From positions 1-46,572 of the IMG/VR virus record IMGVR_UViG_3300027653_000019: a DNA stretch of 46,572 bases, one strand, 5' to 3'. Of this stretch, positions 1 to 46,572 are shown piece after piece (within the stretch, counting starts at the first letter, position 1; the number at the start of each line of letters is the position of its first letter). The notes beneath the pieces were generated by a model. The model was not told where the DNA came from. It ran no database searches and saw nothing but the letters and a program-made list of their open reading frames with translations. The position numbers and the translations under genes are program-made. This stretch comes from a virus. Taxonomy: Duplodnaviria > Caudoviricetes.

Positions 1-801
1 CGACGCCGACGCCGGGACGATGAACACCCCGGCACCGGCGAGCCGGGAATCAACCTGGGCGCTAATGTGCATCGTTAGCCCGACCAGTTCCCGCAGCACG
101 GGCAGGGATGAGCGGGTGGGGGAGTCGGCCTCCCACGCCCGCCGCGGATGCGGATGCCACACGCGGATCAGGTACAGGTCGTCGGGGGACGCCTCGACGG
201 TCACGTTCTCCGCCAACCGTAGTTTCGCGGTGCCCTGCGCCGTCGTAGACACCTCCGACGTCGACAGCATCCGCCACTCAAGGTCGTCCAGGAATAGTTC
301 ATCGCCCTGCCGCCAGTCGGCCCGCGGTTCCTGCGTCCGGTGCTCCTCCGGTAGCAGGCCCGAGGGGATACCCACCAGCCACCCCTCCCCCGCGATGGAC
401 AGGTTCACCGCGAGGCGCCGCAGCAGTTGCGTCCGTCCGACCGCGGACCCGCCGAGGGCGTCCAGCACGCCAGCAATCGTCGGGTCCTCAACCGCCTCCG
501 GGCCGTCAAGCATGTCCCCGACCCGGCCCACGTATAGCAGCGCCTGCGACAGCCGGTTAGCGAGAGTGTTGGTGAGGAATCGTTGCTCGCCCACCAGGTC
601 GAGCATGTCCCACGCGTCCTCCTGCCAGTCCTGATTAGCCGCGGACCACCGGCGCCCTTTCAACGCCTCCGACGTGAGCCGGGACGCCGACGCCAACAGC
701 GTCGTCATCGGTTTCGGTGACCCCACCGCTCTCACCGGGGGTGGATGGAGCATCGACGCGGTACTAACCCCCGCCGCCGCCGCCGGTCCATACAGTGCCA
801 T
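1..801 (-). CDS. Portal protein, N-terminal part (runs off the window; missing from the ORF track)
   Basis: Manual translation from ATG at 801: MALYGPAAAG...WQEDAWDMLDLVGEQRFLTNTLANRLSQALLY...RVWHPHPRRAWEADSP...DSRLAGAGVFIVP, which has the motifs of cluster-B-like actinophage portals. Confidence 0.85.
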   Translation of the reverse strand, partial: MALYGPAAAAGVSTASMLHPPPVRAVGSPKPMTTLLASASRLTSEALKGRRWSAANQDWQEDAWDMLDLVGEQRFLTNTLANRLSQALLYVGRVGDMLDGPEAVEDPTIAGVLDALGGSAVGRTQLLRRLAVNLSIAGEGWLVGIPSGLLPEEHRTQEPRADWRQGDELFLDDLEWRMLSTSEVSTTAQGTAKLRLAENVTVEASPDDLYLIRVWHPHPRRAWEADSPTRSSLPVLRELVGLTMHISAQVDSRLAGAGVFIVPASAS

Positions 802-812
802 CGTGCCCTCCG

Positions 813-1214
813 TCAGTCGATACGACTAGACACGTGCCCGATCACGTAGTTCATGCCTAGCCCGGCGGCCAGGAACCGCCACACCGCCAGGGTAGCGGGC
901 CACCGCCGCGCCACCAGGTAGGACGTGATCGCGGCGAACCCGACCCAAGTGCCGACGCAGTAGGGGCAGTCCAACCCGGACACCAGCTTCGACCGCCACC
1001 CGTGGTCCGGGGAGAAGTCGGTCGGGACCGCCACACGCTCCAACCGTCCCCCCACCCACTGCGTCTGCTCCCGCGTCGGGGCCTCACGTTGTCGCGCCCA
1101 CTCTCGTGCGGGGTCGGCTATGAGCCAGCCGCCGAGGGTGTCGGATGTGAGGAAGCGGGTCGTGCGGGCGGTGGCGGCGAGGATGAGGGTGGCGTCTGTG
1201 GGTTTGATGGCCAT
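813..1214 (-). CDS. DUF1360-like membrane protein
   Basis: Hydrophobic segments, RFLTSD and CPYCVGTW motifs; sits just upstream of the portal. Confidence 0.75.
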   Translation of the reverse strand: MAIKPTDATLILAATARTTRFLTSDTLGGWLIADPAREWARQREAPTREQTQWVGGRLERVAVPTDFSPDHGWRSKLVSGLDCPYCVGTWVGFAAITSYLVARRWPATLAVWRFLAAGLGMNYVIGHVSSRID

Positions 1215-1221
1215 GCGTGGC

Positions 1222-1234
1222 ACCGTACTACGTA
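1222..1234 (-). promoter_or_regulatory. Putative leaderless late promoter (CGTAG-TACGGT, 7 nt before ATG)
   Basis: Shares the 10-mer TACGTAGTAC with 14267-14276; the gene has no SD. Confidence 0.45.
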
Positions 1235-1278
1235 GCCATGTTTTCGTGCGGGATGTGGGGGGGGGTGGCTGTGGGTGT

Positions 1279-1458
1279 TTATTCGTTGTGCCATTCGTGT
1301 TCGGTGTCGCATGTGGGGCAGGCCCAGGTGCCGGTGTGGCCGTGGATGGTGATGTCGTGGTCGTTGTCGTAGCCGCAGTGGCAGGTGACGGGGGCGGTGA
1401 TGGTGTAGTCGTCGATGCCGCTCCCGGTCATGGGCAGGCCGTCGTAGTAGAGGCTCAT
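1279..1458 (-). CDS. Small Cys/His-rich protein (CHC...CPTC)
   Basis: ATGA overlap with upstream gene; MSLYYDGLP... Confidence 0.7.
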   Translation of the reverse strand: MSLYYDGLPMTGSGIDDYTITAPVTCHCGYDNDHDITIHGHTGTWACPTCDTEHEWHNE

Positions 1459-2030
1459 CGGTTCCCACCACCTTCGAGCAGCGCCAGCACCGCATCGGCG
1501 GTGTTGAGTGCGTCGCGGCAGGTGGCGCAGTTCTCGGGGTCGAGGCTGTCCTCGTAGCCCTGCGGCACTTCCCAGCCGTCGTGGTGGATGACGGCGGCGA
1601 TCTGCTCGCGGGTGGGGCGGGTGCGGGCCGTGGCGAGCAGGCCGGCGTCCGCGAGCGCCTGGGCGATCTCCTGCGGGCTGCTCGCACCGCCGTAGCACGC
1701 ATCATCAATGACCCGTGCCGCGTCCTCGGTGGTGGCGGTGGTCGTCTCGGCGCGGCAGTCGTCCTGTCGCGTGCCGCAGCCGGTGCAGTAGGAGTGCATG
1801 GCCCCGCAGCCGCAGATGGTGCGGTCGAAGTCGCCACTGTCGCACTCGTGCGCGGTGGTCGTCTCGGCGCGGGCAGCGGCCCACGCTGGCTCTGGGGGCG
1901 TAGTACCAGCTGCGGTGAGTCCGCAGCGATTACACCAGGGCGGCTTCCCGTCGCGGTGCTGTACCGGCTTGTGGTCGGGGCACTGCCCGGCGCGGGCGTT
2001 GTCGGTGACGGACAGGTCGGCGGCGGTCAT
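1455..2030 (-). CDS. Modular accessory protein (MTAAD family), Cys-rich modules
   Basis: ATGA overlap; shares linker peptides and DNA with 2697..3407. Confidence 0.8.
   Translation of the reverse strand: MTAADLSVTDNARAGQCPDHKPVQHRDGKPPWCNRCGLTAAGTTPPEPAWAAARAETTTAHECDSGDFDRTICGCGAMHSYCTGCGTRQDDCRAETTTATTEDAARVIDDACYGGASSPQEIAQALADAGLLATARTRPTREQIAAVIHHDGWEVPQGYEDSLDPENCATCRDALNTADAVLALLEGGGNR
1611..1661. repeat. 51-bp perfect direct repeat, copy 1 (copy 2 at 2721-2771); encodes QALADAGLLATARTRPT
   Basis: ggtggggcgggtgcgggccgtggcgagcaggccggcgtccgcgagcgcctg at both sites. Confidence 0.95.
1714..1754. repeat. 41-bp direct repeat, 1 mismatch (copy at 2869-2909; partial copies near 1851, 2390, 2530); encodes RAETTTATTEDAAR
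   Basis: Direct comparison of the sequences. Confidence 0.9.
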
Positions 2031-2218
2031 CGGGCGTCTCCTTCCTGAACGCACTCAGGGCACAGGTCTGTGGTGTCGGTGGACGTCCAGCCCGGCGCGC
2101 GGGTGGTGGCGGTGATCCGCTCGGCATCGACGCTGTGGGCGGACGTCTCGTAGTAGTCGACGTCCCAGTTGTCGCAGTCGTCGCCGTCGCAGTGGAGGGT
2201 CGGGATCGTGGAGCGCAT
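2027..2218 (-). CDS. Small Cys-containing protein (PTLHCDG...APGW..TD..D.CP), paralog of 24716..24895
   Basis: AAGGAG SD before ATG at 2218; paralogy. Confidence 0.8.
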   Translation of the reverse strand: MRSTIPTLHCDGDDCDNWDVDYYETSAHSVDAERITATTRAPGWTSTDTTDLCPECVQEGDAR

Positions 2219-2220
2219 GG

Positions 2221-2700
2221 TCAGTTCTCCTTGGTGGTGTCGGTGGGGGCCGTGGCGAGCAGGCGGCGCAACTCCTCCCGACACTGAGCAACGGCAGACA
2301 CGCGGCCCTGGTAGTACCCGGCGTACTTGTCCGCGAGCGGTTGCTCCGTCTCCCAGCGCTCGAACCACCGGGCGTCGAGAGTCTGAATGTCCTCGGTGGT
2401 CGTCTCGGCGGGTTCGTGGGGCACGTTCCCCAGGTCGTCGGCTGGCCCTTCCTGGGAAGCCGCGCAGTTGCTGCTGCCGTCGTCGGCGATCCCCTCAGGG
2501 TCGAGGGGTAGCCCGCAGTGGACGCAGACGGTGGTCGTCTCGGTGACGGACAGGCGGTCGGCGGTCAGGGCGGCACGAAGGCGCTCAATCTCGGCTCGCA
2601 TGGCCTCCTCGTCCACCACGTAGCAGCGCCCGCAGACGAACTCCTCATCGCCGGGGGTGTGGTCGCTGTACTCGCCCTGGCCGCTGATGCACTTGCTCAT
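2221..2700 (-). CDS. Modular accessory protein (ends LLATAPTDTTKEN)
   Basis: SD and ATGA overlap at 2697-2700; carries the shared linkers. Confidence 0.8.
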   Translation of the reverse strand: MSKCISGQGEYSDHTPGDEEFVCGRCYVVDEEAMRAEIERLRAALTADRLSVTETTTVCVHCGLPLDPEGIADDGSSNCAASQEGPADDLGNVPHEPAETTTEDIQTLDARWFERWETEQPLADKYAGYYQGRVSAVAQCREELRRLLATAPTDTTKEN

Positions 2701-2727
2701 GAGGTCTCCTTGGTGGTGTCGGTGGGG
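2694..2727. repeat. Gene-junction repeat, 34 bp identical to 3742-3775; 23-bp core also at 2226-2248; contains PTDTTKE codons, AAGGAG SD and ATGA stop/start
   Basis: tgctcatgaggtctccttggtggtgtcggtgggg. Confidence 0.95.
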
Positions 2728-3407
2728 CGGGTGCGGGCCGTGGCGAGCAGGCCGGCGTCCGCGAGCGCCTGAGCGAGCCTGCGTTGGGAGTTGCGAGACG
2801 ACTCCGCCAGTTCCTCCCACGGCTTGCCCTCGGTCAGCTTGAAGCCGGTGCCGGACTCGTACAGCACTCGTGCCGCGTCCTCGGTGGTCGCGGTGGTCGT
2901 CTCGGCGCGTTGGGGGACGTAGTTCACGCCCTGCCAGTTCAGGACCGAGCCGTCCTCGGAAACGGTCAGGCCCGCAGGCGTCTCGGCGCGGCCAGCGGCC
3001 CACTCGGCACCGGCCACGAATGCGGCCTGACTGTGCTCCCGGACTGCACCGGTTGGGTAGGTCAAGCCCCGGTCGGCTACGTCGCTGGGGTAACGCCGCT
3101 CGGCCTCGGCGCGGGCGTCGTCGGTGACGGACGGGCGGGACTGCTCGCCGGGGATGTAGACGACTCGCACGCTTTTGGCGGCGGAGGCGATTTCTGTTGA
3201 TGTCCACCAGCCCTTGCCGATGAGTAGGCCGGTAGTTAGCGCTGCCCAGGGGCCGTCGCTCGCTCGGCAGAGCACAACGGGGGCGTCGCCCTTCTCGTCG
3301 TAGGGGTCAACGATGACGCTGCCAACAGGCAGCGCGTCAAGCTGCTCGGCGGTGGTGATGGTGTCCCCAACGCGGGGCGTGACGGTCGGGCGGTCAGCGG
3401 CGGTCAT
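2697..3407 (-). CDS. Modular accessory protein (MTAAD family)
   Basis: ORF track; ITTAEQLDALPVGSVI module plus the shared linkers. Confidence 0.85.
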   Translation of the reverse strand: MTAADRPTVTPRVGDTITTAEQLDALPVGSVIVDPYDEKGDAPVVLCRASDGPWAALTTGLLIGKGWWTSTEIASAAKSVRVVYIPGEQSRPSVTDDARAEAERRYPSDVADRGLTYPTGAVREHSQAAFVAGAEWAAGRAETPAGLTVSEDGSVLNWQGVNYVPQRAETTTATTEDAARVLYESGTGFKLTEGKPWEELAESSRNSQRRLAQALADAGLLATARTRPTDTTKETS

Positions 3408-3748
3408 CGGGCCACACCCGTCAGGAAGCGGACAGCCTCATCAAGGGCCGCCGGCCGCTGCGAGGCGAGCCAGTCAGGCAGGTCTGAACTGAGCGAACCG
3501 AACCCGACGCCAGACAGGCCGCCCTGGGGTGCACGGGTCTTGGGGCCGAACACCTCGACGTGCTCGAACGTCCGGTCCCACTGGCGCGAGCGCTCGTCCT
3601 CGGTGCGAGCCCACTGAGAGCCTCGGCTGATCGTCCAGCGAGCCTTCTCGGGGCGGAAGTAGCCCGTGGTGCCCCGGAGTTCGGCGGGGCCATGGTCGAG
3701 CGTCGTGAGGATCTCGACGCTGACATGGTGCGCGACGGCGGTGCTCAT
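3404..3748 (-). CDS. Hypothetical protein
   Basis: SD and ATGA overlap inside the junction repeat; MSTAVAHH... Confidence 0.75.
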   Translation of the reverse strand: MSTAVAHHVSVEILTTLDHGPAELRGTTGYFRPEKARWTISRGSQWARTEDERSRQWDRTFEHVEVFGPKTRAPQGGLSGVGFGSLSSDLPDWLASQRPAALDEAVRFLTGVAR

Positions 3749-4200
3749 GAGGTCTCCTTGGTGGTGTCGGTGGGGGCCGCCGAGAGAGCGGCGCGGAGTC
3801 GGATGACGGCGGACTGGTAGGCGAGGCAGCGAGAGCACTCGCCAGCGTTGGTGCACCGGTACGCCTCGGTGCACTCCCACTCGTCGGCGAGGGCTTCGAT
3901 GGCGGCGAGGCGGGCGGCCAGCGCGTCCCGTTCCTCTTTCAGAAACGAGAGGGCGTCCCGCCTGTTCATGTTCTCGGTGCCCTCCTCGTCCAGCGCAGCG
4001 ATGAGGCGGAGGATCGTGGCGGGGTTCGCCGCAGCAATAAACTCGGCGGCCTCGGGGAAGCCATGCAGTGGGAGCGCGCGGGGCGGGTTGAGCATGTACA
4101 CCCATGCCTCTCCGTCGTCCCGGCCGGTATCGGCGGCCCACTCCCGCGACTCGGCGGGCACCGCCTCCGCGAGGCGTGCGAGGTCATCGGCGGCGGTCAC
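3745..4200 (-). CDS. Ead/Ea22-like modular protein (MTAAD family)
   Basis: AAEFIAAANPATILRLI motif of Ead/Ea22-like proteins followed by a coiled coil; ends PTDTTKETS. Confidence 0.7.
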   Translation of the reverse strand: MTAADDLARLAEAVPAESREWAADTGRDDGEAWVYMLNPPRALPLHGFPEAAEFIAAANPATILRLIAALDEEGTENMNRRDALSFLKEERDALAARLAAIEALADEWECTEAYRCTNAGECSRCLAYQSAVIRLRAALSAAPTDTTKETS

Positions 4201-4394
4201 TGGTCGTCTCCGTTCGTGAGTTTGTCGAGCTGGTGCTCGGCGCGGCGCAGCCTTGTCCGGGCGTGAGCGATTTGCCGCCGGATCGTGTCGCGAGGCAGGT
4301 CAGCTATGTGGGTGGCGATGATCGCCTCGGCCGTAAGGTCCGCCGCTGCTTTGAGGTGGCGGCGTAGGCGGTCTAACCGGTCAGTAGCGGTCAT
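4197..4394 (-). CDS. Hypothetical helical protein (MTATDRL...)
   Basis: Overlapping stop/start at both ends. Confidence 0.7.
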   Translation of the reverse strand: MTATDRLDRLRRHLKAAADLTAEAIIATHIADLPRDTIRRQIAHARTRLRRAEHQLDKLTNGDDQ

Positions 4395-4633
4395 CGGTTC
4401 CCCCGTTCCTCGGCGCACCGGTGGCATGCACAGTTGCGTGCCAGTCGGCAATCACGGCATAGGCGCGGGTTAGCGCCATCGGGCCACTCGTGGAAGAGCA
4501 GTTCGTGGGACCGGATCGCGTGGAGCAAGATGCGATGTTCGCCAATGACGCCGCACTCTTGGCATTGCACGCGCCAAGGGCCCTCACCGACGATCCCCTC
4601 AACACTATTCGGCAGGGTAGGTAGCGGTGTCAT
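4391..4633 (-). CDS. Small Cys-rich (Zn-binding) protein
   Basis: CxxC motifs; ATGA overlaps. Confidence 0.65.
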   Translation of the reverse strand: MTPLPTLPNSVEGIVGEGPWRVQCQECGVIGEHRILLHAIRSHELLFHEWPDGANPRLCRDCRLARNCACHRCAEERGNR

Positions 4634-4845
4634 GACAGGTCCTCCGTGAACCCGGCGGCGCGGGCGACCTCGTGGAAGGTCGCGCCCCCTTGGAATGCCT
4701 CGCGGATGGTGGCGGTGCAGACGGTGAGGAGGTGGGGGACGCTTGCCGCGTTGGGGTTGCGTTGGGCGGCGTTACGGTAGCGGTTACTGGCGTGGGTGAG
4801 GCGACGGAGTGTGGCCACAACCTTGTCGTGGTTCACGGTGTCCAT
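4630..4845 (-). CDS. Hypothetical protein, possible C-terminal HTH
   Basis: AFQGGATFHEVARAAGFT resembles an HTH. Confidence 0.55.
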   Translation of the reverse strand: MDTVNHDKVVATLRRLTHASNRYRNAAQRNPNAASVPHLLTVCTATIREAFQGGATFHEVARAAGFTEDLS

Positions 4846-5129
4846 CCCCGCTCGGTGAGGTCTAGGACGATGTTCCATGCAATCTCCTCGGCGTCGTGGT
4901 CGACGTACCGGTCGGACAGGTGGGTTTTGATTGTGTTGACGGCCTCGACGGCGCGTGGGTTGGCGGTGATGTCCGCGGCGAGTTCACGCTCGGCGTGGCG
5001 GCGGGCGGAGTAGCCGAGGAGGGTGTTGACCTCGTTGGCGAGGATGATGCCGTCGGGGCCCGAGTTCATGAGGCGGGCGACGACACGGTTCACGAGTTCC
5101 AGCGGCACGTGCTCGGTCCAGGTGGTCAT
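4833..5129 (-). CDS. Hypothetical protein (MTTWTEHV...)
   Basis: ATG at 5129 coupled to the upstream mini-ORF. Confidence 0.7.
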   Translation of the reverse strand: MTTWTEHVPLELVNRVVARLMNSGPDGIILANEVNTLLGYSARRHAERELAADITANPRAVEAVNTIKTHLSDRYVDHDAEEIAWNIVLDLTERGWTP

Positions 5130-5170
5130 GGGGTCCTCGGGGGTGTGTTGTTGTGGGGGTGGTCGGTCAT
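5126..5170 (-). CDS. 14-aa mini-ORF MTDHPHNNTPPRTP
   Basis: Directly follows a promoter/RBS cassette; ATGA-coupled to the next gene. Confidence 0.5.
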   Translation of the reverse strand: MTDHPHNNTPPRTP

Positions 5171-5231
5171 GGTGGTCCTCCCTCTCCGTGTGTGTACTAT
5201 TAGTACCGCGTAGGGGGTGGGGGTTAGGCAA
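5171..5231 (-). promoter_or_regulatory. Early promoter+RBS cassette (TTGCCT-18-GGTACT, degenerate -10)
   Basis: AGTACACACACGGAGAGGGAGGACCACC-ATG leader. Confidence 0.7.
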
Positions 5232-5454
5232 GATTGATGCGCAACACGCACCCGCGCGGATACGTGCCCTCATCCGGCCTGTCGGGGTAATCAAACGCAT
5301 ACGCCCCCTGCGTGAGATTCCAGAAGGCCCGCACAGCCTGGTCATAGGTTGGCGCGATGACCTCCGCCCACCCGTCGGGGTGGGCCACCCACCCAAGCAC
5401 GGGGTGCAGCTCGCTGGCGTACTGAACACCGAAGGTGAAATACACGGTAATCAT
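5224..5454 (-). CDS. Hypothetical phage protein (YFTFG...HP..GW..V.A)
   Basis: ORF track; ATGA overlap. Confidence 0.75.
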   Translation of the reverse strand: MITVYFTFGVQYASELHPVLGWVAHPDGWAEVIAPTYDQAVRAFWNLTQGAYAFDYPDRPDEGTYPRGCVLRINLA

Positions 5455-5579
5455 GGCCGGTAGTCCTCCAACCCCATTAGGGCCTCACGGTCGGGGTGAG
5501 TGCGGCTGGTGTCACGGCGGATGAGCGCGAGGATCGCGGCGACCACCACGGCCCCCGCGACGGCTAAGGCGGGCCTCAT
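5451..5579 (-). CDS. Small membrane protein
   Basis: MRPALAVAGAVVVAAILALIRR; ATGA overlap. Confidence 0.6.
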   Translation of the reverse strand: MRPALAVAGAVVVAAILALIRRDTSRTHPDREALMGLEDYRP

Positions 5580-5707
5580 AGCAGGCCACCCCATACCCAT
5601 GCCCCGGCCCTCAGCAGCAGGCCGAGCACGATCCATAGCACCGTCACGCCCAGCGCCCCGGCGATGACACCGACGGCAATGATGCCCGCCCGCTCGCCCG
5701 CGCTCAT
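5576..5707 (-). CDS. Small membrane protein
   Basis: Manual translation MSAGERAGIIAVGVIAGALGVTVLWIVLGLLL... Confidence 0.6.
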   Translation of the reverse strand: MSAGERAGIIAVGVIAGALGVTVLWIVLGLLLRAGAWVWGGLL

Positions 5708-5730
5708 GCGCGCCCACGGCTTGCGCGTGC

Positions 5731-6153
5731 TCACTGGTGACCCCGGCACGCGTCCCGGCTCGCGGGGTAGTCGGAGGTGGTGATGAGCGCGTTAGCTGCG
5801 TTCATTTCACTAAGGATCGCCTCTAGCTCAACCTGGATCGCGTCCATCGTGGCGTGATCCCACGCGGCGGCGGCCTCTACGGCATCCCCGGCGAGGGTGA
5901 ACCCGTGGGACATGGTTTCGATCATCGTCGCCGAGGTGAGGATGAGGTCGTCGGCGGCGGTGAGGGCGTCAAGGCATTCACTGGGGAGCGTGGCGACTTC
6001 GACGGGGACCTCGACGGGGACCTCGACCTCTACGGTGTCGGTGACGACCCGTTCGGTTGTGTCGGCGCTCGCGGCCCCAACGGTGATACCGAGGACGAGG
6101 GCGACGGCCCCGGTGAGGGGGAGGGCCCAGCGGCGTTTAGGTTTCGTGGTCAT
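5731..6153 (-). CDS. Secreted or membrane-anchored helical protein
   Basis: Basic N-terminus plus hydrophobic segment, VEVPVEVPVEV repeat; GAAAGGA SD. Confidence 0.75.
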   Translation of the reverse strand: MTTKPKRRWALPLTGAVALVLGITVGAASADTTERVVTDTVEVEVPVEVPVEVATLPSECLDALTAADDLILTSATMIETMSHGFTLAGDAVEAAAAWDHATMDAIQVELEAILSEMNAANALITTSDYPASRDACRGHQ

Positions 6154-6320
6154 GGTGTTCCTTTCTTGGTGACGGTGGCACCGTGGTCGGTGTCGCCGTT
6201 GGTGAGTGTGCAGGTGGCGCCGGTCGATCCGGTGGCGCGGGCGATGGTCGCGGCCTCGGTGGCCTGGGTTTCGCAGTCTGCGCAGTCGGGGTGGTTCTGG
6301 TGGGTGATGGTGTAGGGCAT
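6150..6320 (-). CDS. Small hypothetical protein (MPYTITHQNHPDCADC...)
   Basis: GAGGAGG SD and promoter cassette upstream; ATGA overlap. Confidence 0.7.
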   Translation of the reverse strand: MPYTITHQNHPDCADCETQATEAATIARATGSTGATCTLTNGDTDHGATVTKKGTP

Positions 6321-6375
6321 TGCACCTCCTCGGTGTGTGTAATGCGAGTATAGCTAGGGGGGTGCGGGCCCGCAA
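6321..6375 (-). promoter_or_regulatory. Early promoter+RBS cassette (TTGCGG-17-TATACT)
   Basis: Motif family. Confidence 0.75.
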
Positions 6376-6381
6376 CTACCC

Positions 6382-6834
6382 TCAGTACTCCACCCGTTCC
6401 GTGTTCGACACCCACGCATTGAAGGGGGCCACCCCCGCGGGTCGGGCATCCCGCTCCAGCCGTAATGGGGCCACCCCCCGGACCGCATCCCAAAACACCC
6501 GATCATCGAACCCCGCCGCCGCCGCATCCTCCGGCATGGCTGCATAAACAACCCGGTCCAACCTCGCCCACATCGCGGCCGTAAAGCACATCGGGCACGG
6601 GTAGGTGGAGGTGTATAGCACTCCCCCCGACAGATCATGGGTGCCTAATCCGGCGGCGGCGGCACGTATCGCCATCACCTCGGCGTGCGCGGTCGGATCA
6701 TGGGAGGCCGTCACCCGGTTAGTGGCCTCAAACAGGCGGCCGTGCATGTCAATGACCGCACCAAACGGGCCACCCCCACCCCGCGCCGCCTGTACGGCGA
6801 GGTCGATAGCCCGACCAAGCGGATCATCCCTCAT
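6382..6834 (-). CDS. guaD: Nucleobase deaminase, guanine deaminase GuaD-like (CDA fold)
   Basis: PFGAVI, HDPTAHAE, PCPMC zinc motifs and the C-terminal AAGFDD..F motif of Bacillus-type GuaD; ATGA overlap at 6831-6834. Confidence 0.85.
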   Translation of the reverse strand: MRDDPLGRAIDLAVQAARGGGGPFGAVIDMHGRLFEATNRVTASHDPTAHAEVMAIRAAAAGLGTHDLSGGVLYTSTYPCPMCFTAAMWARLDRVVYAAMPEDAAAAGFDDRVFWDAVRGVAPLRLERDARPAGVAPFNAWVSNTERVEY

Positions 6835-7442
6835 GCCGTGAGCCGGGCGCGCCGGGCACGGCGGGCGTCGGGGTTTAGGGTGAAGCGGAAGACGGTGGCC
6901 CACAGGAGCCCGCCCAGGGTTTTCGTTGCGGCCTGGGTTGCTACCAGCGCCAGCAGTGCGGCCCAACCGCCGACACCCGTAACACCGAAGGCAACTACCG
7001 GGAAGATGAGGGAGTCGGCCACCGCCCCGGCAACGTTCGACGCGTTAGAACGGACCATCCACCGGCGCCGGAACACCCCCTGAAACACGAGGGTCTCTAC
7101 GATGGAGGAACCCGTGAGGGCGGCAACGGATGCGATGGCGATCATCCCGGCTGACTGGTCCACCGCGTAGGCGAGGACACCGGCGGCAGCAATCATTACC
7201 AGCATGCGAGGCCAGAACGATCCGCCCCGGGATGCCCAGACGTCGTGAAGGTAATCGCGGGTAACGAGGACGACACCGACGGCGACGAATGCGGTAACCG
7301 GGAGGAACCATGGCCCGAAGTGGGCGATAGCGAGGTTGGCTAGGGCCATAACGGTGACGAATATGCCGATGGTGGCATATTCGATGATGCGGTCGGTGCG
7401 GAGCCATGCGGGGCGAATGCGGGGTGAGGGGCGAAGGTCCAC
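6831..7442 (-). CDS. VUT-family (YhhQ-like) putative queuosine-precursor transporter
   Basis: Multiple TM helices; LAN, RD.LH, RSNASN..GA..DS.IF..VAFG motifs; AAGGAG SD. Confidence 0.75.
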   Translation of the reverse strand: MDLRPSPRIRPAWLRTDRIIEYATIGIFVTVMALANLAIAHFGPWFLPVTAFVAVGVVLVTRDYLHDVWASRGGSFWPRMLVMIAAAGVLAYAVDQSAGMIAIASVAALTGSSIVETLVFQGVFRRRWMVRSNASNVAGAVADSLIFPVVAFGVTGVGGWAALLALVATQAATKTLGGLLWATVFRFTLNPDARRARRARLTA

Positions 7443-7478
7443 GGGGGCGCTCCTTGACGAGTTATGCCGGGGTCTCGG

Positions 7479-7528
7479 CGGGGCGCGCCGTGCGCCCCGG
7501 TTCGCATCCTAGTAGGACGGAACCGGGG
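7479..7528 (-). promoter_or_regulatory. Two overlapping, mutually exclusive hairpins upstream of the VUT gene
   Basis: ccccggttc(7495-7503)/gaaccgggg(7520-7528) and cggggcgc(7479-7486)/gcgccccg(7492-7499) share 7495-7499. Confidence 0.5.
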
Positions 7529-7537
7529 ATGTATGGG

Positions 7538-7645
7538 TTAGCGGCACTCGACGCAAAGGTTGAGGGTCTCGCCGTCCAGCTTGACGGTGATTGTCCCGGT
7601 GAAGTCCTCGCAGCCGTCGCAGAACATGGTGTCGGTGTGGTTCAT
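7538..7645 (-). CDS. 35-aa Zn-ribbon micro-protein (CDGC...CVEC)
   Basis: Manual translation MNHTDTMFCDGCEDFTGTITVKLDGETLNLCVECR; cassette upstream. Confidence 0.75.
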   Translation of the reverse strand: MNHTDTMFCDGCEDFTGTITVKLDGETLNLCVECR

Positions 7646-7704
7646 GGTGGTCTCCCCTCGGCGTGTGTGCTATCAGTATAGCTAAGGGGTGGGGGGTGTG
7701 GCAA
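7646..7704 (-). promoter_or_regulatory. Early promoter+RBS cassette (TTGCCA-18-TATACT)
   Basis: Motif family. Confidence 0.8.
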
Positions 7705-7709
7705 CGCCC

Positions 7710-8630
7710 TCACAGCCAGGGATGTGTATCCCCCCTCATCGTCCCCATCATGAGGTGCTGGGCGTAAGCGGAGTTCGCGCTGACCCCATCGGCCCCCCTC
7801 CTGGCCGCGTTCAGGTCCCCGCCCTTTACGTGGTTATCAACATCGAGCCACATGTCCGGGGGGAAGGACGCCACGCTAGTCAGCATTGCAAACGACCTCC
7901 ATGACGGCATCCACCTCCGATTGGTTACCCATGAGGACGAGTCGGACGACCCCCGGTGCGCCATGGCGATGAGGTTCTGATTAGGTGTCGCCCCAAGGAG
8001 GTGGGTCCATAGGTATGGGTATGCGCGCGCCCGTTCCGCCGCGGTCCACATGAGCCGCAGCCGTACCGGCTGGGATGCCTTGACGATGTTCCCGACGCAA
8101 ATACGGTCATAGCCGCGGGCTAGCGTGTCGTAGTAGTCCCACCCGTCGAGCAGGGGGTGATACACCGGGATTGGGACGATCCCGAACTCCTCCTCGATCC
8201 TCGCCCGCGTCCTCGGCTTATGACCCATCCCGCCCTGGTCAAGCTCGATGGCGCCCCACAGCCGGTCGCCGAACCGTGTCACGACCTCGCCGTAGCCGTC
8301 CCATAGTCGGTCGAACCCGTCAATCTCCTCGGGCGGCATTGATAGGCCAACGTCGTGTGATGTGTTGTGCTTCCGCGCATGCTCCATGGCGAGGTTGAAG
8401 ATGCCGGAGTCCAACAGCACGCGGCGCGTGTCGAGCAGTCGGTCGAACCGGTCCCAGGACGCCCGTGACCTCAGCTCGTTAACCGCGACAAGCACCTGCG
8501 GGTGGGGGGTTGCTAGTAGGGCGGTAGCGTCCCCCGCCAGAAAGTAGATGTAATGCTCGTCGGGGTCGAATACGTCCCCGGTTGTGGCCTTGACGCCCCG
8601 GGGGAGGTTCCGTTCAGCGGGGGCGGTCAT
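7710..8630 (-). CDS. TGT-fold (queuine tRNA-ribosyltransferase/DpdA-like) base-exchange enzyme
   Basis: LLDSGIF, IELD, IPVYH, ICVG, HLLG and SDSSSW motifs in TGT TIM-barrel order. Confidence 0.7.
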   Translation of the reverse strand: MTAPAERNLPRGVKATTGDVFDPDEHYIYFLAGDATALLATPHPQVLVAVNELRSRASWDRFDRLLDTRRVLLDSGIFNLAMEHARKHNTSHDVGLSMPPEEIDGFDRLWDGYGEVVTRFGDRLWGAIELDQGGMGHKPRTRARIEEEFGIVPIPVYHPLLDGWDYYDTLARGYDRICVGNIVKASQPVRLRLMWTAAERARAYPYLWTHLLGATPNQNLIAMAHRGSSDSSSWVTNRRWMPSWRSFAMLTSVASFPPDMWLDVDNHVKGGDLNAARRGADGVSANSAYAQHLMMGTMRGDTHPWL

Positions 8631-9412
8631 TTGATTCGCTCCACCGTCTCGTCAGGGAACGCGCTGCGGTGTTTGTCGATGAGATGCCCCGCCAGGTAGG
8701 TGTTCGGCTGCACCAGCAGCATGGTTTCGTCCCGCGCCCGATCCGACATGGTGAGGTAGGGGTCGGGGTAGGGGCAGAACAGTACGCCCTCCGTGAGGTA
8801 GTCCCGCCACAGCGGCCACTCGGTGAGGAGCTTGGCGACCACGAGGATGTGCCTGCCGATGTGCCACACCTCGTGGGCGGTGACGGCCTGGCGTGGTTCG
8901 GCCATGGTCACGTCCACGACCTGAAGTAGCTCCCCGGTTGTGGGGGCCCGTGCCTCGTCATCTGTCTCGCCGTACTCCTCCATAATCCGGTCGAGCCCGT
9001 GGCCCTCCTGTTCGATGAGGTCGCGGAGGTTGTCGGCATCGTCGTCGTCGTACAGTGTGCCGTCCATGCTGTCCATGGCCATGAGTAGGTCCAGGATGGT
9101 CCGGTTGTCGTTGGTGGCAATGTCGGAGGAGCGGTTGTCGGCGAGCATGATTTTTATGCCGGTCTCGTCATCCACGTCCCTCCAAATGACGGGGATCTCG
9201 GTTAACCCGGCCTCCAGCATGGCCAGGTAGCGGTGGTTGCCGACGAGAATGTGGCCGGTGGACCGCTGGGCGATCACGGGGGTGTACACGCCGTGGTGTT
9301 TCATGGACGTGTAGATCGCGCCTATATCGCCCCGCCTGGGGTTATCCGGGTGGGTTCGCAGCTTGGTCGGCGTCACGTATTCGACCGCCAGGTTAGTGGT
9401 GTCGGCCTTCAT
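8627..9412 (-). CDS. ParB-N domain protein 2, with a degenerate MTase-linker-like C-terminus
   Basis: HPDNPR, ILVGNHRY, IMLADNR; EVWHIGRHILV resembles the linker of ParB-methylase fusions; ATGA overlap. Confidence 0.8.
   Translation of the reverse strand: MKADTTNLAVEYVTPTKLRTHPDNPRRGDIGAIYTSMKHHGVYTPVIAQRSTGHILVGNHRYLAMLEAGLTEIPVIWRDVDDETGIKIMLADNRSSDIATNDNRTILDLLMAMDSMDGTLYDDDDADNLRDLIEQEGHGLDRIMEEYGETDDEARAPTTGELLQVVDVTMAEPRQAVTAHEVWHIGRHILVVAKLLTEWPLWRDYLTEGVLFCPYPDPYLTMSDRARDETMLLVQPNTYLAGHLIDKHRSAFPDETVERIK
9144..9184. repeat. 41-bp identical block within the ~300-bp duplicated ParB-N coding region (partner 11542-11582)
   Basis: agcatgatttttatgccggtctcgtcatccacgtccctcca at both sites. 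Confidence 0.95.
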
Positions 9413-10071
9413 TGATTGTCCCCCTGTTGGTGATTCCGGGTGCCGGTGAGTTGTAGGACCTCGGGCCTGTACAGTGGCGCCCCATCGAAGGATGGTTCCC
9501 ACGTCGCAAGCCGGTCGTCCTGGGGGATGACGCGCACGTCCCCCGATGCGACGGCATCCGCGGCCGCGGCGAGCATGTCCAGCCCTATTGGTGATAGATA
9601 TTCGCGCCACAGGTGCCTGTGATCGATGCCGGGCGGTATGACAACGTGCCTCTGGTCATGCAGGGGGCCGCCGTCCACGCGGTCGGTTAGGTGGTAGATC
9701 GATCCGCCCACAACCCTCTCCCCCATCCGGGCCTGCCAGCGCACGGCGTCCCGACCGCGGTGTAGCGGCAATAGGGATGGGTGGTATCCCATCGCGTATG
9801 GGGCGCGCGCCCGGGTGCGTGCGCCAATGAACGCGTGAGAATGTGCGGTAAGGATTAGCTCCGTCCCCTCGGGGACGGCCTCCGGGGTGAGGGTGGAAAC
9901 GACGGTGAGGGGCGCTCCCCCGTATATAGCCCACAGTGCAAGAAGGTCCGCCTTCCCCCGTCGCCCCCTTTCGGGGGCGGCGACACCTACGATCCGGTGG
10001 CCGCGGTCGATGAGCCGCTCCGCCGCTTGCCTGCCGAACCAGCCGGACCCGGCCAGGAAAATACGAGTCAC
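9409..10071 (-). CDS. Formyltransferase (Fmt/PurN fold)
   Basis: GYHPSLLPLHRGRDAVRW and GGSIYHLTDRVDGGP motifs. Confidence 0.88.
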   Translation of the reverse strand: MTRIFLAGSGWFGRQAAERLIDRGHRIVGVAAPERGRRGKADLLALWAIYGGAPLTVVSTLTPEAVPEGTELILTAHSHAFIGARTRARAPYAMGYHPSLLPLHRGRDAVRWQARMGERVVGGSIYHLTDRVDGGPLHDQRHVVIPPGIDHRHLWREYLSPIGLDMLAAAADAVASGDVRVIPQDDRLATWEPSFDGAPLYRPEVLQLTGTRNHQQGDNQ

Positions 10072-11249
10072 CCCGAGACCTTTCCGTAGTAGCGGAACCC
10101 CTGCACGGCCCGGAGGTGTCCCCCGTAGCCGACGCCTACACCCCCGGAGTCGAGCAACGAGTCGCGTGACCTTTTACGGTTCACCCCGTGAAGGACACCG
10201 CTGATCTGACGCCATGCGGGCGAGCGGCGCAGCCCCGCACACAGCCCCGGATGGGAGGTGTGGAAAACGGTGGTCATTCGCCTCGGCAACACGCCGTGGC
10301 CCTCTAGCTGCATTTGGGCTACGTGGTTGAGGAACCTCATACCAACCCCGGCGCCCTGCCATTCCGGTAGGACGACCATACGGCAGGCACGGGCCTCTAC
10401 CGCCCACACGCGGCGGCCCCTGGCGTTCCTGGCGGCCACGCTGCTCGTGCCCATACCGAGGTGCGCTACCGGCTCGCCGTCAACGAAGGCGACATAACAT
10501 TTTGCGCCGATCATGGGTCCCGAATCTAGATAGTGATGTGGCTTGAAAAATGGCCATAAGTCCCACCCACCCACCCGGATTTCCACGTTGATCCTCGGTC
10601 GGGACCACGGCCTTTCCCCCTCCTGTTCTCGTGCCTCGCGCGTCTGAAAGCGGTGGGTCGCCGTGTCGTATACCCAATCCGGTTCGACCCAATCGAGAAT
10701 GTCGTAATGGCAGGACAGGAGGACGGCCTTACCCCGGGTCCGTCGCCACGCCTTGGCGAACGCCCCGGCCCCTACCCTCGCGATCTGTCGATCCACTACG
10801 GAGGTGAACTCGTCGAGTACAACCCGGGGGGGCTGTTCCGCGAGGACGCGGGCGAGGTCGGCGCGGAATCGTTGGCCGGTGGACAGCACCCGGTAGGGCC
10901 GTAGCCAGGTGGGCACATCGCCGAGCCCGGCGGATGATAGGGCGCCCGTCACGGCGTCGAAGTCCCCGCCGGGGGCGATGGCGTCAACGATGGGGGCGTC
11001 CTCGGGCCACCCGTCAGGCTCATAGAAGGCCCCCCCTCCCCATAGTGCCCGGCCTATGGAGGACTTACCGGACCCGGAGGGGCCGACGATGACCCCGATA
11101 GACCAGTCGCCGTCGAGGTCCACGGCGAGGTTGGCGTTGAGGGTAAAGCGGGTCGCCTGCTCGTCGGTGGCGTTAAACAGGGACTTGACGCGGTTGGCGC
11201 GGTAGGACTGTGCCGGGGGGACGGATTGGTCGATGCGGATAGTGGGCAT
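10068..11249 (-). CDS. ABC-type ATPase fused to a Mom-like GNAT acyltransferase
   Basis: GPSGSGKS, LSTGQ, VVLDEF; C-terminal HHYL and RMVVLPEWQGAGVG (acyl-CoA binding). Confidence 0.85.
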   Translation of the reverse strand: MPTIRIDQSVPPAQSYRANRVKSLFNATDEQATRFTLNANLAVDLDGDWSIGVIVGPSGSGKSSIGRALWGGGAFYEPDGWPEDAPIVDAIAPGGDFDAVTGALSSAGLGDVPTWLRPYRVLSTGQRFRADLARVLAEQPPRVVLDEFTSVVDRQIARVGAGAFAKAWRRTRGKAVLLSCHYDILDWVEPDWVYDTATHRFQTREAREQEGERPWSRPRINVEIRVGGWDLWPFFKPHHYLDSGPMIGAKCYVAFVDGEPVAHLGMGTSSVAARNARGRRVWAVEARACRMVVLPEWQGAGVGMRFLNHVAQMQLEGHGVLPRRMTTVFHTSHPGLCAGLRRSPAWRQISGVLHGVNRKRSRDSLLDSGGVGVGYGGHLRAVQGFRYYGKVSG

Positions 11250-11810
11250 TTAAACGGTCACCACCCGGCACTCGAACCCCTGCTCGCGCAGCGTCTCGTA
11301 TGTGGCCTCCTGGTGTGCCTCGTCGGTGCATATAACGGTGACGGCGTATTGCTCCCGGTAGTTGTCGCTATCGGGGGCGGTTAGGAGGTCCGCGGACCCG
11401 GGTGCGCCGAGTAGTTCCTGTGTGAGATTGTCTAGGTCATCCCCGTCGTATAAGGAGCCCTCCAGGTCGGGCAGCGCTTGCAGGAGGGTGAGCATAGCGG
11501 ACTCGTCGTTGCTCGCGAGGTCGGACGCACGGTTGTCGGCCAGCATGATTTTTATGCCGGTCTCGTCATCCACGTCCCTCCAGATCACCGGAATCTCCGT
11601 CATCCCGGCCTCTAGCATCGCCCGGTAACGGTGGTTGCCGACGAGAATGTGCCCGGTGGACCGCTGCGCTATCACAGGCGTATAGACGCCGTGATGTTTA
11701 ATCGACGTGTAGATCGCCCCCACGTCACCCTGCCGCGGGTTGTCGGGATGGGTTCGCAGCTCGGTGGGTTCGACGTACTCCACCTGCAAGCTCGTTGTGT
11801 CCGCTTTCAT
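11250..11810 (-). CDS. ParB-N domain protein 1 with a small C-terminal domain
   Basis: Same ParB-N motifs as 8627..9412; ATGA-coupled to terminase. Confidence 0.85.
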   Translation of the reverse strand: MKADTTSLQVEYVEPTELRTHPDNPRQGDVGAIYTSIKHHGVYTPVIAQRSTGHILVGNHRYRAMLEAGMTEIPVIWRDVDDETGIKIMLADNRASDLASNDESAMLTLLQALPDLEGSLYDGDDLDNLTQELLGAPGSADLLTAPDSDNYREQYAVTVICTDEAHQEATYETLREQGFECRVVTV

Positions 11811-13492
11811 CGTGCTCCTCCTCGTCGTCCGCGCCGGTCGGTCATCGCGGCCCGCGCGATGTTGCGCGGTGCCCCCATTGTGGCCAGCCTGTGGGTGGGG
11901 TTACGGCCCGGCACCGTCACCGTGCCCCGCCCGGCGTCACGGAACTCCAGCAGCGCCTGGCTGAGGGCGTCCACCTGGTCATCGTTGATGTCGTGGGGGA
12001 AGTTCCGTAGTTCGCTCAGCAGGTCGGGCACCCATGATGCCTCCTGCGGGTGAGGCAGCAGGACGTGACCGGACTCGACCTCGGGGGTGATGGCGCGGGC
12101 GCGGGCCTCCTTGGAATCGCGTGGCCTCACGGATTTCATGCCCGAAACCTTGTTGCGCATCACGTCGAGGATCGCGGGGCCATTGGCGGACTCCTCCACC
12201 AGCCGCAGGTGAACGTGGGCGCCGTAGGGGGAGGCGAACTCGTCATCCGTTTTGGCCCACTCCTCCATCTCCTCCAGCGCCTGCGTGAACGACCACCGTC
12301 CGCGGCGCTGGGCGACAAGCACCCGGTAGGGGCCGGTGCGCACCCAGCGTTGACCGACCACAAAGTCGCTGGAATCGGTGCCCTTGAATGACGTGTCCCA
12401 CGAGTCGAGCCACCGCCCGGTGGTGAGCTGTTCCCGGTCGAGGAGGATCACCCGGTCGTCGTCGGCCAGGTTGGGGTCTAGCGTCCAGTACCGCCACCAC
12501 GTGTCGTCGAAAATGGCGCCCTGAGCGGGGGCGGGGGTTTGCTGGTAGAGCGCGGCCCACGTGTAGGAGCCGACGGTGCGGCGGGTCTCATCCCACCGGG
12601 TTAGCGCCTCGTCACGGTCCTCATCTAGAAGGGGCGACAGTAGCGGCTCCCCGACCGCGCGGCCCAACGGGTCGTCCTCCCCGGCGAGCGCCCCTAACCG
12701 GATGTACTCCCACCGGGCGGGGTCCCCCTCATATTCGGCGGACATGAGGCGGCCGATGAGGTCGTCCTCATGCCAACGGGACATGACGACAATGACGAGG
12801 TAGGGCGGTTCGAGTCGGGTTTGGGCGGTGGACAGCCACCAGTCCCACAGCCGCTGCCGGTGCACCTCGGAATGGGCGTCGGCGAAGTCCTTTACCGGGT
12901 CGTCGATGAGGAACACTCGGGCGCCGCGGCCGATAATGGGGCCCTGGGTGGACGTGGCGAACACGCCGCCACCGTTGTCGGTGGCCCACCGGGTACCGGC
13001 CCCACCGTCGGGGGCGATGGACACCCCGAGGGTCGGGTGCTCCTCAATCGTGTTGCGGATCGAGCGGGCCCACTCCCCTGCCAGCGCCCCATCCTGGGAG
13101 GTCATAATGATCTGCCATTCGGGGTGACGGCGCAGCAGCCACAGGGGGGTGTGCTGGGACAGCAGCGTCGACTTACCCGCACGCGGTGGCATGGATACGG
13201 CCAGCAGCCGGTTTTGGCCGCGTTCCACGTCACGCACCGCTACGGTGATGCGTTCCGCGAGGTAGTCCAGGTGCGGGCGGGCCCGGTAGGTGTCGTCGAG
13301 TTCGAGGGCCTGGGCGACGGGGGTTGCTGGCAGGCCCAGGCCATGTTCCAGGCGGTAGCGGCGTGTAATCTGGCTGATCCGTCGGGCCACGGCGCGGGCC
13401 TCGGCGTCGTTGGTGGCGGCGGCGGACAGTGTGCGGAGGCGGTCGAGGAGTTCACGCACATCATTCGGGTGTGTCGGCAGTGTCGCCGTCAT
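11807..13492 (-). CDS. terL: Terminase large subunit
   Basis: SMPPRAGKS Walker A, FLIDDP Walker B, SWDTS and NDDQVDA nuclease motifs. Confidence 0.95.
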   Translation of the reverse strand: MTATLPTHPNDVRELLDRLRTLSAAATNDAEARAVARRISQITRRYRLEHGLGLPATPVAQALELDDTYRARPHLDYLAERITVAVRDVERGQNRLLAVSMPPRAGKSTLLSQHTPLWLLRRHPEWQIIMTSQDGALAGEWARSIRNTIEEHPTLGVSIAPDGGAGTRWATDNGGGVFATSTQGPIIGRGARVFLIDDPVKDFADAHSEVHRQRLWDWWLSTAQTRLEPPYLVIVVMSRWHEDDLIGRLMSAEYEGDPARWEYIRLGALAGEDDPLGRAVGEPLLSPLLDEDRDEALTRWDETRRTVGSYTWAALYQQTPAPAQGAIFDDTWWRYWTLDPNLADDDRVILLDREQLTTGRWLDSWDTSFKGTDSSDFVVGQRWVRTGPYRVLVAQRRGRWSFTQALEEMEEWAKTDDEFASPYGAHVHLRLVEESANGPAILDVMRNKVSGMKSVRPRDSKEARARAITPEVESGHVLLPHPQEASWVPDLLSELRNFPHDINDDQVDALSQALLEFRDAGRGTVTVPGRNPTHRLATMGAPRNIARAAMTDRRGRRGGAR

Positions 13493-13994
13493 CGCTGACC
13501 ACCTCCTCGATTACCTCGGCCTCTAGCATGTGATCCAGCTCGGCGAGGGCGGTCTGCATTTCGCGGCGTACCGACACCGATAGGTCGACCTGTTGGGGAA
13601 CGTTGAGGCCGTTCATTTTCGCCCGGTGCTCACTGAGACGACGGAACTCACTCACGGCCTTAATGTCACCCTCCAGCACCCGGGCCCATATGGCGGCCTG
13701 GGCCCGGTCGACGCGCGCGTTTTCGAGGGCGCGCATGTGGGCGACGGTGCGGTTCTCCGCGGTCGTCAACAGGTTGTCAATGAGGCTGGTGACCCGCGAC
13801 TCGCTGATCCCGAGGCGTTCCGCGATAGTGCCTATTGGTAGCCCGGCTAGGCGCATGGATAGGGCCTCGACCCGTCGGGCGCGGCTGATTTCCTTTGCCG
13901 CGGGGGTGTTGTGCGGGGCGCCGGAGGTGCGGCCCGATTGGTCAAGGGCGGCCGACACCTCGGCCGCTGCGTCGGAGGGTTTAGCCATGGTCAT
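13461..13994 (-). CDS. Terminase small subunit / HTH protein
   Basis: EALSMRLAGLPIGTIAERLGIS HTH; immediately upstream of terL. Confidence 0.75.
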   Translation of the reverse strand: MTMAKPSDAAAEVSAALDQSGRTSGAPHNTPAAKEISRARRVEALSMRLAGLPIGTIAERLGISESRVTSLIDNLLTTAENRTVAHMRALENARVDRAQAAIWARVLEGDIKAVSEFRRLSEHRAKMNGLNVPQQVDLSVSVRREMQTALAELDHMLEAEVIEEVVSDDGDTADTPE

Positions 13995-14257
13995 CTCCAC
14001 AGCGACTCGGGGTGTCGGGCGGTCCAGTCCTCGATGACCTGCGGGTAAAGGTCCCTTTCGGTGCGTAACCGTATTTCGGTGTACTCCTCTGCGTAGCGTT
14101 CCATGAGCCGTTTACGGGTGAGTCGCATGACGTTCTGGGCGAAGTTGTTGCAGGTGGGGCAGCGGTTGCGGCGGTTGCCGATTCTGGCCATGCCGGTGTG
14201 GCCGCGCATCCTGCATTCGGGGCACGGCAGCGCCGGGATGTCTAATGGGTCGGCCAC
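13991..14257 (-). CDS. Small Zn-finger protein (CPEC...CPTC)
   Basis: ORF track; ATGA-coupled to terS. Confidence 0.7.
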   Translation of the reverse strand: MADPLDIPALPCPECRMRGHTGMARIGNRRNRCPTCNNFAQNVMRLTRKRLMERYAEEYTEIRLRTERDLYPQVIEDWTARHPESLWR

Positions 14258-14263
14258 GCCCCG

Positions 14264-14276
14264 AGGGTACTACGTA
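14264..14276 (-). promoter_or_regulatory. Putative leaderless late promoter (CGTAG-TACCCT, 6 nt before GTG)
   Basis: Matches 1222-1234. Confidence 0.45.
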
Positions 14277-14642
14277 CTACAGATCGGTCATCTGCATCAC
14301 GTCGCTGGTGTCACCCTCGGCGGCCGCGTACAGCAGGCGGGCGGGTAGGGACACCTCGGCGTGGCCCTCGTAGCGGTGGCAGCAGTTGTCGAACTCCCAA
14401 CCCGAGCCGGTGAGCACTTCGATCATGCCCAGGCTGTCCTCGATGATGGAGCCGATGGGGAGGGCGGCGAGGTCGTCCACGGTCGTGATGACGCGGGGCT
14501 GGAACAGGGGCAGGACGGCCTCGACTATCTTCTTGCGGAGTCGGCCGGTGTCCCTCCCGATCACGGCCACGGGGTCGGGATGGTTCATGGCGTTGAACAG
14601 GACGGCGCCGACGGCGCGGTCCACGGCGTCTCGCTTGATCAT
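14277..14642 (-). CDS. Hypothetical protein with an ITT..L.ALP.GS.I module
   Basis: ATGA overlap, GAGG SD; module shared with 2697..3407. Confidence 0.75.
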   Translation of the reverse strand: MIKRDAVDRAVGAVLFNAMNHPDPVAVIGRDTGRLRKKIVEAVLPLFQPRVITTVDDLAALPIGSIIEDSLGMIEVLTGSGWEFDNCCHRYEGHAEVSLPARLLYAAAEGDTSDVMQMTDL

Positions 14643-14941
14643 TCGGGCACCTCGGGGGGGTTCAGGCAGTCGGCGCAGTGGCGGGACTCGGCCCACCCGA
14701 GCGTCGTGACGTGGGTGGGCGTGACGGGCTTGTGGCAGCGCTGGCAGGTGGGCGGGGGCCAGGTGAGGAGCCCGGCGTGAGAGAGCGCTTCGGCGACGTG
14801 ACGGTGGTATTGCTTCCAGAAGCCGTGTGCGTCCCGTCCCCACTCGGGTTCCCAGGAGCACGCGCAGATGACCTCCGGCGTGCGGAGGAGTTGGTGGTGG
14901 GTTAGCACGGCGGCGGCGAGGTCGATCATGGGGTCCGGCAT
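14639..14941 (-). CDS. Cys/His-rich hypothetical protein
   Basis: GGAGGAGG SD before MPDPMIDL; HVAEALSHAGLL resembles the AQALADAGLL linker. Confidence 0.75.
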   Translation of the reverse strand: MPDPMIDLAAAVLTHHQLLRTPEVICACSWEPEWGRDAHGFWKQYHRHVAEALSHAGLLTWPPPTCQRCHKPVTPTHVTTLGWAESRHCADCLNPPEVPE

Positions 14942-14987
14942 GGCGGCCTCCTCCCTACGTGTACGGCCAGCATACGGTCGGGGCGGT

Positions 14988-15179
14988 TCACGTTCGGCTC
15001 CAGGGTCCGGTGTCATCGTGGTAGCGGATGCGCTGGCGCATCGTGGTCGGACGGCCGGGGTGGACGCGGAAGAAGTGATCGTCGGCCCAATCCGCCACTT
15101 CGTCGGGGGACGCGAGCCAGAGCGACAAGCCGTGGCAGTAGTCGCACCTGCCCCGCCAGTCCATTACGGCGGGGATCAT
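14988..15179 (-). CDS. Small Zn-binding protein
   Basis: CDYC...H...H; ATGA overlap. Confidence 0.6.
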   Translation of the reverse strand: MIPAVMDWRGRCDYCHGLSLWLASPDEVADWADDHFFRVHPGRPTTMRQRIRYHDDTGPWSRT

Positions 15180-15382
15180 GCGGGCCTCCGTGAAGGGTGC
15201 AGTCGGTACAGGTGGCGGGTGAGGTCGCGGACCCGCGTAAATGGGCCTTCGTCGCAGACCTGGCAGAACAGGGCGGGGCGCCCGGCGCGTAGGACCTCGC
15301 GCGTGAGGGGGCCGAGGGTGCCGTCTAGCATGCGGCCCTCCTCCCCCTGGGCGGGTGTGGGGGACATGCGGGTTCCCTTCAT
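15176..15382 (-). CDS. C2H2 zinc-finger micro-protein
   Basis: FCQVCDEGPFTRVRDLTRHLYRLH. Confidence 0.65.
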   Translation of the reverse strand: MKGTRMSPTPAQGEEGRMLDGTLGPLTREVLRAGRPALFCQVCDEGPFTRVRDLTRHLYRLHPSRRPA

Positions 15383-15386
15383 CGGG

Positions 15387-15590
15387 TTAGGTGACGTTGA
15401 CCCAGCGCATGACGGTACGGAGCATGTGGTCGTAGTCGCCGCTGGAGGCTTCGTTAAGGAAGTCGTTTGCCTCGTCCCGGGGCACTCCGTGGCTGAGGAG
15501 GAGGGCGCGGACGAAGCCGAGGATGTAGAAGGCGTTGCCGTCGCGGGCGCTGAGGTCGGCGGTGATGTGGGGGTACTTGGGTGTGGTCAT
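15387..15590 (-). CDS. Small phage protein (DGNAF...DYDH.L family)
   Basis: Recognisable motif; cassette upstream. Confidence 0.8.
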   Translation of the reverse strand: MTTPKYPHITADLSARDGNAFYILGFVRALLLSHGVPRDEANDFLNEASSGDYDHMLRTVMRWVNVT

Positions 15591-15648
15591 GATGTTCCCC
15601 TCTCCGTGTGTGTATTACTAGTATAGCTCGGTGGGGGTGGGACTGCAA
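15591..15648 (-). promoter_or_regulatory. Early promoter+RBS cassette (TTGCAG-17-TATACT)
   Basis: Motif family. Confidence 0.8.
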
Positions 15649-15652
15649 CAGA

Positions 15653-15690
15653 TTGAGGCCCGCAACCCCACACCGGGACGCGGGCCTCAA
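15653..15690 (-). terminator. Hairpin terminator after the endolysin
   Basis: ttgaggcccgc/gcgggcctcaa 11-bp inverted repeat just after the stop. Confidence 0.7.
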
Positions 15691-15698
15691 CCATCAAC

Positions 15699-16967
15699 TC
15701 ACCGACGGAAGAACGCCCCATCGACAAGCGCCTGCTGCAACGACCGAACCGTGTACGGCCCGAACACGCCGTCGACCGCGTGCCCCGTGTACCCGCGGTC
15801 GCGCAGCCACTGCTGCAACGAACGCGTCGTCCAGTAGCCCCACCGGCCGTCGATTGCGTGCCCCCGCTGTCCCTGCGCACGCAGGAACCGTTGGAGCGAG
15901 GTGATCGAATATCGCCCGAAGGACCCGTCCAGTGCGTGGGTCTTGTAGCCGTTATGCCGCAGCACGTTCTGCAAGGCGATCTTGGTGTAATACCCGAAGT
16001 CGCCGTCTACGTTGACGGTCCAGTCGGTGTGCGGCACCCGCCCTGACCGGCGACCCGATGGGGGGGCGGTCGGGCGCGTGTAAATGCGCTGCCCGTGGTA
16101 GTCCTCGGTCCACCCGCGCACGGTCATCTGCCACGACCTCGTGAGGTCGGCGATGCGGACCTTACCAATCGCGCCGCCCGGGCCGACCGAGGTCGAGATA
16201 CAGTAGCCGCCACCAACACTCAGTGCGACGTGACCGAGGCCGTGGTTCCGGTTAGCCGGATGCAGCTCCCAGAAGATCGGGACACCGGCGGGGGCGTTGT
16301 TGATGTCGCGGTGCCGGTACCTTGTCCGGTTCCACGCAATCGTCGCGGACGGGTTGCGGGCGGGGAAGCCGAAACATTCCCGCACGAACTTCTCGCACCA
16401 CCCGCCGTAGTTGCGGTTACCGATCATGCTCTGGGCGTGAGCGATACGCTGACTCACCGATCTTGCCATGCTCTCCTCCTCGATAGGGTCCGTGGCGGCC
16501 ACGAACGCCTCCCAGCCGCCGCGGTCACGCAGAATGGCCGGGCAGTCCTTGCCGTTGAAGTGATGGTGCTGGACGACGGCACTCCGGCCGAGACCCGTCG
16601 CGGCCCGACGCATCCGAAACCATCTCACGGCGAGAGCGAGGGCCGCGTCATAGTCGCCGTCGGCGTTGACGCACATTTCGTATGCCTCGCCGTTGAAGTT
16701 GCCGCCGTCGGGGTCGTCGCCGTCCCCGGCGTGCCAGCAGCGCACATCCGACTCGAACGAGCGCACGACCTCCCTGTCGTCACCCTGGACGTGCCAGGAG
16801 GCGTTGCGGACGTTGCCGCTGGCCTGGAGGCGGGCGTGCGCGTCGGCGTTCGCGCCGACACGCGGGTTAGCGGTTTCGTGGAACACGAGGAAGCGGACGG
16901 GGTTGCCCCGTCCGTAGGTTTTCGCCTCGATCACGTCCTCGCCCGCGAGGGCCAGCCGTTCCATCAC
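15699..16967 (-). CDS. Endolysin: Amidase_2 + CHAP/NlpC-like peptidase + PG-binding repeats
   Basis: HETAN, ASWH, WHAGDG, KDCP; GWCEKFV...GHVALS; four DG.(F/W)G....LQ repeats. Confidence 0.92.
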   Translation of the reverse strand: MMERLALAGEDVIEAKTYGRGNPVRFLVFHETANPRVGANADAHARLQASGNVRNASWHVQGDDREVVRSFESDVRCWHAGDGDDPDGGNFNGEAYEMCVNADGDYDAALALAVRWFRMRRAATGLGRSAVVQHHHFNGKDCPAILRDRGGWEAFVAATDPIEEESMARSVSQRIAHAQSMIGNRNYGGWCEKFVRECFGFPARNPSATIAWNRTRYRHRDINNAPAGVPIFWELHPANRNHGLGHVALSVGGGYCISTSVGPGGAIGKVRIADLTRSWQMTVRGWTEDYHGQRIYTRPTAPPSGRRSGRVPHTDWTVNVDGDFGYYTKIALQNVLRHNGYKTHALDGSFGRYSITSLQRFLRAQGQRGHAIDGRWGYWTTRSLQQWLRDRGYTGHAVDGVFGPYTVRSLQQALVDGAFFRR

Positions 16968-17212
16968 CCGTCCTTTTTTTTCGTGGCCTTCTTCACCGGC
17001 GCGGGCTTCTCAGCCGCCGGTTCCTCCGTAGCCGTCTGCTTGTCGCCACCGTCGTCCACCTCATCGTGCCGCTCAACCTTCTCGTCGAATGATTCGATGC
17101 TATCGAGGTCGATAACCTCTACGTCGGGGGCCTGGTCCTCCTCCGGTGGGGTGGGGACGGCATCTTCGATGACTTCCGCGTCCTCTTCCGCTACGGGCTT
17201 GTTGTCTGCCAT
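16964..17212 (-). CDS. Small acidic protein with a basic tail
   Basis: GAAAGG SD; ATGA overlap with the endolysin. Confidence 0.7.
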   Translation of the reverse strand: MADNKPVAEEDAEVIEDAVPTPPEEDQAPDVEVIDLDSIESFDEKVERHDEVDDGGDKQTATEEPAAEKPAPVKKATKKKDG

Positions 17213-17248
17213 GAGGGTTCCCTTTCGTTGGTGTTCCTAACGATCCCA

Positions 17249-17638
17249 TCATTCCGTGTCGGGCGATAGTGCGTCCTCGATGAGTTCGGCGGCGTCGGTG
17301 AGTGCGGCGGCCTCGGTGAGGTTGGTTGCCCGGGTGGCGTTGGCCCGTAGCGTGCGCACAGCCTCCTCGACGCGGGTGATCGTCGGGTTAGCGCGGGGCC
17401 GGTACGGGGCCTCGTTGTCGGCGTGGTCGGGGTGGGCGTAGACGTGGAAGGTGCCGCGGCGTTGGGTGAGGCGGGCGATGTGGCCGTCGCGGTGCAGGGC
17501 GGTGAGGGCGCCGGAGGTGGCGCCTTGGGAGAGATTGAGGTCGGCGGCGACCTCCCGGGATGTGGCGCCGCGCGGGCCTACGCGGGCGAGGTGGCGCAGG
17601 ATGCGGCGGCGGCGGTAGGGCAGTGTCATGGGGGTCAC
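17249..17638 (-). CDS. Winged-HTH DNA-binding protein
   Basis: GATSREVAADLNLSQGATSGALTALHRDGHI. Confidence 0.8.
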   Translation of the reverse strand: MTPMTLPYRRRRILRHLARVGPRGATSREVAADLNLSQGATSGALTALHRDGHIARLTQRRGTFHVYAHPDHADNEAPYRPRANPTITRVEEAVRTLRANATRATNLTEAAALTDAAELIEDALSPDTE

Positions 17639-17997
17639 CGGGGTCGCTGGAAGAGGGGGCGGCGCTTAGGTTGCGGTTCGCAGGCGTGGTCGGTGGCGCG
17701 GGTGATAACCCGGCACGTGTGGCAGCGGCGCGTGAACGGGCCGCCGGTGGCGGCGTCGGCTGACCAGGTGAGGGCGAGGTCGGCGGCCTCGACGGCGGAG
17801 TCAACGTGGACGGTGAGGACGCGCTCGGCGTGGGTTTCGGCGGTGACGGTGTAGCCGGTGTCGTGCTCGGCGATCCATGCGGCCCATCCGTGGCCGAGGG
17901 CGACACGTAGGAGGGTATCGACGTTGATATGTCCTAGTCCTCGGGCGGTGAGGAGGTGGGGGAGCATCCGTGCGTCCGTTCTGTGGCGGGGGTTCAC
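17635..17997 (-). CDS. Hypothetical protein
   Basis: ORF track; GTGA overlaps. Confidence 0.65.
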   Translation of the reverse strand: MNPRHRTDARMLPHLLTARGLGHINVDTLLRVALGHGWAAWIAEHDTGYTVTAETHAERVLTVHVDSAVEAADLALTWSADAATGGPFTRRCHTCRVITRATDHACEPQPKRRPLFQRPR

Positions 17998-18185
17998 GGC
18001 TGCTCCGTGGGGAAGATTTCGGCGAGGACGTATCCGCGGCCCCCGATGATGAGGGTCTTGTGGTCGTGGTATTCACGTTCGTAGTAACGGTATTCGGTGG
18101 CGGCGACGGTCCAGTGGTCGGGGCCGGTGACGTGGCGGTCCTCGTAGCCGGTGCGGTGGTGGTGGCGGATGGTGATGTCCTGCAT
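17994..18185 (-). CDS. Small early protein
   Basis: Cassette upstream. Confidence 0.75.
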   Translation of the reverse strand: MQDITIRHHHRTGYEDRHVTGPDHWTVAATEYRYYEREYHDHKTLIIGGRGYVLAEIFPTEQP

Positions 18186-18243
18186 GGTGGTCCTCCCTCT
18201 CGGCGTGTACTATCAGTATAGCGCGGGGCGGGTGGGGGGGCAA
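18186..18243 (-). promoter_or_regulatory. Early promoter+RBS cassette (TTGCCC-17-TATACT)
   Basis: Motif family. Confidence 0.8.
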
Positions 18244-18247
18244 CCCC

Positions 18248-18568
18248 TCACCACCAGATCGCCTCGTCCAGTGCGGCCCGGATGGAGCGGTACGTGCCGC
18301 CGCCGTCCATCTCGTAGTTGACCTGGGCGTCGTAGAAGCGGCCGTCCTGCCACCGGATGAGCACCCAGTGAAGATGCGGGTCGAGGCTGGCGCCGCGCAT
18401 GGCCTCGGCCACGAGCTGATCCTTCTCGTCGGGGTGGGTGGCGAGCAGGGTGCGCTGGCCGTGCCCGGCGTCGAGGAAGGTGATGGCGTACCCGGCGGCG
18501 GCGAGCCGGTTGGCGGCGTGGGCCTGGGCGGGGGTGTGGGCCTCAACGAGGTTCTTGGTGTACTGCAT
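18248..18568 (-). CDS. Small early protein
   Basis: Cassette upstream. Confidence 0.8.
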   Translation of the reverse strand: MQYTKNLVEAHTPAQAHAANRLAAAGYAITFLDAGHGQRTLLATHPDEKDQLVAEAMRGASLDPHLHWVLIRWQDGRFYDAQVNYEMDGGGTYRSIRAALDEAIWW

Positions 18569-18630
18569 GGTGATCCTCCCTCTCTCTGTGTGTGTACTAT
18601 TAGTATAGCCTACTGATGGTGAGGATGCAA
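18569..18630 (-). promoter_or_regulatory. Early promoter+RBS cassette (TTGCAT-17-TATACT)
   Basis: TATACTAATAGTACACACACAGAGAGAGGGAGGATCACC-ATG. Confidence 0.85.
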
Positions 18631-18633
18631 CTG

Positions 18634-18930
18634 CTAGGCGCGCGGATTGCAGGGGCGGTCAGGGCACCCGGCCTCGCGCACCGCCTCCATGATCTGCACG
18701 CGGCCGATCGCGCCCCGCTCCGACGGCTTCGGCCGGTTGCACGCCTTGCATACCGGCCACTCGCGGCCGCCGGGGGTGATCGCGCGGTACGTCACCGCGG
18801 CGTTGCAGCACCGCGTCATCGCGACCGGCCCGAGGCCGTCGTGGACGTCCACGCGCACGCCGCACGCGGTCTGGAACGTGTCGACGCCGCGGGCGATGCC
18901 CTGGGCGTGGGCCTCGGTGGGGTTCAGCAT
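18634..18930 (-). CDS. Cys-rich hypothetical protein (MLNPTEAH...)
   Basis: GAGAGGA SD; TRCC...CKAC. Confidence 0.7.
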   Translation of the reverse strand: MLNPTEAHAQGIARGVDTFQTACGVRVDVHDGLGPVAMTRCCNAAVTYRAITPGGREWPVCKACNRPKPSERGAIGRVQIMEAVREAGCPDRPCNPRA

Positions 18931-18977
18931 GGTGGTTCCTCTCCCGGTGGGGGCGGGGTGGTCTCCGCCGGGGGTGG

Positions 18978-19208
18978 TCAGTGGCCCTCGGTCCAGGTGC
19001 TCCAGCCGTAGCCCTCGGTCCAGGTGCGGGCCTCGGGGGTGCCCTCGTGGATCGCGAACACGGCGAGTTCGGTGTCGCCGTCCCAGGTGCGGCTGATGCC
19101 GTAGTCGCGGGCGGCGATGGCCTTGGCGACGGTGGCCTCCAGGTCGGTGCCCTCGGCGTCGAAGCGGGCGAGTCGGACAATCTCGTTGATCCGTGCGGTG
19201 CGGGTCAT
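18978..19208 (-). CDS. Small early protein
   Basis: Cassette upstream. Confidence 0.8.
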   Translation of the reverse strand: MTRTARINEIVRLARFDAEGTDLEATVAKAIAARDYGISRTWDGDTELAVFAIHEGTPEARTWTEGYGWSTWTEGH

Positions 19209-19269
19209 GGTGGTCCTCCCTCTCTGTGTGTGTACCCATAGTATAGCCCGCTATCGGCACGGATAGCAA
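19209..19269 (-). promoter_or_regulatory. Early promoter+RBS cassette (TTGCTA-18-TATACT)
   Basis: Motif family. Confidence 0.8.
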
Positions 19270-19359
19270 CCCGTCAGGCCGGGAAGATGTCTGCCGCCCC
19301 GTCATGGTGGTGAGGGGCCCGCCGCCCCCGGGCGGAGGGGCGGCGGGCCGGTCTGTGGG

Positions 19360-20370
19360 TCAGGCGAGAACCTTGTCCAGCGCCTTCATGATCTGCCGGT
19401 CGGAGGCGTCGACCCCGCCCATGGCCGCGCGCTCCATGTTCCGCTCCACCCGGCTCGCGCCCCGCACGGGCGCCTCGTGGTGTAGCCACGTGTTCACGGC
19501 GGCGACGACACCCCATGCGGTTCCCCGCCACGGCTCGACCCGCTCGTCGGTGTTCCACAGTCGATCAAGCTGGTCGATCTTCGTGCGGGCGATGGACATG
19601 CTGCGCTTCGAGTCCGGGTCCGGGTCGGTGTAGGCGAGGGTAAAGTCGCGCCACTGCTTCTTAGTGACCTCCTGCTGGACGAGGGCCTCGACCTCGGCGG
19701 CGAAGGAGTCGGCGGCCTGGTGGATGATGTGGAGGGCGTCGCGCACCTCCCCGATGCGGTTGAGTGAGTGCGCCGAGTGGCGAATCTTGAAGCGGTGCGC
19801 CACGTCCTCACCGAGCGCGACACTGAGGGTGTTGTCGCAGACGACGACCTGGCTGCCGGTCTGGTAGGTGGAGGCGAGGGACCCGTCGAGGCTGGTGGCG
19901 GCGGTGAGGAAGGGCCGGTATTCGACGCCCTCGACCTCTAGGGTGTCCTCCAGCTCGACCTGCACCCAGGCGACGGCGCCGTTTTTCAGTAGGCCCGCCG
20001 AGCCGATGGCGATATCGGCGTCGAGGATGGACTCGACGTTGCGGATGAGCCACTGGTCGTACTCGTGCGGGCGGTAGGACTGCTTGAAGATGCCGAGGAT
20101 GTCCCCGGTGTCGGAGCGCATGATTGCCTTGCGGTCGGGGGCGGTGGTGGTGAGCACGCCGTCGCTGGTCATGGCGGTGGCGGTGATTTCGCCCTCGACG
20201 GGCTTCCAGTTGAACAGGCGGCGGCGCACGTCCTCGGTGGGGATCGCGCCGGTGTAGTGGTTGGGCTCGTCGCCCTGGTTGCTGGCGCGGTAGTGCCAGG
20301 CGGTGCCGCGCTTCTCGGTGTAGCCGATGAGGACGTTCTGGTTGAGCCACTGGCTGGTTTCGCGGGACAT
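19360..20370 (-). CDS. DUF932 / TIGR03299-like phage-plasmid protein
   Basis: AWH, SAGLLKNG, TSLDGS, VVCDNTL and GTAWG...AVN motifs. Confidence 0.85.
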   Translation of the reverse strand: MSRETSQWLNQNVLIGYTEKRGTAWHYRASNQGDEPNHYTGAIPTEDVRRRLFNWKPVEGEITATAMTSDGVLTTTAPDRKAIMRSDTGDILGIFKQSYRPHEYDQWLIRNVESILDADIAIGSAGLLKNGAVAWVQVELEDTLEVEGVEYRPFLTAATSLDGSLASTYQTGSQVVVCDNTLSVALGEDVAHRFKIRHSAHSLNRIGEVRDALHIIHQAADSFAAEVEALVQQEVTKKQWRDFTLAYTDPDPDSKRSMSIARTKIDQLDRLWNTDERVEPWRGTAWGVVAAVNTWLHHEAPVRGASRVERNMERAAMGGVDASDRQIMKALDKVLA

Positions 20371-20446
20371 GGTGTTCCTCTCTCTGTGTGGGGGCATCCC
20401 CCCCGGTGTGTACTATCAGTATAGGTGCTATCGGAATAGATTGCAA
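20371..20446 (-). promoter_or_regulatory. Early promoter+RBS cassette (TTGCAA-17-TATACT) with a GC insertion in the leader
   Basis: Motif split by ggggcatcccccccg. Confidence 0.85.
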
Positions 20447-20536
20447 CTCAGGGGCGAGGTGGATCGGCGCTCACCGTGGGGGGTGCAGTCACCGTCGCAC
20501 CCGCGGCGCGGCGTGCAGGCCGCGCCGCCGCTCTCG

Positions 20537-20836
20537 TCACTTGGCGAGCACCCTGAGGGTGCGGCCTGCGGGGTGGATACCGGTGCGCGCCCCGGTTGAG
20601 GAGTACATGGCAAGGGACCCGTCGGCGAGGGCAACGTACCGCGACCGGGAGAAGATCGGCAGGCCCTGGACATGACCGGAGAACTCCCAGATGACGCCCT
20701 CGCTGGCGATCCTGGCAATCTCGCTGGCCGTGAAGGCGGAGACGCGGTGGGCGGCGGGCACCCCACGGCGCTGGTGGCGCCCGGTGTAGTTGGTCTCGGG
20801 GGCGATGTGGCGGGGGGCGGTCGTGGTCGTGTTCAT
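20537..20836 (-). CDS. Small early protein
   Basis: Cassette upstream. Confidence 0.8.
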   Translation of the reverse strand: MNTTTTAPRHIAPETNYTGRHQRRGVPAAHRVSAFTASEIARIASEGVIWEFSGHVQGLPIFSRSRYVALADGSLAMYSSTGARTGIHPAGRTLRVLAK

Positions 20837-20892
20837 GGTGTCCCTCTCTCTGTGTGTACTATCAGTATAGGTGCTGTCGGTGCGGATTGCAA
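20837..20892 (-). promoter_or_regulatory. Early promoter+RBS cassette (TTGCAA-17-TATACT)
   Basis: Motif family. Confidence 0.85.
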
Positions 20893-21074
20893 GCCCGCGT
20901 TAGTGCGGTGGCCCGTCAGCCGAAACGAAGGAAGCGCCCCCGCCGGAGGGAGAGAGAACCATCAACGGCGGGGGCGCCTCGGCAACCCCAGGTGGCACAC
21001 ACACGAGAGGCACACACAACCCTCAATCCACCCGGGGTCACCCTACCCGACCGACCACCATGCGGTCGGGAAGT

Positions 21075-21545
21075 CTAAAACCGGGGCTCAGCCCCAAGCT
21101 CCGCGGCCCACGGGTCATCCTGCTGTCCACCCGCCGGGGCACCGGACTGGAAGTTCGATTGACCGAATCCACCATCGGCCCGCGGGGTACGGGTGACCCT
21201 CGCCGTCGCGTATCGCAGGGCCGGGCCTACCTCATCGACCTGCATCTCAACGACCGTGCGCTTCTCCCCCTCGCGGGTCTCAAACGACCGCTGGACGAGA
21301 CGCCCCTGGGCGATGACACGCATACCCTTCGTCAGTGACTCGGCCACGTTCTCCGCGTACTCCCGCCAGATCGAGCAGCGCATGAAGAGCGTTTCCCCAT
21401 CCTTCCACTCCTGCGCCTGCCGGTCGTAGTTCCGGGGGGTCGACGCGATGGTGAAGGATGCGACGGCGGCGCCGGACGGCGTGAACCGCAGGCTCGGGTC
21501 CTCCGTCAGGTTGCCCACGACGACGATCTGGGTTTCATTGGCCAT
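21075..21545 (-). CDS. ssb: Single-stranded DNA-binding protein
   Basis: [22 protein letters not shown]...; actinobacterial SSB with DDPW...F tail. Confidence 0.97.
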
Positions 21546-21675
21546 AGGTGCGTTCCTTTCGGATGAGGTTGACGGCACCGATCCAGGCGACGGCGATGCC
21601 GAGTATTTGGACGAGGCCGGGGGCGTTGGTGTTAAGGGCGATAAGGGTGCCGAGGGCGATGGTGGCGAAGTTCAT
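21535..21675 (-). CDS. Small membrane protein
   Basis: [14 protein letters not shown]...; promoter upstream. Confidence 0.65.
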
Positions 21676-21738
21676 GGGGGGTCTCTCAATCATATGTGTG
21701 TGTACTCGGAGTCTAGCCGATGGGTGGGTGGAAGTCAA
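21676..21738 (-). promoter_or_regulatory. Early promoter cassette variant (TTGACT-17-TAGACT)
   Basis: AGTACACACA leader after the -10. Confidence 0.75.
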
Positions 21739-21923
21739 TCCCTGCACGGCAGCGCGAACATCGCCAGCCCGCCGATGAGCATCCACAGCGACACCGCCCA
21801 CAGCACAAGCCCGAACGGGGCGAGCGCCAGCCCGAACAGGAACACGGCGATAGCGAGAACCAGCAGCAGGGCGCCAATCGGCCACGCCAGCAGCACGGCA
21901 ATCAACCGGGTCGGGCCCCTCAT
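21735..21923 (-). CDS. Small membrane protein
   Basis: Very hydrophobic; GAGGAGG SD. Confidence 0.7.
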   Translation of the reverse strand: MRGPTRLIAVLLAWPIGALLLVLAIAVFLFGLALAPFGLVLWAVSLWMLIGGLAMFALPCRD

Positions 21924-21984
21924 GGGGTCACCTCCTCTCGCTATCGTGCGTATAGCACGGGGCCGGTGGAATCCGACCCCTCGC

Positions 21985-22024
21985 GCCCGCCCCGGACTCG
22001 AACCGGGGAGTCTGCCAGCCGGGC
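21985..22024 (-). ncRNA. tRNA-like mini-element (T-arm plus short acceptor-like stem; no D or anticodon arm)
   Basis: GCCCG...CCCCGG-TTCGAGT-CCGGGG-CGGGC. Confidence 0.5.
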
Positions 22025-22032
22025 TACCACCG

Positions 22033-22764
22033 TCAGCGGCGACGGTTGCGTAGAACTAGTGCGCCACCTCCACCCATGAGCGCGAGGGCCGCGATGCCCG
22101 CGGCGATCAGCGGAGCACCCGTGGACGGAAGGCCACAGTGCTGTGCCGACTCGTCATCGGTCATCATCCGGGTCCGCTCGGTGATCGTCTTCACGAACTC
22201 CTCACCGACGACCTCCCACTCACCCCAGGTCACGTCCCACGTGAGCGTGTCCTCGTTCCAGGTCACGATCTGCGTGCGCTCTAGCGTGAGCTGGTACTTG
22301 TTGTGGCGCTCGATGACGTGGCCGTAAGCGCCCTGGCTGTCGGGGTCCGGGCAGACGAACTCGTCCTCCCACCGCCTGTCGTACTCGTGCTTCGTCTCGG
22401 TCTCGGGGTCCGGCTTGGGGCCGGGGGTGATGCCCTTGCCGAACTCCCACTCCCCGTCCAGCTTCCCGTGGCCGGTCACGTGGACGTAGGTGATGATCGA
22501 CCCCTCGGGGATGCCGAGGTCGGCCCACGACACGAACGACCCGTCCTTGGGTCCCTGGAGGTCGTTGCCCCGGACCTCGTGGAGGTAGCCGTCGGGGTCG
22601 TAGTAGTCGACGTGGATGTTGTGGTTGGTGCCGAAGGTGATGTCGTCGTTAAGGGTGATGCCCTCGGTGGTGACCGTGAACTCGGCATCCTTGGCCTGCG
22701 CGGCGCCCATCGGCGCGAGCAGGAGGAACGCTGCGGCGATGACCGCAGTGAAGAACCGCCTCAT
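22033..22764 (-). CDS. Secreted LPXTG (sortase) cell-wall-anchored protein
   Basis: Signal peptide MRRFFTAVIAAAFLLLAPMGAAQA; C-terminal LPSTG + TM + RNRRR. Confidence 0.85.
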   Translation of the reverse strand: MRRFFTAVIAAAFLLLAPMGAAQAKDAEFTVTTEGITLNDDITFGTNHNIHVDYYDPDGYLHEVRGNDLQGPKDGSFVSWADLGIPEGSIITYVHVTGHGKLDGEWEFGKGITPGPKPDPETETKHEYDRRWEDEFVCPDPDSQGAYGHVIERHNKYQLTLERTQIVTWNEDTLTWDVTWGEWEVVGEEFVKTITERTRMMTDDESAQHCGLPSTGAPLIAAGIAALALMGGGGALVLRNRRR

Positions 22765-22839
22765 GGTGAACCTTTCTGTCGGTGTTGCAGGGGAACCTGG
22801 CCAGCGATGGCCAGGGGTCAGGGGGTGTTGCGGGCGCAA

Positions 22840-23130
22840 CTACGGGGCAGTGCAGAACCAGTCCTGGTGCGAGGCGCGGCGGGCCTTGATGATCAGGTCG
22901 TCGCTGACCCCCAGGGGGTCGATGGCGTCCAGGAGCGCGTCGATGCGGGCGCCGAGTGCGATGACCTCGGTGAGGCGGGGCGCGTAGACGTCGACGCGAC
23001 CGGAGCGGACCTCGTAGTCGCGGAGGGCGGTTCGGGCCTGCCCGATGGCGTGCTGGAGGTCGGCGGAGGCGCGGGCGATCTGGTTGAGGATGGTGGCGGC
23101 GGCCTCGCTGGGGGCGGTGTGGGTGTTCAT
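22840..23130 (-). CDS. Small early helical protein
   Basis: Cassette upstream. Confidence 0.75.
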   Translation of the reverse strand: MNTHTAPSEAAATILNQIARASADLQHAIGQARTALRDYEVRSGRVDVYAPRLTEVIALGARIDALLDAIDPLGVSDDLIIKARRASHQDWFCTAP

Positions 23131-23163
23131 GGGGCCCCTCTCTCTGTGTGTACTAGCCGTATA
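23131..23163 (-). promoter_or_regulatory. Degenerate cassette (TATACG, no clear -35)
   Basis: AGTACACACAGAGAGAGGGG leader. Confidence 0.6.
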
Positions 23164-23188
23164 GCGGAATGGGCTGGGGGATGCCCCC

Positions 23189-23446
23189 TTAGACGTAACG
23201 GTGGAAGGTGTCCGGGTTGGCGACGGGCTCGATCCCGGCGGGGGCGACGCGGGCGGTGAAGGCACCGGGCGCGATGACCCAGTGCGCGGGACCGCCGGAG
23301 AGGGTGCGGATGCTCAGAACCTTGTCGCTGCGACCCAGCCCCCGCATAACCTGGCCATAGGCGGCGAGGGCGGTGGGGGCGGTTGCCCGGTATTGCGGGC
23401 CGTTCGCCCCGACGGTGGGGTTGAGTGTGATGGTGAAGGTCTGCAT
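23189..23446 (-). CDS. Small early protein (MQTFTITL...)
   Basis: Cassette upstream. Confidence 0.75.
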   Translation of the reverse strand: MQTFTITLNPTVGANGPQYRATAPTALAAYGQVMRGLGRSDKVLSIRTLSGGPAHWVIAPGAFTARVAPAGIEPVANPDTFHRYV

Positions 23447-23504
23447 GGCTCCTGCCTCTCTCTGTGTGTACTCTGAGTATAGCCTATGAGGGGAGGCCAC
23501 ACAA
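23447..23504 (-). promoter_or_regulatory. Early promoter+RBS cassette (TTGTGT-17-TATACT)
   Basis: Motif family. Confidence 0.8.
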
Positions 23505-23512
23505 CCGCCCCG

Positions 23513-23866
23513 TCAGAACAGCGGCGGATCGTTGAACACCACCCCACCGTCGTCCATCAGGAAGAACAGGCGGCCGCGCCAGTCCCGCATCGGAATGTGC
23601 CGCGGATCATCGCCGGAGTAGATCAGCCAGCCCTCCTCACGGGCCGCCTCACGGTTCGACTCCACCCAGCCGTGGCAGCCCGTCGTTCCTGACCCGCACA
23701 GCGATACGATGTTGCTCAACCGGTCGGCGTCCCCCCGGTTCGCGCCCCCCATGCCCCGGGGCTTGCGATGGTGACGGGAGGACATGCCGCCGTAGAGGCT
23801 CACCCCGCAGCGACGGCACCGTCCACCGTCACGCTCATCGACTGCCCGCCGGGTTGAGGGTTTCAT
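23513..23866 (-). CDS. HNH endonuclease
   Basis: RDGGRCRRC, HHRKPRGMGG, N...LCGSGTTGCH. Confidence 0.9.
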   Translation of the reverse strand: MKPSTRRAVDERDGGRCRRCGVSLYGGMSSRHHRKPRGMGGANRGDADRLSNIVSLCGSGTTGCHGWVESNREAAREEGWLIYSGDDPRHIPMRDWRGRLFFLMDDGGVVFNDPPLF

Positions 23867-24111
23867 GACAGCGGAAACTCGCGGGAGTGGACGACCGTCG
23901 CACCCAGCCGTAGCCCTTCAAGGAAGCTGCGCAGCGCGACCGCGTTCAGGCCAGCCATGATGTCCTGGGATTGAATGGCGGCGGCGTCGGCCTGCTCGCT
24001 GAGTCCCGCCATGTCGGCGATGAGCTGTTCAAGCGCGGCGGGTGCCGATAGGCCCTCGACACGCCTGAGGGCCTCCTCCCTCATTTCGTGGAATGACTCC
24101 TCCGGGTACAT
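23863..24111 (-). CDS. Hypothetical protein
   Basis: AGGAG SD; ATGA overlap. Confidence 0.7.
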   Translation of the reverse strand: MYPEESFHEMREEALRRVEGLSAPAALEQLIADMAGLSEQADAAAIQSQDIMAGLNAVALRSFLEGLRLGATVVHSREFPLS

Positions 24112-24132
24112 GGCATCTCCTAGCGGTAGCGG

Positions 24133-24531
24133 CTATTCGGCGGGGGTGAGAGTGAGGGTGATGCGGCGTAAAGGTCTGCGGGCCGGGCCGGTGATGGTGA
24201 GGTTAGGGCCGCGCATGAACGATTCCCTGCGTACATGCGTGTCATCGTCCTCCGCAAGCAGCCCGGCCTTGACGAGCCCATCAAGGAGGCGTTTCGTTGT
24301 CGGCTGGGCGTTGGCGGCGTCGGCCTTCCCCGTGCCCTTCGCGTAGTGGACGGTCCACAGGGCCTCCACAGGTGGGGTGATCGTGCGGGGGCCGAGCTGG
24401 GCGCGGGCCGTCCACCCGGCGAGCGCGTGCAACTCAAGGGCGATGCGGTGGAGGTGGTTACGGTTACGTGGTAGCCGGTTGGAGGACAGCCACAGGTCCG
24501 CGGGGATGTCGAAATGTACTGTCGCCGTCAT
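24133..24531 (-). CDS. rusA: RusA-like Holliday junction resolvase
   Basis: D..N...T.K.L.DGL..AG...DD motif. Confidence 0.8.
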   Translation of the reverse strand: MTATVHFDIPADLWLSSNRLPRNRNHLHRIALELHALAGWTARAQLGPRTITPPVEALWTVHYAKGTGKADAANAQPTTKRLLDGLVKAGLLAEDDDTHVRRESFMRGPNLTITGPARRPLRRITLTLTPAE

Positions 24532-24719
24532 GCTTCCTCGCTGCCCTGGTATCGGTAGACGGTCACGCCCTTGATGGTGTCGAGCCTATACACGGCGACG
24601 AGGCGGCGGTGGGCCTGATGCGGCGGGGGGATGATCGGAAACGTGAAGCGCTGCGGCAGCTCGCGTAGGGCGGCGACGTGCTGGTCGGCCGGGCCGCCGG
24701 AGAACCGGATCGCTTTCAC
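24528..24719 (-). CDS. Small hypothetical protein (F.GGP.D motif)
   Basis: GTGA overlap at 24716-24719. Confidence 0.65.
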   Translation of the reverse strand: MKAIRFSGGPADQHVAALRELPQRFTFPIIPPPHQAHRRLVAVYRLDTIKGVTVYRYQGSEEA

Positions 24720-24895
24720 GAGTGCGTCGGGCACCAGTCGCCGTTGTCGGTGGACAGCCACCCGGGTGCCCGCTCCGTGCTAGTGATGACGGTGCGGGCA
24801 ACCGCGGTGACGTTCAGGGCGTAATAATCCAGCTCCCACTCGGTGCAGAACCCGTAGTTGCCGTCACAGTGGAGGGTGGGCGTCATCTGTTTCAT
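24716..24895 (-). CDS. 59-aa Cys protein, paralog of 2027..2218 (not in ORF track)
   Basis: MKQMTPTLHCDGNYGFCTEWELDYYALNVTAVARTVITSTERAPGWLSTDNGDWCPTHS. Confidence 0.8.
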   Translation of the reverse strand: MKQMTPTLHCDGNYGFCTEWELDYYALNVTAVARTVITSTERAPGWLSTDNGDWCPTHS

Positions 24896-25383
24896 GGCTC
24901 AATCTCCGCGAAGAGGGGGGCGAGGAGGGCGGCGCGCTGCTCGAAGAGGATGCGTGCCTCGGCCTTCGCGGCCTTCTGTTCCTTGGACGCGGGCCATGCC
25001 GTGTACGGCTCGCCGGGGTCGCCTAGGGCGGCGAAGTCGACAAGCTCGCCGGTCTGGGTGTCGACGACCTGGCCCTTGACGATGGTCCAGCGGTCCTCCC
25101 GCAGGTGCTTCATGTATGCGGGGCGGACGCGTTCGACGGTTTCCACCTCGTCGGGTCGGTGTTCCTTGACCCAGGCGAGGAGGGCGGCCTCGTCGGTGAT
25201 TTCGATAGGCGCGTCCTTGCGGGTGATGTTGATCGGCCCGACGGGGGTGTCGTAGGAGCGGGTGCGGGTTTCGGCGGCCTCGTCGAGGACGCGGCGCTTC
25301 GCCTTGGCGATCTGGTCCTTCAATCCTGCTTCGAGGGCGAGGAGGAACGCGAGGTGGTCGGCGGGGGTGAGGTGGTCGGTCAT
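24892..25383 (-). CDS. Recombination-region protein (Gam/Gp157-like?)
   Basis: Coiled coil plus ITDEAALLAWV; follows ERF. Confidence 0.6.
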   Translation of the reverse strand: MTDHLTPADHLAFLLALEAGLKDQIAKAKRRVLDEAAETRTRSYDTPVGPINITRKDAPIEITDEAALLAWVKEHRPDEVETVERVRPAYMKHLREDRWTIVKGQVVDTQTGELVDFAALGDPGEPYTAWPASKEQKAAKAEARILFEQRAALLAPLFAEIEP

Positions 25384-25401
25384 TGGTGTGTGTTCTCTCT
25401 C

Positions 25402-26052
25402 TTAGTTGTGGTGCTCTTCGGGTGTGTCGTCCTGGTCCTGCTCGTGGCCGAGGGCCTGCTCTGCGGCCTCGCGGGCGAGGAGGTGTTGGAAGTCGCGGAC
25501 CTGTTCGGCGTCGGCCTGGCGGATCGGGTAGCCGTAGTCGGACTCGAACCGGCGCCCGATTTCGGTGGGGTTGAGGCCGGACTTTTGGGTCCAGTCGTGG
25601 AGTTCGCGGCGGGCCTGGGTGGCCTCCCGCTGTTCCCGTTCGCGGCGGTGGTGGGCCTCGGTGGCGATGGAGCCGTCGTCGTCGTCGTCGGTGACGATGC
25701 CGGTCATGGCGCCGAGGAGGTAGCGGCGGGCGTAGGTGATGCTGGAGCCGATTTCCTGGGCGGTGTTGCCGGGGATGGGGAGGGCGCCCTCGATCCTCTC
25801 GCCGCTGGTGTGGGCGAGGATGCCGACGAGTTCGTAGCCGCGTTCCGTCTGGCGGGGGGTGGTGATGAAGGCCAGGCCGTGCTTCGTCAGCAGGGGGATG
25901 GCGGCCTCGGTGACGTCCACGAGGTCTGCGTAGGTGTACTGGTATGACCCGCCGGACTTGGTGGGGACGTTGGCGGTCTTGGTCTTGGCGACCTTGGGGA
26001 GTTCCATCTGGAACGTGACGAGGGCGTCGAACAGGTTGGCGTGCTCGGCCAT
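25402..26052 (-). CDS. erf: ERF-family single-strand annealing recombinase
   Basis: YTYADL, QEIGSSITYARRY, DDDDDG. Confidence 0.93.
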   Translation of the reverse strand: MAEHANLFDALVTFQMELPKVAKTKTANVPTKSGGSYQYTYADLVDVTEAAIPLLTKHGLAFITTPRQTERGYELVGILAHTSGERIEGALPIPGNTAQEIGSSITYARRYLLGAMTGIVTDDDDDGSIATEAHHRREREQREATQARRELHDWTQKSGLNPTEIGRRFESDYGYPIRQADAEQVRDFQHLLAREAAEQALGHEQDQDDTPEEHHN

Positions 26053-26127
26053 GGTGGTCCTCTCTCGGGGTGGGGCCGGGGGCGGGACTCCGGGCGGGGG
26101 GGCGCCGCCCCCGGCGGTCTGGGGGGG

Positions 26128-26295
26128 TTAGAAGACGTGGGGGGTTAGGGCGGCGTGCAGGGCGTCGACGGTCTCGCGGGAGAGGACCATTGTGTTGGGG
26201 CCCTGGGTGAGGACGACGAATCCGCCGCGGCTGTTGTCGTAGAAGTCGACGGTGAGGGGGCTGTCCGTGTCGGTGCGGATGGTGGTGGTGTTCAT
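26128..26295 (-). CDS. 55-aa early protein (not in ORF track)
   Basis: MNTTTIRTDTDSPLTVDFYDN...; cassette upstream. Confidence 0.75.
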   Translation of the reverse strand: MNTTTIRTDTDSPLTVDFYDNSRGGFVVLTQGPNTMVLSRETVDALHAALTPHVF

Positions 26296-26353
26296 GGTCT
26301 CTCTCCTCTGTGTGTGTGCTACCAGTATAGGCGCTAGGGGGGCGGTTAGGCAA
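26296..26353 (-). promoter_or_regulatory. Early promoter+RBS cassette (TTGCCT-18-TATACT)
   Basis: Motif family. Confidence 0.8.
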
Positions 26354-26355
26354 CC

Positions 26356-26487
26356 TCAGTTGAACATCTGGGTGATGACGGGCTGGTCCGCGCGGGTGGG
26401 GGGCATGGAGACGCGGTTCCCGTCGGCGGCGAAGATCGTCGTGGTGATGATCAGGATTCCTGCCACCGTGCGGGTGATGCGTGCCAT
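26356..26487 (-). CDS. 43-aa early protein (not in ORF track)
   Basis: MARITRTVAGILIITTTIFAADGNRVSMPPTRADQPVITQMFN; cassette upstream. Confidence 0.7.
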   Translation of the reverse strand: MARITRTVAGILIITTTIFAADGNRVSMPPTRADQPVITQMFN

Positions 26488-26548
26488 GTCGTTCCCTCCC
26501 TCTCTGTGTGTGTACTATCAGTATAGCCTAGAGGGGGTGGCCGCGCAA
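26488..26548 (-). promoter_or_regulatory. Early promoter+RBS cassette (TTGCGC-17-TATACT)
   Basis: Motif family. Confidence 0.85.
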
Positions 26549-26829
26549 CACCCGACCCAGCGGGTGAAGCCGAGGGCGGCGAGGTCGGCCTCGACGCGGC
26601 GGGCGCGGTCCTGCTGGTCGCGGAGGGCGTACCTGCCGATGCCGCTCACGAGGTTGAGTGCCTTGGCGGCGTAGGTCTCGACGGCCTCGCGGACGGCCTC
26701 AGGGTGGCCCATCTCGTTCCAGTTCCGGGCGAGGGTGACGTGGGCCTCGGCCTGGCGCAGCCACTCGGCGCGGGCGCGGTCGCGGAGCATGCGGCCTACG
26801 TGACGGGGGGTGGGGGTGTAGTTGCTCAT
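26518..26829 (-). CDS. Small early protein
   Basis: Cassette upstream; 3' end overlaps the next promoter. Confidence 0.75.
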   Translation of the reverse strand: MSNYTPTPRHVGRMLRDRARAEWLRQAEAHVTLARNWNEMGHPEAVREAVETYAAKALNLVSGIGRYALRDQQDRARRVEADLAALGFTRWVGCCAATPSRLY

Positions 26830-26888
26830 CAGGTTCTCCCTCTCTCTGTGTGTACTAACAGTACACCTAAGAATGGGGGATGTGGCAA
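26830..26888 (-). promoter_or_regulatory. Early promoter+RBS cassette (TTGCCA-17-TGTACT)
   Basis: Motif family. Confidence 0.75.
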
Positions 26889-26895
26889 CCTCCGG

Positions 26896-27177
26896 TCACA
26901 CAAGCGACGACTCCCGCAGCCAATCGGCCTCCGTCACCTCGAACAACTCCTGCGGCCTCACCCCCAGGGCGTGAGAGAGACGCAGCGCGGTCTGTAGCCC
27001 CACCCGCTCCCGCTTCATCATCGCCAGGTGCCCGACATAGCCAAATGTCGCCCCGATAGCCTCCGCCACGGCCCGGTAGGGCGCGGCCTCCCGCAGCCGC
27101 CGGGAAAGGTCAGCGGGGTCCTTGATCTTCACGGCGAGGGTGGACTCCACCTCGATATGCCTGGCGTCAGCAACCAT
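26896..27177 (-). CDS. XRE/Cro-like HTH regulator
   Basis: YRAVAEAIGATFGYVGHL...TALRLSHALGVRPQELF; GAGAGGA SD. Confidence 0.8.
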   Translation of the reverse strand: MVADARHIEVESTLAVKIKDPADLSRRLREAAPYRAVAEAIGATFGYVGHLAMMKRERVGLQTALRLSHALGVRPQELFEVTEADWLRESSLV

Positions 27178-27522
27178 CACGATCCTCTCCACGGGGTGTC
27201 GACTGTCATCATAACCGGCCCGGAATGTAGTGCGGCCCCGGCGGGAACCATCCGCCGGGGCCGCGTACCCATATGTCCCCCTCCAAGGGGCACCCACCCG
27301 GCTACGACGGCCGGAGTAATCGCAGTATAACTCATGAGGGCGAAAAGGCGGACCCCCAACCTCGCGGCGGGGGCCCGCCATGGGGCTGCCACACCCCCAG
27401 GGCCGTAGCCCTGTTTGCTCGTCCTCCGAGAGCTCAATCCCGAAAGCGACACCACGAGGGTACACTAACCACCGAACATGCCGTATCCTAGATATGCCAG
27501 CTCGATCCACGAAAGGACACCC

Positions 27523-27834
27523 ATGCTGCTGCACCCCAACGACACCCTCATCCCCGTCGACCTCACCCGCAAACTCGGCGGTGACCTCGCCTCCGCCTAC
27601 GTCGGCGTCTACCTCCACACCCGCGCCCAGGAACACGGATACGACCACGACGGGCGCCGCTGGTACCGCACCTCGGCCCCCGCCCTCGCCGACAGCCTCG
27701 GCGTCACCCCCGGACAGGTCCGCCGCTGCCTCGCCCGCCTCATCGACCGCGGCCTCCTCCACGCCGAAAAACACCGGATCGCCAGCCGCCGCGACCAGAC
27801 ACTCTCCTACACCACCGACGTGGTGCGGCCGTGA
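27523..27834 (+). CDS. Winged-HTH protein, paralog of the N-terminus of the replication initiator
   Basis: GAAAGGA SD; LGGD.A.A, GY.HDGR.W, LA..LG....QVRR.L..L. Confidence 0.8.
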   Translation: MLLHPNDTLIPVDLTRKLGGDLASAYVGVYLHTRAQEHGYDHDGRRWYRTSAPALADSLGVTPGQVRRCLARLIDRGLLHAEKHRIASRRDQTLSYTTDVVRP

Positions 27835-28637
27835 CCGTCCAACCCGAATGGGTCAACGGCGACGACTTCACCGCCCTCTCCCCACACGTGACCAAGGCCC
27901 TCGGCGGCGACTTCGCCGCGGCCGCTACCCTCGCCCGCATCCGATTCCGCACGCGACTGTTCGGTTATGAGCATGACGGGCGGATGTGGTGGCGGGCGTC
28001 GGCCGAGGACCTCGCCAGCGACCTCGGCGCCTCCGTCAAACAGGTGCGCCGCGCCCTGGGGGTGTTGGAGCGGGCGGGGATGCTTGACCGTGAGCAGCAC
28101 GCCCTCGACGGGGCGTATGACCGCACGATGTCCTACTCGATCAACTACGCCACGCCACCACCGGGCGTTGAAACCACCGATGTGCCCCCCAGGGCAGATC
28201 GACCCTCCCCCGAGGGCACTACCGATGTGCCCCCCAGGGCAAATGATGATCCGCCCTCTAGGGCAGATGTTCCTATAAGAAGTCTAAGAAGTAATAAGAA
28301 GAGTCCCGCGCCGCGGGACAGTGACTTTCAGGCGTTCTGGGATGCCTACCCCCGCCGGGTCGGCATCAAGGCGGCCCGGGCGGAGTTCACTACGGCCACG
28401 GCCAAGGCACCCCCGGAACAGATCATTGCCGCGGCCCGCGCCTACGCCGCCTCCAGGGACCTCCCCGAACCACGGTTCATCCCCCATCCCTCGACGTGGC
28501 TAGCTGCCGAACGGTGGACCGACGACACGACGAAGGCCCCGCCCCCACCCCGGGAACGCTGCCGGGTGTACGGGCATGAGTACTACCCGGCGTACAACTG
28601 CCCCGGGTGTGCCGCCGAAACGAAGGCCGCGGGATGA
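27831..28637 (+). CDS. Replication initiator (lambda O/DnaD-like architecture)
   Basis: N-terminal wHTH, internal repeats, F..FW.AYPRRVG...A and PHPSTWL..ERW C-terminal domain. Confidence 0.85.
   Translation: MTVQPEWVNGDDFTALSPHVTKALGGDFAAAATLARIRFRTRLFGYEHDGRMWWRASAEDLASDLGASVKQVRRALGVLERAGMLDREQHALDGAYDRTMSYSINYATPPPGVETTDVPPRADRPSPEGTTDVPPRANDDPPSRADVPIRSLRSNKKSPAPRDSDFQAFWDAYPRRVGIKAARAEFTTATAKAPPEQIIAAARAYAASRDLPEPRFIPHPSTWLAAERWTDDTTKAPPPPRERCRVYGHEYYPAYNCPGCAAETKAAG
28176..28301 (+). other. Putative replication origin: iterons plus an AT-rich tract
   Basis: accgatgtgccccccagggca at 28176 and 28221, two further AGGGCA variants, then TAAGAAG x3 (28276, 28285, 28295). Confidence 0.8.
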
Positions 28638-28638
28638 G

Positions 28639-29061
28639 TCACGGCCCGTTCGATAGCATCCGCTTCAACCGGAACTCCAGGTGGGCCAGGTCCGCTTTCA
28701 GTTCCTCCACCTCGGCGGTGAGCTGGTGCACCTGGGCGTGGTATTCGGCTATCGTCTCGGCCTGGCGGTCAATCGTCCTCGCCTGCTCCGCTATCGTGCG
28801 CGCCTGCCGGTCGGCGGTGTCCTGGGCCTGGGTGAGTCGGTCCACGAGCCGCGCGTTCTCCGCCTGCAACGCGGTCGTGGTGACGTTGAGGGCGTTAACG
28901 GCTATCGAGTCGACCTCCGGCCCGACCCTCGCCTCAACGGCTATCGCATCCGCGCCCGTCTTACGGGCCTGGGATCGGGACGTGATGATCGCGGCCACCC
29001 CGCCGCCGCCGAGGAGGATGCCGAGGACGCCGACGATGCCGCCCCATACCGACGGGTCCAT
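28639..29061 (-). CDS. Membrane-anchored coiled-coil protein (lysis cassette)
   Basis: N-terminal TM plus heptad repeats. Confidence 0.75.
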   Translation of the reverse strand: MDPSVWGGIVGVLGILLGGGGVAAIITSRSQARKTGADAIAVEARVGPEVDSIAVNALNVTTTALQAENARLVDRLTQAQDTADRQARTIAEQARTIDRQAETIAEYHAQVHQLTAEVEELKADLAHLEFRLKRMLSNGP

Positions 29062-29063
29062 AA

Positions 29064-29549
29064 CTAGTCTGCCTCCAACGTCTCCCTGGCCGCTGCCTCC
29101 ACGGCGCGCGTCACCCTCCGGTTGGTTTGCAACAGGCGGACGGCGCGCACCACGCCCGCCACCGACACTGCTATAAGGATCGCTATGAGCGCCGTCCGCC
29201 CCGGCGGGGGCGGGGCGTCCGGGAGGAAAATCAACCGCACGGCGTAGCCCGAGGTGAGCAGCACCATGAAAAACTGGCCCGCTGCCTCATACCCCCGGCC
29301 GCGTACCGACGTGCCCTGGTAGGCGCGCACGAGGCCGCAGATGGTGAGGCACCCGCCCAACACGCTCAGGGCCGCGGTGGTGGCCGCGATAATCGGTGTG
29401 GACTGGAGGTAGCTGGGGGCGAACCCGAAGGAGCCCGTGACGGCCCACCCGGCGAGCATCATCACCCCGGCGACCGTCAGAGCGGCCCCGAGCAGGAACT
29501 CGAAGGGCCGGTCGAGCAGCGGATGCTCTCGCGGGTGGACACGATTCAC
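29064..29549 (-). CDS. Four-TM membrane protein
   Basis: Hydrophobic helices; next to the holin. Confidence 0.75.
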   Translation of the reverse strand: MNRVHPREHPLLDRPFEFLLGAALTVAGVMMLAGWAVTGSFGFAPSYLQSTPIIAATTAALSVLGGCLTICGLVRAYQGTSVRGRGYEAAGQFFMVLLTSGYAVRLIFLPDAPPPPGRTALIAILIAVSVAGVVRAVRLLQTNRRVTRAVEAAARETLEAD

Positions 29550-29551
29550 GG

Positions 29552-29980
29552 CTAGCCGCCCCCAGCCGGGCGGCCACCGTAGGTCCCCTCGGGCGGGTGC
29601 TCGCCGTGCGGGCCGAAGTTGGGGTCGTGCCCACCAACGGGCCCGGTCGTGCGGCGCGGGACGCTCCTATCGCCCACACGCTGCGCCCTATCCGTAACCT
29701 CGGTCGGCTTCCACACATTCGTGTACGCACCCCACGACACGAGCAGCGCGATGACGAGCGTCTGTAACGCCACGCCGAGGTCGTAGGTGCCGCCGTCCTG
29801 CCAGGTGCGCACCGCCTCACCGAGCAGCGACTGCACCGTGTTGAGCGCGGTGAGCAGCAGCACCTTATATACGGACTTGGTGAACGTCTTCGTCACCAGC
29901 CCCACCAGGATCGGCAGAACAAACGCGGCGACAATATTCGCCCACGCGATCCCGTCCCACGTCAACGTTACGAGTCCCAT
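29552..29980 (-). CDS. Holin
   Basis: VLPILVGLVTK motif, TM helices; follows the tail genes. Confidence 0.75.
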   Translation of the reverse strand: MGLVTLTWDGIAWANIVAAFVLPILVGLVTKTFTKSVYKVLLLTALNTVQSLLGEAVRTWQDGGTYDLGVALQTLVIALLVSWGAYTNVWKPTEVTDRAQRVGDRSVPRRTTGPVGGHDPNFGPHGEHPPEGTYGGRPAGGG

Positions 29981-29989
29981 GACTCCTCC

Positions 29990-30655
29990 TCATACCTCGT
30001 AGATTGACCACACGTTGAAAATATCCCGCGTGTGCAGCGGTAGACCGTCACCGTTCACGCGGCCCTCAATCGCTATCGACTGCCCAGGCACGAGATGCAG
30101 CACGACCGTCGGTAGTGTCAATGACACCGGGCCCGTCGAATCCGCATTCTGATACACCGTTTCATGCTGCACACCGTCCACGAGGAGCCGCAGTTCCCGT
30201 CTGAGCCCGGTAGCCGCCACGGAGTACAGAATCGACGCGGAGGTCGCAAACACCCCCGGCCGGGTAGGTGAGATCGTGCCAGGTCCCTCGATCCCATACT
30301 TGAGGATCGACTCGTTACTATTCGGCGCCCCAGGAGCGTTATCCCACCCGGTGAGCACCGTCCCGTCAGTGACGTGCTCGCCCTGCGCGTTCCACAGCCG
30401 CCGCCACGCCTTCCCCCGGCCTGACCCGTGCACGATGACCGCCCCGCCCTGCATGTCATGGGAGCGGTGAAGCTGCACCCACACCCGCGCCCCCTCAGCC
30501 AGCTCCCCGGCCAGGTTGATGGGGTCAATCGGCAACGGTTCCGGGGCCTGATCCAGCCGGATACGCAGCGGGTTAGCAGACGTGACCGTCGCCCAACGCC
30601 ACGAATCCGACTCCTCCGGGACCGACTCATCAAAGTCATCGAATGGGCTATGCAT
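29990..30655 (-). CDS. Minor tail protein
   Basis: WATVTSANPLRIRLD N-terminal domain. Confidence 0.75.
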   Translation of the reverse strand: MHSPFDDFDESVPEESDSWRWATVTSANPLRIRLDQAPEPLPIDPINLAGELAEGARVWVQLHRSHDMQGGAVIVHGSGRGKAWRRLWNAQGEHVTDGTVLTGWDNAPGAPNSNESILKYGIEGPGTISPTRPGVFATSASILYSVAATGLRRELRLLVDGVQHETVYQNADSTGPVSLTLPTVVLHLVPGQSIAIEGRVNGDGLPLHTRDIFNVWSIYEV

Positions 30656-31715
30656 CGGTTACCTCCCGCCACGTGCCCTGCACGAGTGCTCCCGGCTCCA
30701 TCGCGACAGTGAACGAGTGAATCTCAGCGGCCGTCCGGTAAACGTCGGTGCGAAAGTCCACCCGGTCCCCCGGCCACAAGTCCAGCATGGCGTGCTCGAC
30801 GCTCATATTGGAGTAGGAGCGAGCCAGCCCACCCAGCCGCATCCGAGCCAGATCGTCCAACACGGCTTGGGAGGTCACCTGCACATCGGTCTCTGTGTGC
30901 ACGATCCACCGCTGCCCGCGAGCCTCGTATGAGAACCGGGACTCCGGCGGATGCTCCTCCACGGCCATCATCGCCTCGGTCTCCTCGTCCCCCTGCGAGA
31001 TGAGCACAACCCGGTTAGGGGTATCCGCCCAATCGTCGTTCTTGACCCACCGAGGGATATGCAGCGAGTCCCGGCCCTGCGCGAACTCCCACGCCACACC
31101 CCGATCCCTCACCGGCTTCTGCTTCGTCGCCTCAAACTGGCCTGATCCGGTAGCCCGCAGCGGCGTGTACCCAATCGTGCGCAGTAGGTCGTTGATGATC
31201 TGAAGTTTGCTGGTGCCCGCATCCCACGTGATGGGCGATGCCAGCACCTCACCGGACGGCTCGACGTTGACGCGGGTCTCCCCTGCCGACGCGATGAGAT
31301 CATTGACCTCCTCCACGACACTCGCCCCGGCGGGCACCGCGTGCGGGCCGGTCGGGGAATCCTGGTCGAGGATGAGGAGCTTGTCCATCACCTTCACCGA
31401 CCCTGCTAACAGGCCCGTTTCGTCGTCGTACTCAATCTCTGGCAGTGATGGTAGAAACACGCCGCGCGGCCACCACTCCCGCTCCCCGTCCACGTACCCG
31501 GGTGAATACCACACTTGGAAGCGGTCGCGCCCCCACTCCACGTCGTCATCTTCAATGTGGAATGCGACGCTGATCGACCCTGAGCCGATGATGGGCCGGT
31601 TCCCGTTGACCTCATACGTGCCGCCTAGGAACTCCCGCAGCTCCCGCTTATATCCGTCCTGGTAGTCCAGCAGGTCCACCCGCCACCGCTCCGCGCGGGT
31701 CCCGGTGAACCTCAC
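30648..31715 (-). CDS. Minor tail (hub/baseplate-like) protein
   Basis: Position; WDAGTSKLQIINDLL and PNRVV motifs. Confidence 0.8.
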   Translation of the reverse strand: MRFTGTRAERWRVDLLDYQDGYKRELREFLGGTYEVNGNRPIIGSGSISVAFHIEDDDVEWGRDRFQVWYSPGYVDGEREWWPRGVFLPSLPEIEYDDETGLLAGSVKVMDKLLILDQDSPTGPHAVPAGASVVEEVNDLIASAGETRVNVEPSGEVLASPITWDAGTSKLQIINDLLRTIGYTPLRATGSGQFEATKQKPVRDRGVAWEFAQGRDSLHIPRWVKNDDWADTPNRVVLISQGDEETEAMMAVEEHPPESRFSYEARGQRWIVHTETDVQVTSQAVLDDLARMRLGGLARSYSNMSVEHAMLDLWPGDRVDFRTDVYRTAAEIHSFTVAMEPGALVQGTWREVTDA

Positions 31716-34700
31716 GGCTCCTCATCCTCTACACGAGTGAGCCGCATCGTGACGGCCATGTGGTCGCCCGGCTGACGGGCCCCGTTGAACTCTTCAACGT
31801 CCACGAAGTAACGGCGCCCCAGCCAGTCGCGGTACAGGTGCGGGCCGCGCCGTGCCACGAGGCCGCGCCACTGCCGGTAAGTTGCCGCGTGCTCTCCCCG
31901 GTACTCCTCCCCCGGCAAGGTCGTGAACGCGACTTTGAGCGTGAACTCCTCCCCGTCCCCGTAAAAAGCGACCGGCAGAGCGCGGCCCGAGAAGCGGTGC
32001 CGCACCGTGTCCGGCTTCTCGAACCCTTCATCGACTTCGAGGCCATACACGGCCCGGCACACCAGCGAGTAGTCCTCGCCGCCGTTGAGGTAGAACTCCC
32101 CCGTCTCCCCGTCGGCGCGGCGCGGCGGGCAGTCAACGCGCGTGTCGGAGTTGATCTGCACGTAATGGAACGCGGATTCTGCGATTGACGGCAACGCCGA
32201 CACGGTGACCGCCTGATAAACGTTGCCGGTGCCGTCCCCCACTGCGGGAACCGGGTAAGAGAACGCGCCCCCAACCTCAAGTCCGTCGATGATGAGGACG
32301 CGGGTGTCGAACCACAGCCGCTCGAATGTGTCGGCAGCCTCCCACCGCTCCGGCATCGTCACCGTGGACGGCGACTGGTCCGGCAGGCCTTCCCACTCGT
32401 AATGGAACCCGTCACGGTCGGTGTGACCGTCGAAGAACGGGCCCACGTAATCGGGCTCATCGGATATGAGGTTGCGGAAGTACACGACGTTCACGGGCTC
32501 GTGCCCGATAAAATAGACGAGACGGTTTACCGTATTCAGCGCTTCCCCAACGAATGTGCCCCCGCTTGGAATACCCTGCTGACGATCAATCCCTAAGGCC
32601 GTGCTCATGACGTCCATCGGCGCGCCGGTGTCGGTCCAGAACTGAACGATGGACCGCCGTCGCTCCCCGGTTTCAAACGGCGGGACGGCGTACGCTATAC
32701 GCCTTCCATCCTCACTCAGGATCGGGCGCATGGCCAAGGCATCGTAAGTGCGCGAATAGTAGAAACCGGCTGAGGCTGCCTGCCACTCGGCCGGAAGCGG
32801 CGCGGATATCTCCGACGCGGACTGGTCCTCCTCCCCCGTCCAGATGAGGTCGAAGTCCGGGTCGTCCACTACCTCCGCCGGATTCGAGTGTCCGTCGAAG
32901 TACGGCAGCACGGGCCCTATTTCATCCCGAGACGCCCCAGCTCGGAAATACGCCACCGACACCTCGGTCCCCGGTACGCGGACTGGTACGACGTAGACAA
33001 CCGGCGAGTCCCCCAGAGTCCCTAGCGGAACAATCGTCTCCTCGCCCGGCTCCAAGATCGCAACTGGCTCGTCATCAGGGTCCAGGAACTCCACTGCTTC
33101 GCCTGTATCGCTGCCGATGAATGAGACCACGACATTGAAGTCCGTGCCTTCGGGGAACTCCTCAATCGCCTCGAAGGCGGTGAACAGGACGGCGCCCATC
33201 CTGTCGATGTTGGCTACGTGCTCAAGTTTCACGGCCAGAGCATCCCGCGTGTGGGAGTAGTAGACGATGCCCGGAGTAAGAGTGTCTACCCACCTATCGG
33301 GCCGGGGCGCGACCAGTTCAGACACACTGTCGTCCTCGTCGCCGGACCACTGCGGGGTGAGGTCGGGGTCGCCATCCCAATCCGATGTGTGCCCGTCGAA
33401 GTAGGGGCCGGTGTACTCGCCGGGGACGGCTCCTGCCCAGAGGTACAGGATGTTGACAGGGGCATCCTCCTTAGCCGCCGCTATTAACCTGAATGCGAAA
33501 GACTGGTGGGGACTGCCAGGGTGTCGATAAGTTCCGCCGCTGGAAAGTTCAACTCCGTCTTGGACGTACACAGTGTTCCCGGTATCAGTCCATAGTTGGA
33601 ACACGCTCGTGTGCTCACCTAAATCCGTACCCGGGCCGAGGGCGGTCGCCAGCACGCCGTTCTCGTACTCTCCCTCGTCTAATGGCTCTAAAATCATGCC
33701 AACCGCATCGTAGGTCTGTGAATAGAACACTGTGCCCATCGGCGCCACCCACCCCACCGGCTTCGGCGCGACCAACCTCGATGTGCTCTCCCCCGGTGTG
33801 CCAGTCCACTCCGGGGTGAAGTCGGGGTCGCCGTCCCAGGTGTCGCCGTCGAAGTAGTCCCCTTCAGTAAACCCATTCTCGACACATAGACGGTCCACGT
33901 AGCCGACGATCTCAGGCGCAATGGCACCTTGGATGTCGATAATGTCGATATACAGCCGATCCCATGAGCCGGTAGGGTCAAGGTGAAACACATACCGTTC
34001 CCGCTCATCCGTCAGGTCCGCATACCCGCTCTCCACTTGACTAGAAGTACCCTCTAGTAGCAGTATGCGGAGGCGGTAGTTTTTTCCCGGTGCCTGCGCC
34101 GCGTCAAGGGACACGGTGATCTGATGCCCAGAGTCACCTTGCATCCCCGTGATAAAGAACCCCGCTCGGCTACTCGTTCCGCCAGTCGAGGCTGTACGGA
34201 TAGCTGCACCGTGCGAGTCATCCCAACCTCCCCAGGCCACGGTGGAAGAGATAAGGGATTTGCGGGTAGAAGTCGTAAGTCGGGGGCCTGAATCGACAAG
34301 GTTCTCCCGGATCGTCACCGTCCCGGACGTGTTACGGCCACGCGGATTGGTTACCAGATTCTCATACACCGTCGTCGTCGGGGCCGACTGGTAAGGATGA
34401 CGGCCGCGCGGGTTCTCGATGAGGTTCTCCCGGATCGGGAACGTGGCCTCCGAGTGGCGGCCCCGTGGGTTAGTGACAACGTTGGTCACCGTCGTCAGGT
34501 CCGCCAGCCCGTGCTCATCGGCGGCCCGCTCTAAGGTCTGCCAGTTCCGGTACGCCTCCGCCGCCGCGTCGTCCGACGTGCCCCAAATCTGGTGGTGGTC
34601 GGCCTCGGCGTACCCCTCCTCCCACACGGGCTGCTCCACCTGCAACGACACTGCACCCGTCTCCCGCGTCCACCCGGAATCCAGCGAGGGTGCCTGCGGC

Positions 34701-36277
34701 TGCGGGTAGGCGACCGGAAAACCAACCGTGTCCGGGTCGCTCCACTGCCCGGTCGCGGACTGCACCTGCAATACCACCGTGTAGGCGGAGTCGTCCCGGA
34801 GGCCCGTCAACAGGTACTCAGTGTCGGCTCCCTCGCCGGTGATGACCTGCGACTGCCCGCCCGCCCGGGTGAGCGTCACTCGCCACGCGATCTGCGGGTG
34901 ATCCTGATCCTGGGAGTACCCCCACTCCAGGAGCGCAGTGGACTGCTCCACCACTGTCTCCGAGTCGGGAGCGTTGATCGACACGGTGGGCGGAGCCGTC
35001 GGCGTCTGCAAGTTCGACGCCGAGTACGGGCCACGGTCCGGGTGAACGCCCCACGTCGCGACCTGCCACTCGATCACATCGCCGTTGGCGTACGTGTCAG
35101 CGGGCAGCGTCCACCGGGACGTGGACGAGTTGATCTTCCCCGTCCACGTCCACGACCCCGGCGAGGCCGGATCATACAGTCGGTGGCGGACTTCGAACGC
35201 GGTCTGTTCCGACCCATCCGTCGGCGCAGGCCGCCACGTCAACTCCCTCGGCTGGGTCGCGTCCCACACCGTCGACGGCCCCAGGTTCGTGGGCGCCCCC
35301 GGCGGCGCGGCCAGTTCCACCCGCTCCGAGTACACCCACCCGGAGTTGAGGGACGGTCCCTCGGCGCGGGCCCGAAATCGATGCGTTTTCGTGAGGTCCG
35401 GGTCGTTAAGGACCCTGCTGGTTGTCCCAGCGCTGACGGTAGCGAAGTGCTGCCACGATCCGTCGTCCTCTTGCCGCTCTATCCGAACCGAGGTCGGATA
35501 CCGGGACGTGTTATTCCACGACACCTCGATCCCGGCAGACACGGCACGCGCGCGCATGTTCGACGGTGCTGACGGGGACGTGTCCACCGTCGAGGTCGCG
35601 GTGACGTAGGAGGAGTTGCCGCCCGGCCCTTCCGCGCGCACCTGGTACTGGTAGCGGCGGTTACTCGTGGTCGTGTCAGTAAACGACAGGGACGTAGACG
35701 TGCCCCGGTCAATCCACGACGACCACGACCCGTTGGACTGCAACTCCCGGCGGCGGATGCGGAACCGGGTGCGTGGCCGCGCCGTGGTCGCCGAGTGGGA
35801 GTAAGACACAACGATGCGAGTGTCGGAGGACCGTGACGCGGACACTCCCGAGGGGTTGTTCGGCGACAGGTATGGGCGCGCGGCTACCGAGACCGACCCA
35901 CTCACCCGCGCCGTCCCCGGCGCAGCCTCGATCCCCGAGAACGACGCAGAGAATGACCGGCTTACCGACGACCCATACTGCCGAGAAACGTACAGTAGCT
36001 CGTCATATAGCAGGGTCCGGTTATTCGTCGGCCAGTGCGGGTAGACGGTGGGGTGGTTGATGTTGCGGGACTGCCCTGACCTGTTCGACCAGTTTCCCGA
36101 CAGGTTGAAGCTGTTGTTGGAGTCGCTCACCGATGAGCGGGTCCACGCCCACACCCGCAACCTGAGCCGCGCCTCCGCGTCCGATGGGTAGGTGCGGTCA
36201 ATCCGGTAGCCGAGGCGCAGCCCGTTGTTGCCGCCGGTCCCGACGGCGCTGCCCCACGTAGTTGTCCCGATACCCAT
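31712..36277 (-). CDS. Large minor tail protein with FN3 repeats and nested CBM-like domains
   Basis: YQYQVRAEG-type FN3 repeats; four N(L/V)..NP-type and four (Y/F)FDG..W.G motifs. Confidence 0.88.
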   Translation of the reverse strand: MGIGTTTWGSAVGTGGNNGLRLGYRIDRTYPSDAEARLRLRVWAWTRSSVSDSNNSFNLSGNWSNRSGQSRNINHPTVYPHWPTNNRTLLYDELLYVSRQYGSSVSRSFSASFSGIEAAPGTARVSGSVSVAARPYLSPNNPSGVSASRSSDTRIVVSYSHSATTARPRTRFRIRRRELQSNGSWSSWIDRGTSTSLSFTDTTTSNRRYQYQVRAEGPGGNSSYVTATSTVDTSPSAPSNMRARAVSAGIEVSWNNTSRYPTSVRIERQEDDGSWQHFATVSAGTTSRVLNDPDLTKTHRFRARAEGPSLNSGWVYSERVELAAPPGAPTNLGPSTVWDATQPRELTWRPAPTDGSEQTAFEVRHRLYDPASPGSWTWTGKINSSTSRWTLPADTYANGDVIEWQVATWGVHPDRGPYSASNLQTPTAPPTVSINAPDSETVVEQSTALLEWGYSQDQDHPQIAWRVTLTRAGGQSQVITGEGADTEYLLTGLRDDSAYTVVLQVQSATGQWSDPDTVGFPVAYPQPQAPSLDSGWTRETGAVSLQVEQPVWEEGYAEADHHQIWGTSDDAAAEAYRNWQTLERAADEHGLADLTTVTNVVTNPRGRHSEATFPIRENLIENPRGRHPYQSAPTTTVYENLVTNPRGRNTSGTVTIRENLVDSGPRLTTSTRKSLISSTVAWGGWDDSHGAAIRTASTGGTSSRAGFFITGMQGDSGHQITVSLDAAQAPGKNYRLRILLLEGTSSQVESGYADLTDERERYVFHLDPTGSWDRLYIDIIDIQGAIAPEIVGYVDRLCVENGFTEGDYFDGDTWDGDPDFTPEWTGTPGESTSRLVAPKPVGWVAPMGTVFYSQTYDAVGMILEPLDEGEYENGVLATALGPGTDLGEHTSVFQLWTDTGNTVYVQDGVELSSGGTYRHPGSPHQSFAFRLIAAAKEDAPVNILYLWAGAVPGEYTGPYFDGHTSDWDGDPDLTPQWSGDEDDSVSELVAPRPDRWVDTLTPGIVYYSHTRDALAVKLEHVANIDRMGAVLFTAFEAIEEFPEGTDFNVVVSFIGSDTGEAVEFLDPDDEPVAILEPGEETIVPLGTLGDSPVVYVVPVRVPGTEVSVAYFRAGASRDEIGPVLPYFDGHSNPAEVVDDPDFDLIWTGEEDQSASEISAPLPAEWQAASAGFYYSRTYDALAMRPILSEDGRRIAYAVPPFETGERRRSIVQFWTDTGAPMDVMSTALGIDRQQGIPSGGTFVGEALNTVNRLVYFIGHEPVNVVYFRNLISDEPDYVGPFFDGHTDRDGFHYEWEGLPDQSPSTVTMPERWEAADTFERLWFDTRVLIIDGLEVGGAFSYPVPAVGDGTGNVYQAVTVSALPSIAESAFHYVQINSDTRVDCPPRRADGETGEFYLNGGEDYSLVCRAVYGLEVDEGFEKPDTVRHRFSGRALPVAFYGDGEEFTLKVAFTTLPGEEYRGEHAATYRQWRGLVARRGPHLYRDWLGRRYFVDVEEFNGARQPGDHMAVTMRLTRVEDEEP

Positions 36278-39200
36278 TTACCGTCTCCGTCCCGACGCGC
36301 GCTTCCGCACCCGGCCCATGTCGGCCCAATCTAGGACATGCGACGCTGCCCGGGCCGCGGGCCATAACGCCTCCGCCAGCCGGTCCACCACGTAATCCAG
36401 GTCCTCCCGGGCGATGCGTGTCTCCCCGTCACCCGCCCCGACGCCGGTCGCGGCGGGTTGCGGGTCGGGCCGTGCGGGCACCGCCACTGTGGCGTCCCCG
36501 CGCCGTAGGGCGGCCACCAACGGTGTGACGTTGGCCAGCAGCTCATCCGCGCCGGTGCCGTTATATACCGCGTTCCACCCGGGGCGGAGCCGCCCACCCT
36601 TGTCGAACCATTCGGCGTGCACGTGCCACAGGTGCCACGGGTCGTTACCGTAGCCGGATCGTTGCGGCGCCCACCCGCCCTGCGGTGTCCACACGCGCCG
36701 CTGCCAGATCATCTGCCGGAAGTTGTCGAACCCGCGGGTCGAGACGATAGCGTTCGCGAGCCGGTCCAGCGTCGAACGAGAGTCCACGAAGTCGACCGCC
36801 CGGCCCTGGCGGTGGGAGGAGTGCATGGACTGGTTGAACGCCTGCATCGTGCGGATGCCGCCCACCATGTCCGCGAGCGCGAACGCCGCGGCGTTCACAT
36901 ATGGCAGCGCCCCGCGCAGCGACCGGCCACCCGCGTCTGGGGGAACGTTCGCCTTCTCATCCTCGCCCCTGATCCAGTCGACCATGCGGTCCTTGACGTT
37001 GGTGATCGCGTCCCCACCAAGGCGGCCAATGTCGCCCCACTGGCCGACGGTCCCGGCGACCGCGTTGAAGATGGGGGAGAGGATGAGGTCGGCGAGGTTC
37101 GCCAACCCGCCCCGCGCCCACGACACGACCTCACCGGCTGCGTCGCGGATGACACCACCGACAACGGAGGCGCCTTCCTTCAGGTTGTTCCATCGGTCAC
37201 CCACCCACGATCCGATGCCGCCGTGCGGTGGGTTCGAATCCGACCACACCGTTCCGGTCTCCAACATGCGCCGAGACTCGTCCGCCGAGTAGATGCGGGC
37301 AGGGTTGGAGAAGTTGACCAGCTCGGGACCTTCCTCCCCGACGATGGCCCAACCGCCGGAGTGGTAGCCGCCTGCCGCGAACTGTGGAATCGTCGGCGCA
37401 GCGGGCAGCCGCGCATCCGAGTTGATCGCCCGGGCCACATTGTCGAACGCGGCCTTCAACCCGTCGTTCCACACCGTGTTTATGACCCAGTTGATCGGCT
37501 CCCGGATGAGGTTCGCGACGCCCCGCCACAGGTTGCCGATGGTCTCAACCGCGCCTCTAATCCAGTCCTGCAACGTTTCCAGTCCGGCGCGGAACCTGTC
37601 GAACACGTTGTCATTGATCCACGTCCACACCGCCTGGAACGGGGCCTTGAGGGACTCCCACAGGTTGCGCACATCATCGACGCGGGCGGAGAAGAAGTCG
37701 CGCATGGCCTGGAACCCGGCGGTGAACCGGTCAATCACGTTGCGGCTAATCCAGTCCCACACCGCCCGCAGCGCCCGCGACATCACATCCCAGGCGACAC
37801 GAATGTCGTCCACCCGGTCTGAGAACCACGATGCGACGACCTGCCAGCCCGCGTTGATCGCCTCAAACGTGGGCCGCAGCCACCGCTCCCACAGGGCGGT
37901 GATGGCGGCGGCCATGAGGTCCCACGCCAGTTTGATGACGTTGTACCACACGTCGAAAATGAAGCCGCCGACGGCGGTGAACGTGTCGATGATCGCGGAG
38001 AAGATCGGGGACACGATGCCCCACACCCACTGCACGGCGCCCGCGAACATGTCCCACACCGGCCTGACGACCGTGTTCCACGTACCCGAGATAGCCTCCC
38101 CGAGCCACTGCACGGCCCCGACAATCGCGTCCCACGCCCCGACGAGGGCGGGCACGAGAGTCCCGGTAATCCAGTCCGCTACCGCGGCAATCGCGGCCTG
38201 GATCGCCGCCCACACGGCCTGCACGATCCGCTGCCCGGTCTCGGTCTGCGTGAAAAACCAGACGAGCGCGCCGACGATGACGGTGATGATCGCGACGATA
38301 GGGTTGGCCATGATCACCGCGAACAGCACCCGGAACCCGGTGGCCAACAGGCGCACGACGGTCACGAGGGGACCGAACAGCTTGGCGAGGGTCGGTAGGA
38401 TGCTGATGATCGCGCCGAACGCCTGGGCCATGCGCCCGGCGACCATGAGGACCGGGCCCGCCGCGACCGCGACCCCGCCGAGGATGACGAGGAACCGTTG
38501 CACTGTCGGGGACAGTTCCCGCCACCACGTGATCGCGTCCTGTAGCCACACGAGCATCGACTCGAACGCCTGCCCGATACGTTCCCCGACCTCGGTGGCC
38601 CACTCGGCCACCTCATCCGAGGACAGGAACTCAACGAACTCCGCCAACGACTCCTTCGACCGCTCAAACACGCCGCCGAGGAGGGTTTGGCCGAGAATCC
38701 CCACATACGCCTTCGTGTTGGCGACCATCCCGTCGAACGTCTGCGCGTACTCGGTGGCCATGCCACCGGCGAACCCCTCGATGATGTCGAGGAAGTCGGC
38801 CGTCGATATCTCCCCGTCGCGAAGCATCTGGTACATCGCCTCGGAGGACACGCCCATATGGTTTTGGATCGCGGACGAAAATCCGGGCATGCGCGTCGAT
38901 ATCGTGTCAAACAGCTCCCGCGTCAAATACCCCTGGTCGGTGACGCGGGCGAACACCTGGTTCATCTCATCGAACGTGCCCGTGCCACCGGCGACGGCCG
39001 CGTCGAGGAGCTGAACGTAGCGGGTGAGTTCGGCGCCCTCCTCCACCCCGGCGGCCATAGCCCCGGCCGCGGCGAACGTCGCCTCGGCCATCGTCAACAT
39101 GCCGCCCTCTAGGGCGTCGACAAGGCCATCACTGATCCGCTCAACATCCTCAGCCGTGTACCCAAGGCCGCGGAGCTGGGCCTGGGCGGAGTCGATGGAC

Positions 39201-39451
39201 GTTAACCGGCCCCACCCGAACGCGGTGACAATCCCACCGATAGCGGTGGCCGCACCCACGGCGGGGGCGGTAATCCACTTCGTCATGGACGACCCGACCC
39301 GCTCCATCCCGCGGCCCACGTCACGGAACGCGGTGCCGAGCCGCTGGGACAGGGTACGGCTGGCCCGGTCGGCTACGGTACGTAGCTGACCCTCAAAGCG
39401 GGTGCCGTCGGCGCCAATGACAATAGACACCTCGCCGATGACCTCGGACAC
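36278..39451 (-). CDS. Tape measure protein
   Basis: 1057 aa, Ala/Trp-periodic helices; C-terminal H..GRAVDF...H..HVH. Confidence 0.95.
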   Translation of the reverse strand: MSEVIGEVSIVIGADGTRFEGQLRTVADRASRTLSQRLGTAFRDVGRGMERVGSSMTKWITAPAVGAATAIGGIVTAFGWGRLTSIDSAQAQLRGLGYTAEDVERISDGLVDALEGGMLTMAEATFAAAGAMAAGVEEGAELTRYVQLLDAAVAGGTGTFDEMNQVFARVTDQGYLTRELFDTISTRMPGFSSAIQNHMGVSSEAMYQMLRDGEISTADFLDIIEGFAGGMATEYAQTFDGMVANTKAYVGILGQTLLGGVFERSKESLAEFVEFLSSDEVAEWATEVGERIGQAFESMLVWLQDAITWWRELSPTVQRFLVILGGVAVAAGPVLMVAGRMAQAFGAIISILPTLAKLFGPLVTVVRLLATGFRVLFAVIMANPIVAIITVIVGALVWFFTQTETGQRIVQAVWAAIQAAIAAVADWITGTLVPALVGAWDAIVGAVQWLGEAISGTWNTVVRPVWDMFAGAVQWVWGIVSPIFSAIIDTFTAVGGFIFDVWYNVIKLAWDLMAAAITALWERWLRPTFEAINAGWQVVASWFSDRVDDIRVAWDVMSRALRAVWDWISRNVIDRFTAGFQAMRDFFSARVDDVRNLWESLKAPFQAVWTWINDNVFDRFRAGLETLQDWIRGAVETIGNLWRGVANLIREPINWVINTVWNDGLKAAFDNVARAINSDARLPAAPTIPQFAAGGYHSGGWAIVGEEGPELVNFSNPARIYSADESRRMLETGTVWSDSNPPHGGIGSWVGDRWNNLKEGASVVGGVIRDAAGEVVSWARGGLANLADLILSPIFNAVAGTVGQWGDIGRLGGDAITNVKDRMVDWIRGEDEKANVPPDAGGRSLRGALPYVNAAAFALADMVGGIRTMQAFNQSMHSSHRQGRAVDFVDSRSTLDRLANAIVSTRGFDNFRQMIWQRRVWTPQGGWAPQRSGYGNDPWHLWHVHAEWFDKGGRLRPGWNAVYNGTGADELLANVTPLVAALRRGDATVAVPARPDPQPAATGVGAGDGETRIAREDLDYVVDRLAEALWPAARAASHVLDWADMGRVRKRASGRRR

Positions 39452-39558
39452 CGCGACCCCCTCCCCTAGGTTTCCCCGGCCCTATCGCCAGCGGGAGTTG
39501 GTCGCAGCGGGCACCCGCGCGCTGCCTCACTAAACGGTTACGTCTCGTATTCTAATGG

Positions 39559-39852
39559 TTACCCGGCGGTGAGTGCCTTAAGCGCCTGAAACGCCCTCGC
39601 CTCATTCTCCGCCGACCACGGCGACTGTGGGGCGGGCGCCTCCCCCCGCGGGGGCCGCCACAGGCGGGCACGGAACCGTTCCACATCCGCCTGCTCACGC
39701 CCGTGCGTGCACCACCACCACATGAACGGCACGAACCGGGCCAACGGCATCTCGTCGAGGTCGTCCAGCCCACGGGCGACGGCCTCACCGGCCACATCAT
39801 TCCAGTTGTCCAACGCCACCCGCGCGAGCCGTTGGACTACGTAGTAGGGTTT
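39559..39852 (-). CDS. Tail assembly chaperone, -1 frameshift extension
   Basis: Slippery A AAC CCT at 39846-39852; the -1 frame reads PYYVVQRLARVALDNW into ORF 39559..39819. Confidence 0.8.
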   Translation of the reverse strand, partial: KPYYVVQRLARVALDNWNDVAGEAVARGLDDLDEMPLARFVPFMWWWCTHGREQADVERFRARLWRPPRGEAPAPQSPWSAENEARAFQALKALTAG

Positions 39853-40154
39853 TCGCCCACTTCCATGAGGGCCTGCACCAGCTCGGTAATGTGCTCATAG
39901 TCGAGGTCGTCGTCCGGGTCCTCTAACCGCTTCCGGATCGCCTTACCGTCGGTCTTCCCGAACGTCATGTCGATGAAGGAGTCCATCGCGGCGAGCATGC
40001 CCTCGGGGTCGTCCCCCGCCTTCTTCGACGCGACCGCGACCCGTAACCCCAACGCCGACTTCGGCTTCTTCACCACATACCGCTTCCCGACAAGCTCCAC
40101 CGGAATGCCCTTACGGCCCTCGGTGGTGATGGTGTGCGCAGCGTCTGTACCCAT
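39837..40154 (-). CDS. Tail assembly chaperone
   Basis: Position before TMP; ends GENPTT. Confidence 0.85.
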   Translation of the reverse strand: MGTDAAHTITTEGRKGIPVELVGKRYVVKKPKSALGLRVAVASKKAGDDPEGMLAAMDSFIDMTFGKTDGKAIRKRLEDPDDDLDYEHITELVQALMEVGENPTT

Positions 40155-40174
40155 GCGCCCCAGAGTACACGCCG

Positions 40175-40597
40175 TTAGTCGCGGGCGAAGTCGGAGGGGG
40201 TTAGACGGCGTTGCGCGTCACGCACGAAATGCCCGGGCGTCACGCCCCGCACCCACTTAGCGAACACCACCCGGTTTGATCCTTTCGGGGTGAACACGAG
40301 GAACGGGGCGCGCACCGGGCCGTGTGCGCGTGTCCCCCGCTCCTGAAACAGCATGTGGGGTGCGGTAGAGGAGATGAACATGCGGGGATGTAGGCCGCCG
40401 GTGTCGGCGCGTATCTGCCACGAGTTGAGCATCTCGCCGGTGTCGATCCGGTCGAGGCGGATAATGTTCTCCTTAATGCGGGCGACGGTCGTTTGTGCCG
40501 CCCGCCGCGCCGCGGCCTCCGCGTGCCGGGCCACGGCCCCCGTCATCCGTGACTGGTCGAGCGTGACGCGGGCGTCCTCTAACACGATCATCGACAC
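40175..40597 (-). CDS. HK97 gp10-like neck/tail completion protein
   Basis: IDTGEMLNS, F.ERGT..HGP, V.G..P..F. Confidence 0.75.
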   Translation of the reverse strand: MSMIVLEDARVTLDQSRMTGAVARHAEAAARRAAQTTVARIKENIIRLDRIDTGEMLNSWQIRADTGGLHPRMFISSTAPHMLFQERGTRAHGPVRAPFLVFTPKGSNRVVFAKWVRGVTPGHFVRDAQRRLTPSDFARD

Positions 40598-40600
40598 GGC

Positions 40601-41062
40601 TCAGTCCCCCAGGTCGACGGTGAACCGCCAGTGCCCGCCCACGCACCCGCCGGACGGGCCCACCGGTGTCCACTTCACGACCTCCCGCACGCTCACCTCA
40701 CATGACAGCAGCAGCCACAGCCCCTCAGCGTCGGCGAGGACCTGGGCGCCGTCCGCGCTAATCTCCTCCGCCGTTGGGGCCCGCCCGTGGTCGTCGACGA
40801 CCGCGGCGCACCGCAGCATCCCCAACTCGATCTGCGCTTGACGGCGCATCGCGCACAGGGACCCGTCTGCCTTACGTACCTGCCGGGCACCGCTAGGGGG
40901 GCCGAAGTCAACGACCCTCGCCCACAACTGCCCGCAGCAGTTGTCCCACGCGACCTCCGCCCCAGGGGCGACAATGACGAGTTCGGGGGCCGGGTCGACG
41001 TACTGTTTCGCGCGGTCCAGCAGCGCGTGCAGGTAGGCGGTTAGGGCGAGGTTGGCTGCCAT
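40601..41062 (-). CDS. Tail terminator-like protein
   Basis: CCGQLWARV and GPSGGCVGG motifs. Confidence 0.7.
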   Translation of the reverse strand: MAANLALTAYLHALLDRAKQYVDPAPELVIVAPGAEVAWDNCCGQLWARVVDFGPPSGARQVRKADGSLCAMRRQAQIELGMLRCAAVVDDHGRAPTAEEISADGAQVLADAEGLWLLLSCEVSVREVVKWTPVGPSGGCVGGHWRFTVDLGD

Positions 41063-41829
41063 GTGACCACCCTATGCTCGGCCCCACCTTTGCGTCCCGT
41101 GTCGGGGGAGTGGACGAGGGACGGGGCGGGGGGTTGGGTGATGGAGGCGACCCAGGAGTCGATGAGCCAAATACCCGTGCGCCCCCGCTCCACATCCTCG
41201 AACGTGTCAATGGCCACGCCGACGGTGACACCCTGCCGGGTGATGGACTGGATACGCTCAGGTAGGGCGCAGTCCCGGTCCTTATTGAGCGCCTTCTCCA
41301 TCTCACACACGAACACGGCCGCCGCGACCCGGCCCCCGGCGGGTACGGGAACCCCGCGCCGGTAGGTGACGGTCAGGGACCCGTCGGTCGGCCACGCCTG
41401 CCCGTCGGTGCGGACAAGGTAACGCCGGTTATCCACACGTATACTCACAGGTGTGGACTGGCCGTTGATCGTCACGTCCACCACATCATGCACCGGCCCC
41501 GGTAGCGCGACCTCGTTCACCGCTAAATGACGGCCACACGGCGACGGCAGCCACGCACCCGACGTCAGGCGCGGGCGGGCCGTCACCCGGTACTGCCCGT
41601 TACGGGGCCCGCGACCCCAGAACGTTGAATCGCGGTAGCAGGAGCACGGTTCGGGGACGGGCGTGACGGTTTCGGTGCACAACCCAAGATTCTTACCGGT
41701 CCAGGCCCACAGGAACCCGACGGCCATGTCCTCCAGCGCGGCCCGCCGTGCCCGGTCCCCCTCCCCCGCGTCCGGTGGCAGCGCACAATCGGTGGCCGAA
41801 TAGTCCAGGTCCCACTCACACGGGTACAC
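41041..41829 (-). CDS. Head-to-tail adaptor
   Basis: LW..TG...G.C, CALPERIQSITRQGV, TG...ID.W. Confidence 0.8.
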   Translation of the reverse strand: MYPCEWDLDYSATDCALPPDAGEGDRARRAALEDMAVGFLWAWTGKNLGLCTETVTPVPEPCSCYRDSTFWGRGPRNGQYRVTARPRLTSGAWLPSPCGRHLAVNEVALPGPVHDVVDVTINGQSTPVSIRVDNRRYLVRTDGQAWPTDGSLTVTYRRGVPVPAGGRVAAAVFVCEMEKALNKDRDCALPERIQSITRQGVTVGVAIDTFEDVERGRTGIWLIDSWVASITQPPAPSLVHSPDTGRKGGAEHRVVTWQPTSP

Positions 41830-41854
41830 GGGGGCCTCCCCTGGTAGACGACAA

Positions 41855-41897
41855 CCCCCGGCCCGGCCACCACGTGCGACAGCGACCGGGCCGGGGG
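41855..41897 (-). terminator. Hairpin terminator after the major tail gene
   Basis: cccccggcccgg/ccgggccggggg 12-bp inverted repeat. Confidence 0.7.
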
Positions 41898-41907
41898 CAG
41901 TACATGG

Positions 41908-42600
41908 TTAGGCGGGCATCGGCTGCGGGTCCGCGGACACCGGAGGCGGCGCCAACGCCGTATCAATCAACAGCAGGTGGTCACCCGGGTCCACCGGGCT
42001 GGGCAGCACGGCGGCCGCGTTGGAATCGTCCATGACGACCTCGAACGGCCCGGCCCCCCACGCGTTACCGCCCATCGTGTACGCACCATTGAGGGTGAAC
42101 GTCACCGCGTTCTCCCCATCAATCGTGAGGTCCCCCAGCGTCCCGCCACGCACGAACGGCAACAGCAGGTAACCGGACGCCTCCTCAGCGCCGGGCGCGC
42201 ACGCCTCACCCGACAGGCCCGTCCACAGTTCCAGGGCAAAGTTCTTCTCAATCGCGCCCTCCGGCACGGTGAACCCGGCCGCGTCCTGCGCATAGTCCAG
42301 GTACACCTCGGCGTTAGTGACCATCGACAGCAGGGACGCGTTGACCCCACAGAACTCGACGGTGAGGTTGAACCGCTTGAACGAGTTAGCGAGCCGTTCA
42401 TTCACGCAAATATGACCTTGCGCGTTACGGACCAGGATCTCGGTGCCGTCCTCAACCTGCGCGGACAGGGACACGTTGACGAATCCGTCGGTCGCGATGA
42501 ACGCGTCCTCGTCACTGCCCTCGGGCGGGTTACCGCAGTCGTCTAGGCGCGTGACGCGCAGCCGCTTCCCCAGGACCGGGATAAAAGCGTGGGTTGCCAT
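41908..42600 (-). CDS. Major tail (tube) protein
   Basis: GKRLRVTRLDDCG, NFALELW, GNAWGAGPF. Confidence 0.88.
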   Translation of the reverse strand: MATHAFIPVLGKRLRVTRLDDCGNPPEGSDEDAFIATDGFVNVSLSAQVEDGTEILVRNAQGHICVNERLANSFKRFNLTVEFCGVNASLLSMVTNAEVYLDYAQDAAGFTVPEGAIEKNFALELWTGLSGEACAPGAEEASGYLLLPFVRGGTLGDLTIDGENAVTFTLNGAYTMGGNAWGAGPFEVVMDDSNAAAVLPSPVDPGDHLLLIDTALAPPPVSADPQPMPA

Positions 42601-42603
42601 CGT

Positions 42604-42711
42604 TTACTCCTCGTCGTTCTCGGTGGGGCGGCGGCGCCGCTTCCGTTTCGGCTTCTCGGCGGTCTTACGTTTGGGCGGGTACACGCTCAGCCCATCGTTC
42701 GGAATCCTCAC
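42604..42711 (-). CDS. 35-aa basic micro-protein
   Basis: GGAGG SD, GTGA overlap; MRIPNDGLSVYPPKRKTAEKPKRKRRRRPTENDEE. Confidence 0.6.
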   Translation of the reverse strand: MRIPNDGLSVYPPKRKTAEKPKRKRRRRPTENDEE

Positions 42712-43832
42712 GCCCCCTCCTCAGTGGAGACCACCGGGGCGGCCGGGTCAGTGTTGTCGACCGTGATCCCGGCACCGGCCTCAATCGACTGAACCACGCC
42801 AGGCTCACCGGGCGGGCCCTGCTCACCCCGCTCGCCGGGTGCCCCGTCCTGCCCGTCAGCGCCGGGCGGCCCCTGCGGACCCTCGGGACCCTCCAGGCTG
42901 GCGAGCCATTCCTGCTCGGTGCCCTCGAAGCCGTTATCGACCGCGACCTCATAGGCACTCTTACCCGCTGGTCCCACGCCCCCTCCATTCCCGGTTACGG
43001 TGATTCGCAAGACCGGCGGGGACTCGGGGTTGAGCATGGCCGTGTCCAACGCGATCAGATACGACCGCTCCGCGATCCCGTACATGTCATTCGTGGCCCG
43101 GTCGAACAGGTCCCCACCCCCGGTCGAGGGCGCGAACAGTTCCGTGCGGTACGCGACAAGCCCACCGGTGACGATGAGGACGTGCCCGTCGGCCGCCTGC
43201 TCATACCCGGCGCCCGCGACCACCGGCGTACCCAGGCCCGTGCGCAACCTGCCCCCGGTAGCCTCCACCCCGCCGTCAAGGACCGCGAGGGTCGCGGTCG
43301 ACCGGGGGGCGTGAATAACACCCTGGGCGCCATAGGACTCGGCCAGCCACCGTTCCGCGGTAACAACCGCCTCACGGATCGTGGCCACCGTCACCTCGGC
43401 GGGGGCCGGGAACCCGTTGACACCGGAAAAGTTGGGATGCTGCCCCGCCTCCCCCGACCACAGGACCCGTTCAACCGCCGCCTCTTCCCCGGCCGCTAAC
43501 CGTCCCCCCGCGACCTCCCGGGCCTCGGCGACCCCGAACGCCCCCGCGGACGCGACATGCCCGGCCATGATCGTAAACGCCGAGGCGAACCCGGCCCCAC
43601 AGTCAGGCCGGTGAAACACCTTAGGCAGCCCCGAGTATTCGTGCTCCTCACACTGCCACGCGCCCATGGCCGCCAAACCGGCGTTGGCGTCCTGCGTCCA
43701 CGTGACCCCGCCACCCTCCCACCTGTCCCCGGTGCGCCAGGTGAGCACGGAGAACAGGCCGTACTGGAACGGTTGACGGGCGGGTGCCTGCACGACGGCG
43801 GGCGGTAGGACGTGAGTGGTAGTAACCGTCAC
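42708..43832 (-). CDS. Second capsid (pentamer-type) protein with a collagen-like C-terminal extension
   Basis: P...YGLFSV..., RWEGG.T; C-terminal GKSAYEVAVDNGFEGTEQEWLASL plus G-X-Y repeats. Confidence 0.75.
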   Translation of the reverse strand: MTVTTTHVLPPAVVQAPARQPFQYGLFSVLTWRTGDRWEGGGVTWTQDANAGLAAMGAWQCEEHEYSGLPKVFHRPDCGAGFASAFTIMAGHVASAGAFGVAEAREVAGGRLAAGEEAAVERVLWSGEAGQHPNFSGVNGFPAPAEVTVATIREAVVTAERWLAESYGAQGVIHAPRSTATLAVLDGGVEATGGRLRTGLGTPVVAGAGYEQAADGHVLIVTGGLVAYRTELFAPSTGGGDLFDRATNDMYGIAERSYLIALDTAMLNPESPPVLRITVTGNGGGVGPAGKSAYEVAVDNGFEGTEQEWLASLEGPEGPQGPPGADGQDGAPGERGEQGPPGEPGVVQSIEAGAGITVDNTDPAAPVVSTEEGA

Positions 43833-43854
43833 GGCTCCTCCTTCCTCGACGGTG

Positions 43855-43889
43855 CGGGGACGGGACTAGTGAACGGTCCCGCCCCCGCC
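43855..43889 (-). terminator. Hairpin after the major capsid gene
   Basis: gcggggacgggac/gtcccgcccccgc. Confidence 0.6.
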
Positions 43890-43895
43890 CCCATC

Positions 43896-45749
43896 TCAGT
43901 CCGTCGTCGGGTCCGTGACGGCGGTGCCGTCATGGTTGATGAGCACCCCGGCGTGCGTCGCGCCGGTCGTGTCGAGCGGCACCGTAACCCGCCGGGACTC
44001 CGGTCCCATGCGCGCCACGAGCCACGACTCCTCCGTAAACAGGGCCGTGTAGTCGTTGGTGCCCAGGTTCACGCTGTCGTAGATCGTGTCGAGCGTGATC
44101 ACGTCCCCACCACCGGCAACCCACGCACCGGCCGGGTAAAGCAGGAACTCCACCTCGGTCGGCCACGCGGTGAAGTCGGCGGCGTCCCCGGTGATGTCCT
44201 GCCAGTTGTAGATGAACTGCGGGGCCACGCCACGCTCCGCGAACCACGCGTTGATCCGGCTGTTCGGGACACTGATCATGTCCACGCCCAGGCGCCGGGC
44301 GAGGTCCGCGCGGATCGCGCCGTGCGTCCACAGCGGGAACACGGCCTCCAGGGTCGTGCTCCGGCTGATCCGGTGCACGTAACGGTAGTGCTCGACCTGG
44401 AGTTCGACCGCCGTCAGGAGCGGGGCCGTCGCGCCGACCTGCCCGGACGGCATGGTCAGGGCCTCCGACCCGGCAGCAACAGCGTTGACCCGGCGGGCGG
44501 CCATCTTGTGGTCGTGCGCCACAAGCGCCCCGCGGATCGTGCGCGCAATAACCTCAGGGTAGCCGCGTGCCTGCAACAGTCCGGCGGTGATGCACAGCCC
44601 GGCAATGTTGAGGCGGGCCTCCTCGAACGGCGGGCAGTCGACGTGGTAGCACGGCTTGCTGCCCTCGCTGCCGTTACCCTCACCGGTGGCGTCGGTGCCG
44701 TAGGTGCCGTCGATGTCGTGCTGCTCGGTGTACGAGAACCCGGTGTTGTCGTAGATGTCGCGGAACGACGGCCCCCGCGTGAACTGGAACCCTCCCCGGT
44801 TCACCCCGACCTCCGGAAGGGAGTACAGGCCGTCACGCGACTCCAGTTCGAGGAGGTTGTCGTACAGCACCTCGGATGGGGCGCACCAACCGCCGGACGC
44901 GACAAGCGCCCCCTGCGGGGTGTTGCGCTCATCCGTCACCCGCGCCAGCACCTCGGCCACATGCTCCGGGTCGCTGTTCTTGATGACCTGATCATCATTG
45001 AACGGCTTACGGATGGTGACGAGGGAATGCTGCTCGCGTAGGGCCCGACCGGATCGGCGTGCCGTCTCATACGTTTGGGTGTTGAAGCCCATGAGGCGGC
45101 GGTCGAGGGCGCGGGCGGCGTCCATGAAGTCAATACCCTGCCCGTCACGCAGGCCCGGGGCGTCGTTGGCGAACATCACCGACCGTACCCCGGTGGCGCC
45201 CGGCTCCTCCCGCGGCTCGTGGCGCCGTCCCCGGCCGGACAGGTTGACGCGGACGGGGCCGCGGCGCGCGGAGGCTGCAACCGCCTCCGGTTCCTCCACG
45301 GCCTCCCCCTCAACGGCCTCCTCGGCGGGGTCCTCGGCTGCCGCCTCGGGGGTCTCGGTGGCCTCACCCTCATCAGGGTCCTCGGCGTCCCCCTCGGCCG
45401 CCGGTGCCTCGGCCTCGTCCTCACCGCGAACGCGGGTAGCCAGTTCCGCGGCCTTCTCGGCGCGGGCGGCGGCCTGCTCCTCCCGCACGGCGACCTCGGC
45501 GTTCAGTACCTCGATGCCCTCGGTGAGCGCTTCAAGGGTGGTGACATCCTCGTCGGACAGGTTCGACCCGTCACCGTAGAGGCTGTCGAAGTGGTCGACG
45601 GCCTGGGCGTGGAGGGCGGCGAGGTCGTCGTCGCTGAGGGTGGATAGGTCTTCGGGCACCTCAAACGAGGTGGTGTCGTCTTCTAGCTGTTCGCTTTGAT
45701 CCTCGTACTGGGTTGCGAGGCGTGCGATGCGGCCGATGGCGCGTGCCAT
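43896..45749 (-). CDS. Major capsid (hexamer-type) protein with an acidic coiled-coil scaffold-like N-terminus
   Basis: GGAGG SD; ASGGWCAPSEVLYD, KPCYHVDCP, NDYTALFTEE. Confidence 0.9.
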   Translation of the reverse strand: MARAIGRIARLATQYEDQSEQLEDDTTSFEVPEDLSTLSDDDLAALHAQAVDHFDSLYGDGSNLSDEDVTTLEALTEGIEVLNAEVAVREEQAAARAEKAAELATRVRGEDEAEAPAAEGDAEDPDEGEATETPEAAAEDPAEEAVEGEAVEEPEAVAASARRGPVRVNLSGRGRRHEPREEPGATGVRSVMFANDAPGLRDGQGIDFMDAARALDRRLMGFNTQTYETARRSGRALREQHSLVTIRKPFNDDQVIKNSDPEHVAEVLARVTDERNTPQGALVASGGWCAPSEVLYDNLLELESRDGLYSLPEVGVNRGGFQFTRGPSFRDIYDNTGFSYTEQHDIDGTYGTDATGEGNGSEGSKPCYHVDCPPFEEARLNIAGLCITAGLLQARGYPEVIARTIRGALVAHDHKMAARRVNAVAAGSEALTMPSGQVGATAPLLTAVELQVEHYRYVHRISRSTTLEAVFPLWTHGAIRADLARRLGVDMISVPNSRINAWFAERGVAPQFIYNWQDITGDAADFTAWPTEVEFLLYPAGAWVAGGGDVITLDTIYDSVNLGTNDYTALFTEESWLVARMGPESRRVTVPLDTTGATHAGVLINHDGTAVTDPTTD

Positions 45750-45876
45750 GGTGTCCTCCGTGGTGACAGTTGGTGCGGTTGTCACCGAGGCCCTGCATGC
45801 CATGCCGGTCCCGAGGCCCTATACGCCATCCGGGTACTGCTAATGGTGAGGGTAGCACGTCGTGGTGGAGACGCGG

Positions 45877-46572
45877 CTAGGGATAGGCTACGCCAGGCCA
45901 GTCAGCCTCATCAGGGAACGGGTCGGAAGTGTGGTAGCAGCCCCCCGGCGTCCACCTGAAATCGTTGTCATCTGCCGGCGTTTTTAGCACGTGCAAGTCA
46001 TTCGCTCGTGCTCTCACCGCCGCACTCTTGACCTCTCCGGACAAGATGTTCATAGTCATCCCGACCTGCTGCACACCCGTCCCCCTAAATCCGACAGGCA
46101 TGGACCAGAACGCCCCCTGGTTGCCGAAAGTGACGCCGAAGATTGACGGGTCTCCCAAGAACACGGTGTCTCCTACTCGGCGCACCATGAGCGCCCCGCC
46201 GTGCACACGCTCGTTCAGTTCGGCGGTAATGTCTCGCCACCCGGTGTCGAGGATCGAGCCGGGAGGTCCCTGTTCGCCGGGGTCGCCCTTGTCACCCTTG
46301 TCACCCTTGTCACCCTTCGGGCCGGGCACCGTAGAGTCCGCACCCGCCGGACCTTGTGGCCCTTCCGGGCCTTGCGGCCCTTCCGGCCCTTCCGGGCCAG
46401 TGTCGCCGGGGTCACCCTTCTCGCCATTGTCGCCCCGGAACCCGCGCGGCCCCTGCTCACCCTGATACCCGCGCGGCCCCCGCTCCCCGATGTCGCCCTT
46501 GTCGCCCTTGTCGCCCTTCTCCCCAGTGTCGCCCTTCGGCCCCCTCAGATTCTCGATGGGATACCACTCGAA
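45877..46572 (-). CDS. Collagen-like fibre protein, C-terminal part (5' end outside the window)
   Basis: Frame open to the window end; GDK/GPQ/GPE repeats, then a DTGWRDI...RRVGDTV fibre-tip domain. Confidence 0.8.

Follow-up and report, generated by a model that had tools for sequence, protein, structure and literature searches.

Phage accessory genes with an ordered series of in-frame DNA linkers and the likely shuffling of modules between them

Described exchange systems and the present array

Integrons carry arrays of whole-gene cassettes, variable in length, with a repeated joint, a tyrosine integrase, and attC sites, which are imperfect inverted repeats that form hairpins. Among phages, related arrangements are the lambdoid 'linker' or boundary sequences, the glycine-rich motifs of T-even gp38, and the mosaic Ead/Ea22 family. 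The 'recer' sequences, for which de Chateau and Bjorck (1996) is the source cited in PMC3467074, form another case. In the excerpt of PMC3467074 that deals with them, they are multiple 15-bp direct repeats in the intronless genes of albumin-binding proteins and are proposed as joints for domain shuffling. Domain movement (DoMo) is described, in excerpts of the same kind, for the specificity genes of type I and IIG restriction-modification systems (PMC3077401) and as TRD movement for type III mod genes (PMC3467074), with exchange probably by homologous recombination (PMC3077401, PMC3467074). The PeSL cassettes of T4-type phages provide short conserved exchange points in a hyperplastic region (PMC4122927, PMC2839356, both in excerpt); gp38 shuffling is mentioned in the first of these two sources.

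We analyzed a 46,572-nucleotide stretch of DNA from an uncultured phage (the window; its record, G000, has an estimated completeness of 66%) that carries an array of small genes on its minus strand. Small phage accessory proteins of this type are very probably built from ~40-residue modules set between ordered, in-frame linkers of 15–51 bp, with the modules likely exchanged by homologous recombination at the linkers. The array has the traits of recer and DoMo systems: in-frame flanking repeats, neighbors and numbers that vary, and conservation at the DNA level. As far as the excerpted accounts go, the core of one linker (T) resembles recer in being a 15-bp in-frame direct repeat, whereas the recer repeats are of a single type and lie in a surface protein of bacteria, and the present family belongs to phages, uses six or more ordered linkers and ~200 module types, and is exchanged between unrelated genomes. 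As in DoMo, conserved coding segments recur around variable domains, which change position, gene, locus, and number; DoMo, however, involves a single class of domain, for DNA target recognition, in an enzyme whose function is known, whereas here unrelated micro-domains move and the junctions also span gene boundaries. The PeSL parallel lies in short conserved sequences at which DNA with no other relatedness can be exchanged, although PeSLs are intergenic elements, a promoter plus a stem-loop terminator, between which whole genes are swapped, and the linkers described here are coding, in frame, and allow parts of proteins to be swapped. A promoter repeat present in 15 copies in the window is a closer PeSL analogue. 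Like the lambdoid boundary sequences used by phage recombinases, the linkers are short conserved stretches at module boundaries. The best reading is homology-joint module shuffling of the recer, DoMo, and T4 PeSL kind, with an ordered multi-linker grammar added; our literature search turned up no account of actinophage accessory genes with a linker grammar that is ordered, in frame, and multi-slot.

Layout of the array and its linkers

The genes of the array, in the direction of reading, are as follows.

5170–5230 (−): copy of the genome's promoter-like and ribosome-binding-site repeat, upstream of the array, probably the operon promoter
4197–4633 (−): two small upstream genes of 80 aa (4633–4391) and 65 aa (4394–4197), joined via the GNR-stop/ATG junction
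3745–4200 (−): gene E, 151 aa, weakly Ead/Ea22-like, with its own linker set plus M and P junctions
3404–3748 (−): gene D, 114 aa, without internal linkers, a whole-gene cassette between P and M junctions
2697–3407 (−): gene C, 236 aa, M-[phrog_2021 module]-S-[module]-T-[module]-T-D-[YESGTGF module]-R-P
2221–2700 (−): gene B, 159 aa, [Cys module]-S/T fused-[VCVHCG module]-T-[module]-partial R-P
2027–2218 (−): gene F, 63 aa, Cys-containing, between P and M junctions
1455–2030 (−): gene A, 191 aa, true ATG at 2030, M-S-[CPDHKPVQ Cys module]-T-[CDSGDF Cys module]-T-D-[module]-R-[module]-Z (P0059)
1279–1458 (−): the array's last gene, 59 aa, Cys/His-rich, 3' of the GNR-stop/ATG junction

The linkers (with the labels of the first-pass annotation in brackets) are:

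2020–2035 (−): M (L0), the MTAAD start junction; copies at 3397–3412 and 4190–4205
1988–2017 (−): S (L1), SVTD.ARA; copies at 3107–3136 and, fused to T, at 2540–2554
1735–1755 (−): T (core of L2 and L3), RAETTT, the repeatable joint; copies at 1852–1872, 2394–2410, 2529–2543, and 2890–2909, with a shorter one at 2979–2998
1714–1734 (−): D (second half of L3), ATTEDAAR; copy at 2869–2888
1611–1661 (−): R (L4), 51/51 bp identical to 2721–2771; partial copy at 2247–2264
2226–2252 (−): P (L5), PTDTTKE plus the next gene's ribosome-binding site; copies at 2705–2727 and 3753–3779
1477–1501 (−): Z, ADAVLALL near the C-terminus, 25/25 identical in virus record G001
3996–4057, 3892–3922, and 3776–3802 (−): AANPAT, DALAARLAA, and LRAALSAA, gene E's own linkers

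Every repeat block of the first-pass annotation, from L0 to L5 and including the GNR junction, was recovered in place. The M copies at 2020–2035 and 3397–3412 are 16/16 identical, with three mismatches in the copy at 4190; the L1, L2, and L3 repeats each hold one mismatch, in 26, 25, and 41 positions, respectively; L5 is identical over 23, 27, and 34 bp, and the GNR junction over 12/12. L2, L3, and the supposed L1 variant near 2540 have a common 15-bp core in the ETTT frame, which occurs five times (at 1736, 1853, 2394, 2529, and 2891), so that one linker is repeatable. Exact repeats of at least 16 bp number 14 in 1279–4633, which is above chance: when the window is cut into 12 slices of equal size, 11 have 0–1, and the twelfth has seven and holds the separate promoter repeat. 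Four genes had been credited with the same block series, which is true of A and C, the only two window genes with the full series; gene B carries part of it, and gene E has only the start and end junctions in common with A–C. Linker Z was absent from the earlier list.

Module combinations among relatives and unrelated backbones

In a first set of relatives, 68 of 104 proteins belonged to the family and formed 64 distinct module strings, and 34 of the 42 shared module types had at least two different neighbors. Four four-gamete sets, making up three independent cycles, were found among them, and such combinations require recombination. The enlarged set contained 108 linker-bearing proteins out of 204, with 105 different strings and 214 module types; combinations thus vary, while the fixed linker order is held in 97/108 proteins. 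Modules have a median length of 39–42 aa and lie in frame inside one ORF, and whole genes are bounded only by the P, M, or GNR junctions. Near-identical modules move between genes A, B, and C, adjoining different partners: the N-terminal half of gene C is joined to gene B modules in P0003 and P0004, the start of gene B is joined to a gene A module in P0052 and P0061, and P0002 is missing exactly the cassette between two T linkers. These data support the proposal that the linkers are joints for module swaps. A fused form of 588–2000 aa was not found, which is weak evidence.

The segments between linkers had been described as unrelated. This is correct for cassettes between two ETTT linkers (0/15 with homologous edges), but module edges are homologous in three of four slots, namely S-T (14/22 module types), D-R (7/17), and R-Z (12/14). 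Those edges, together with the shared linker order of A and C, are what would be expected if A, B, and C were simple paralogues that diverged between conserved motifs. This account is scarcely credible: the cassettes between T linkers are unrelated, near-identical modules change partners and genes, isolated actinophages that lack these linkers contain some of the modules, and the four-gamete sets contradict it unless they are chimeras.

Shared tracts end at linkers in 37/45 cases versus 37% expected (26/33 distinct positions, p 1e-6), a test that is partly circular because a conserved linker stretches any shared tract to its far edge. At the DNA level, 5/17 tract ends fall at linkers; four of the array's five ends counted as linker ends, the fifth lying in an S-like variant outside the script's definitions, and the remaining ends are in C-terminal modules or beyond the array. 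A switch inside R is seen in L025, which matches window positions 2721–2909 (94%) and then G001 over the next 217 bp (99.5%).

Most recombinant proteins derive from metagenome assemblies, and their combinations were read from assembled contigs, which raises the possibility of chimeras joined at short repeats. In agreement with this, the end of G001 is a 127-bp copy of its own positions 176–302 and its opening 217 bp match L025 at 99.5%, so this particular junction is possibly a misjoin; Logan contigs, too, break at linkers. We nevertheless regard chimerism as a very unlikely source of the recombinants. A second assembly (L016) reproduces window positions 1–1733 at 99.9%, across R; silent differences are usual in shared modules (94% versus L025), indicating alleles rather than copied reads; the members of the four-gamete sets were drawn from several sources; and the complete chromosome of the Micrococcales strain Z1732 has further combinations. 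Linkers are present in two different regions of this chromosome, in one of which S and T enclose a HIT domain, and the YESGTGF module follows R rather than preceding it (L167). G001 has no core gene in common with the window, yet it bears two linker clusters. The linkers in this phage of unrelated backbone and in two Z1732 regions mean that assembly chimeras cannot explain all combinations, and a complete bacterial chromosome makes recombination and function testable.

In the isolate phage collection (blastn, 78 records; tblastn, 67), only single modules were matched, at no more than 11% query coverage, and the linker set was absent. A scan of viral contigs for the 15-bp core gave 120 loci; among the 80 listed, only G001 had more than a single match, and the single matches were taken as chance, as were L002, L018, L161, and L170, dropped as hits to one pattern. 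The R pattern had no match across 185,579 genomes. Genes 47–50 of Arthrobacter phage Richie have similar peptide junctions; with DNA repeats of 76–88%, this phage was rejected as a carrier of frozen linkers.

Linker conservation, candidate mechanism, and encoded proteins

Silent-site identity within linkers is 0.93 over 1758 codon pairs, counted after dropping copies selected by search patterns, versus 0.45–0.51 expected from codon usage. The orthologues of gene D in G001 and L159, which served as control from the same genomes, reach 0.69–0.80, below the linkers. The three Thr codons of linker T are ACG in 15/15, ACC in 18/18, and ACC in 18/19 copies (10 loci). Modules, in turn, evolve as coding sequence, with 27/39 variants synonymous and 10 synonymous changes to one replacement versus L025. 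The first-pass statement that the linkers are in frame and conserved at the nucleotide level agrees with the data, and linker conservation at the DNA level exceeds what the protein needs.

It is conceivable, though improbable, that the linkers are conserved as a helical protein scaffold, with modules as loops acquired by illegitimate recombination and DNA identity reflecting recent ancestry or passive gene conversion. The homologous edges of the S-T, D-R, and R-Z slots agree with a scaffold and imply that protein-level selection contributes to linker conservation. An AlphaFold model (mean pLDDT 65, pTM 0.47) likewise places helices 102–114, 120–129, 142–153, and 170–188 on linkers D, R, and Z. 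Selection on the protein would leave silent sites unfixed, however, yet the Thr codons of T are near-invariant and the linkers exceed orthologous gene D in silent-site likeness; T itself lies where the model is unstructured and of low confidence, and proteins of the enlarged set carry between 0 and 6 copies of it.

The array had also been called integron-like. With integrons it shares exchangeable cassettes, a variable-length array, and a repeated joint; it differs in that its cassettes are parts of one reading frame instead of whole genes and that neither an integrase nor an attC hairpin was found. A dedicated site-specific recombinase, as in an integron or shufflon, would account for the near-invariant 15-bp core and the variable cassette number, and the window's record is only about 66% complete by estimate. 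A tyrosine recombinase (PF00589) was detected in one of four records (the relative G002) and not in G000, G001, or G003; none of five linker copies folds into a hairpin better than its shuffles (z −1.5 to +1.2). At least seven unrelated linker sequences are in use, base changes in T are tolerated in an isolate genome, and all copies are direct and in frame with no inversions seen. Together these observations make a dedicated recombinase highly improbable, and the integron comparison does not hold in this respect. No Rfam match was found in 1000–6000, and no promoter or minus-strand terminator consensus on the linkers. Motifs inside T and P that we take to be look-alikes of type IIS restriction sites were rejected, as relatives lack them.

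Homologous recombination at the linkers remains the preferred reading, for which the window offers one candidate catalyst:

25402–26052 (−): ERF-family single-strand annealing protein

Exchange had been proposed to be driven by ERF. This dependence is not upheld: PF04404 (ERF) occurs in one of four virus records, G000 only (the others are 19–77% complete), and G001 has an AAA_24 protein instead. Crossovers would occur when phages or prophages meet inside one host cell, and could be catalyzed by host RecA or by whichever annealing protein a phage encodes, ERF in the window and probably one of Sak4 type in G001. The minimal pairing segment of Red-beta is quoted as 23–27 bp in the excerpt of PMC3945230; exact linker lengths of 20–51 bp bracket this value, and the T core alone (15–21 bp exact) is shorter. 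Crossovers between like linkers would swap modules within a slot, and unequal crossovers between T copies would add or remove cassettes. The P, M, and GNR junctions, with their ribosome-binding site and overlapping stop/start, would allow whole genes to be swapped too. A linker copied at each exchange would stay uniform across the pool.

Pfam and PHROGs searches of the array genes gave no function for any window module. Gene E, earlier called Ead/Ea22-like, scores 16.9 bits against PF13935 (cut-off 27, E 0.0098, residues 51–105); a weak resemblance is suggested, and by the Pfam gathering cut-off it is not a member. The best ESM Atlas score was 0.80, from which no function followed, and Foldseek against viral models had no match at E 0.001. 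Among 86 relatives, only HIT (P0021) and WDGH (P0156) exceeded the Pfam cut-offs. Our guess is that the encoded proteins are most likely early host-interaction factors under diversifying pressure. A broader proposal, which we consider doubtful, is that selection has made the linkers a standard interface across the community, kept by unrelated phage families sharing one Micrococcales host lineage, into which any of hundreds of micro-domains, up to entire enzyme domains like HIT, could be slotted in frame. The result would be a combinatorial library of proteins for host takeover or anti-defence, a prokaryotic counterpart of exon shuffling kept for evolvability itself.

The array offers a concrete, testable route to how phages make many short orphan accessory proteins: an inventory of its joints, slots, and modules is possible, and within a host lineage the exchange extends across phage families. 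Such genes break short-read assemblies at linkers, and in other studies' runs, contigs pile up over the linkers with none on the modules between. They also defeat whole-protein clustering, which at 50% identity splits one family into 180 clusters.

Ordered linkers and variable modules

The window is a high-GC, linear tailed-phage record of 46,572 bases (estimated completeness 66%), which also encodes Gam-like, RusA-like and SSB genes. The array consists of nine small minus-strand genes (4633-1279) that overlap one another; a DUF1360 gene and the portal gene lie directly downstream.

801-1, minus strand: portal
13492-11807, minus strand: terminase
45803-43896, minus strand: major head
26052-25402, minus strand: ERF

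The first-pass annotation had described four neighbouring genes sharing an ordered set of DNA linkers, named here M, S, T, D, R and P, to which we added Z. Every repeat block it listed was found with 0-1 mismatches, except the third copy of the start junction M (3 mismatches). The array contains 14 exact repeats of at least 16 bp, versus 0-1 in 11 of 12 equal window slices; the twelfth slice holds 7 and contains a separate promoter repeat. The full series occurs only in genes A (2030-1455) and C (3407-2697), and the set is ordered yet has one repeatable member, because T is a single 15-bp core in five copies. The Ead/Ea22-like gene E (3745-4200) has its own repeatable linker, in an AARLAAVEALA frame, found in tandem in locus L151 (5100-5730). 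This gene also occurs in loci L025, L022, L159 and L167, and in L159 tails are swapped between it and the S-T family.

The claim that sequence between linkers is unrelated was assessed using leave-one-out profiles against 50 shuffles. It holds for cassettes between two T linkers (0 of 15 types related; 10 of the 15 contain at least two Cys), but not for the other slots, which share edges: 14/22 types for S-T, 7/17 for D-R and 12/14 for R-Z, or 6/21, 3/17 and 4/14 after trimming six residues per end. In a low-confidence structure model of gene A, linkers D, R and Z are helical and T is unstructured. These proteins therefore probably have a C-terminal helical frame that bears variable loops, with a free string of cassettes ahead of it.

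Module exchange among relatives

The first protein set (n=104) combined two protein searches with six translations of loci. Of these proteins, 68 carry at least two of S, T, D and R and yield 259 segments (median 39 aa), 158 module types and 64 distinct strings. Modules stay mostly within their own slot; 42 types recur in more than one string, 34 of them with differing neighbours, and four four-gamete sets (three independent cycles) span the T/D joint. A profile search returned 180 clusters at 50% identity, 94 of them at E 1e-10 or better. The enlarged set (n=204) adds the best 150 of these 180, after removal of six proteins (P0059, which is from the window itself, and five translations from isolate phages). 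Among the matches listed, 108 of 204 qualify, with 214 module types, 105 strings and 0-6 T linkers per protein, and the S-T-D-R-Z/P order is held in 97 of the 108.

Individual relatives carry the window's own modules in recombined form: P0003 and P0004 combine the first half of gene C with modules of gene B (2700-2221), P0052 and P0061 the start of gene B with a gene A cassette, P0060 matches gene A except for a different tail, and in P0002 the cassette that separates two T linkers is missing. Of 45 near-identical tracts in common with genes A-C, 37 stop at a linker (expected, 37%), which shows that the units of exchange are bounded by linkers and is silent on how the crossover happens; at the DNA level, 5 of 17 tract ends fall at linkers. 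In L025, window-like DNA (94%) switches to DNA like that of virus record G001 (99.5%) inside R. The module pool is wider than this linker dialect, because single modules turn up in isolated actinophages that lack these linkers (Magritte gp237, Aflac gp61, Richie gp49). Other dialects surround the same modules in other lineages (P0077, P0078, P0079, P0089; P0062, P0082; P0054, P0058), as when a CxxHKPVQH module lies between different conserved peptides.

Scanning metagenome contigs for the R pattern gave 16 loci: two are the window, one a second assembly of its DNA (99.9% over 1-1733), three G001 and one chance, and the remaining nine carry linkers with other modules (L020 and L027 are 98% alike). 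G001 (59 kb) has no core gene in common with the window, and outside the array matches only one secreted-type protein and collagen-like repeats. It carries two clusters of linkers, one of which contains five T copies, and encodes a family A polymerase, a helicase and an AAA_24 protein, the last probably a Sak4-type annealase. L159 and L164 are additional virus records with linkers. The sole non-array gene common to both backbones (window 22033-22839, G001 45969-46622, 36% identity; also in L025) encodes a protein with a signal-peptide-like start and a sortase-anchor-like end. A probable terminase gene of G001 (16605-19184) has a LAGLIDADG-like insert, possibly an intein.

The linkers are frozen at silent sites. 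Across 14 loci, with duplicates and chance matches dropped, 94% of pairs use one and the same codon where a given linker position encodes the same residue, as do 93% of 1758 pairs once copies selected by the search patterns are removed, against 45-51% expected from codon usage and 69-80% silent-site identity for orthologues of the linker-free gene D (3748-3404) in three of these phages; the figures are effect sizes, because pairs are not independent. The modules behave as coding DNA would: 27 of 39 variants are synonymous (from 43 distinct rows for genes A-C among those listed, omitting four beside an insertion), and comparison of the D-R tract with L025 shows 10 synonymous changes and 1 replacement. 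The frozen linker DNA may reflect selection for exchange or may simply follow from exchange being frequent.

Mapping to the array covered the contigs of 8 runs, each from a different study (X1 may be the source sample). In run X13, summed depth is 36-703 on bins with Z, R, D/T, T and S and falls to 0 on the module bins that separate them, and loose contig ends fan from linkers into unrelated sequence. Because depth is summed over contigs and none of the pieces listed spans the array, the pattern shows many carriers of linkers with other modules rather than live recombination.

Carrier strain, chimeras and mechanism

Among 185,579 species genomes scanned, strain Z1732 is the only match, so the host lineage, as judged from this one genome, is probably Micrococcales; the strain is Sanguibacter sp. 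in its record title versus Pseudactinotalea sp. in a protein record. The strain is a cultured carrier of the linkers. Two different regions of its complete chromosome bear them, and both look phage-derived by eye; one of the two is present twice (99.4% alike). One gene places a HIT domain (PF01230, 37.6 bits, cut-off 21.5) between S and T; another has the YESGTGF module of gene C after R, not before R as in the window. The doubled 12.3-kb stretch (L151/L152), near both chromosome ends and with indels, reflects either duplication of a prophage or an assembly overlap that was left untrimmed.

Recombinants could arise as assembly chimeras. The tail of G001's first gene may be misjoined, because the record closes with a 127-bp copy (58902-59028) of its internal stretch 176-302, and L025 matches the first 217 bp of the record; this is one doubtful junction. 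As a general explanation, artefact has the evidence standing against it. First, the second assembly of the window reproduces its DNA. Second, shared modules show allelic differences. Third, an isolate chromosome, that of Z1732, carries the linkers. The observation is real and well supported as recombinational module shuffling, on unusually clean evidence, with a candidate enzyme only and products without assigned function. At the two G001 copies the same R linker is followed by two alternative C-terminal modules, and P0091 and P0096 have these same two tails.

Homologous recombination at the linkers is the likely route. An integron-like array had been proposed; the window's record (estimated 66% complete) yielded no tyrosine recombinase and the five linker copies folded gave no hairpin, both of which are evidence against an integron. 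The exact linkers, 20-51 bp long, bracket the minimal pairing segments quoted in PMC3945230 for Red-beta (23-27 bp) and RecA (31-34 bp); in that study an Erf protein matched Red-beta in efficiency. ERF, the suggested driver, is a good candidate in the window but is not required across carriers, as no ERF match was found in G001.

Known systems and further observations

Shuffling at repeated joints is known in principle from recer, DoMo and PeSLs (PMC3467074, PMC3077401 and PMC4122927, respectively); recer repeats are 15 bp, as is the T core. A literature search, with most subscription papers outside its reach, found no account of this family and none of an ordered set of in-frame linkers in the accessory genes of actinophages.

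Elsewhere in the window, a promoter-like repeat has 15 minus-strand copies (5207, 6352, 7680, 15625, 18220, 18607, 19245, 20423, 20869, 21715, 23163, 23481, 26329, 26525, 26865), each with sigma-70-like -35/-10 boxes at 17-base spacing, an AC-rich leader, a ribosome-binding site and ATG, followed by a small gene; it is a PeSL-like joint for gene-level cassettes. Between terminase and array, positions 6382-11810 hold two ParB-like genes (82% alike over 306 bp), an ABC-ATPase/acetyltransferase-like gene, a formyltransferase, a tRNA-guanine transglycosylase-like gene, a DUF and a deaminase, and look like a DNA-modification locus. Near the lysin gene (14277-15016), a second small-gene pair carries a phrog_2021 module and an R-like peptide without frozen DNA linkers.

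What the first reader, a model, noticed from the sequence alone, without database searches (positions are those of the whole stretch)
6382..11810. Candidate novel DNA base-modification pathway coupled to terminase: TGT-fold + formyltransferase + ABC/GNAT + precursor transporter + guanine deaminase
Seen: terL is followed by a run of overlapping or abutting genes ParB1 > ABC-ATPase/GNAT > formyltransferase > ParB2 > TGT-fold protein, then (after an early promoter) a Zn micro-protein > VUT transporter > GuaD-like deaminase. Established: phage DpdA (TGT fold) swaps DNA guanine for 7-deazaguanines; YhhQ/VUT imports preQ0/preQ1; a formylated preQ1 DNA base made by a phage formyltransferase (DpdN) is known; Mom-like GNATs acylate DNA bases; ParB-N proteins accompany phage modification loci. 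Inference: there is no folE/queD/queE/queC in the window, so the phage would salvage a base, insert it by transglycosylation and decorate it with formyl and/or acyl groups around packaging time. The GuaD-like partner is not part of the dpd pathway as I know it and may point to a new base (deaminated or xanthine-type).
Basis: partly seen in the sequence, partly recalled or inferred. Interest (0 to 1): 0.92.

Follow-up and report, generated by a model that had tools for sequence, protein, structure and literature searches.

The report
Two fused phage DNA-modification cassettes
The genes are real, but they form two separate phage cassettes placed end to end, not one pathway: one likely swaps guanine in the phage DNA for a scavenged 7-deazaguanine, with a guanine deaminase that likely destroys the released guanine, and the other is a widespread, previously predicted but untested cassette that likely adds a small acyl group to DNA.

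Summary
All gene calls hold. 7710..8630 has a TGT fold (pLDDT 94.7; top structural matches arcTGT and DpdA) and keeps three family-invariant Asp residues. The single-pathway reading fails. Cassette A (ParB1, ABC/GNAT, formyltransferase) and cassette B (ParB2, TGT) were never found together elsewhere: 0 of 57 A loci carry TGT, and 0 of 181 B loci carry A. The formyltransferase belongs to a group the DpdN authors excluded from the deazaguanine pathway.

Cassette B is a divergent DpdA1-related family that normally sits with folE/queD/queE/dpdL (QueE in 98 of 101 informative loci). Here those genes are absent from a contig about 66% complete, and a VUT importer plus GuaD follow. GuaD is tied to this chemistry: 22 of 78 viral GuaD-like loci lie in deazaguanine clusters of differing predicted end product. 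It keeps every B. subtilis GuaD active-site residue, which favours a guanine sink over a new base.

The scan had already noted cassette A many times and GuaD in gut-phage clusters. New here: a separately acquired actinobacterial GuaD, a salvage-type cassette B, and the tandem junction between two 80%-identical ParB domains. Verdict: new variant of known kinds.

The parts
13461..14000 (-). Putative terminase small subunit (context)
   Evidence: HTH hits and position before terL; relatives sit beside cassette B in L001; the name is inferred from position
11807..13492 (-). Terminase large subunit (context)
   Evidence: Terminase_6N/6C; phrog_38 6.6e-87
11250..11810 (-). Cassette A: ParB1, a ParB-N domain plus a ~46-aa C-terminal domain specific to cassette A
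   Evidence: ParB_N; C-domain matches 45 of 57 A loci and 0 of 181 B loci; stands alone as phiE255 gp28
10068..11249 (-). Cassette A: ABC-type ATPase fused to a GNAT acyltransferase
   Evidence: 68-71% identical to gp2 of ten Gordonia phages, 53% to phiE255 gp29
9409..10071 (-). Cassette A: Fmt-like formyltransferase, not DpdN
   Evidence: follows ABC/GNAT in 50 of 57 loci; ortholog group listed without dpd genes by Cui et al. 2023
11542..11582 (.). 41-bp repeat inside parB1 (copy 1); position computed from the parB1/parB2 offset
   Evidence: longest identical run 41 nt, 76% DNA identity over 387 nt; unitig break
9144..9184 (.). 41-bp repeat inside parB2 (copy 2)
   Evidence: 41-nt unitig at depth 27.9
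8627..9412 (-). Cassette B: ParB2, a ParB-N domain plus a ~100-aa C-terminal domain specific to cassette B; likely activator of the transglycosylase (DpdB-like role, inferred)
   Evidence: C-domain matches 158 of 181 B loci and 0 of 57 A loci; N-domain 80% identical to ParB1
7710..8630 (-). Cassette B: divergent DpdA1-related DNA guanine transglycosylase (TGT fold; D74, D131, H158 invariant, D230 nearly invariant)
7675..7704 (-). Sigma-70-like promoter consensus; one of three related sites (others start at about 6376 and 15649)
   Evidence: consensus match only
7538..7645 (-). 35-aa CxxC...CxxC micro-ORF; no evidence that it belongs to either cassette
   Evidence: sequence; no family hit
6831..7442 (-). 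VUT/QPTR-family transporter, likely a 7-deazaguanine base importer
   Evidence: Vut_1, phrog_4899; TIGR00697 below cut-off; nearest relatives lie in TGT/DpdL/Que clusters or beside phage TGT genes
6382..6834 (-). GuaD-type guanine deaminase (actinobacterial type), translationally coupled to VUT by an ATGA overlap
   Evidence: 1WKQ E 4e-30; HAE50, PCPMC79, GFDD108 and C-terminal Tyr150 kept; tree

Best explanation
The region is two independently inherited phage cassettes in tandem after the terminase: cassette B likely swaps guanine in phage DNA for an imported 7-deazaguanine while GuaD likely removes free guanine, and cassette A likely puts a separate, still unknown acyl or formyl mark on DNA. 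Shown: the gene identities, the TGT fold, the separate inheritance of A and B, the cassette-specific ParB tails, and the recurrence of GuaD inside deazaguanine clusters. Inferred for B: from the early-type promoter at 7704, VUT imports a 7-deazaguanine base (preQ0, preQ1 or 7-deazaguanine; identity unknown) and GuaD converts guanine to xanthine. Later, the terminase-linked ParB2 loads or activates the transglycosylase, which cuts out G through a covalent D230-DNA intermediate with D74 as acid/base (residue roles assigned by motif) and inserts the imported base. DpdA also re-inserts free guanine, so removing guanine would make the exchange one-way, which matters most when the deaza base must be scavenged. 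This phage's ancestors made the base themselves (folE/queD/queE/dpdL, predicted dDG); this lineage lost or moved those genes. Inferred for A: ATP-dependent GNAT acylation of a DNA base with a formyltransferase-supplied group, independent of B. The likely purpose of both is protection from restriction.
For: Fold: the 50 listed Foldseek PDB hits are all TGT; VIA arcTGT Z 16.9 and DpdA 7UI4 Z 16.0, against 13.9 for the best unrelated barrel. The family profile scores CAjan DpdA1 at E 1e-17, DpdA2 at 0.17 and DpdA3 at 0.4-0.8. B context: of 101 loci with at least 4 kb downstream, QueE 98, FolE 94, DpdL-like 90, ParB2 95, ABC/FMT/GuaD 0. After clustering at 80%, the DpdL motif is in 47 of 55 clusters and the QueC motif in 5 of 55. 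The DpdL-like gene hits phiST CGPG_00067 and ACP17 YP_009609725.1. QueC and DpdL swap 8-9 times on the tree with no clear pocket signature, so the enzyme likely tolerates several bases. A context: FMT 50 of 57, ParB1 46 of 57, TGT 0 of 57. GuaD: 22 of 78 viral loci lie in deazaguanine clusters. A DpdA-like gene was found in 17 of 21 held cluster records and 0 of 14 other held records. GuaD shifts position and occurs with ArcS, Gat-QueC, QueF or no biosynthesis genes. An unrelated low-GC phage has TGT-DUF6884-GuaD-VUT with no que gene in the locus (L380). The closest viral GuaD sits in QueC-DUF6884-GuaD-VUT-terL (L246). Chromosomal actinobacterial GuaDs sit by purine-catabolism genes in 6 of 15 loci and by que/VUT/TGT genes in 0 of 15. 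Papers: DpdA/B exchanges [14C]guanine into DNA in the presence of ParB-like DpdB and ATP (PMC10164549 passages); CDA-fold guanine deaminases are described as strict for guanine (PMC9081823 passages); the ABC-GNAT system was predicted earlier (PMC7824862 passage).
Against: No biochemistry and no virion DNA. The contig is about 66% complete, so biosynthesis genes could lie elsewhere. GuaD is optional: 0 of 181 loci of this TGT family carry it; it is in 24 of 59 loci (10 of 29 clusters) of a gut-phage DpdA set that was seeded from GuaD carriers and is therefore biased upward; and no named cultured phage gave a full-length GuaD-type hit. VUT also sits inside complete biosynthetic clusters (L034, L160-L162, CAjan), so it does not by itself prove salvage. 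A DpdA-only actinophage, Orion, carries no modification (PMC6884629 passage). Hitchhiking of GuaD from Firmicutes chromosomal que operons was not tested. The GuaD tree was a quick search without Firmicutes chromosomal sequences. The chemistry of cassette A is untested by anyone in the papers I could search.
Confidence: 0.58

Rival explanations
1. One coupled pathway: imported preQ1 is inserted by the TGT, and its free amine is formylated or acylated by the formyltransferase and ABC/GNAT, giving fdPreQ1 or a new acyl-preQ1.
For: All five genes are in one overlapping run. The two ParB-N domains are 80% identical to each other and at most 52% to any of 238 other loci, with 45 synonymous and 26 non-synonymous differences in 129 codons, so they have shared a genome for some time. 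preQ1 has an amine, and fdPreQ1 exists (PMC10516641).
Against: 0 of 181 and 0 of 57 cross-occurrence. The formyltransferase group was excluded from DpdN by its authors, and immuto_2-6A DpdN is not among 37 hits at E<=0.01. Cassette A persists in phages with no TGT in the locus, so it has its own target. QueF was not found beside this TGT family by tblastn, apart from one weak QueF-like ORF in L178.
Confidence: 0.1
2. GuaD deaminates a 7-deazaguanine to a 7-deazaxanthine-type base, which the TGT inserts: a new DNA base.
For: GuaD recurs inside deazaguanine clusters and is translationally coupled to the importer. The window GuaD forms a small clade with three to four unnamed proteins at 60-68% identity, whose context I could not fetch.
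Against: All B. subtilis GuaD active-site residues and the C-terminal Tyr are kept. The enzyme class is described as strict for guanine (7-deaza analogues are not mentioned there). The TGT keeps the Asp and His that read guanine's Watson-Crick edge (roles from PMC10164549). GuaD occurs with clusters predicting different end bases. A xanthine-type base would pair poorly with C (own knowledge).
Confidence: 0.07
3. Cassette B is de novo, not salvage: folE/queD/queE/dpdL lie in the missing third of the genome, the base is dDG, and VUT and GuaD are accessories.
For: Record about 66% complete; nearest relatives L167, L001, L169 and L170 carry DpdL; in some GuaD-carrying jumbo phages the TGT lies tens of kb from the que genes.
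Against: In 98 of 101 informative loci QueE lies within 8 kb of the TGT. Salvage-type versions of this family exist: L035/L193 ParB-TGT-QueC-QPTR and L177/L178 ParB-TGT-DpdL-VUT.
Confidence: 0.12
4. Cassette B is an orphan in decay or is conditional, giving little or no modification in the natural host; GuaD and VUT serve general purine scavenging.
For: Orion, with DpdA only, is unmodified; the host is unknown and may lack preQ0; GuaD is also common in giant-virus records without que genes (23 of the 78 loci carry a GVMAG label).
Against: All ORFs are intact with conserved catalytic residues; VUT relatives track TGT genes; GuaD-VUT-TGT recurs independently (L380, L265, L287).
Confidence: 0.13

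Closest known systems
Phage DpdA1 DNA transglycosylases (Escherichia phage CAjan gp35); 'DpdA-only/YhhQ' group 3 of Hutinet et al. 2019 (PMC6884629)
   Same: TGT barrel, DSG and DSSSW motifs align with CAjan DpdA1 (profile E 1e-17); DpdA plus YhhQ/VUT without biosynthesis genes is a catalogued arrangement.
   Different: No tblastn hit among 50,697 phage records at E<=1e-3; no Pfam or NCBIfam hit; GG of the CAjan pocket is GN here; near-obligate ParB partner with its own C-domain; family mostly linked to DpdL; GuaD partner.
DpdL/dDG pathway of Cellulophaga phage phiST (Cui et al. 2023, PMC10516641)
   Same: Relatives of the window TGT sit with FolE, QueD, QueE and DpdL and mostly lack QueC.
   Different: phiST uses DpdA3, which this family does not resemble by profile (E 0.4); the window itself has none of these biosynthesis genes.
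Bacterial DpdA-DpdB (Salmonella Montevideo; PMC10164549) and ParB-dependent phage T-dioxygenases (PMC13229309)
   Same: A DNA-modifying enzyme paired with a ParB-superfamily protein; DpdA structure 7UI4 matches at Z 16.0.
   Different: ParB2 has a GNHR motif, not DpdB's DGQQR; no DpdC or restriction genes; dependence on ParB2 is untested.
Phage ABC-ATPase + GNAT 'acyl nucleobase' system (predicted by Iyer et al., cited as ref. 136 in PMC7824862)
   Same: Same fusion; pT24, the paper's example phage, is among the hits; ParB/terminase or genome-end position.
   Different: Here with a formyltransferase and in tandem with a TGT cassette, a pairing seen in 0 of 57 other loci; the original 2013 paper was not held.
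Bacillus subtilis GuaD guanine deaminase (PDB 1WKQ/1TIY)
   Same: Full-length match E 4e-30; Zn ligands, catalytic Glu, FDD and terminal Tyr kept.
   Different: Phage-encoded and coupled to a VUT gene, not to purine-catabolism genes.
[quoted passage not shown]
   Same: PF00551 superfamily.
   Different: Different group; no FolE-to-QueF pathway; linked to ABC/GNAT instead.

Membership tests
DpdA/TGT transglycosylases | TGT (beta/alpha)8 fold | tested here: met
   AF2 pLDDT 94.7; Foldseek; VIA Z 16.9 arcTGT, 16.0 DpdA
DpdA/TGT transglycosylases | Three active-site Asp and the base-reading His | tested here: met
   D74, D131, H158 invariant and D230 at least 90% in 118 sequences; equivalence to DpdA D95/D130/H181/D256 assigned by motif and by profile alignment to CAjan, not by residue-level superposition
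DpdA/TGT transglycosylases | Genomic link to 7-deazaguanine synthesis or import | tested here: met
   QueE 98 of 101, FolE 94 of 101 in relatives; VUT in the window
DpdA/TGT transglycosylases | Exchanges G in DNA for a 7-deazaguanine | not testable with these tools
   needs LC-MS/MS
DpdA1 subfamily | Closer to DpdA1 than to DpdA2, DpdA3 or DpdA4 | tested here: inconclusive
   CAjan DpdA1 E 1e-17 versus ACP17 DpdA2 0.17 and two DpdA3 0.4 and 0.8; one DpdA1 reference only, DpdA4 not compared, no direct BLAST hit
DpdN | Co-encoded with DpdA and FolE to QueF | tested here: not met
   0 of 57 loci of its cassette carry TGT or que genes; none of folE/queC/queD/queF in the window (incomplete record)
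DpdN | Falls in the DpdN sequence group of Cui et al. 2023 | tested here: not met
   orthologs QNL30130.1 and YP_001111230.1 are listed without dpd genes and are not among the four proteins named DpdN; immuto_2-6A absent from 37 hits
GuaD guanine deaminase (CDA fold) | HAE / PCxxC Zn site, FDD motif, C-terminal Tyr tail | tested here: met
GuaD guanine deaminase (CDA fold) | Guanine to xanthine activity | not testable with these tools
   homologs in purine-catabolism contexts in 6 of 15 chromosomal loci is indirect
QPTR/YhhQ transporter | Vut_1 domain above cut-off | tested here: met
   32.6 bits versus 27.2
QPTR/YhhQ transporter | TIGR00697 / NF008406 equivalog cut-off | tested here: not met
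   25.6 versus 50.95 and 18.9 versus 252 bits: a divergent phage subgroup, substrate unknown
Phage ABC-GNAT acyl-DNA system | ABC ATPase fused to GNAT with ParB-like partner | tested here: met
Phage ABC-GNAT acyl-DNA system | Acylates a DNA base | not testable with these tools
   prediction only (PMC7824862 passage)
Mom (phage Mu) | Mom-family GNAT using Gly-tRNA to make 6-NcmdA | not tested
   no direct comparison with Mom was run; mechanism read in PMC13219725 passages

The most novel reading that the evidence does not exclude
This phage has wired two formerly separate DNA-modification cassettes together through homogenised ParB domains, so that an imported preQ1-type base is inserted and then formylated or acylated by the ABC/GNAT-formyltransferase cassette, or GuaD supplies a 7-deazaxanthine; either way a DNA base or route not yet described.
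Probability: 0.14. Interest if true: 0.85.

Novelty: new variant of a known kind. Interest (0 to 1): 0.48.

Why it matters
(1) It gives a testable accessory step for phage 7-deazaguanine modification: a guanine deaminase recruited at least twice, in low-GC gut phages and in actinophages, likely to pull the reversible base exchange. I found no paper holding guanine deaminase together with these terms. If true, it could also raise yields when DpdA enzymes are used to label DNA. (2) It outlines a large DpdA-related family (385 proteins) with a dedicated ParB partner, mostly DpdL-linked and with no cultured tblastn hit. Heterologous tests of DpdL, DpdA3 and DpdA4 failed in Cui et al.; a ParB-paired enzyme is a new candidate for reconstitution. 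(3) ParB proteins with near-identical N-domains and cassette-specific tails suggest a modular adaptor scheme for packaging-linked DNA modification. (4) Cassette A's chemistry is a long-standing prediction that can be tested in cultured Gordonia phages.

Tried and rejected
One coupled pathway: rejected by co-occurrence. Formyltransferase = DpdN: rejected. TGT = DpdA2 or DpdA3: not supported. Cap10-like non-catalytic TGT fold (9NTN, Z 15.2): considered and set aside because the Asp residues are kept and the context is que genes. Chimeric assembly at the parB repeat: not supported. Predicting the inserted base from pocket residues (DpdL- versus QueC-linked enzymes): no clear signature. TGT with ParB2 C-domain complex prediction: no answer, not evidence either way. 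Sequence search of PDB with the TGT found nothing meaningful. The single-sequence GuaD scan of viral contigs found nothing; the alignment scan did. Terminase relatives were only 28-35% identical and uninformative. No RNA holder was listed. Not held, so not read: Iyer et al. 2013, the 2020 ABC-ATPase classification and the 2024 MMBR deazaguanine review (the first three identifiers were recalled). The review may already mention GuaD. PMC11130926 has no 'deaminase' or 'DpdA' in its main text. The GuaD and TGT trees were quick searches. Supplements were read only for PMC10516641.

Full report
OBSERVATION. The window is an actinophage-like siphovirus record (major head phrog_777, major tail, tape measure, holin, amidase, Erf, SSB). 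It is linear and estimated 66% complete. On the minus strand, terL (11807-13492) is followed by ParB1, ABC/GNAT, formyltransferase, ParB2 and a 306-aa protein, all overlapping or abutting. Then come a sigma-70-like site at 7704-7675, a 35-aa CxxC/CxxC ORF, a Vut_1 protein and a CDA-fold deaminase joined by ATGA. Family searches confirm each call. The promoter core recurs just after the deaminase and at about 15620 (3 matches against 0.17 expected; context), so VUT-GuaD is its own unit between two similar sites, and the micro-ORF looks like one of the small ORFs behind such sites. No folE, queC or queD was found by family search, nor queE, dpdL, queF or arcS by tblastn. Unitigs from the one run that holds the DNA have equal depth across the region and break only at a 41-bp repeat shared by the parB genes. 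This argues against a chimera, though the run may be the source of the window.

THE 306-aa PROTEIN. It has 385 homologs, no Pfam or NCBIfam hit, and no tblastn hit in 50,697 phage records. Its AlphaFold model (pLDDT 94.7, pTM 0.92) matches TGT in all 50 listed Foldseek PDB hits. The unfiltered VIA search ranks archaeosine TGT (Z 16.9, rmsd 3.9, 255 aligned) and DpdA 7UI4 (Z 16.0, rmsd 3.1, 239 aligned) first; the best unrelated barrel scores 13.9. D74, D131 and H158 are invariant and D230 nearly so. By motif these match DpdA D95, D130, H181 and D256 (PMC10164549 passages). A family profile scores CAjan DpdA1 at E 1e-17 but DpdA2 and DpdA3 references at 0.17-0.86 (DpdA4 not compared).

CASSETTE B. 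I fetched 181 loci of this family (the window's own contig left out; some loci are duplicates). Of 101 with at least 4 kb downstream, 98 carry QueE, 94 FolE, 90 a second QueD paralog and 95 ParB2; none carries ABC/GNAT, the formyltransferase or GuaD. The second QueD paralog has the LxxxHRHxF motif and hits phiST CGPG_00067 and ACP17 YP_009609725.1, both named DpdL by Cui et al.. In 55 clusters at 80% identity the DpdL motif is in 47 and the QueC motif in 5. The family therefore mostly predicts dDG. QueC replaces DpdL 8-9 times on a quick tree, without a clear pocket signature, so the enzyme likely accepts more than one base. The window's nearest relatives carry DpdL or QueC, so this lineage lost or moved the synthesis genes. 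Other stripped versions exist (L035/L193 with QueC and QPTR; L177/L178 with DpdL and VUT; cultured phage Roos with ParB-DpdL-TGT-QPTR). The window's VUT is 32-48% identical to VUTs inside ParB-TGT-DpdL-que clusters and related to those beside TGT genes of cultured phages. DpdA with YhhQ and no synthesis genes was catalogued in 2019; one DpdA-only actinophage, Orion, is unmodified (PMC6884629 passages).

CASSETTE A. ABC/GNAT is 68-71% identical to gp2 of ten Gordonia phages and 53% to phiE255 gp29. In 57 loci the formyltransferase follows in 50 and a ParB1-like gene precedes in 46; TGT, VUT, GuaD and que genes are in 0. It sits before the terminase in Mariokart and after tail genes in phiE255 and a Porphyromonas phage; that Mu's mom occupies a similar position is recalled. 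The fusion was predicted earlier to acylate a DNA base (PMC7824862 passage; the original paper was not held). Cui et al. list the Mariokart, Ligma, NHagos, Yago84, BiggityBass and phiE255 formyltransferases with no deazaguanine genes and exclude the non-DpdN groups from the fdPreQ1 pathway. Earlier notes of this scan met cassette A in at least 8 genomes.

THE JUNCTION. ParB1's tail matches 45 of 57 A loci and 0 of 181 B loci; ParB2's tail matches 158 of 181 B loci and 0 of 57 A loci. Their N-domains are 80% identical to each other but at most 52% to any other locus, with 45 synonymous and 26 non-synonymous codon differences in 129. Inference: cassette A entered by recombination at a parB gene, or the N-domains were homogenised afterwards, and each tail is an adaptor for its own enzyme. 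Precedents for ParB-dependent modifiers are DpdB and phage T-dioxygenases (passages). A complex prediction gave no answer.

GuaD. The protein matches B. subtilis GuaD over its full length, with the Zn ligands, catalytic Glu, FDD and terminal Tyr kept. An alignment scan gave 78 viral loci; 23 carry a giant-virus label. Twenty-three loci hit a deazaguanine gene. I count 22 as clusters, leaving out L249, which has only a QueC-like hit that I did not inspect; I read the ORFs of 15 of the 22. GuaD takes several positions in the clusters and occurs with ArcS, Gat-QueC, QueF or no core synthesis genes, sometimes near a purine-PRTase-like gene. L380 has TGT-DUF6884-GuaD-VUT only (record 21% complete). 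The closest viral relative, L246 (56%, 69% GC), has QueC-DUF6884-GuaD-VUT-terL. On a quick tree the window and L246 lie among actinobacterial-type GuaDs, split from the low-GC phage clade by a branch of support 95, pointing to at least two recruitments. Chromosomal actinobacterial GuaDs lie by purine-catabolism genes in 6 of 15 loci and by que, VUT or TGT genes in 0 of 15 (1.5 kb flanks). Against: GuaD is optional (0 of 181 in this TGT family; 24 of 59 in a biased gut-phage set) and no named cultured phage gave a full-length hit. I reached this pattern and then found that note e1-5756899 had reported it for gut phages with the same reading. In searches no paper held all terms and none of the 20, 20 and 12 listed (of 40, 77 and 37) contained 'guanine deaminase'; the 2024 MMBR review was not held.

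MECHANISM. DpdA works through a covalent intermediate and re-inserts free guanine. Replacing 1-30% of G in 50-100 genomes would release about 0.04-2.3 mM guanine in 1 fL (my assumptions). A guanine-strict deaminase (PMC9081823 passages) would remove this competitor and likely spare the 7-substituted base, which matters most when the base is scavenged. Occurrence with different end bases fits a general sink better than a step toward one new base. Shown: identities, fold, separate inheritance, GuaD recurrence. Inferred: import, insertion, ParB dependence, sink, timing, and all of cassette A's chemistry.

PAPERS SEEN. PMC10516641: main-text parts 2-5 of 7, supplement part 1 of 19 and a term search. 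Passages only: PMC6884629, PMC10164549, PMC7824862, PMC13229309, PMC13219725, PMC11130926, PMC9081823. All others: search listings.

VERDICT. Observation confirmed; interpretation partly supported. Not one new pathway but two cassettes of known or predicted kinds, with a real and apparently unpublished GuaD accessory and an unusual tandem junction. New variant of a known kind; interest 0.48; best explanation 0.58; most novel reading 0.14.

Noticed in passing
window 7704-7675, 6376-6347, 15649-15620 (minus strand): Three copies of a promoter-like motif TTGC..N17-18..AGCTATACT followed by ACACAC and a ribosome-binding site, each before a small ORF; a loose end near 5197 in the read laying shows a related motif. 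Likely a conserved phage early promoter.
   Followed up: partly
window 11807-16967 and 43896-46572: The terminase genes lie far from the capsid genes and downstream of the amidase, no portal gene was found, and the holin-like gene (29552-29980) is about 13 kb from the amidase (15699-16967): an unusual layout for this head/tail type.
   Followed up: no
L001-L102, L167-L245: A large ParB-TGT-DpdL-QueD-QueE-FolE family (predicted dDG) in uncultured phages and in Kitasatospora, Amycolatopsis, Streptomyces, Pseudonocardia and Haloactinopolyspora genomes; no earlier scan note matched these words. Culturable hosts may make DpdL testable.
   Followed up: partly
L345 (Faecalibacterium phage Roos, PP479939.1, 51706-54302): A cultured gut phage with ParB, DpdL-like, TGT-like and QPTR genes, all annotated hypothetical, at the end of its record.
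   Followed up: partly
L288:5388-5951, L293:6486-6869, L308:5521-5928: A small purine-PRTase-like gene beside or near GuaD in gut-phage deazaguanine clusters (6 of 59 loci), suggesting recycling of released guanine or xanthine.
   Followed up: partly
L246, L380, L386: DUF6884 recurs between TGT or QueC and GuaD/VUT in salvage-type clusters; the window lacks it.
   Followed up: no
L292:2185-3378: A phage QueF interrupted by an intein with an HNH domain.
   Followed up: no
L104:4834-4998 (phiE255 gp28): The ParB1 C-terminal domain exists as a stand-alone 54-aa protein before ABC/GNAT in this phage, so the tail, not ParB-N, is the conserved partner of cassette A.
   Followed up: partly
L247-L284 and related loci: GuaD-type deaminases are common in giant-virus records without any deazaguanine genes, a separate use.
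   Followed up: no
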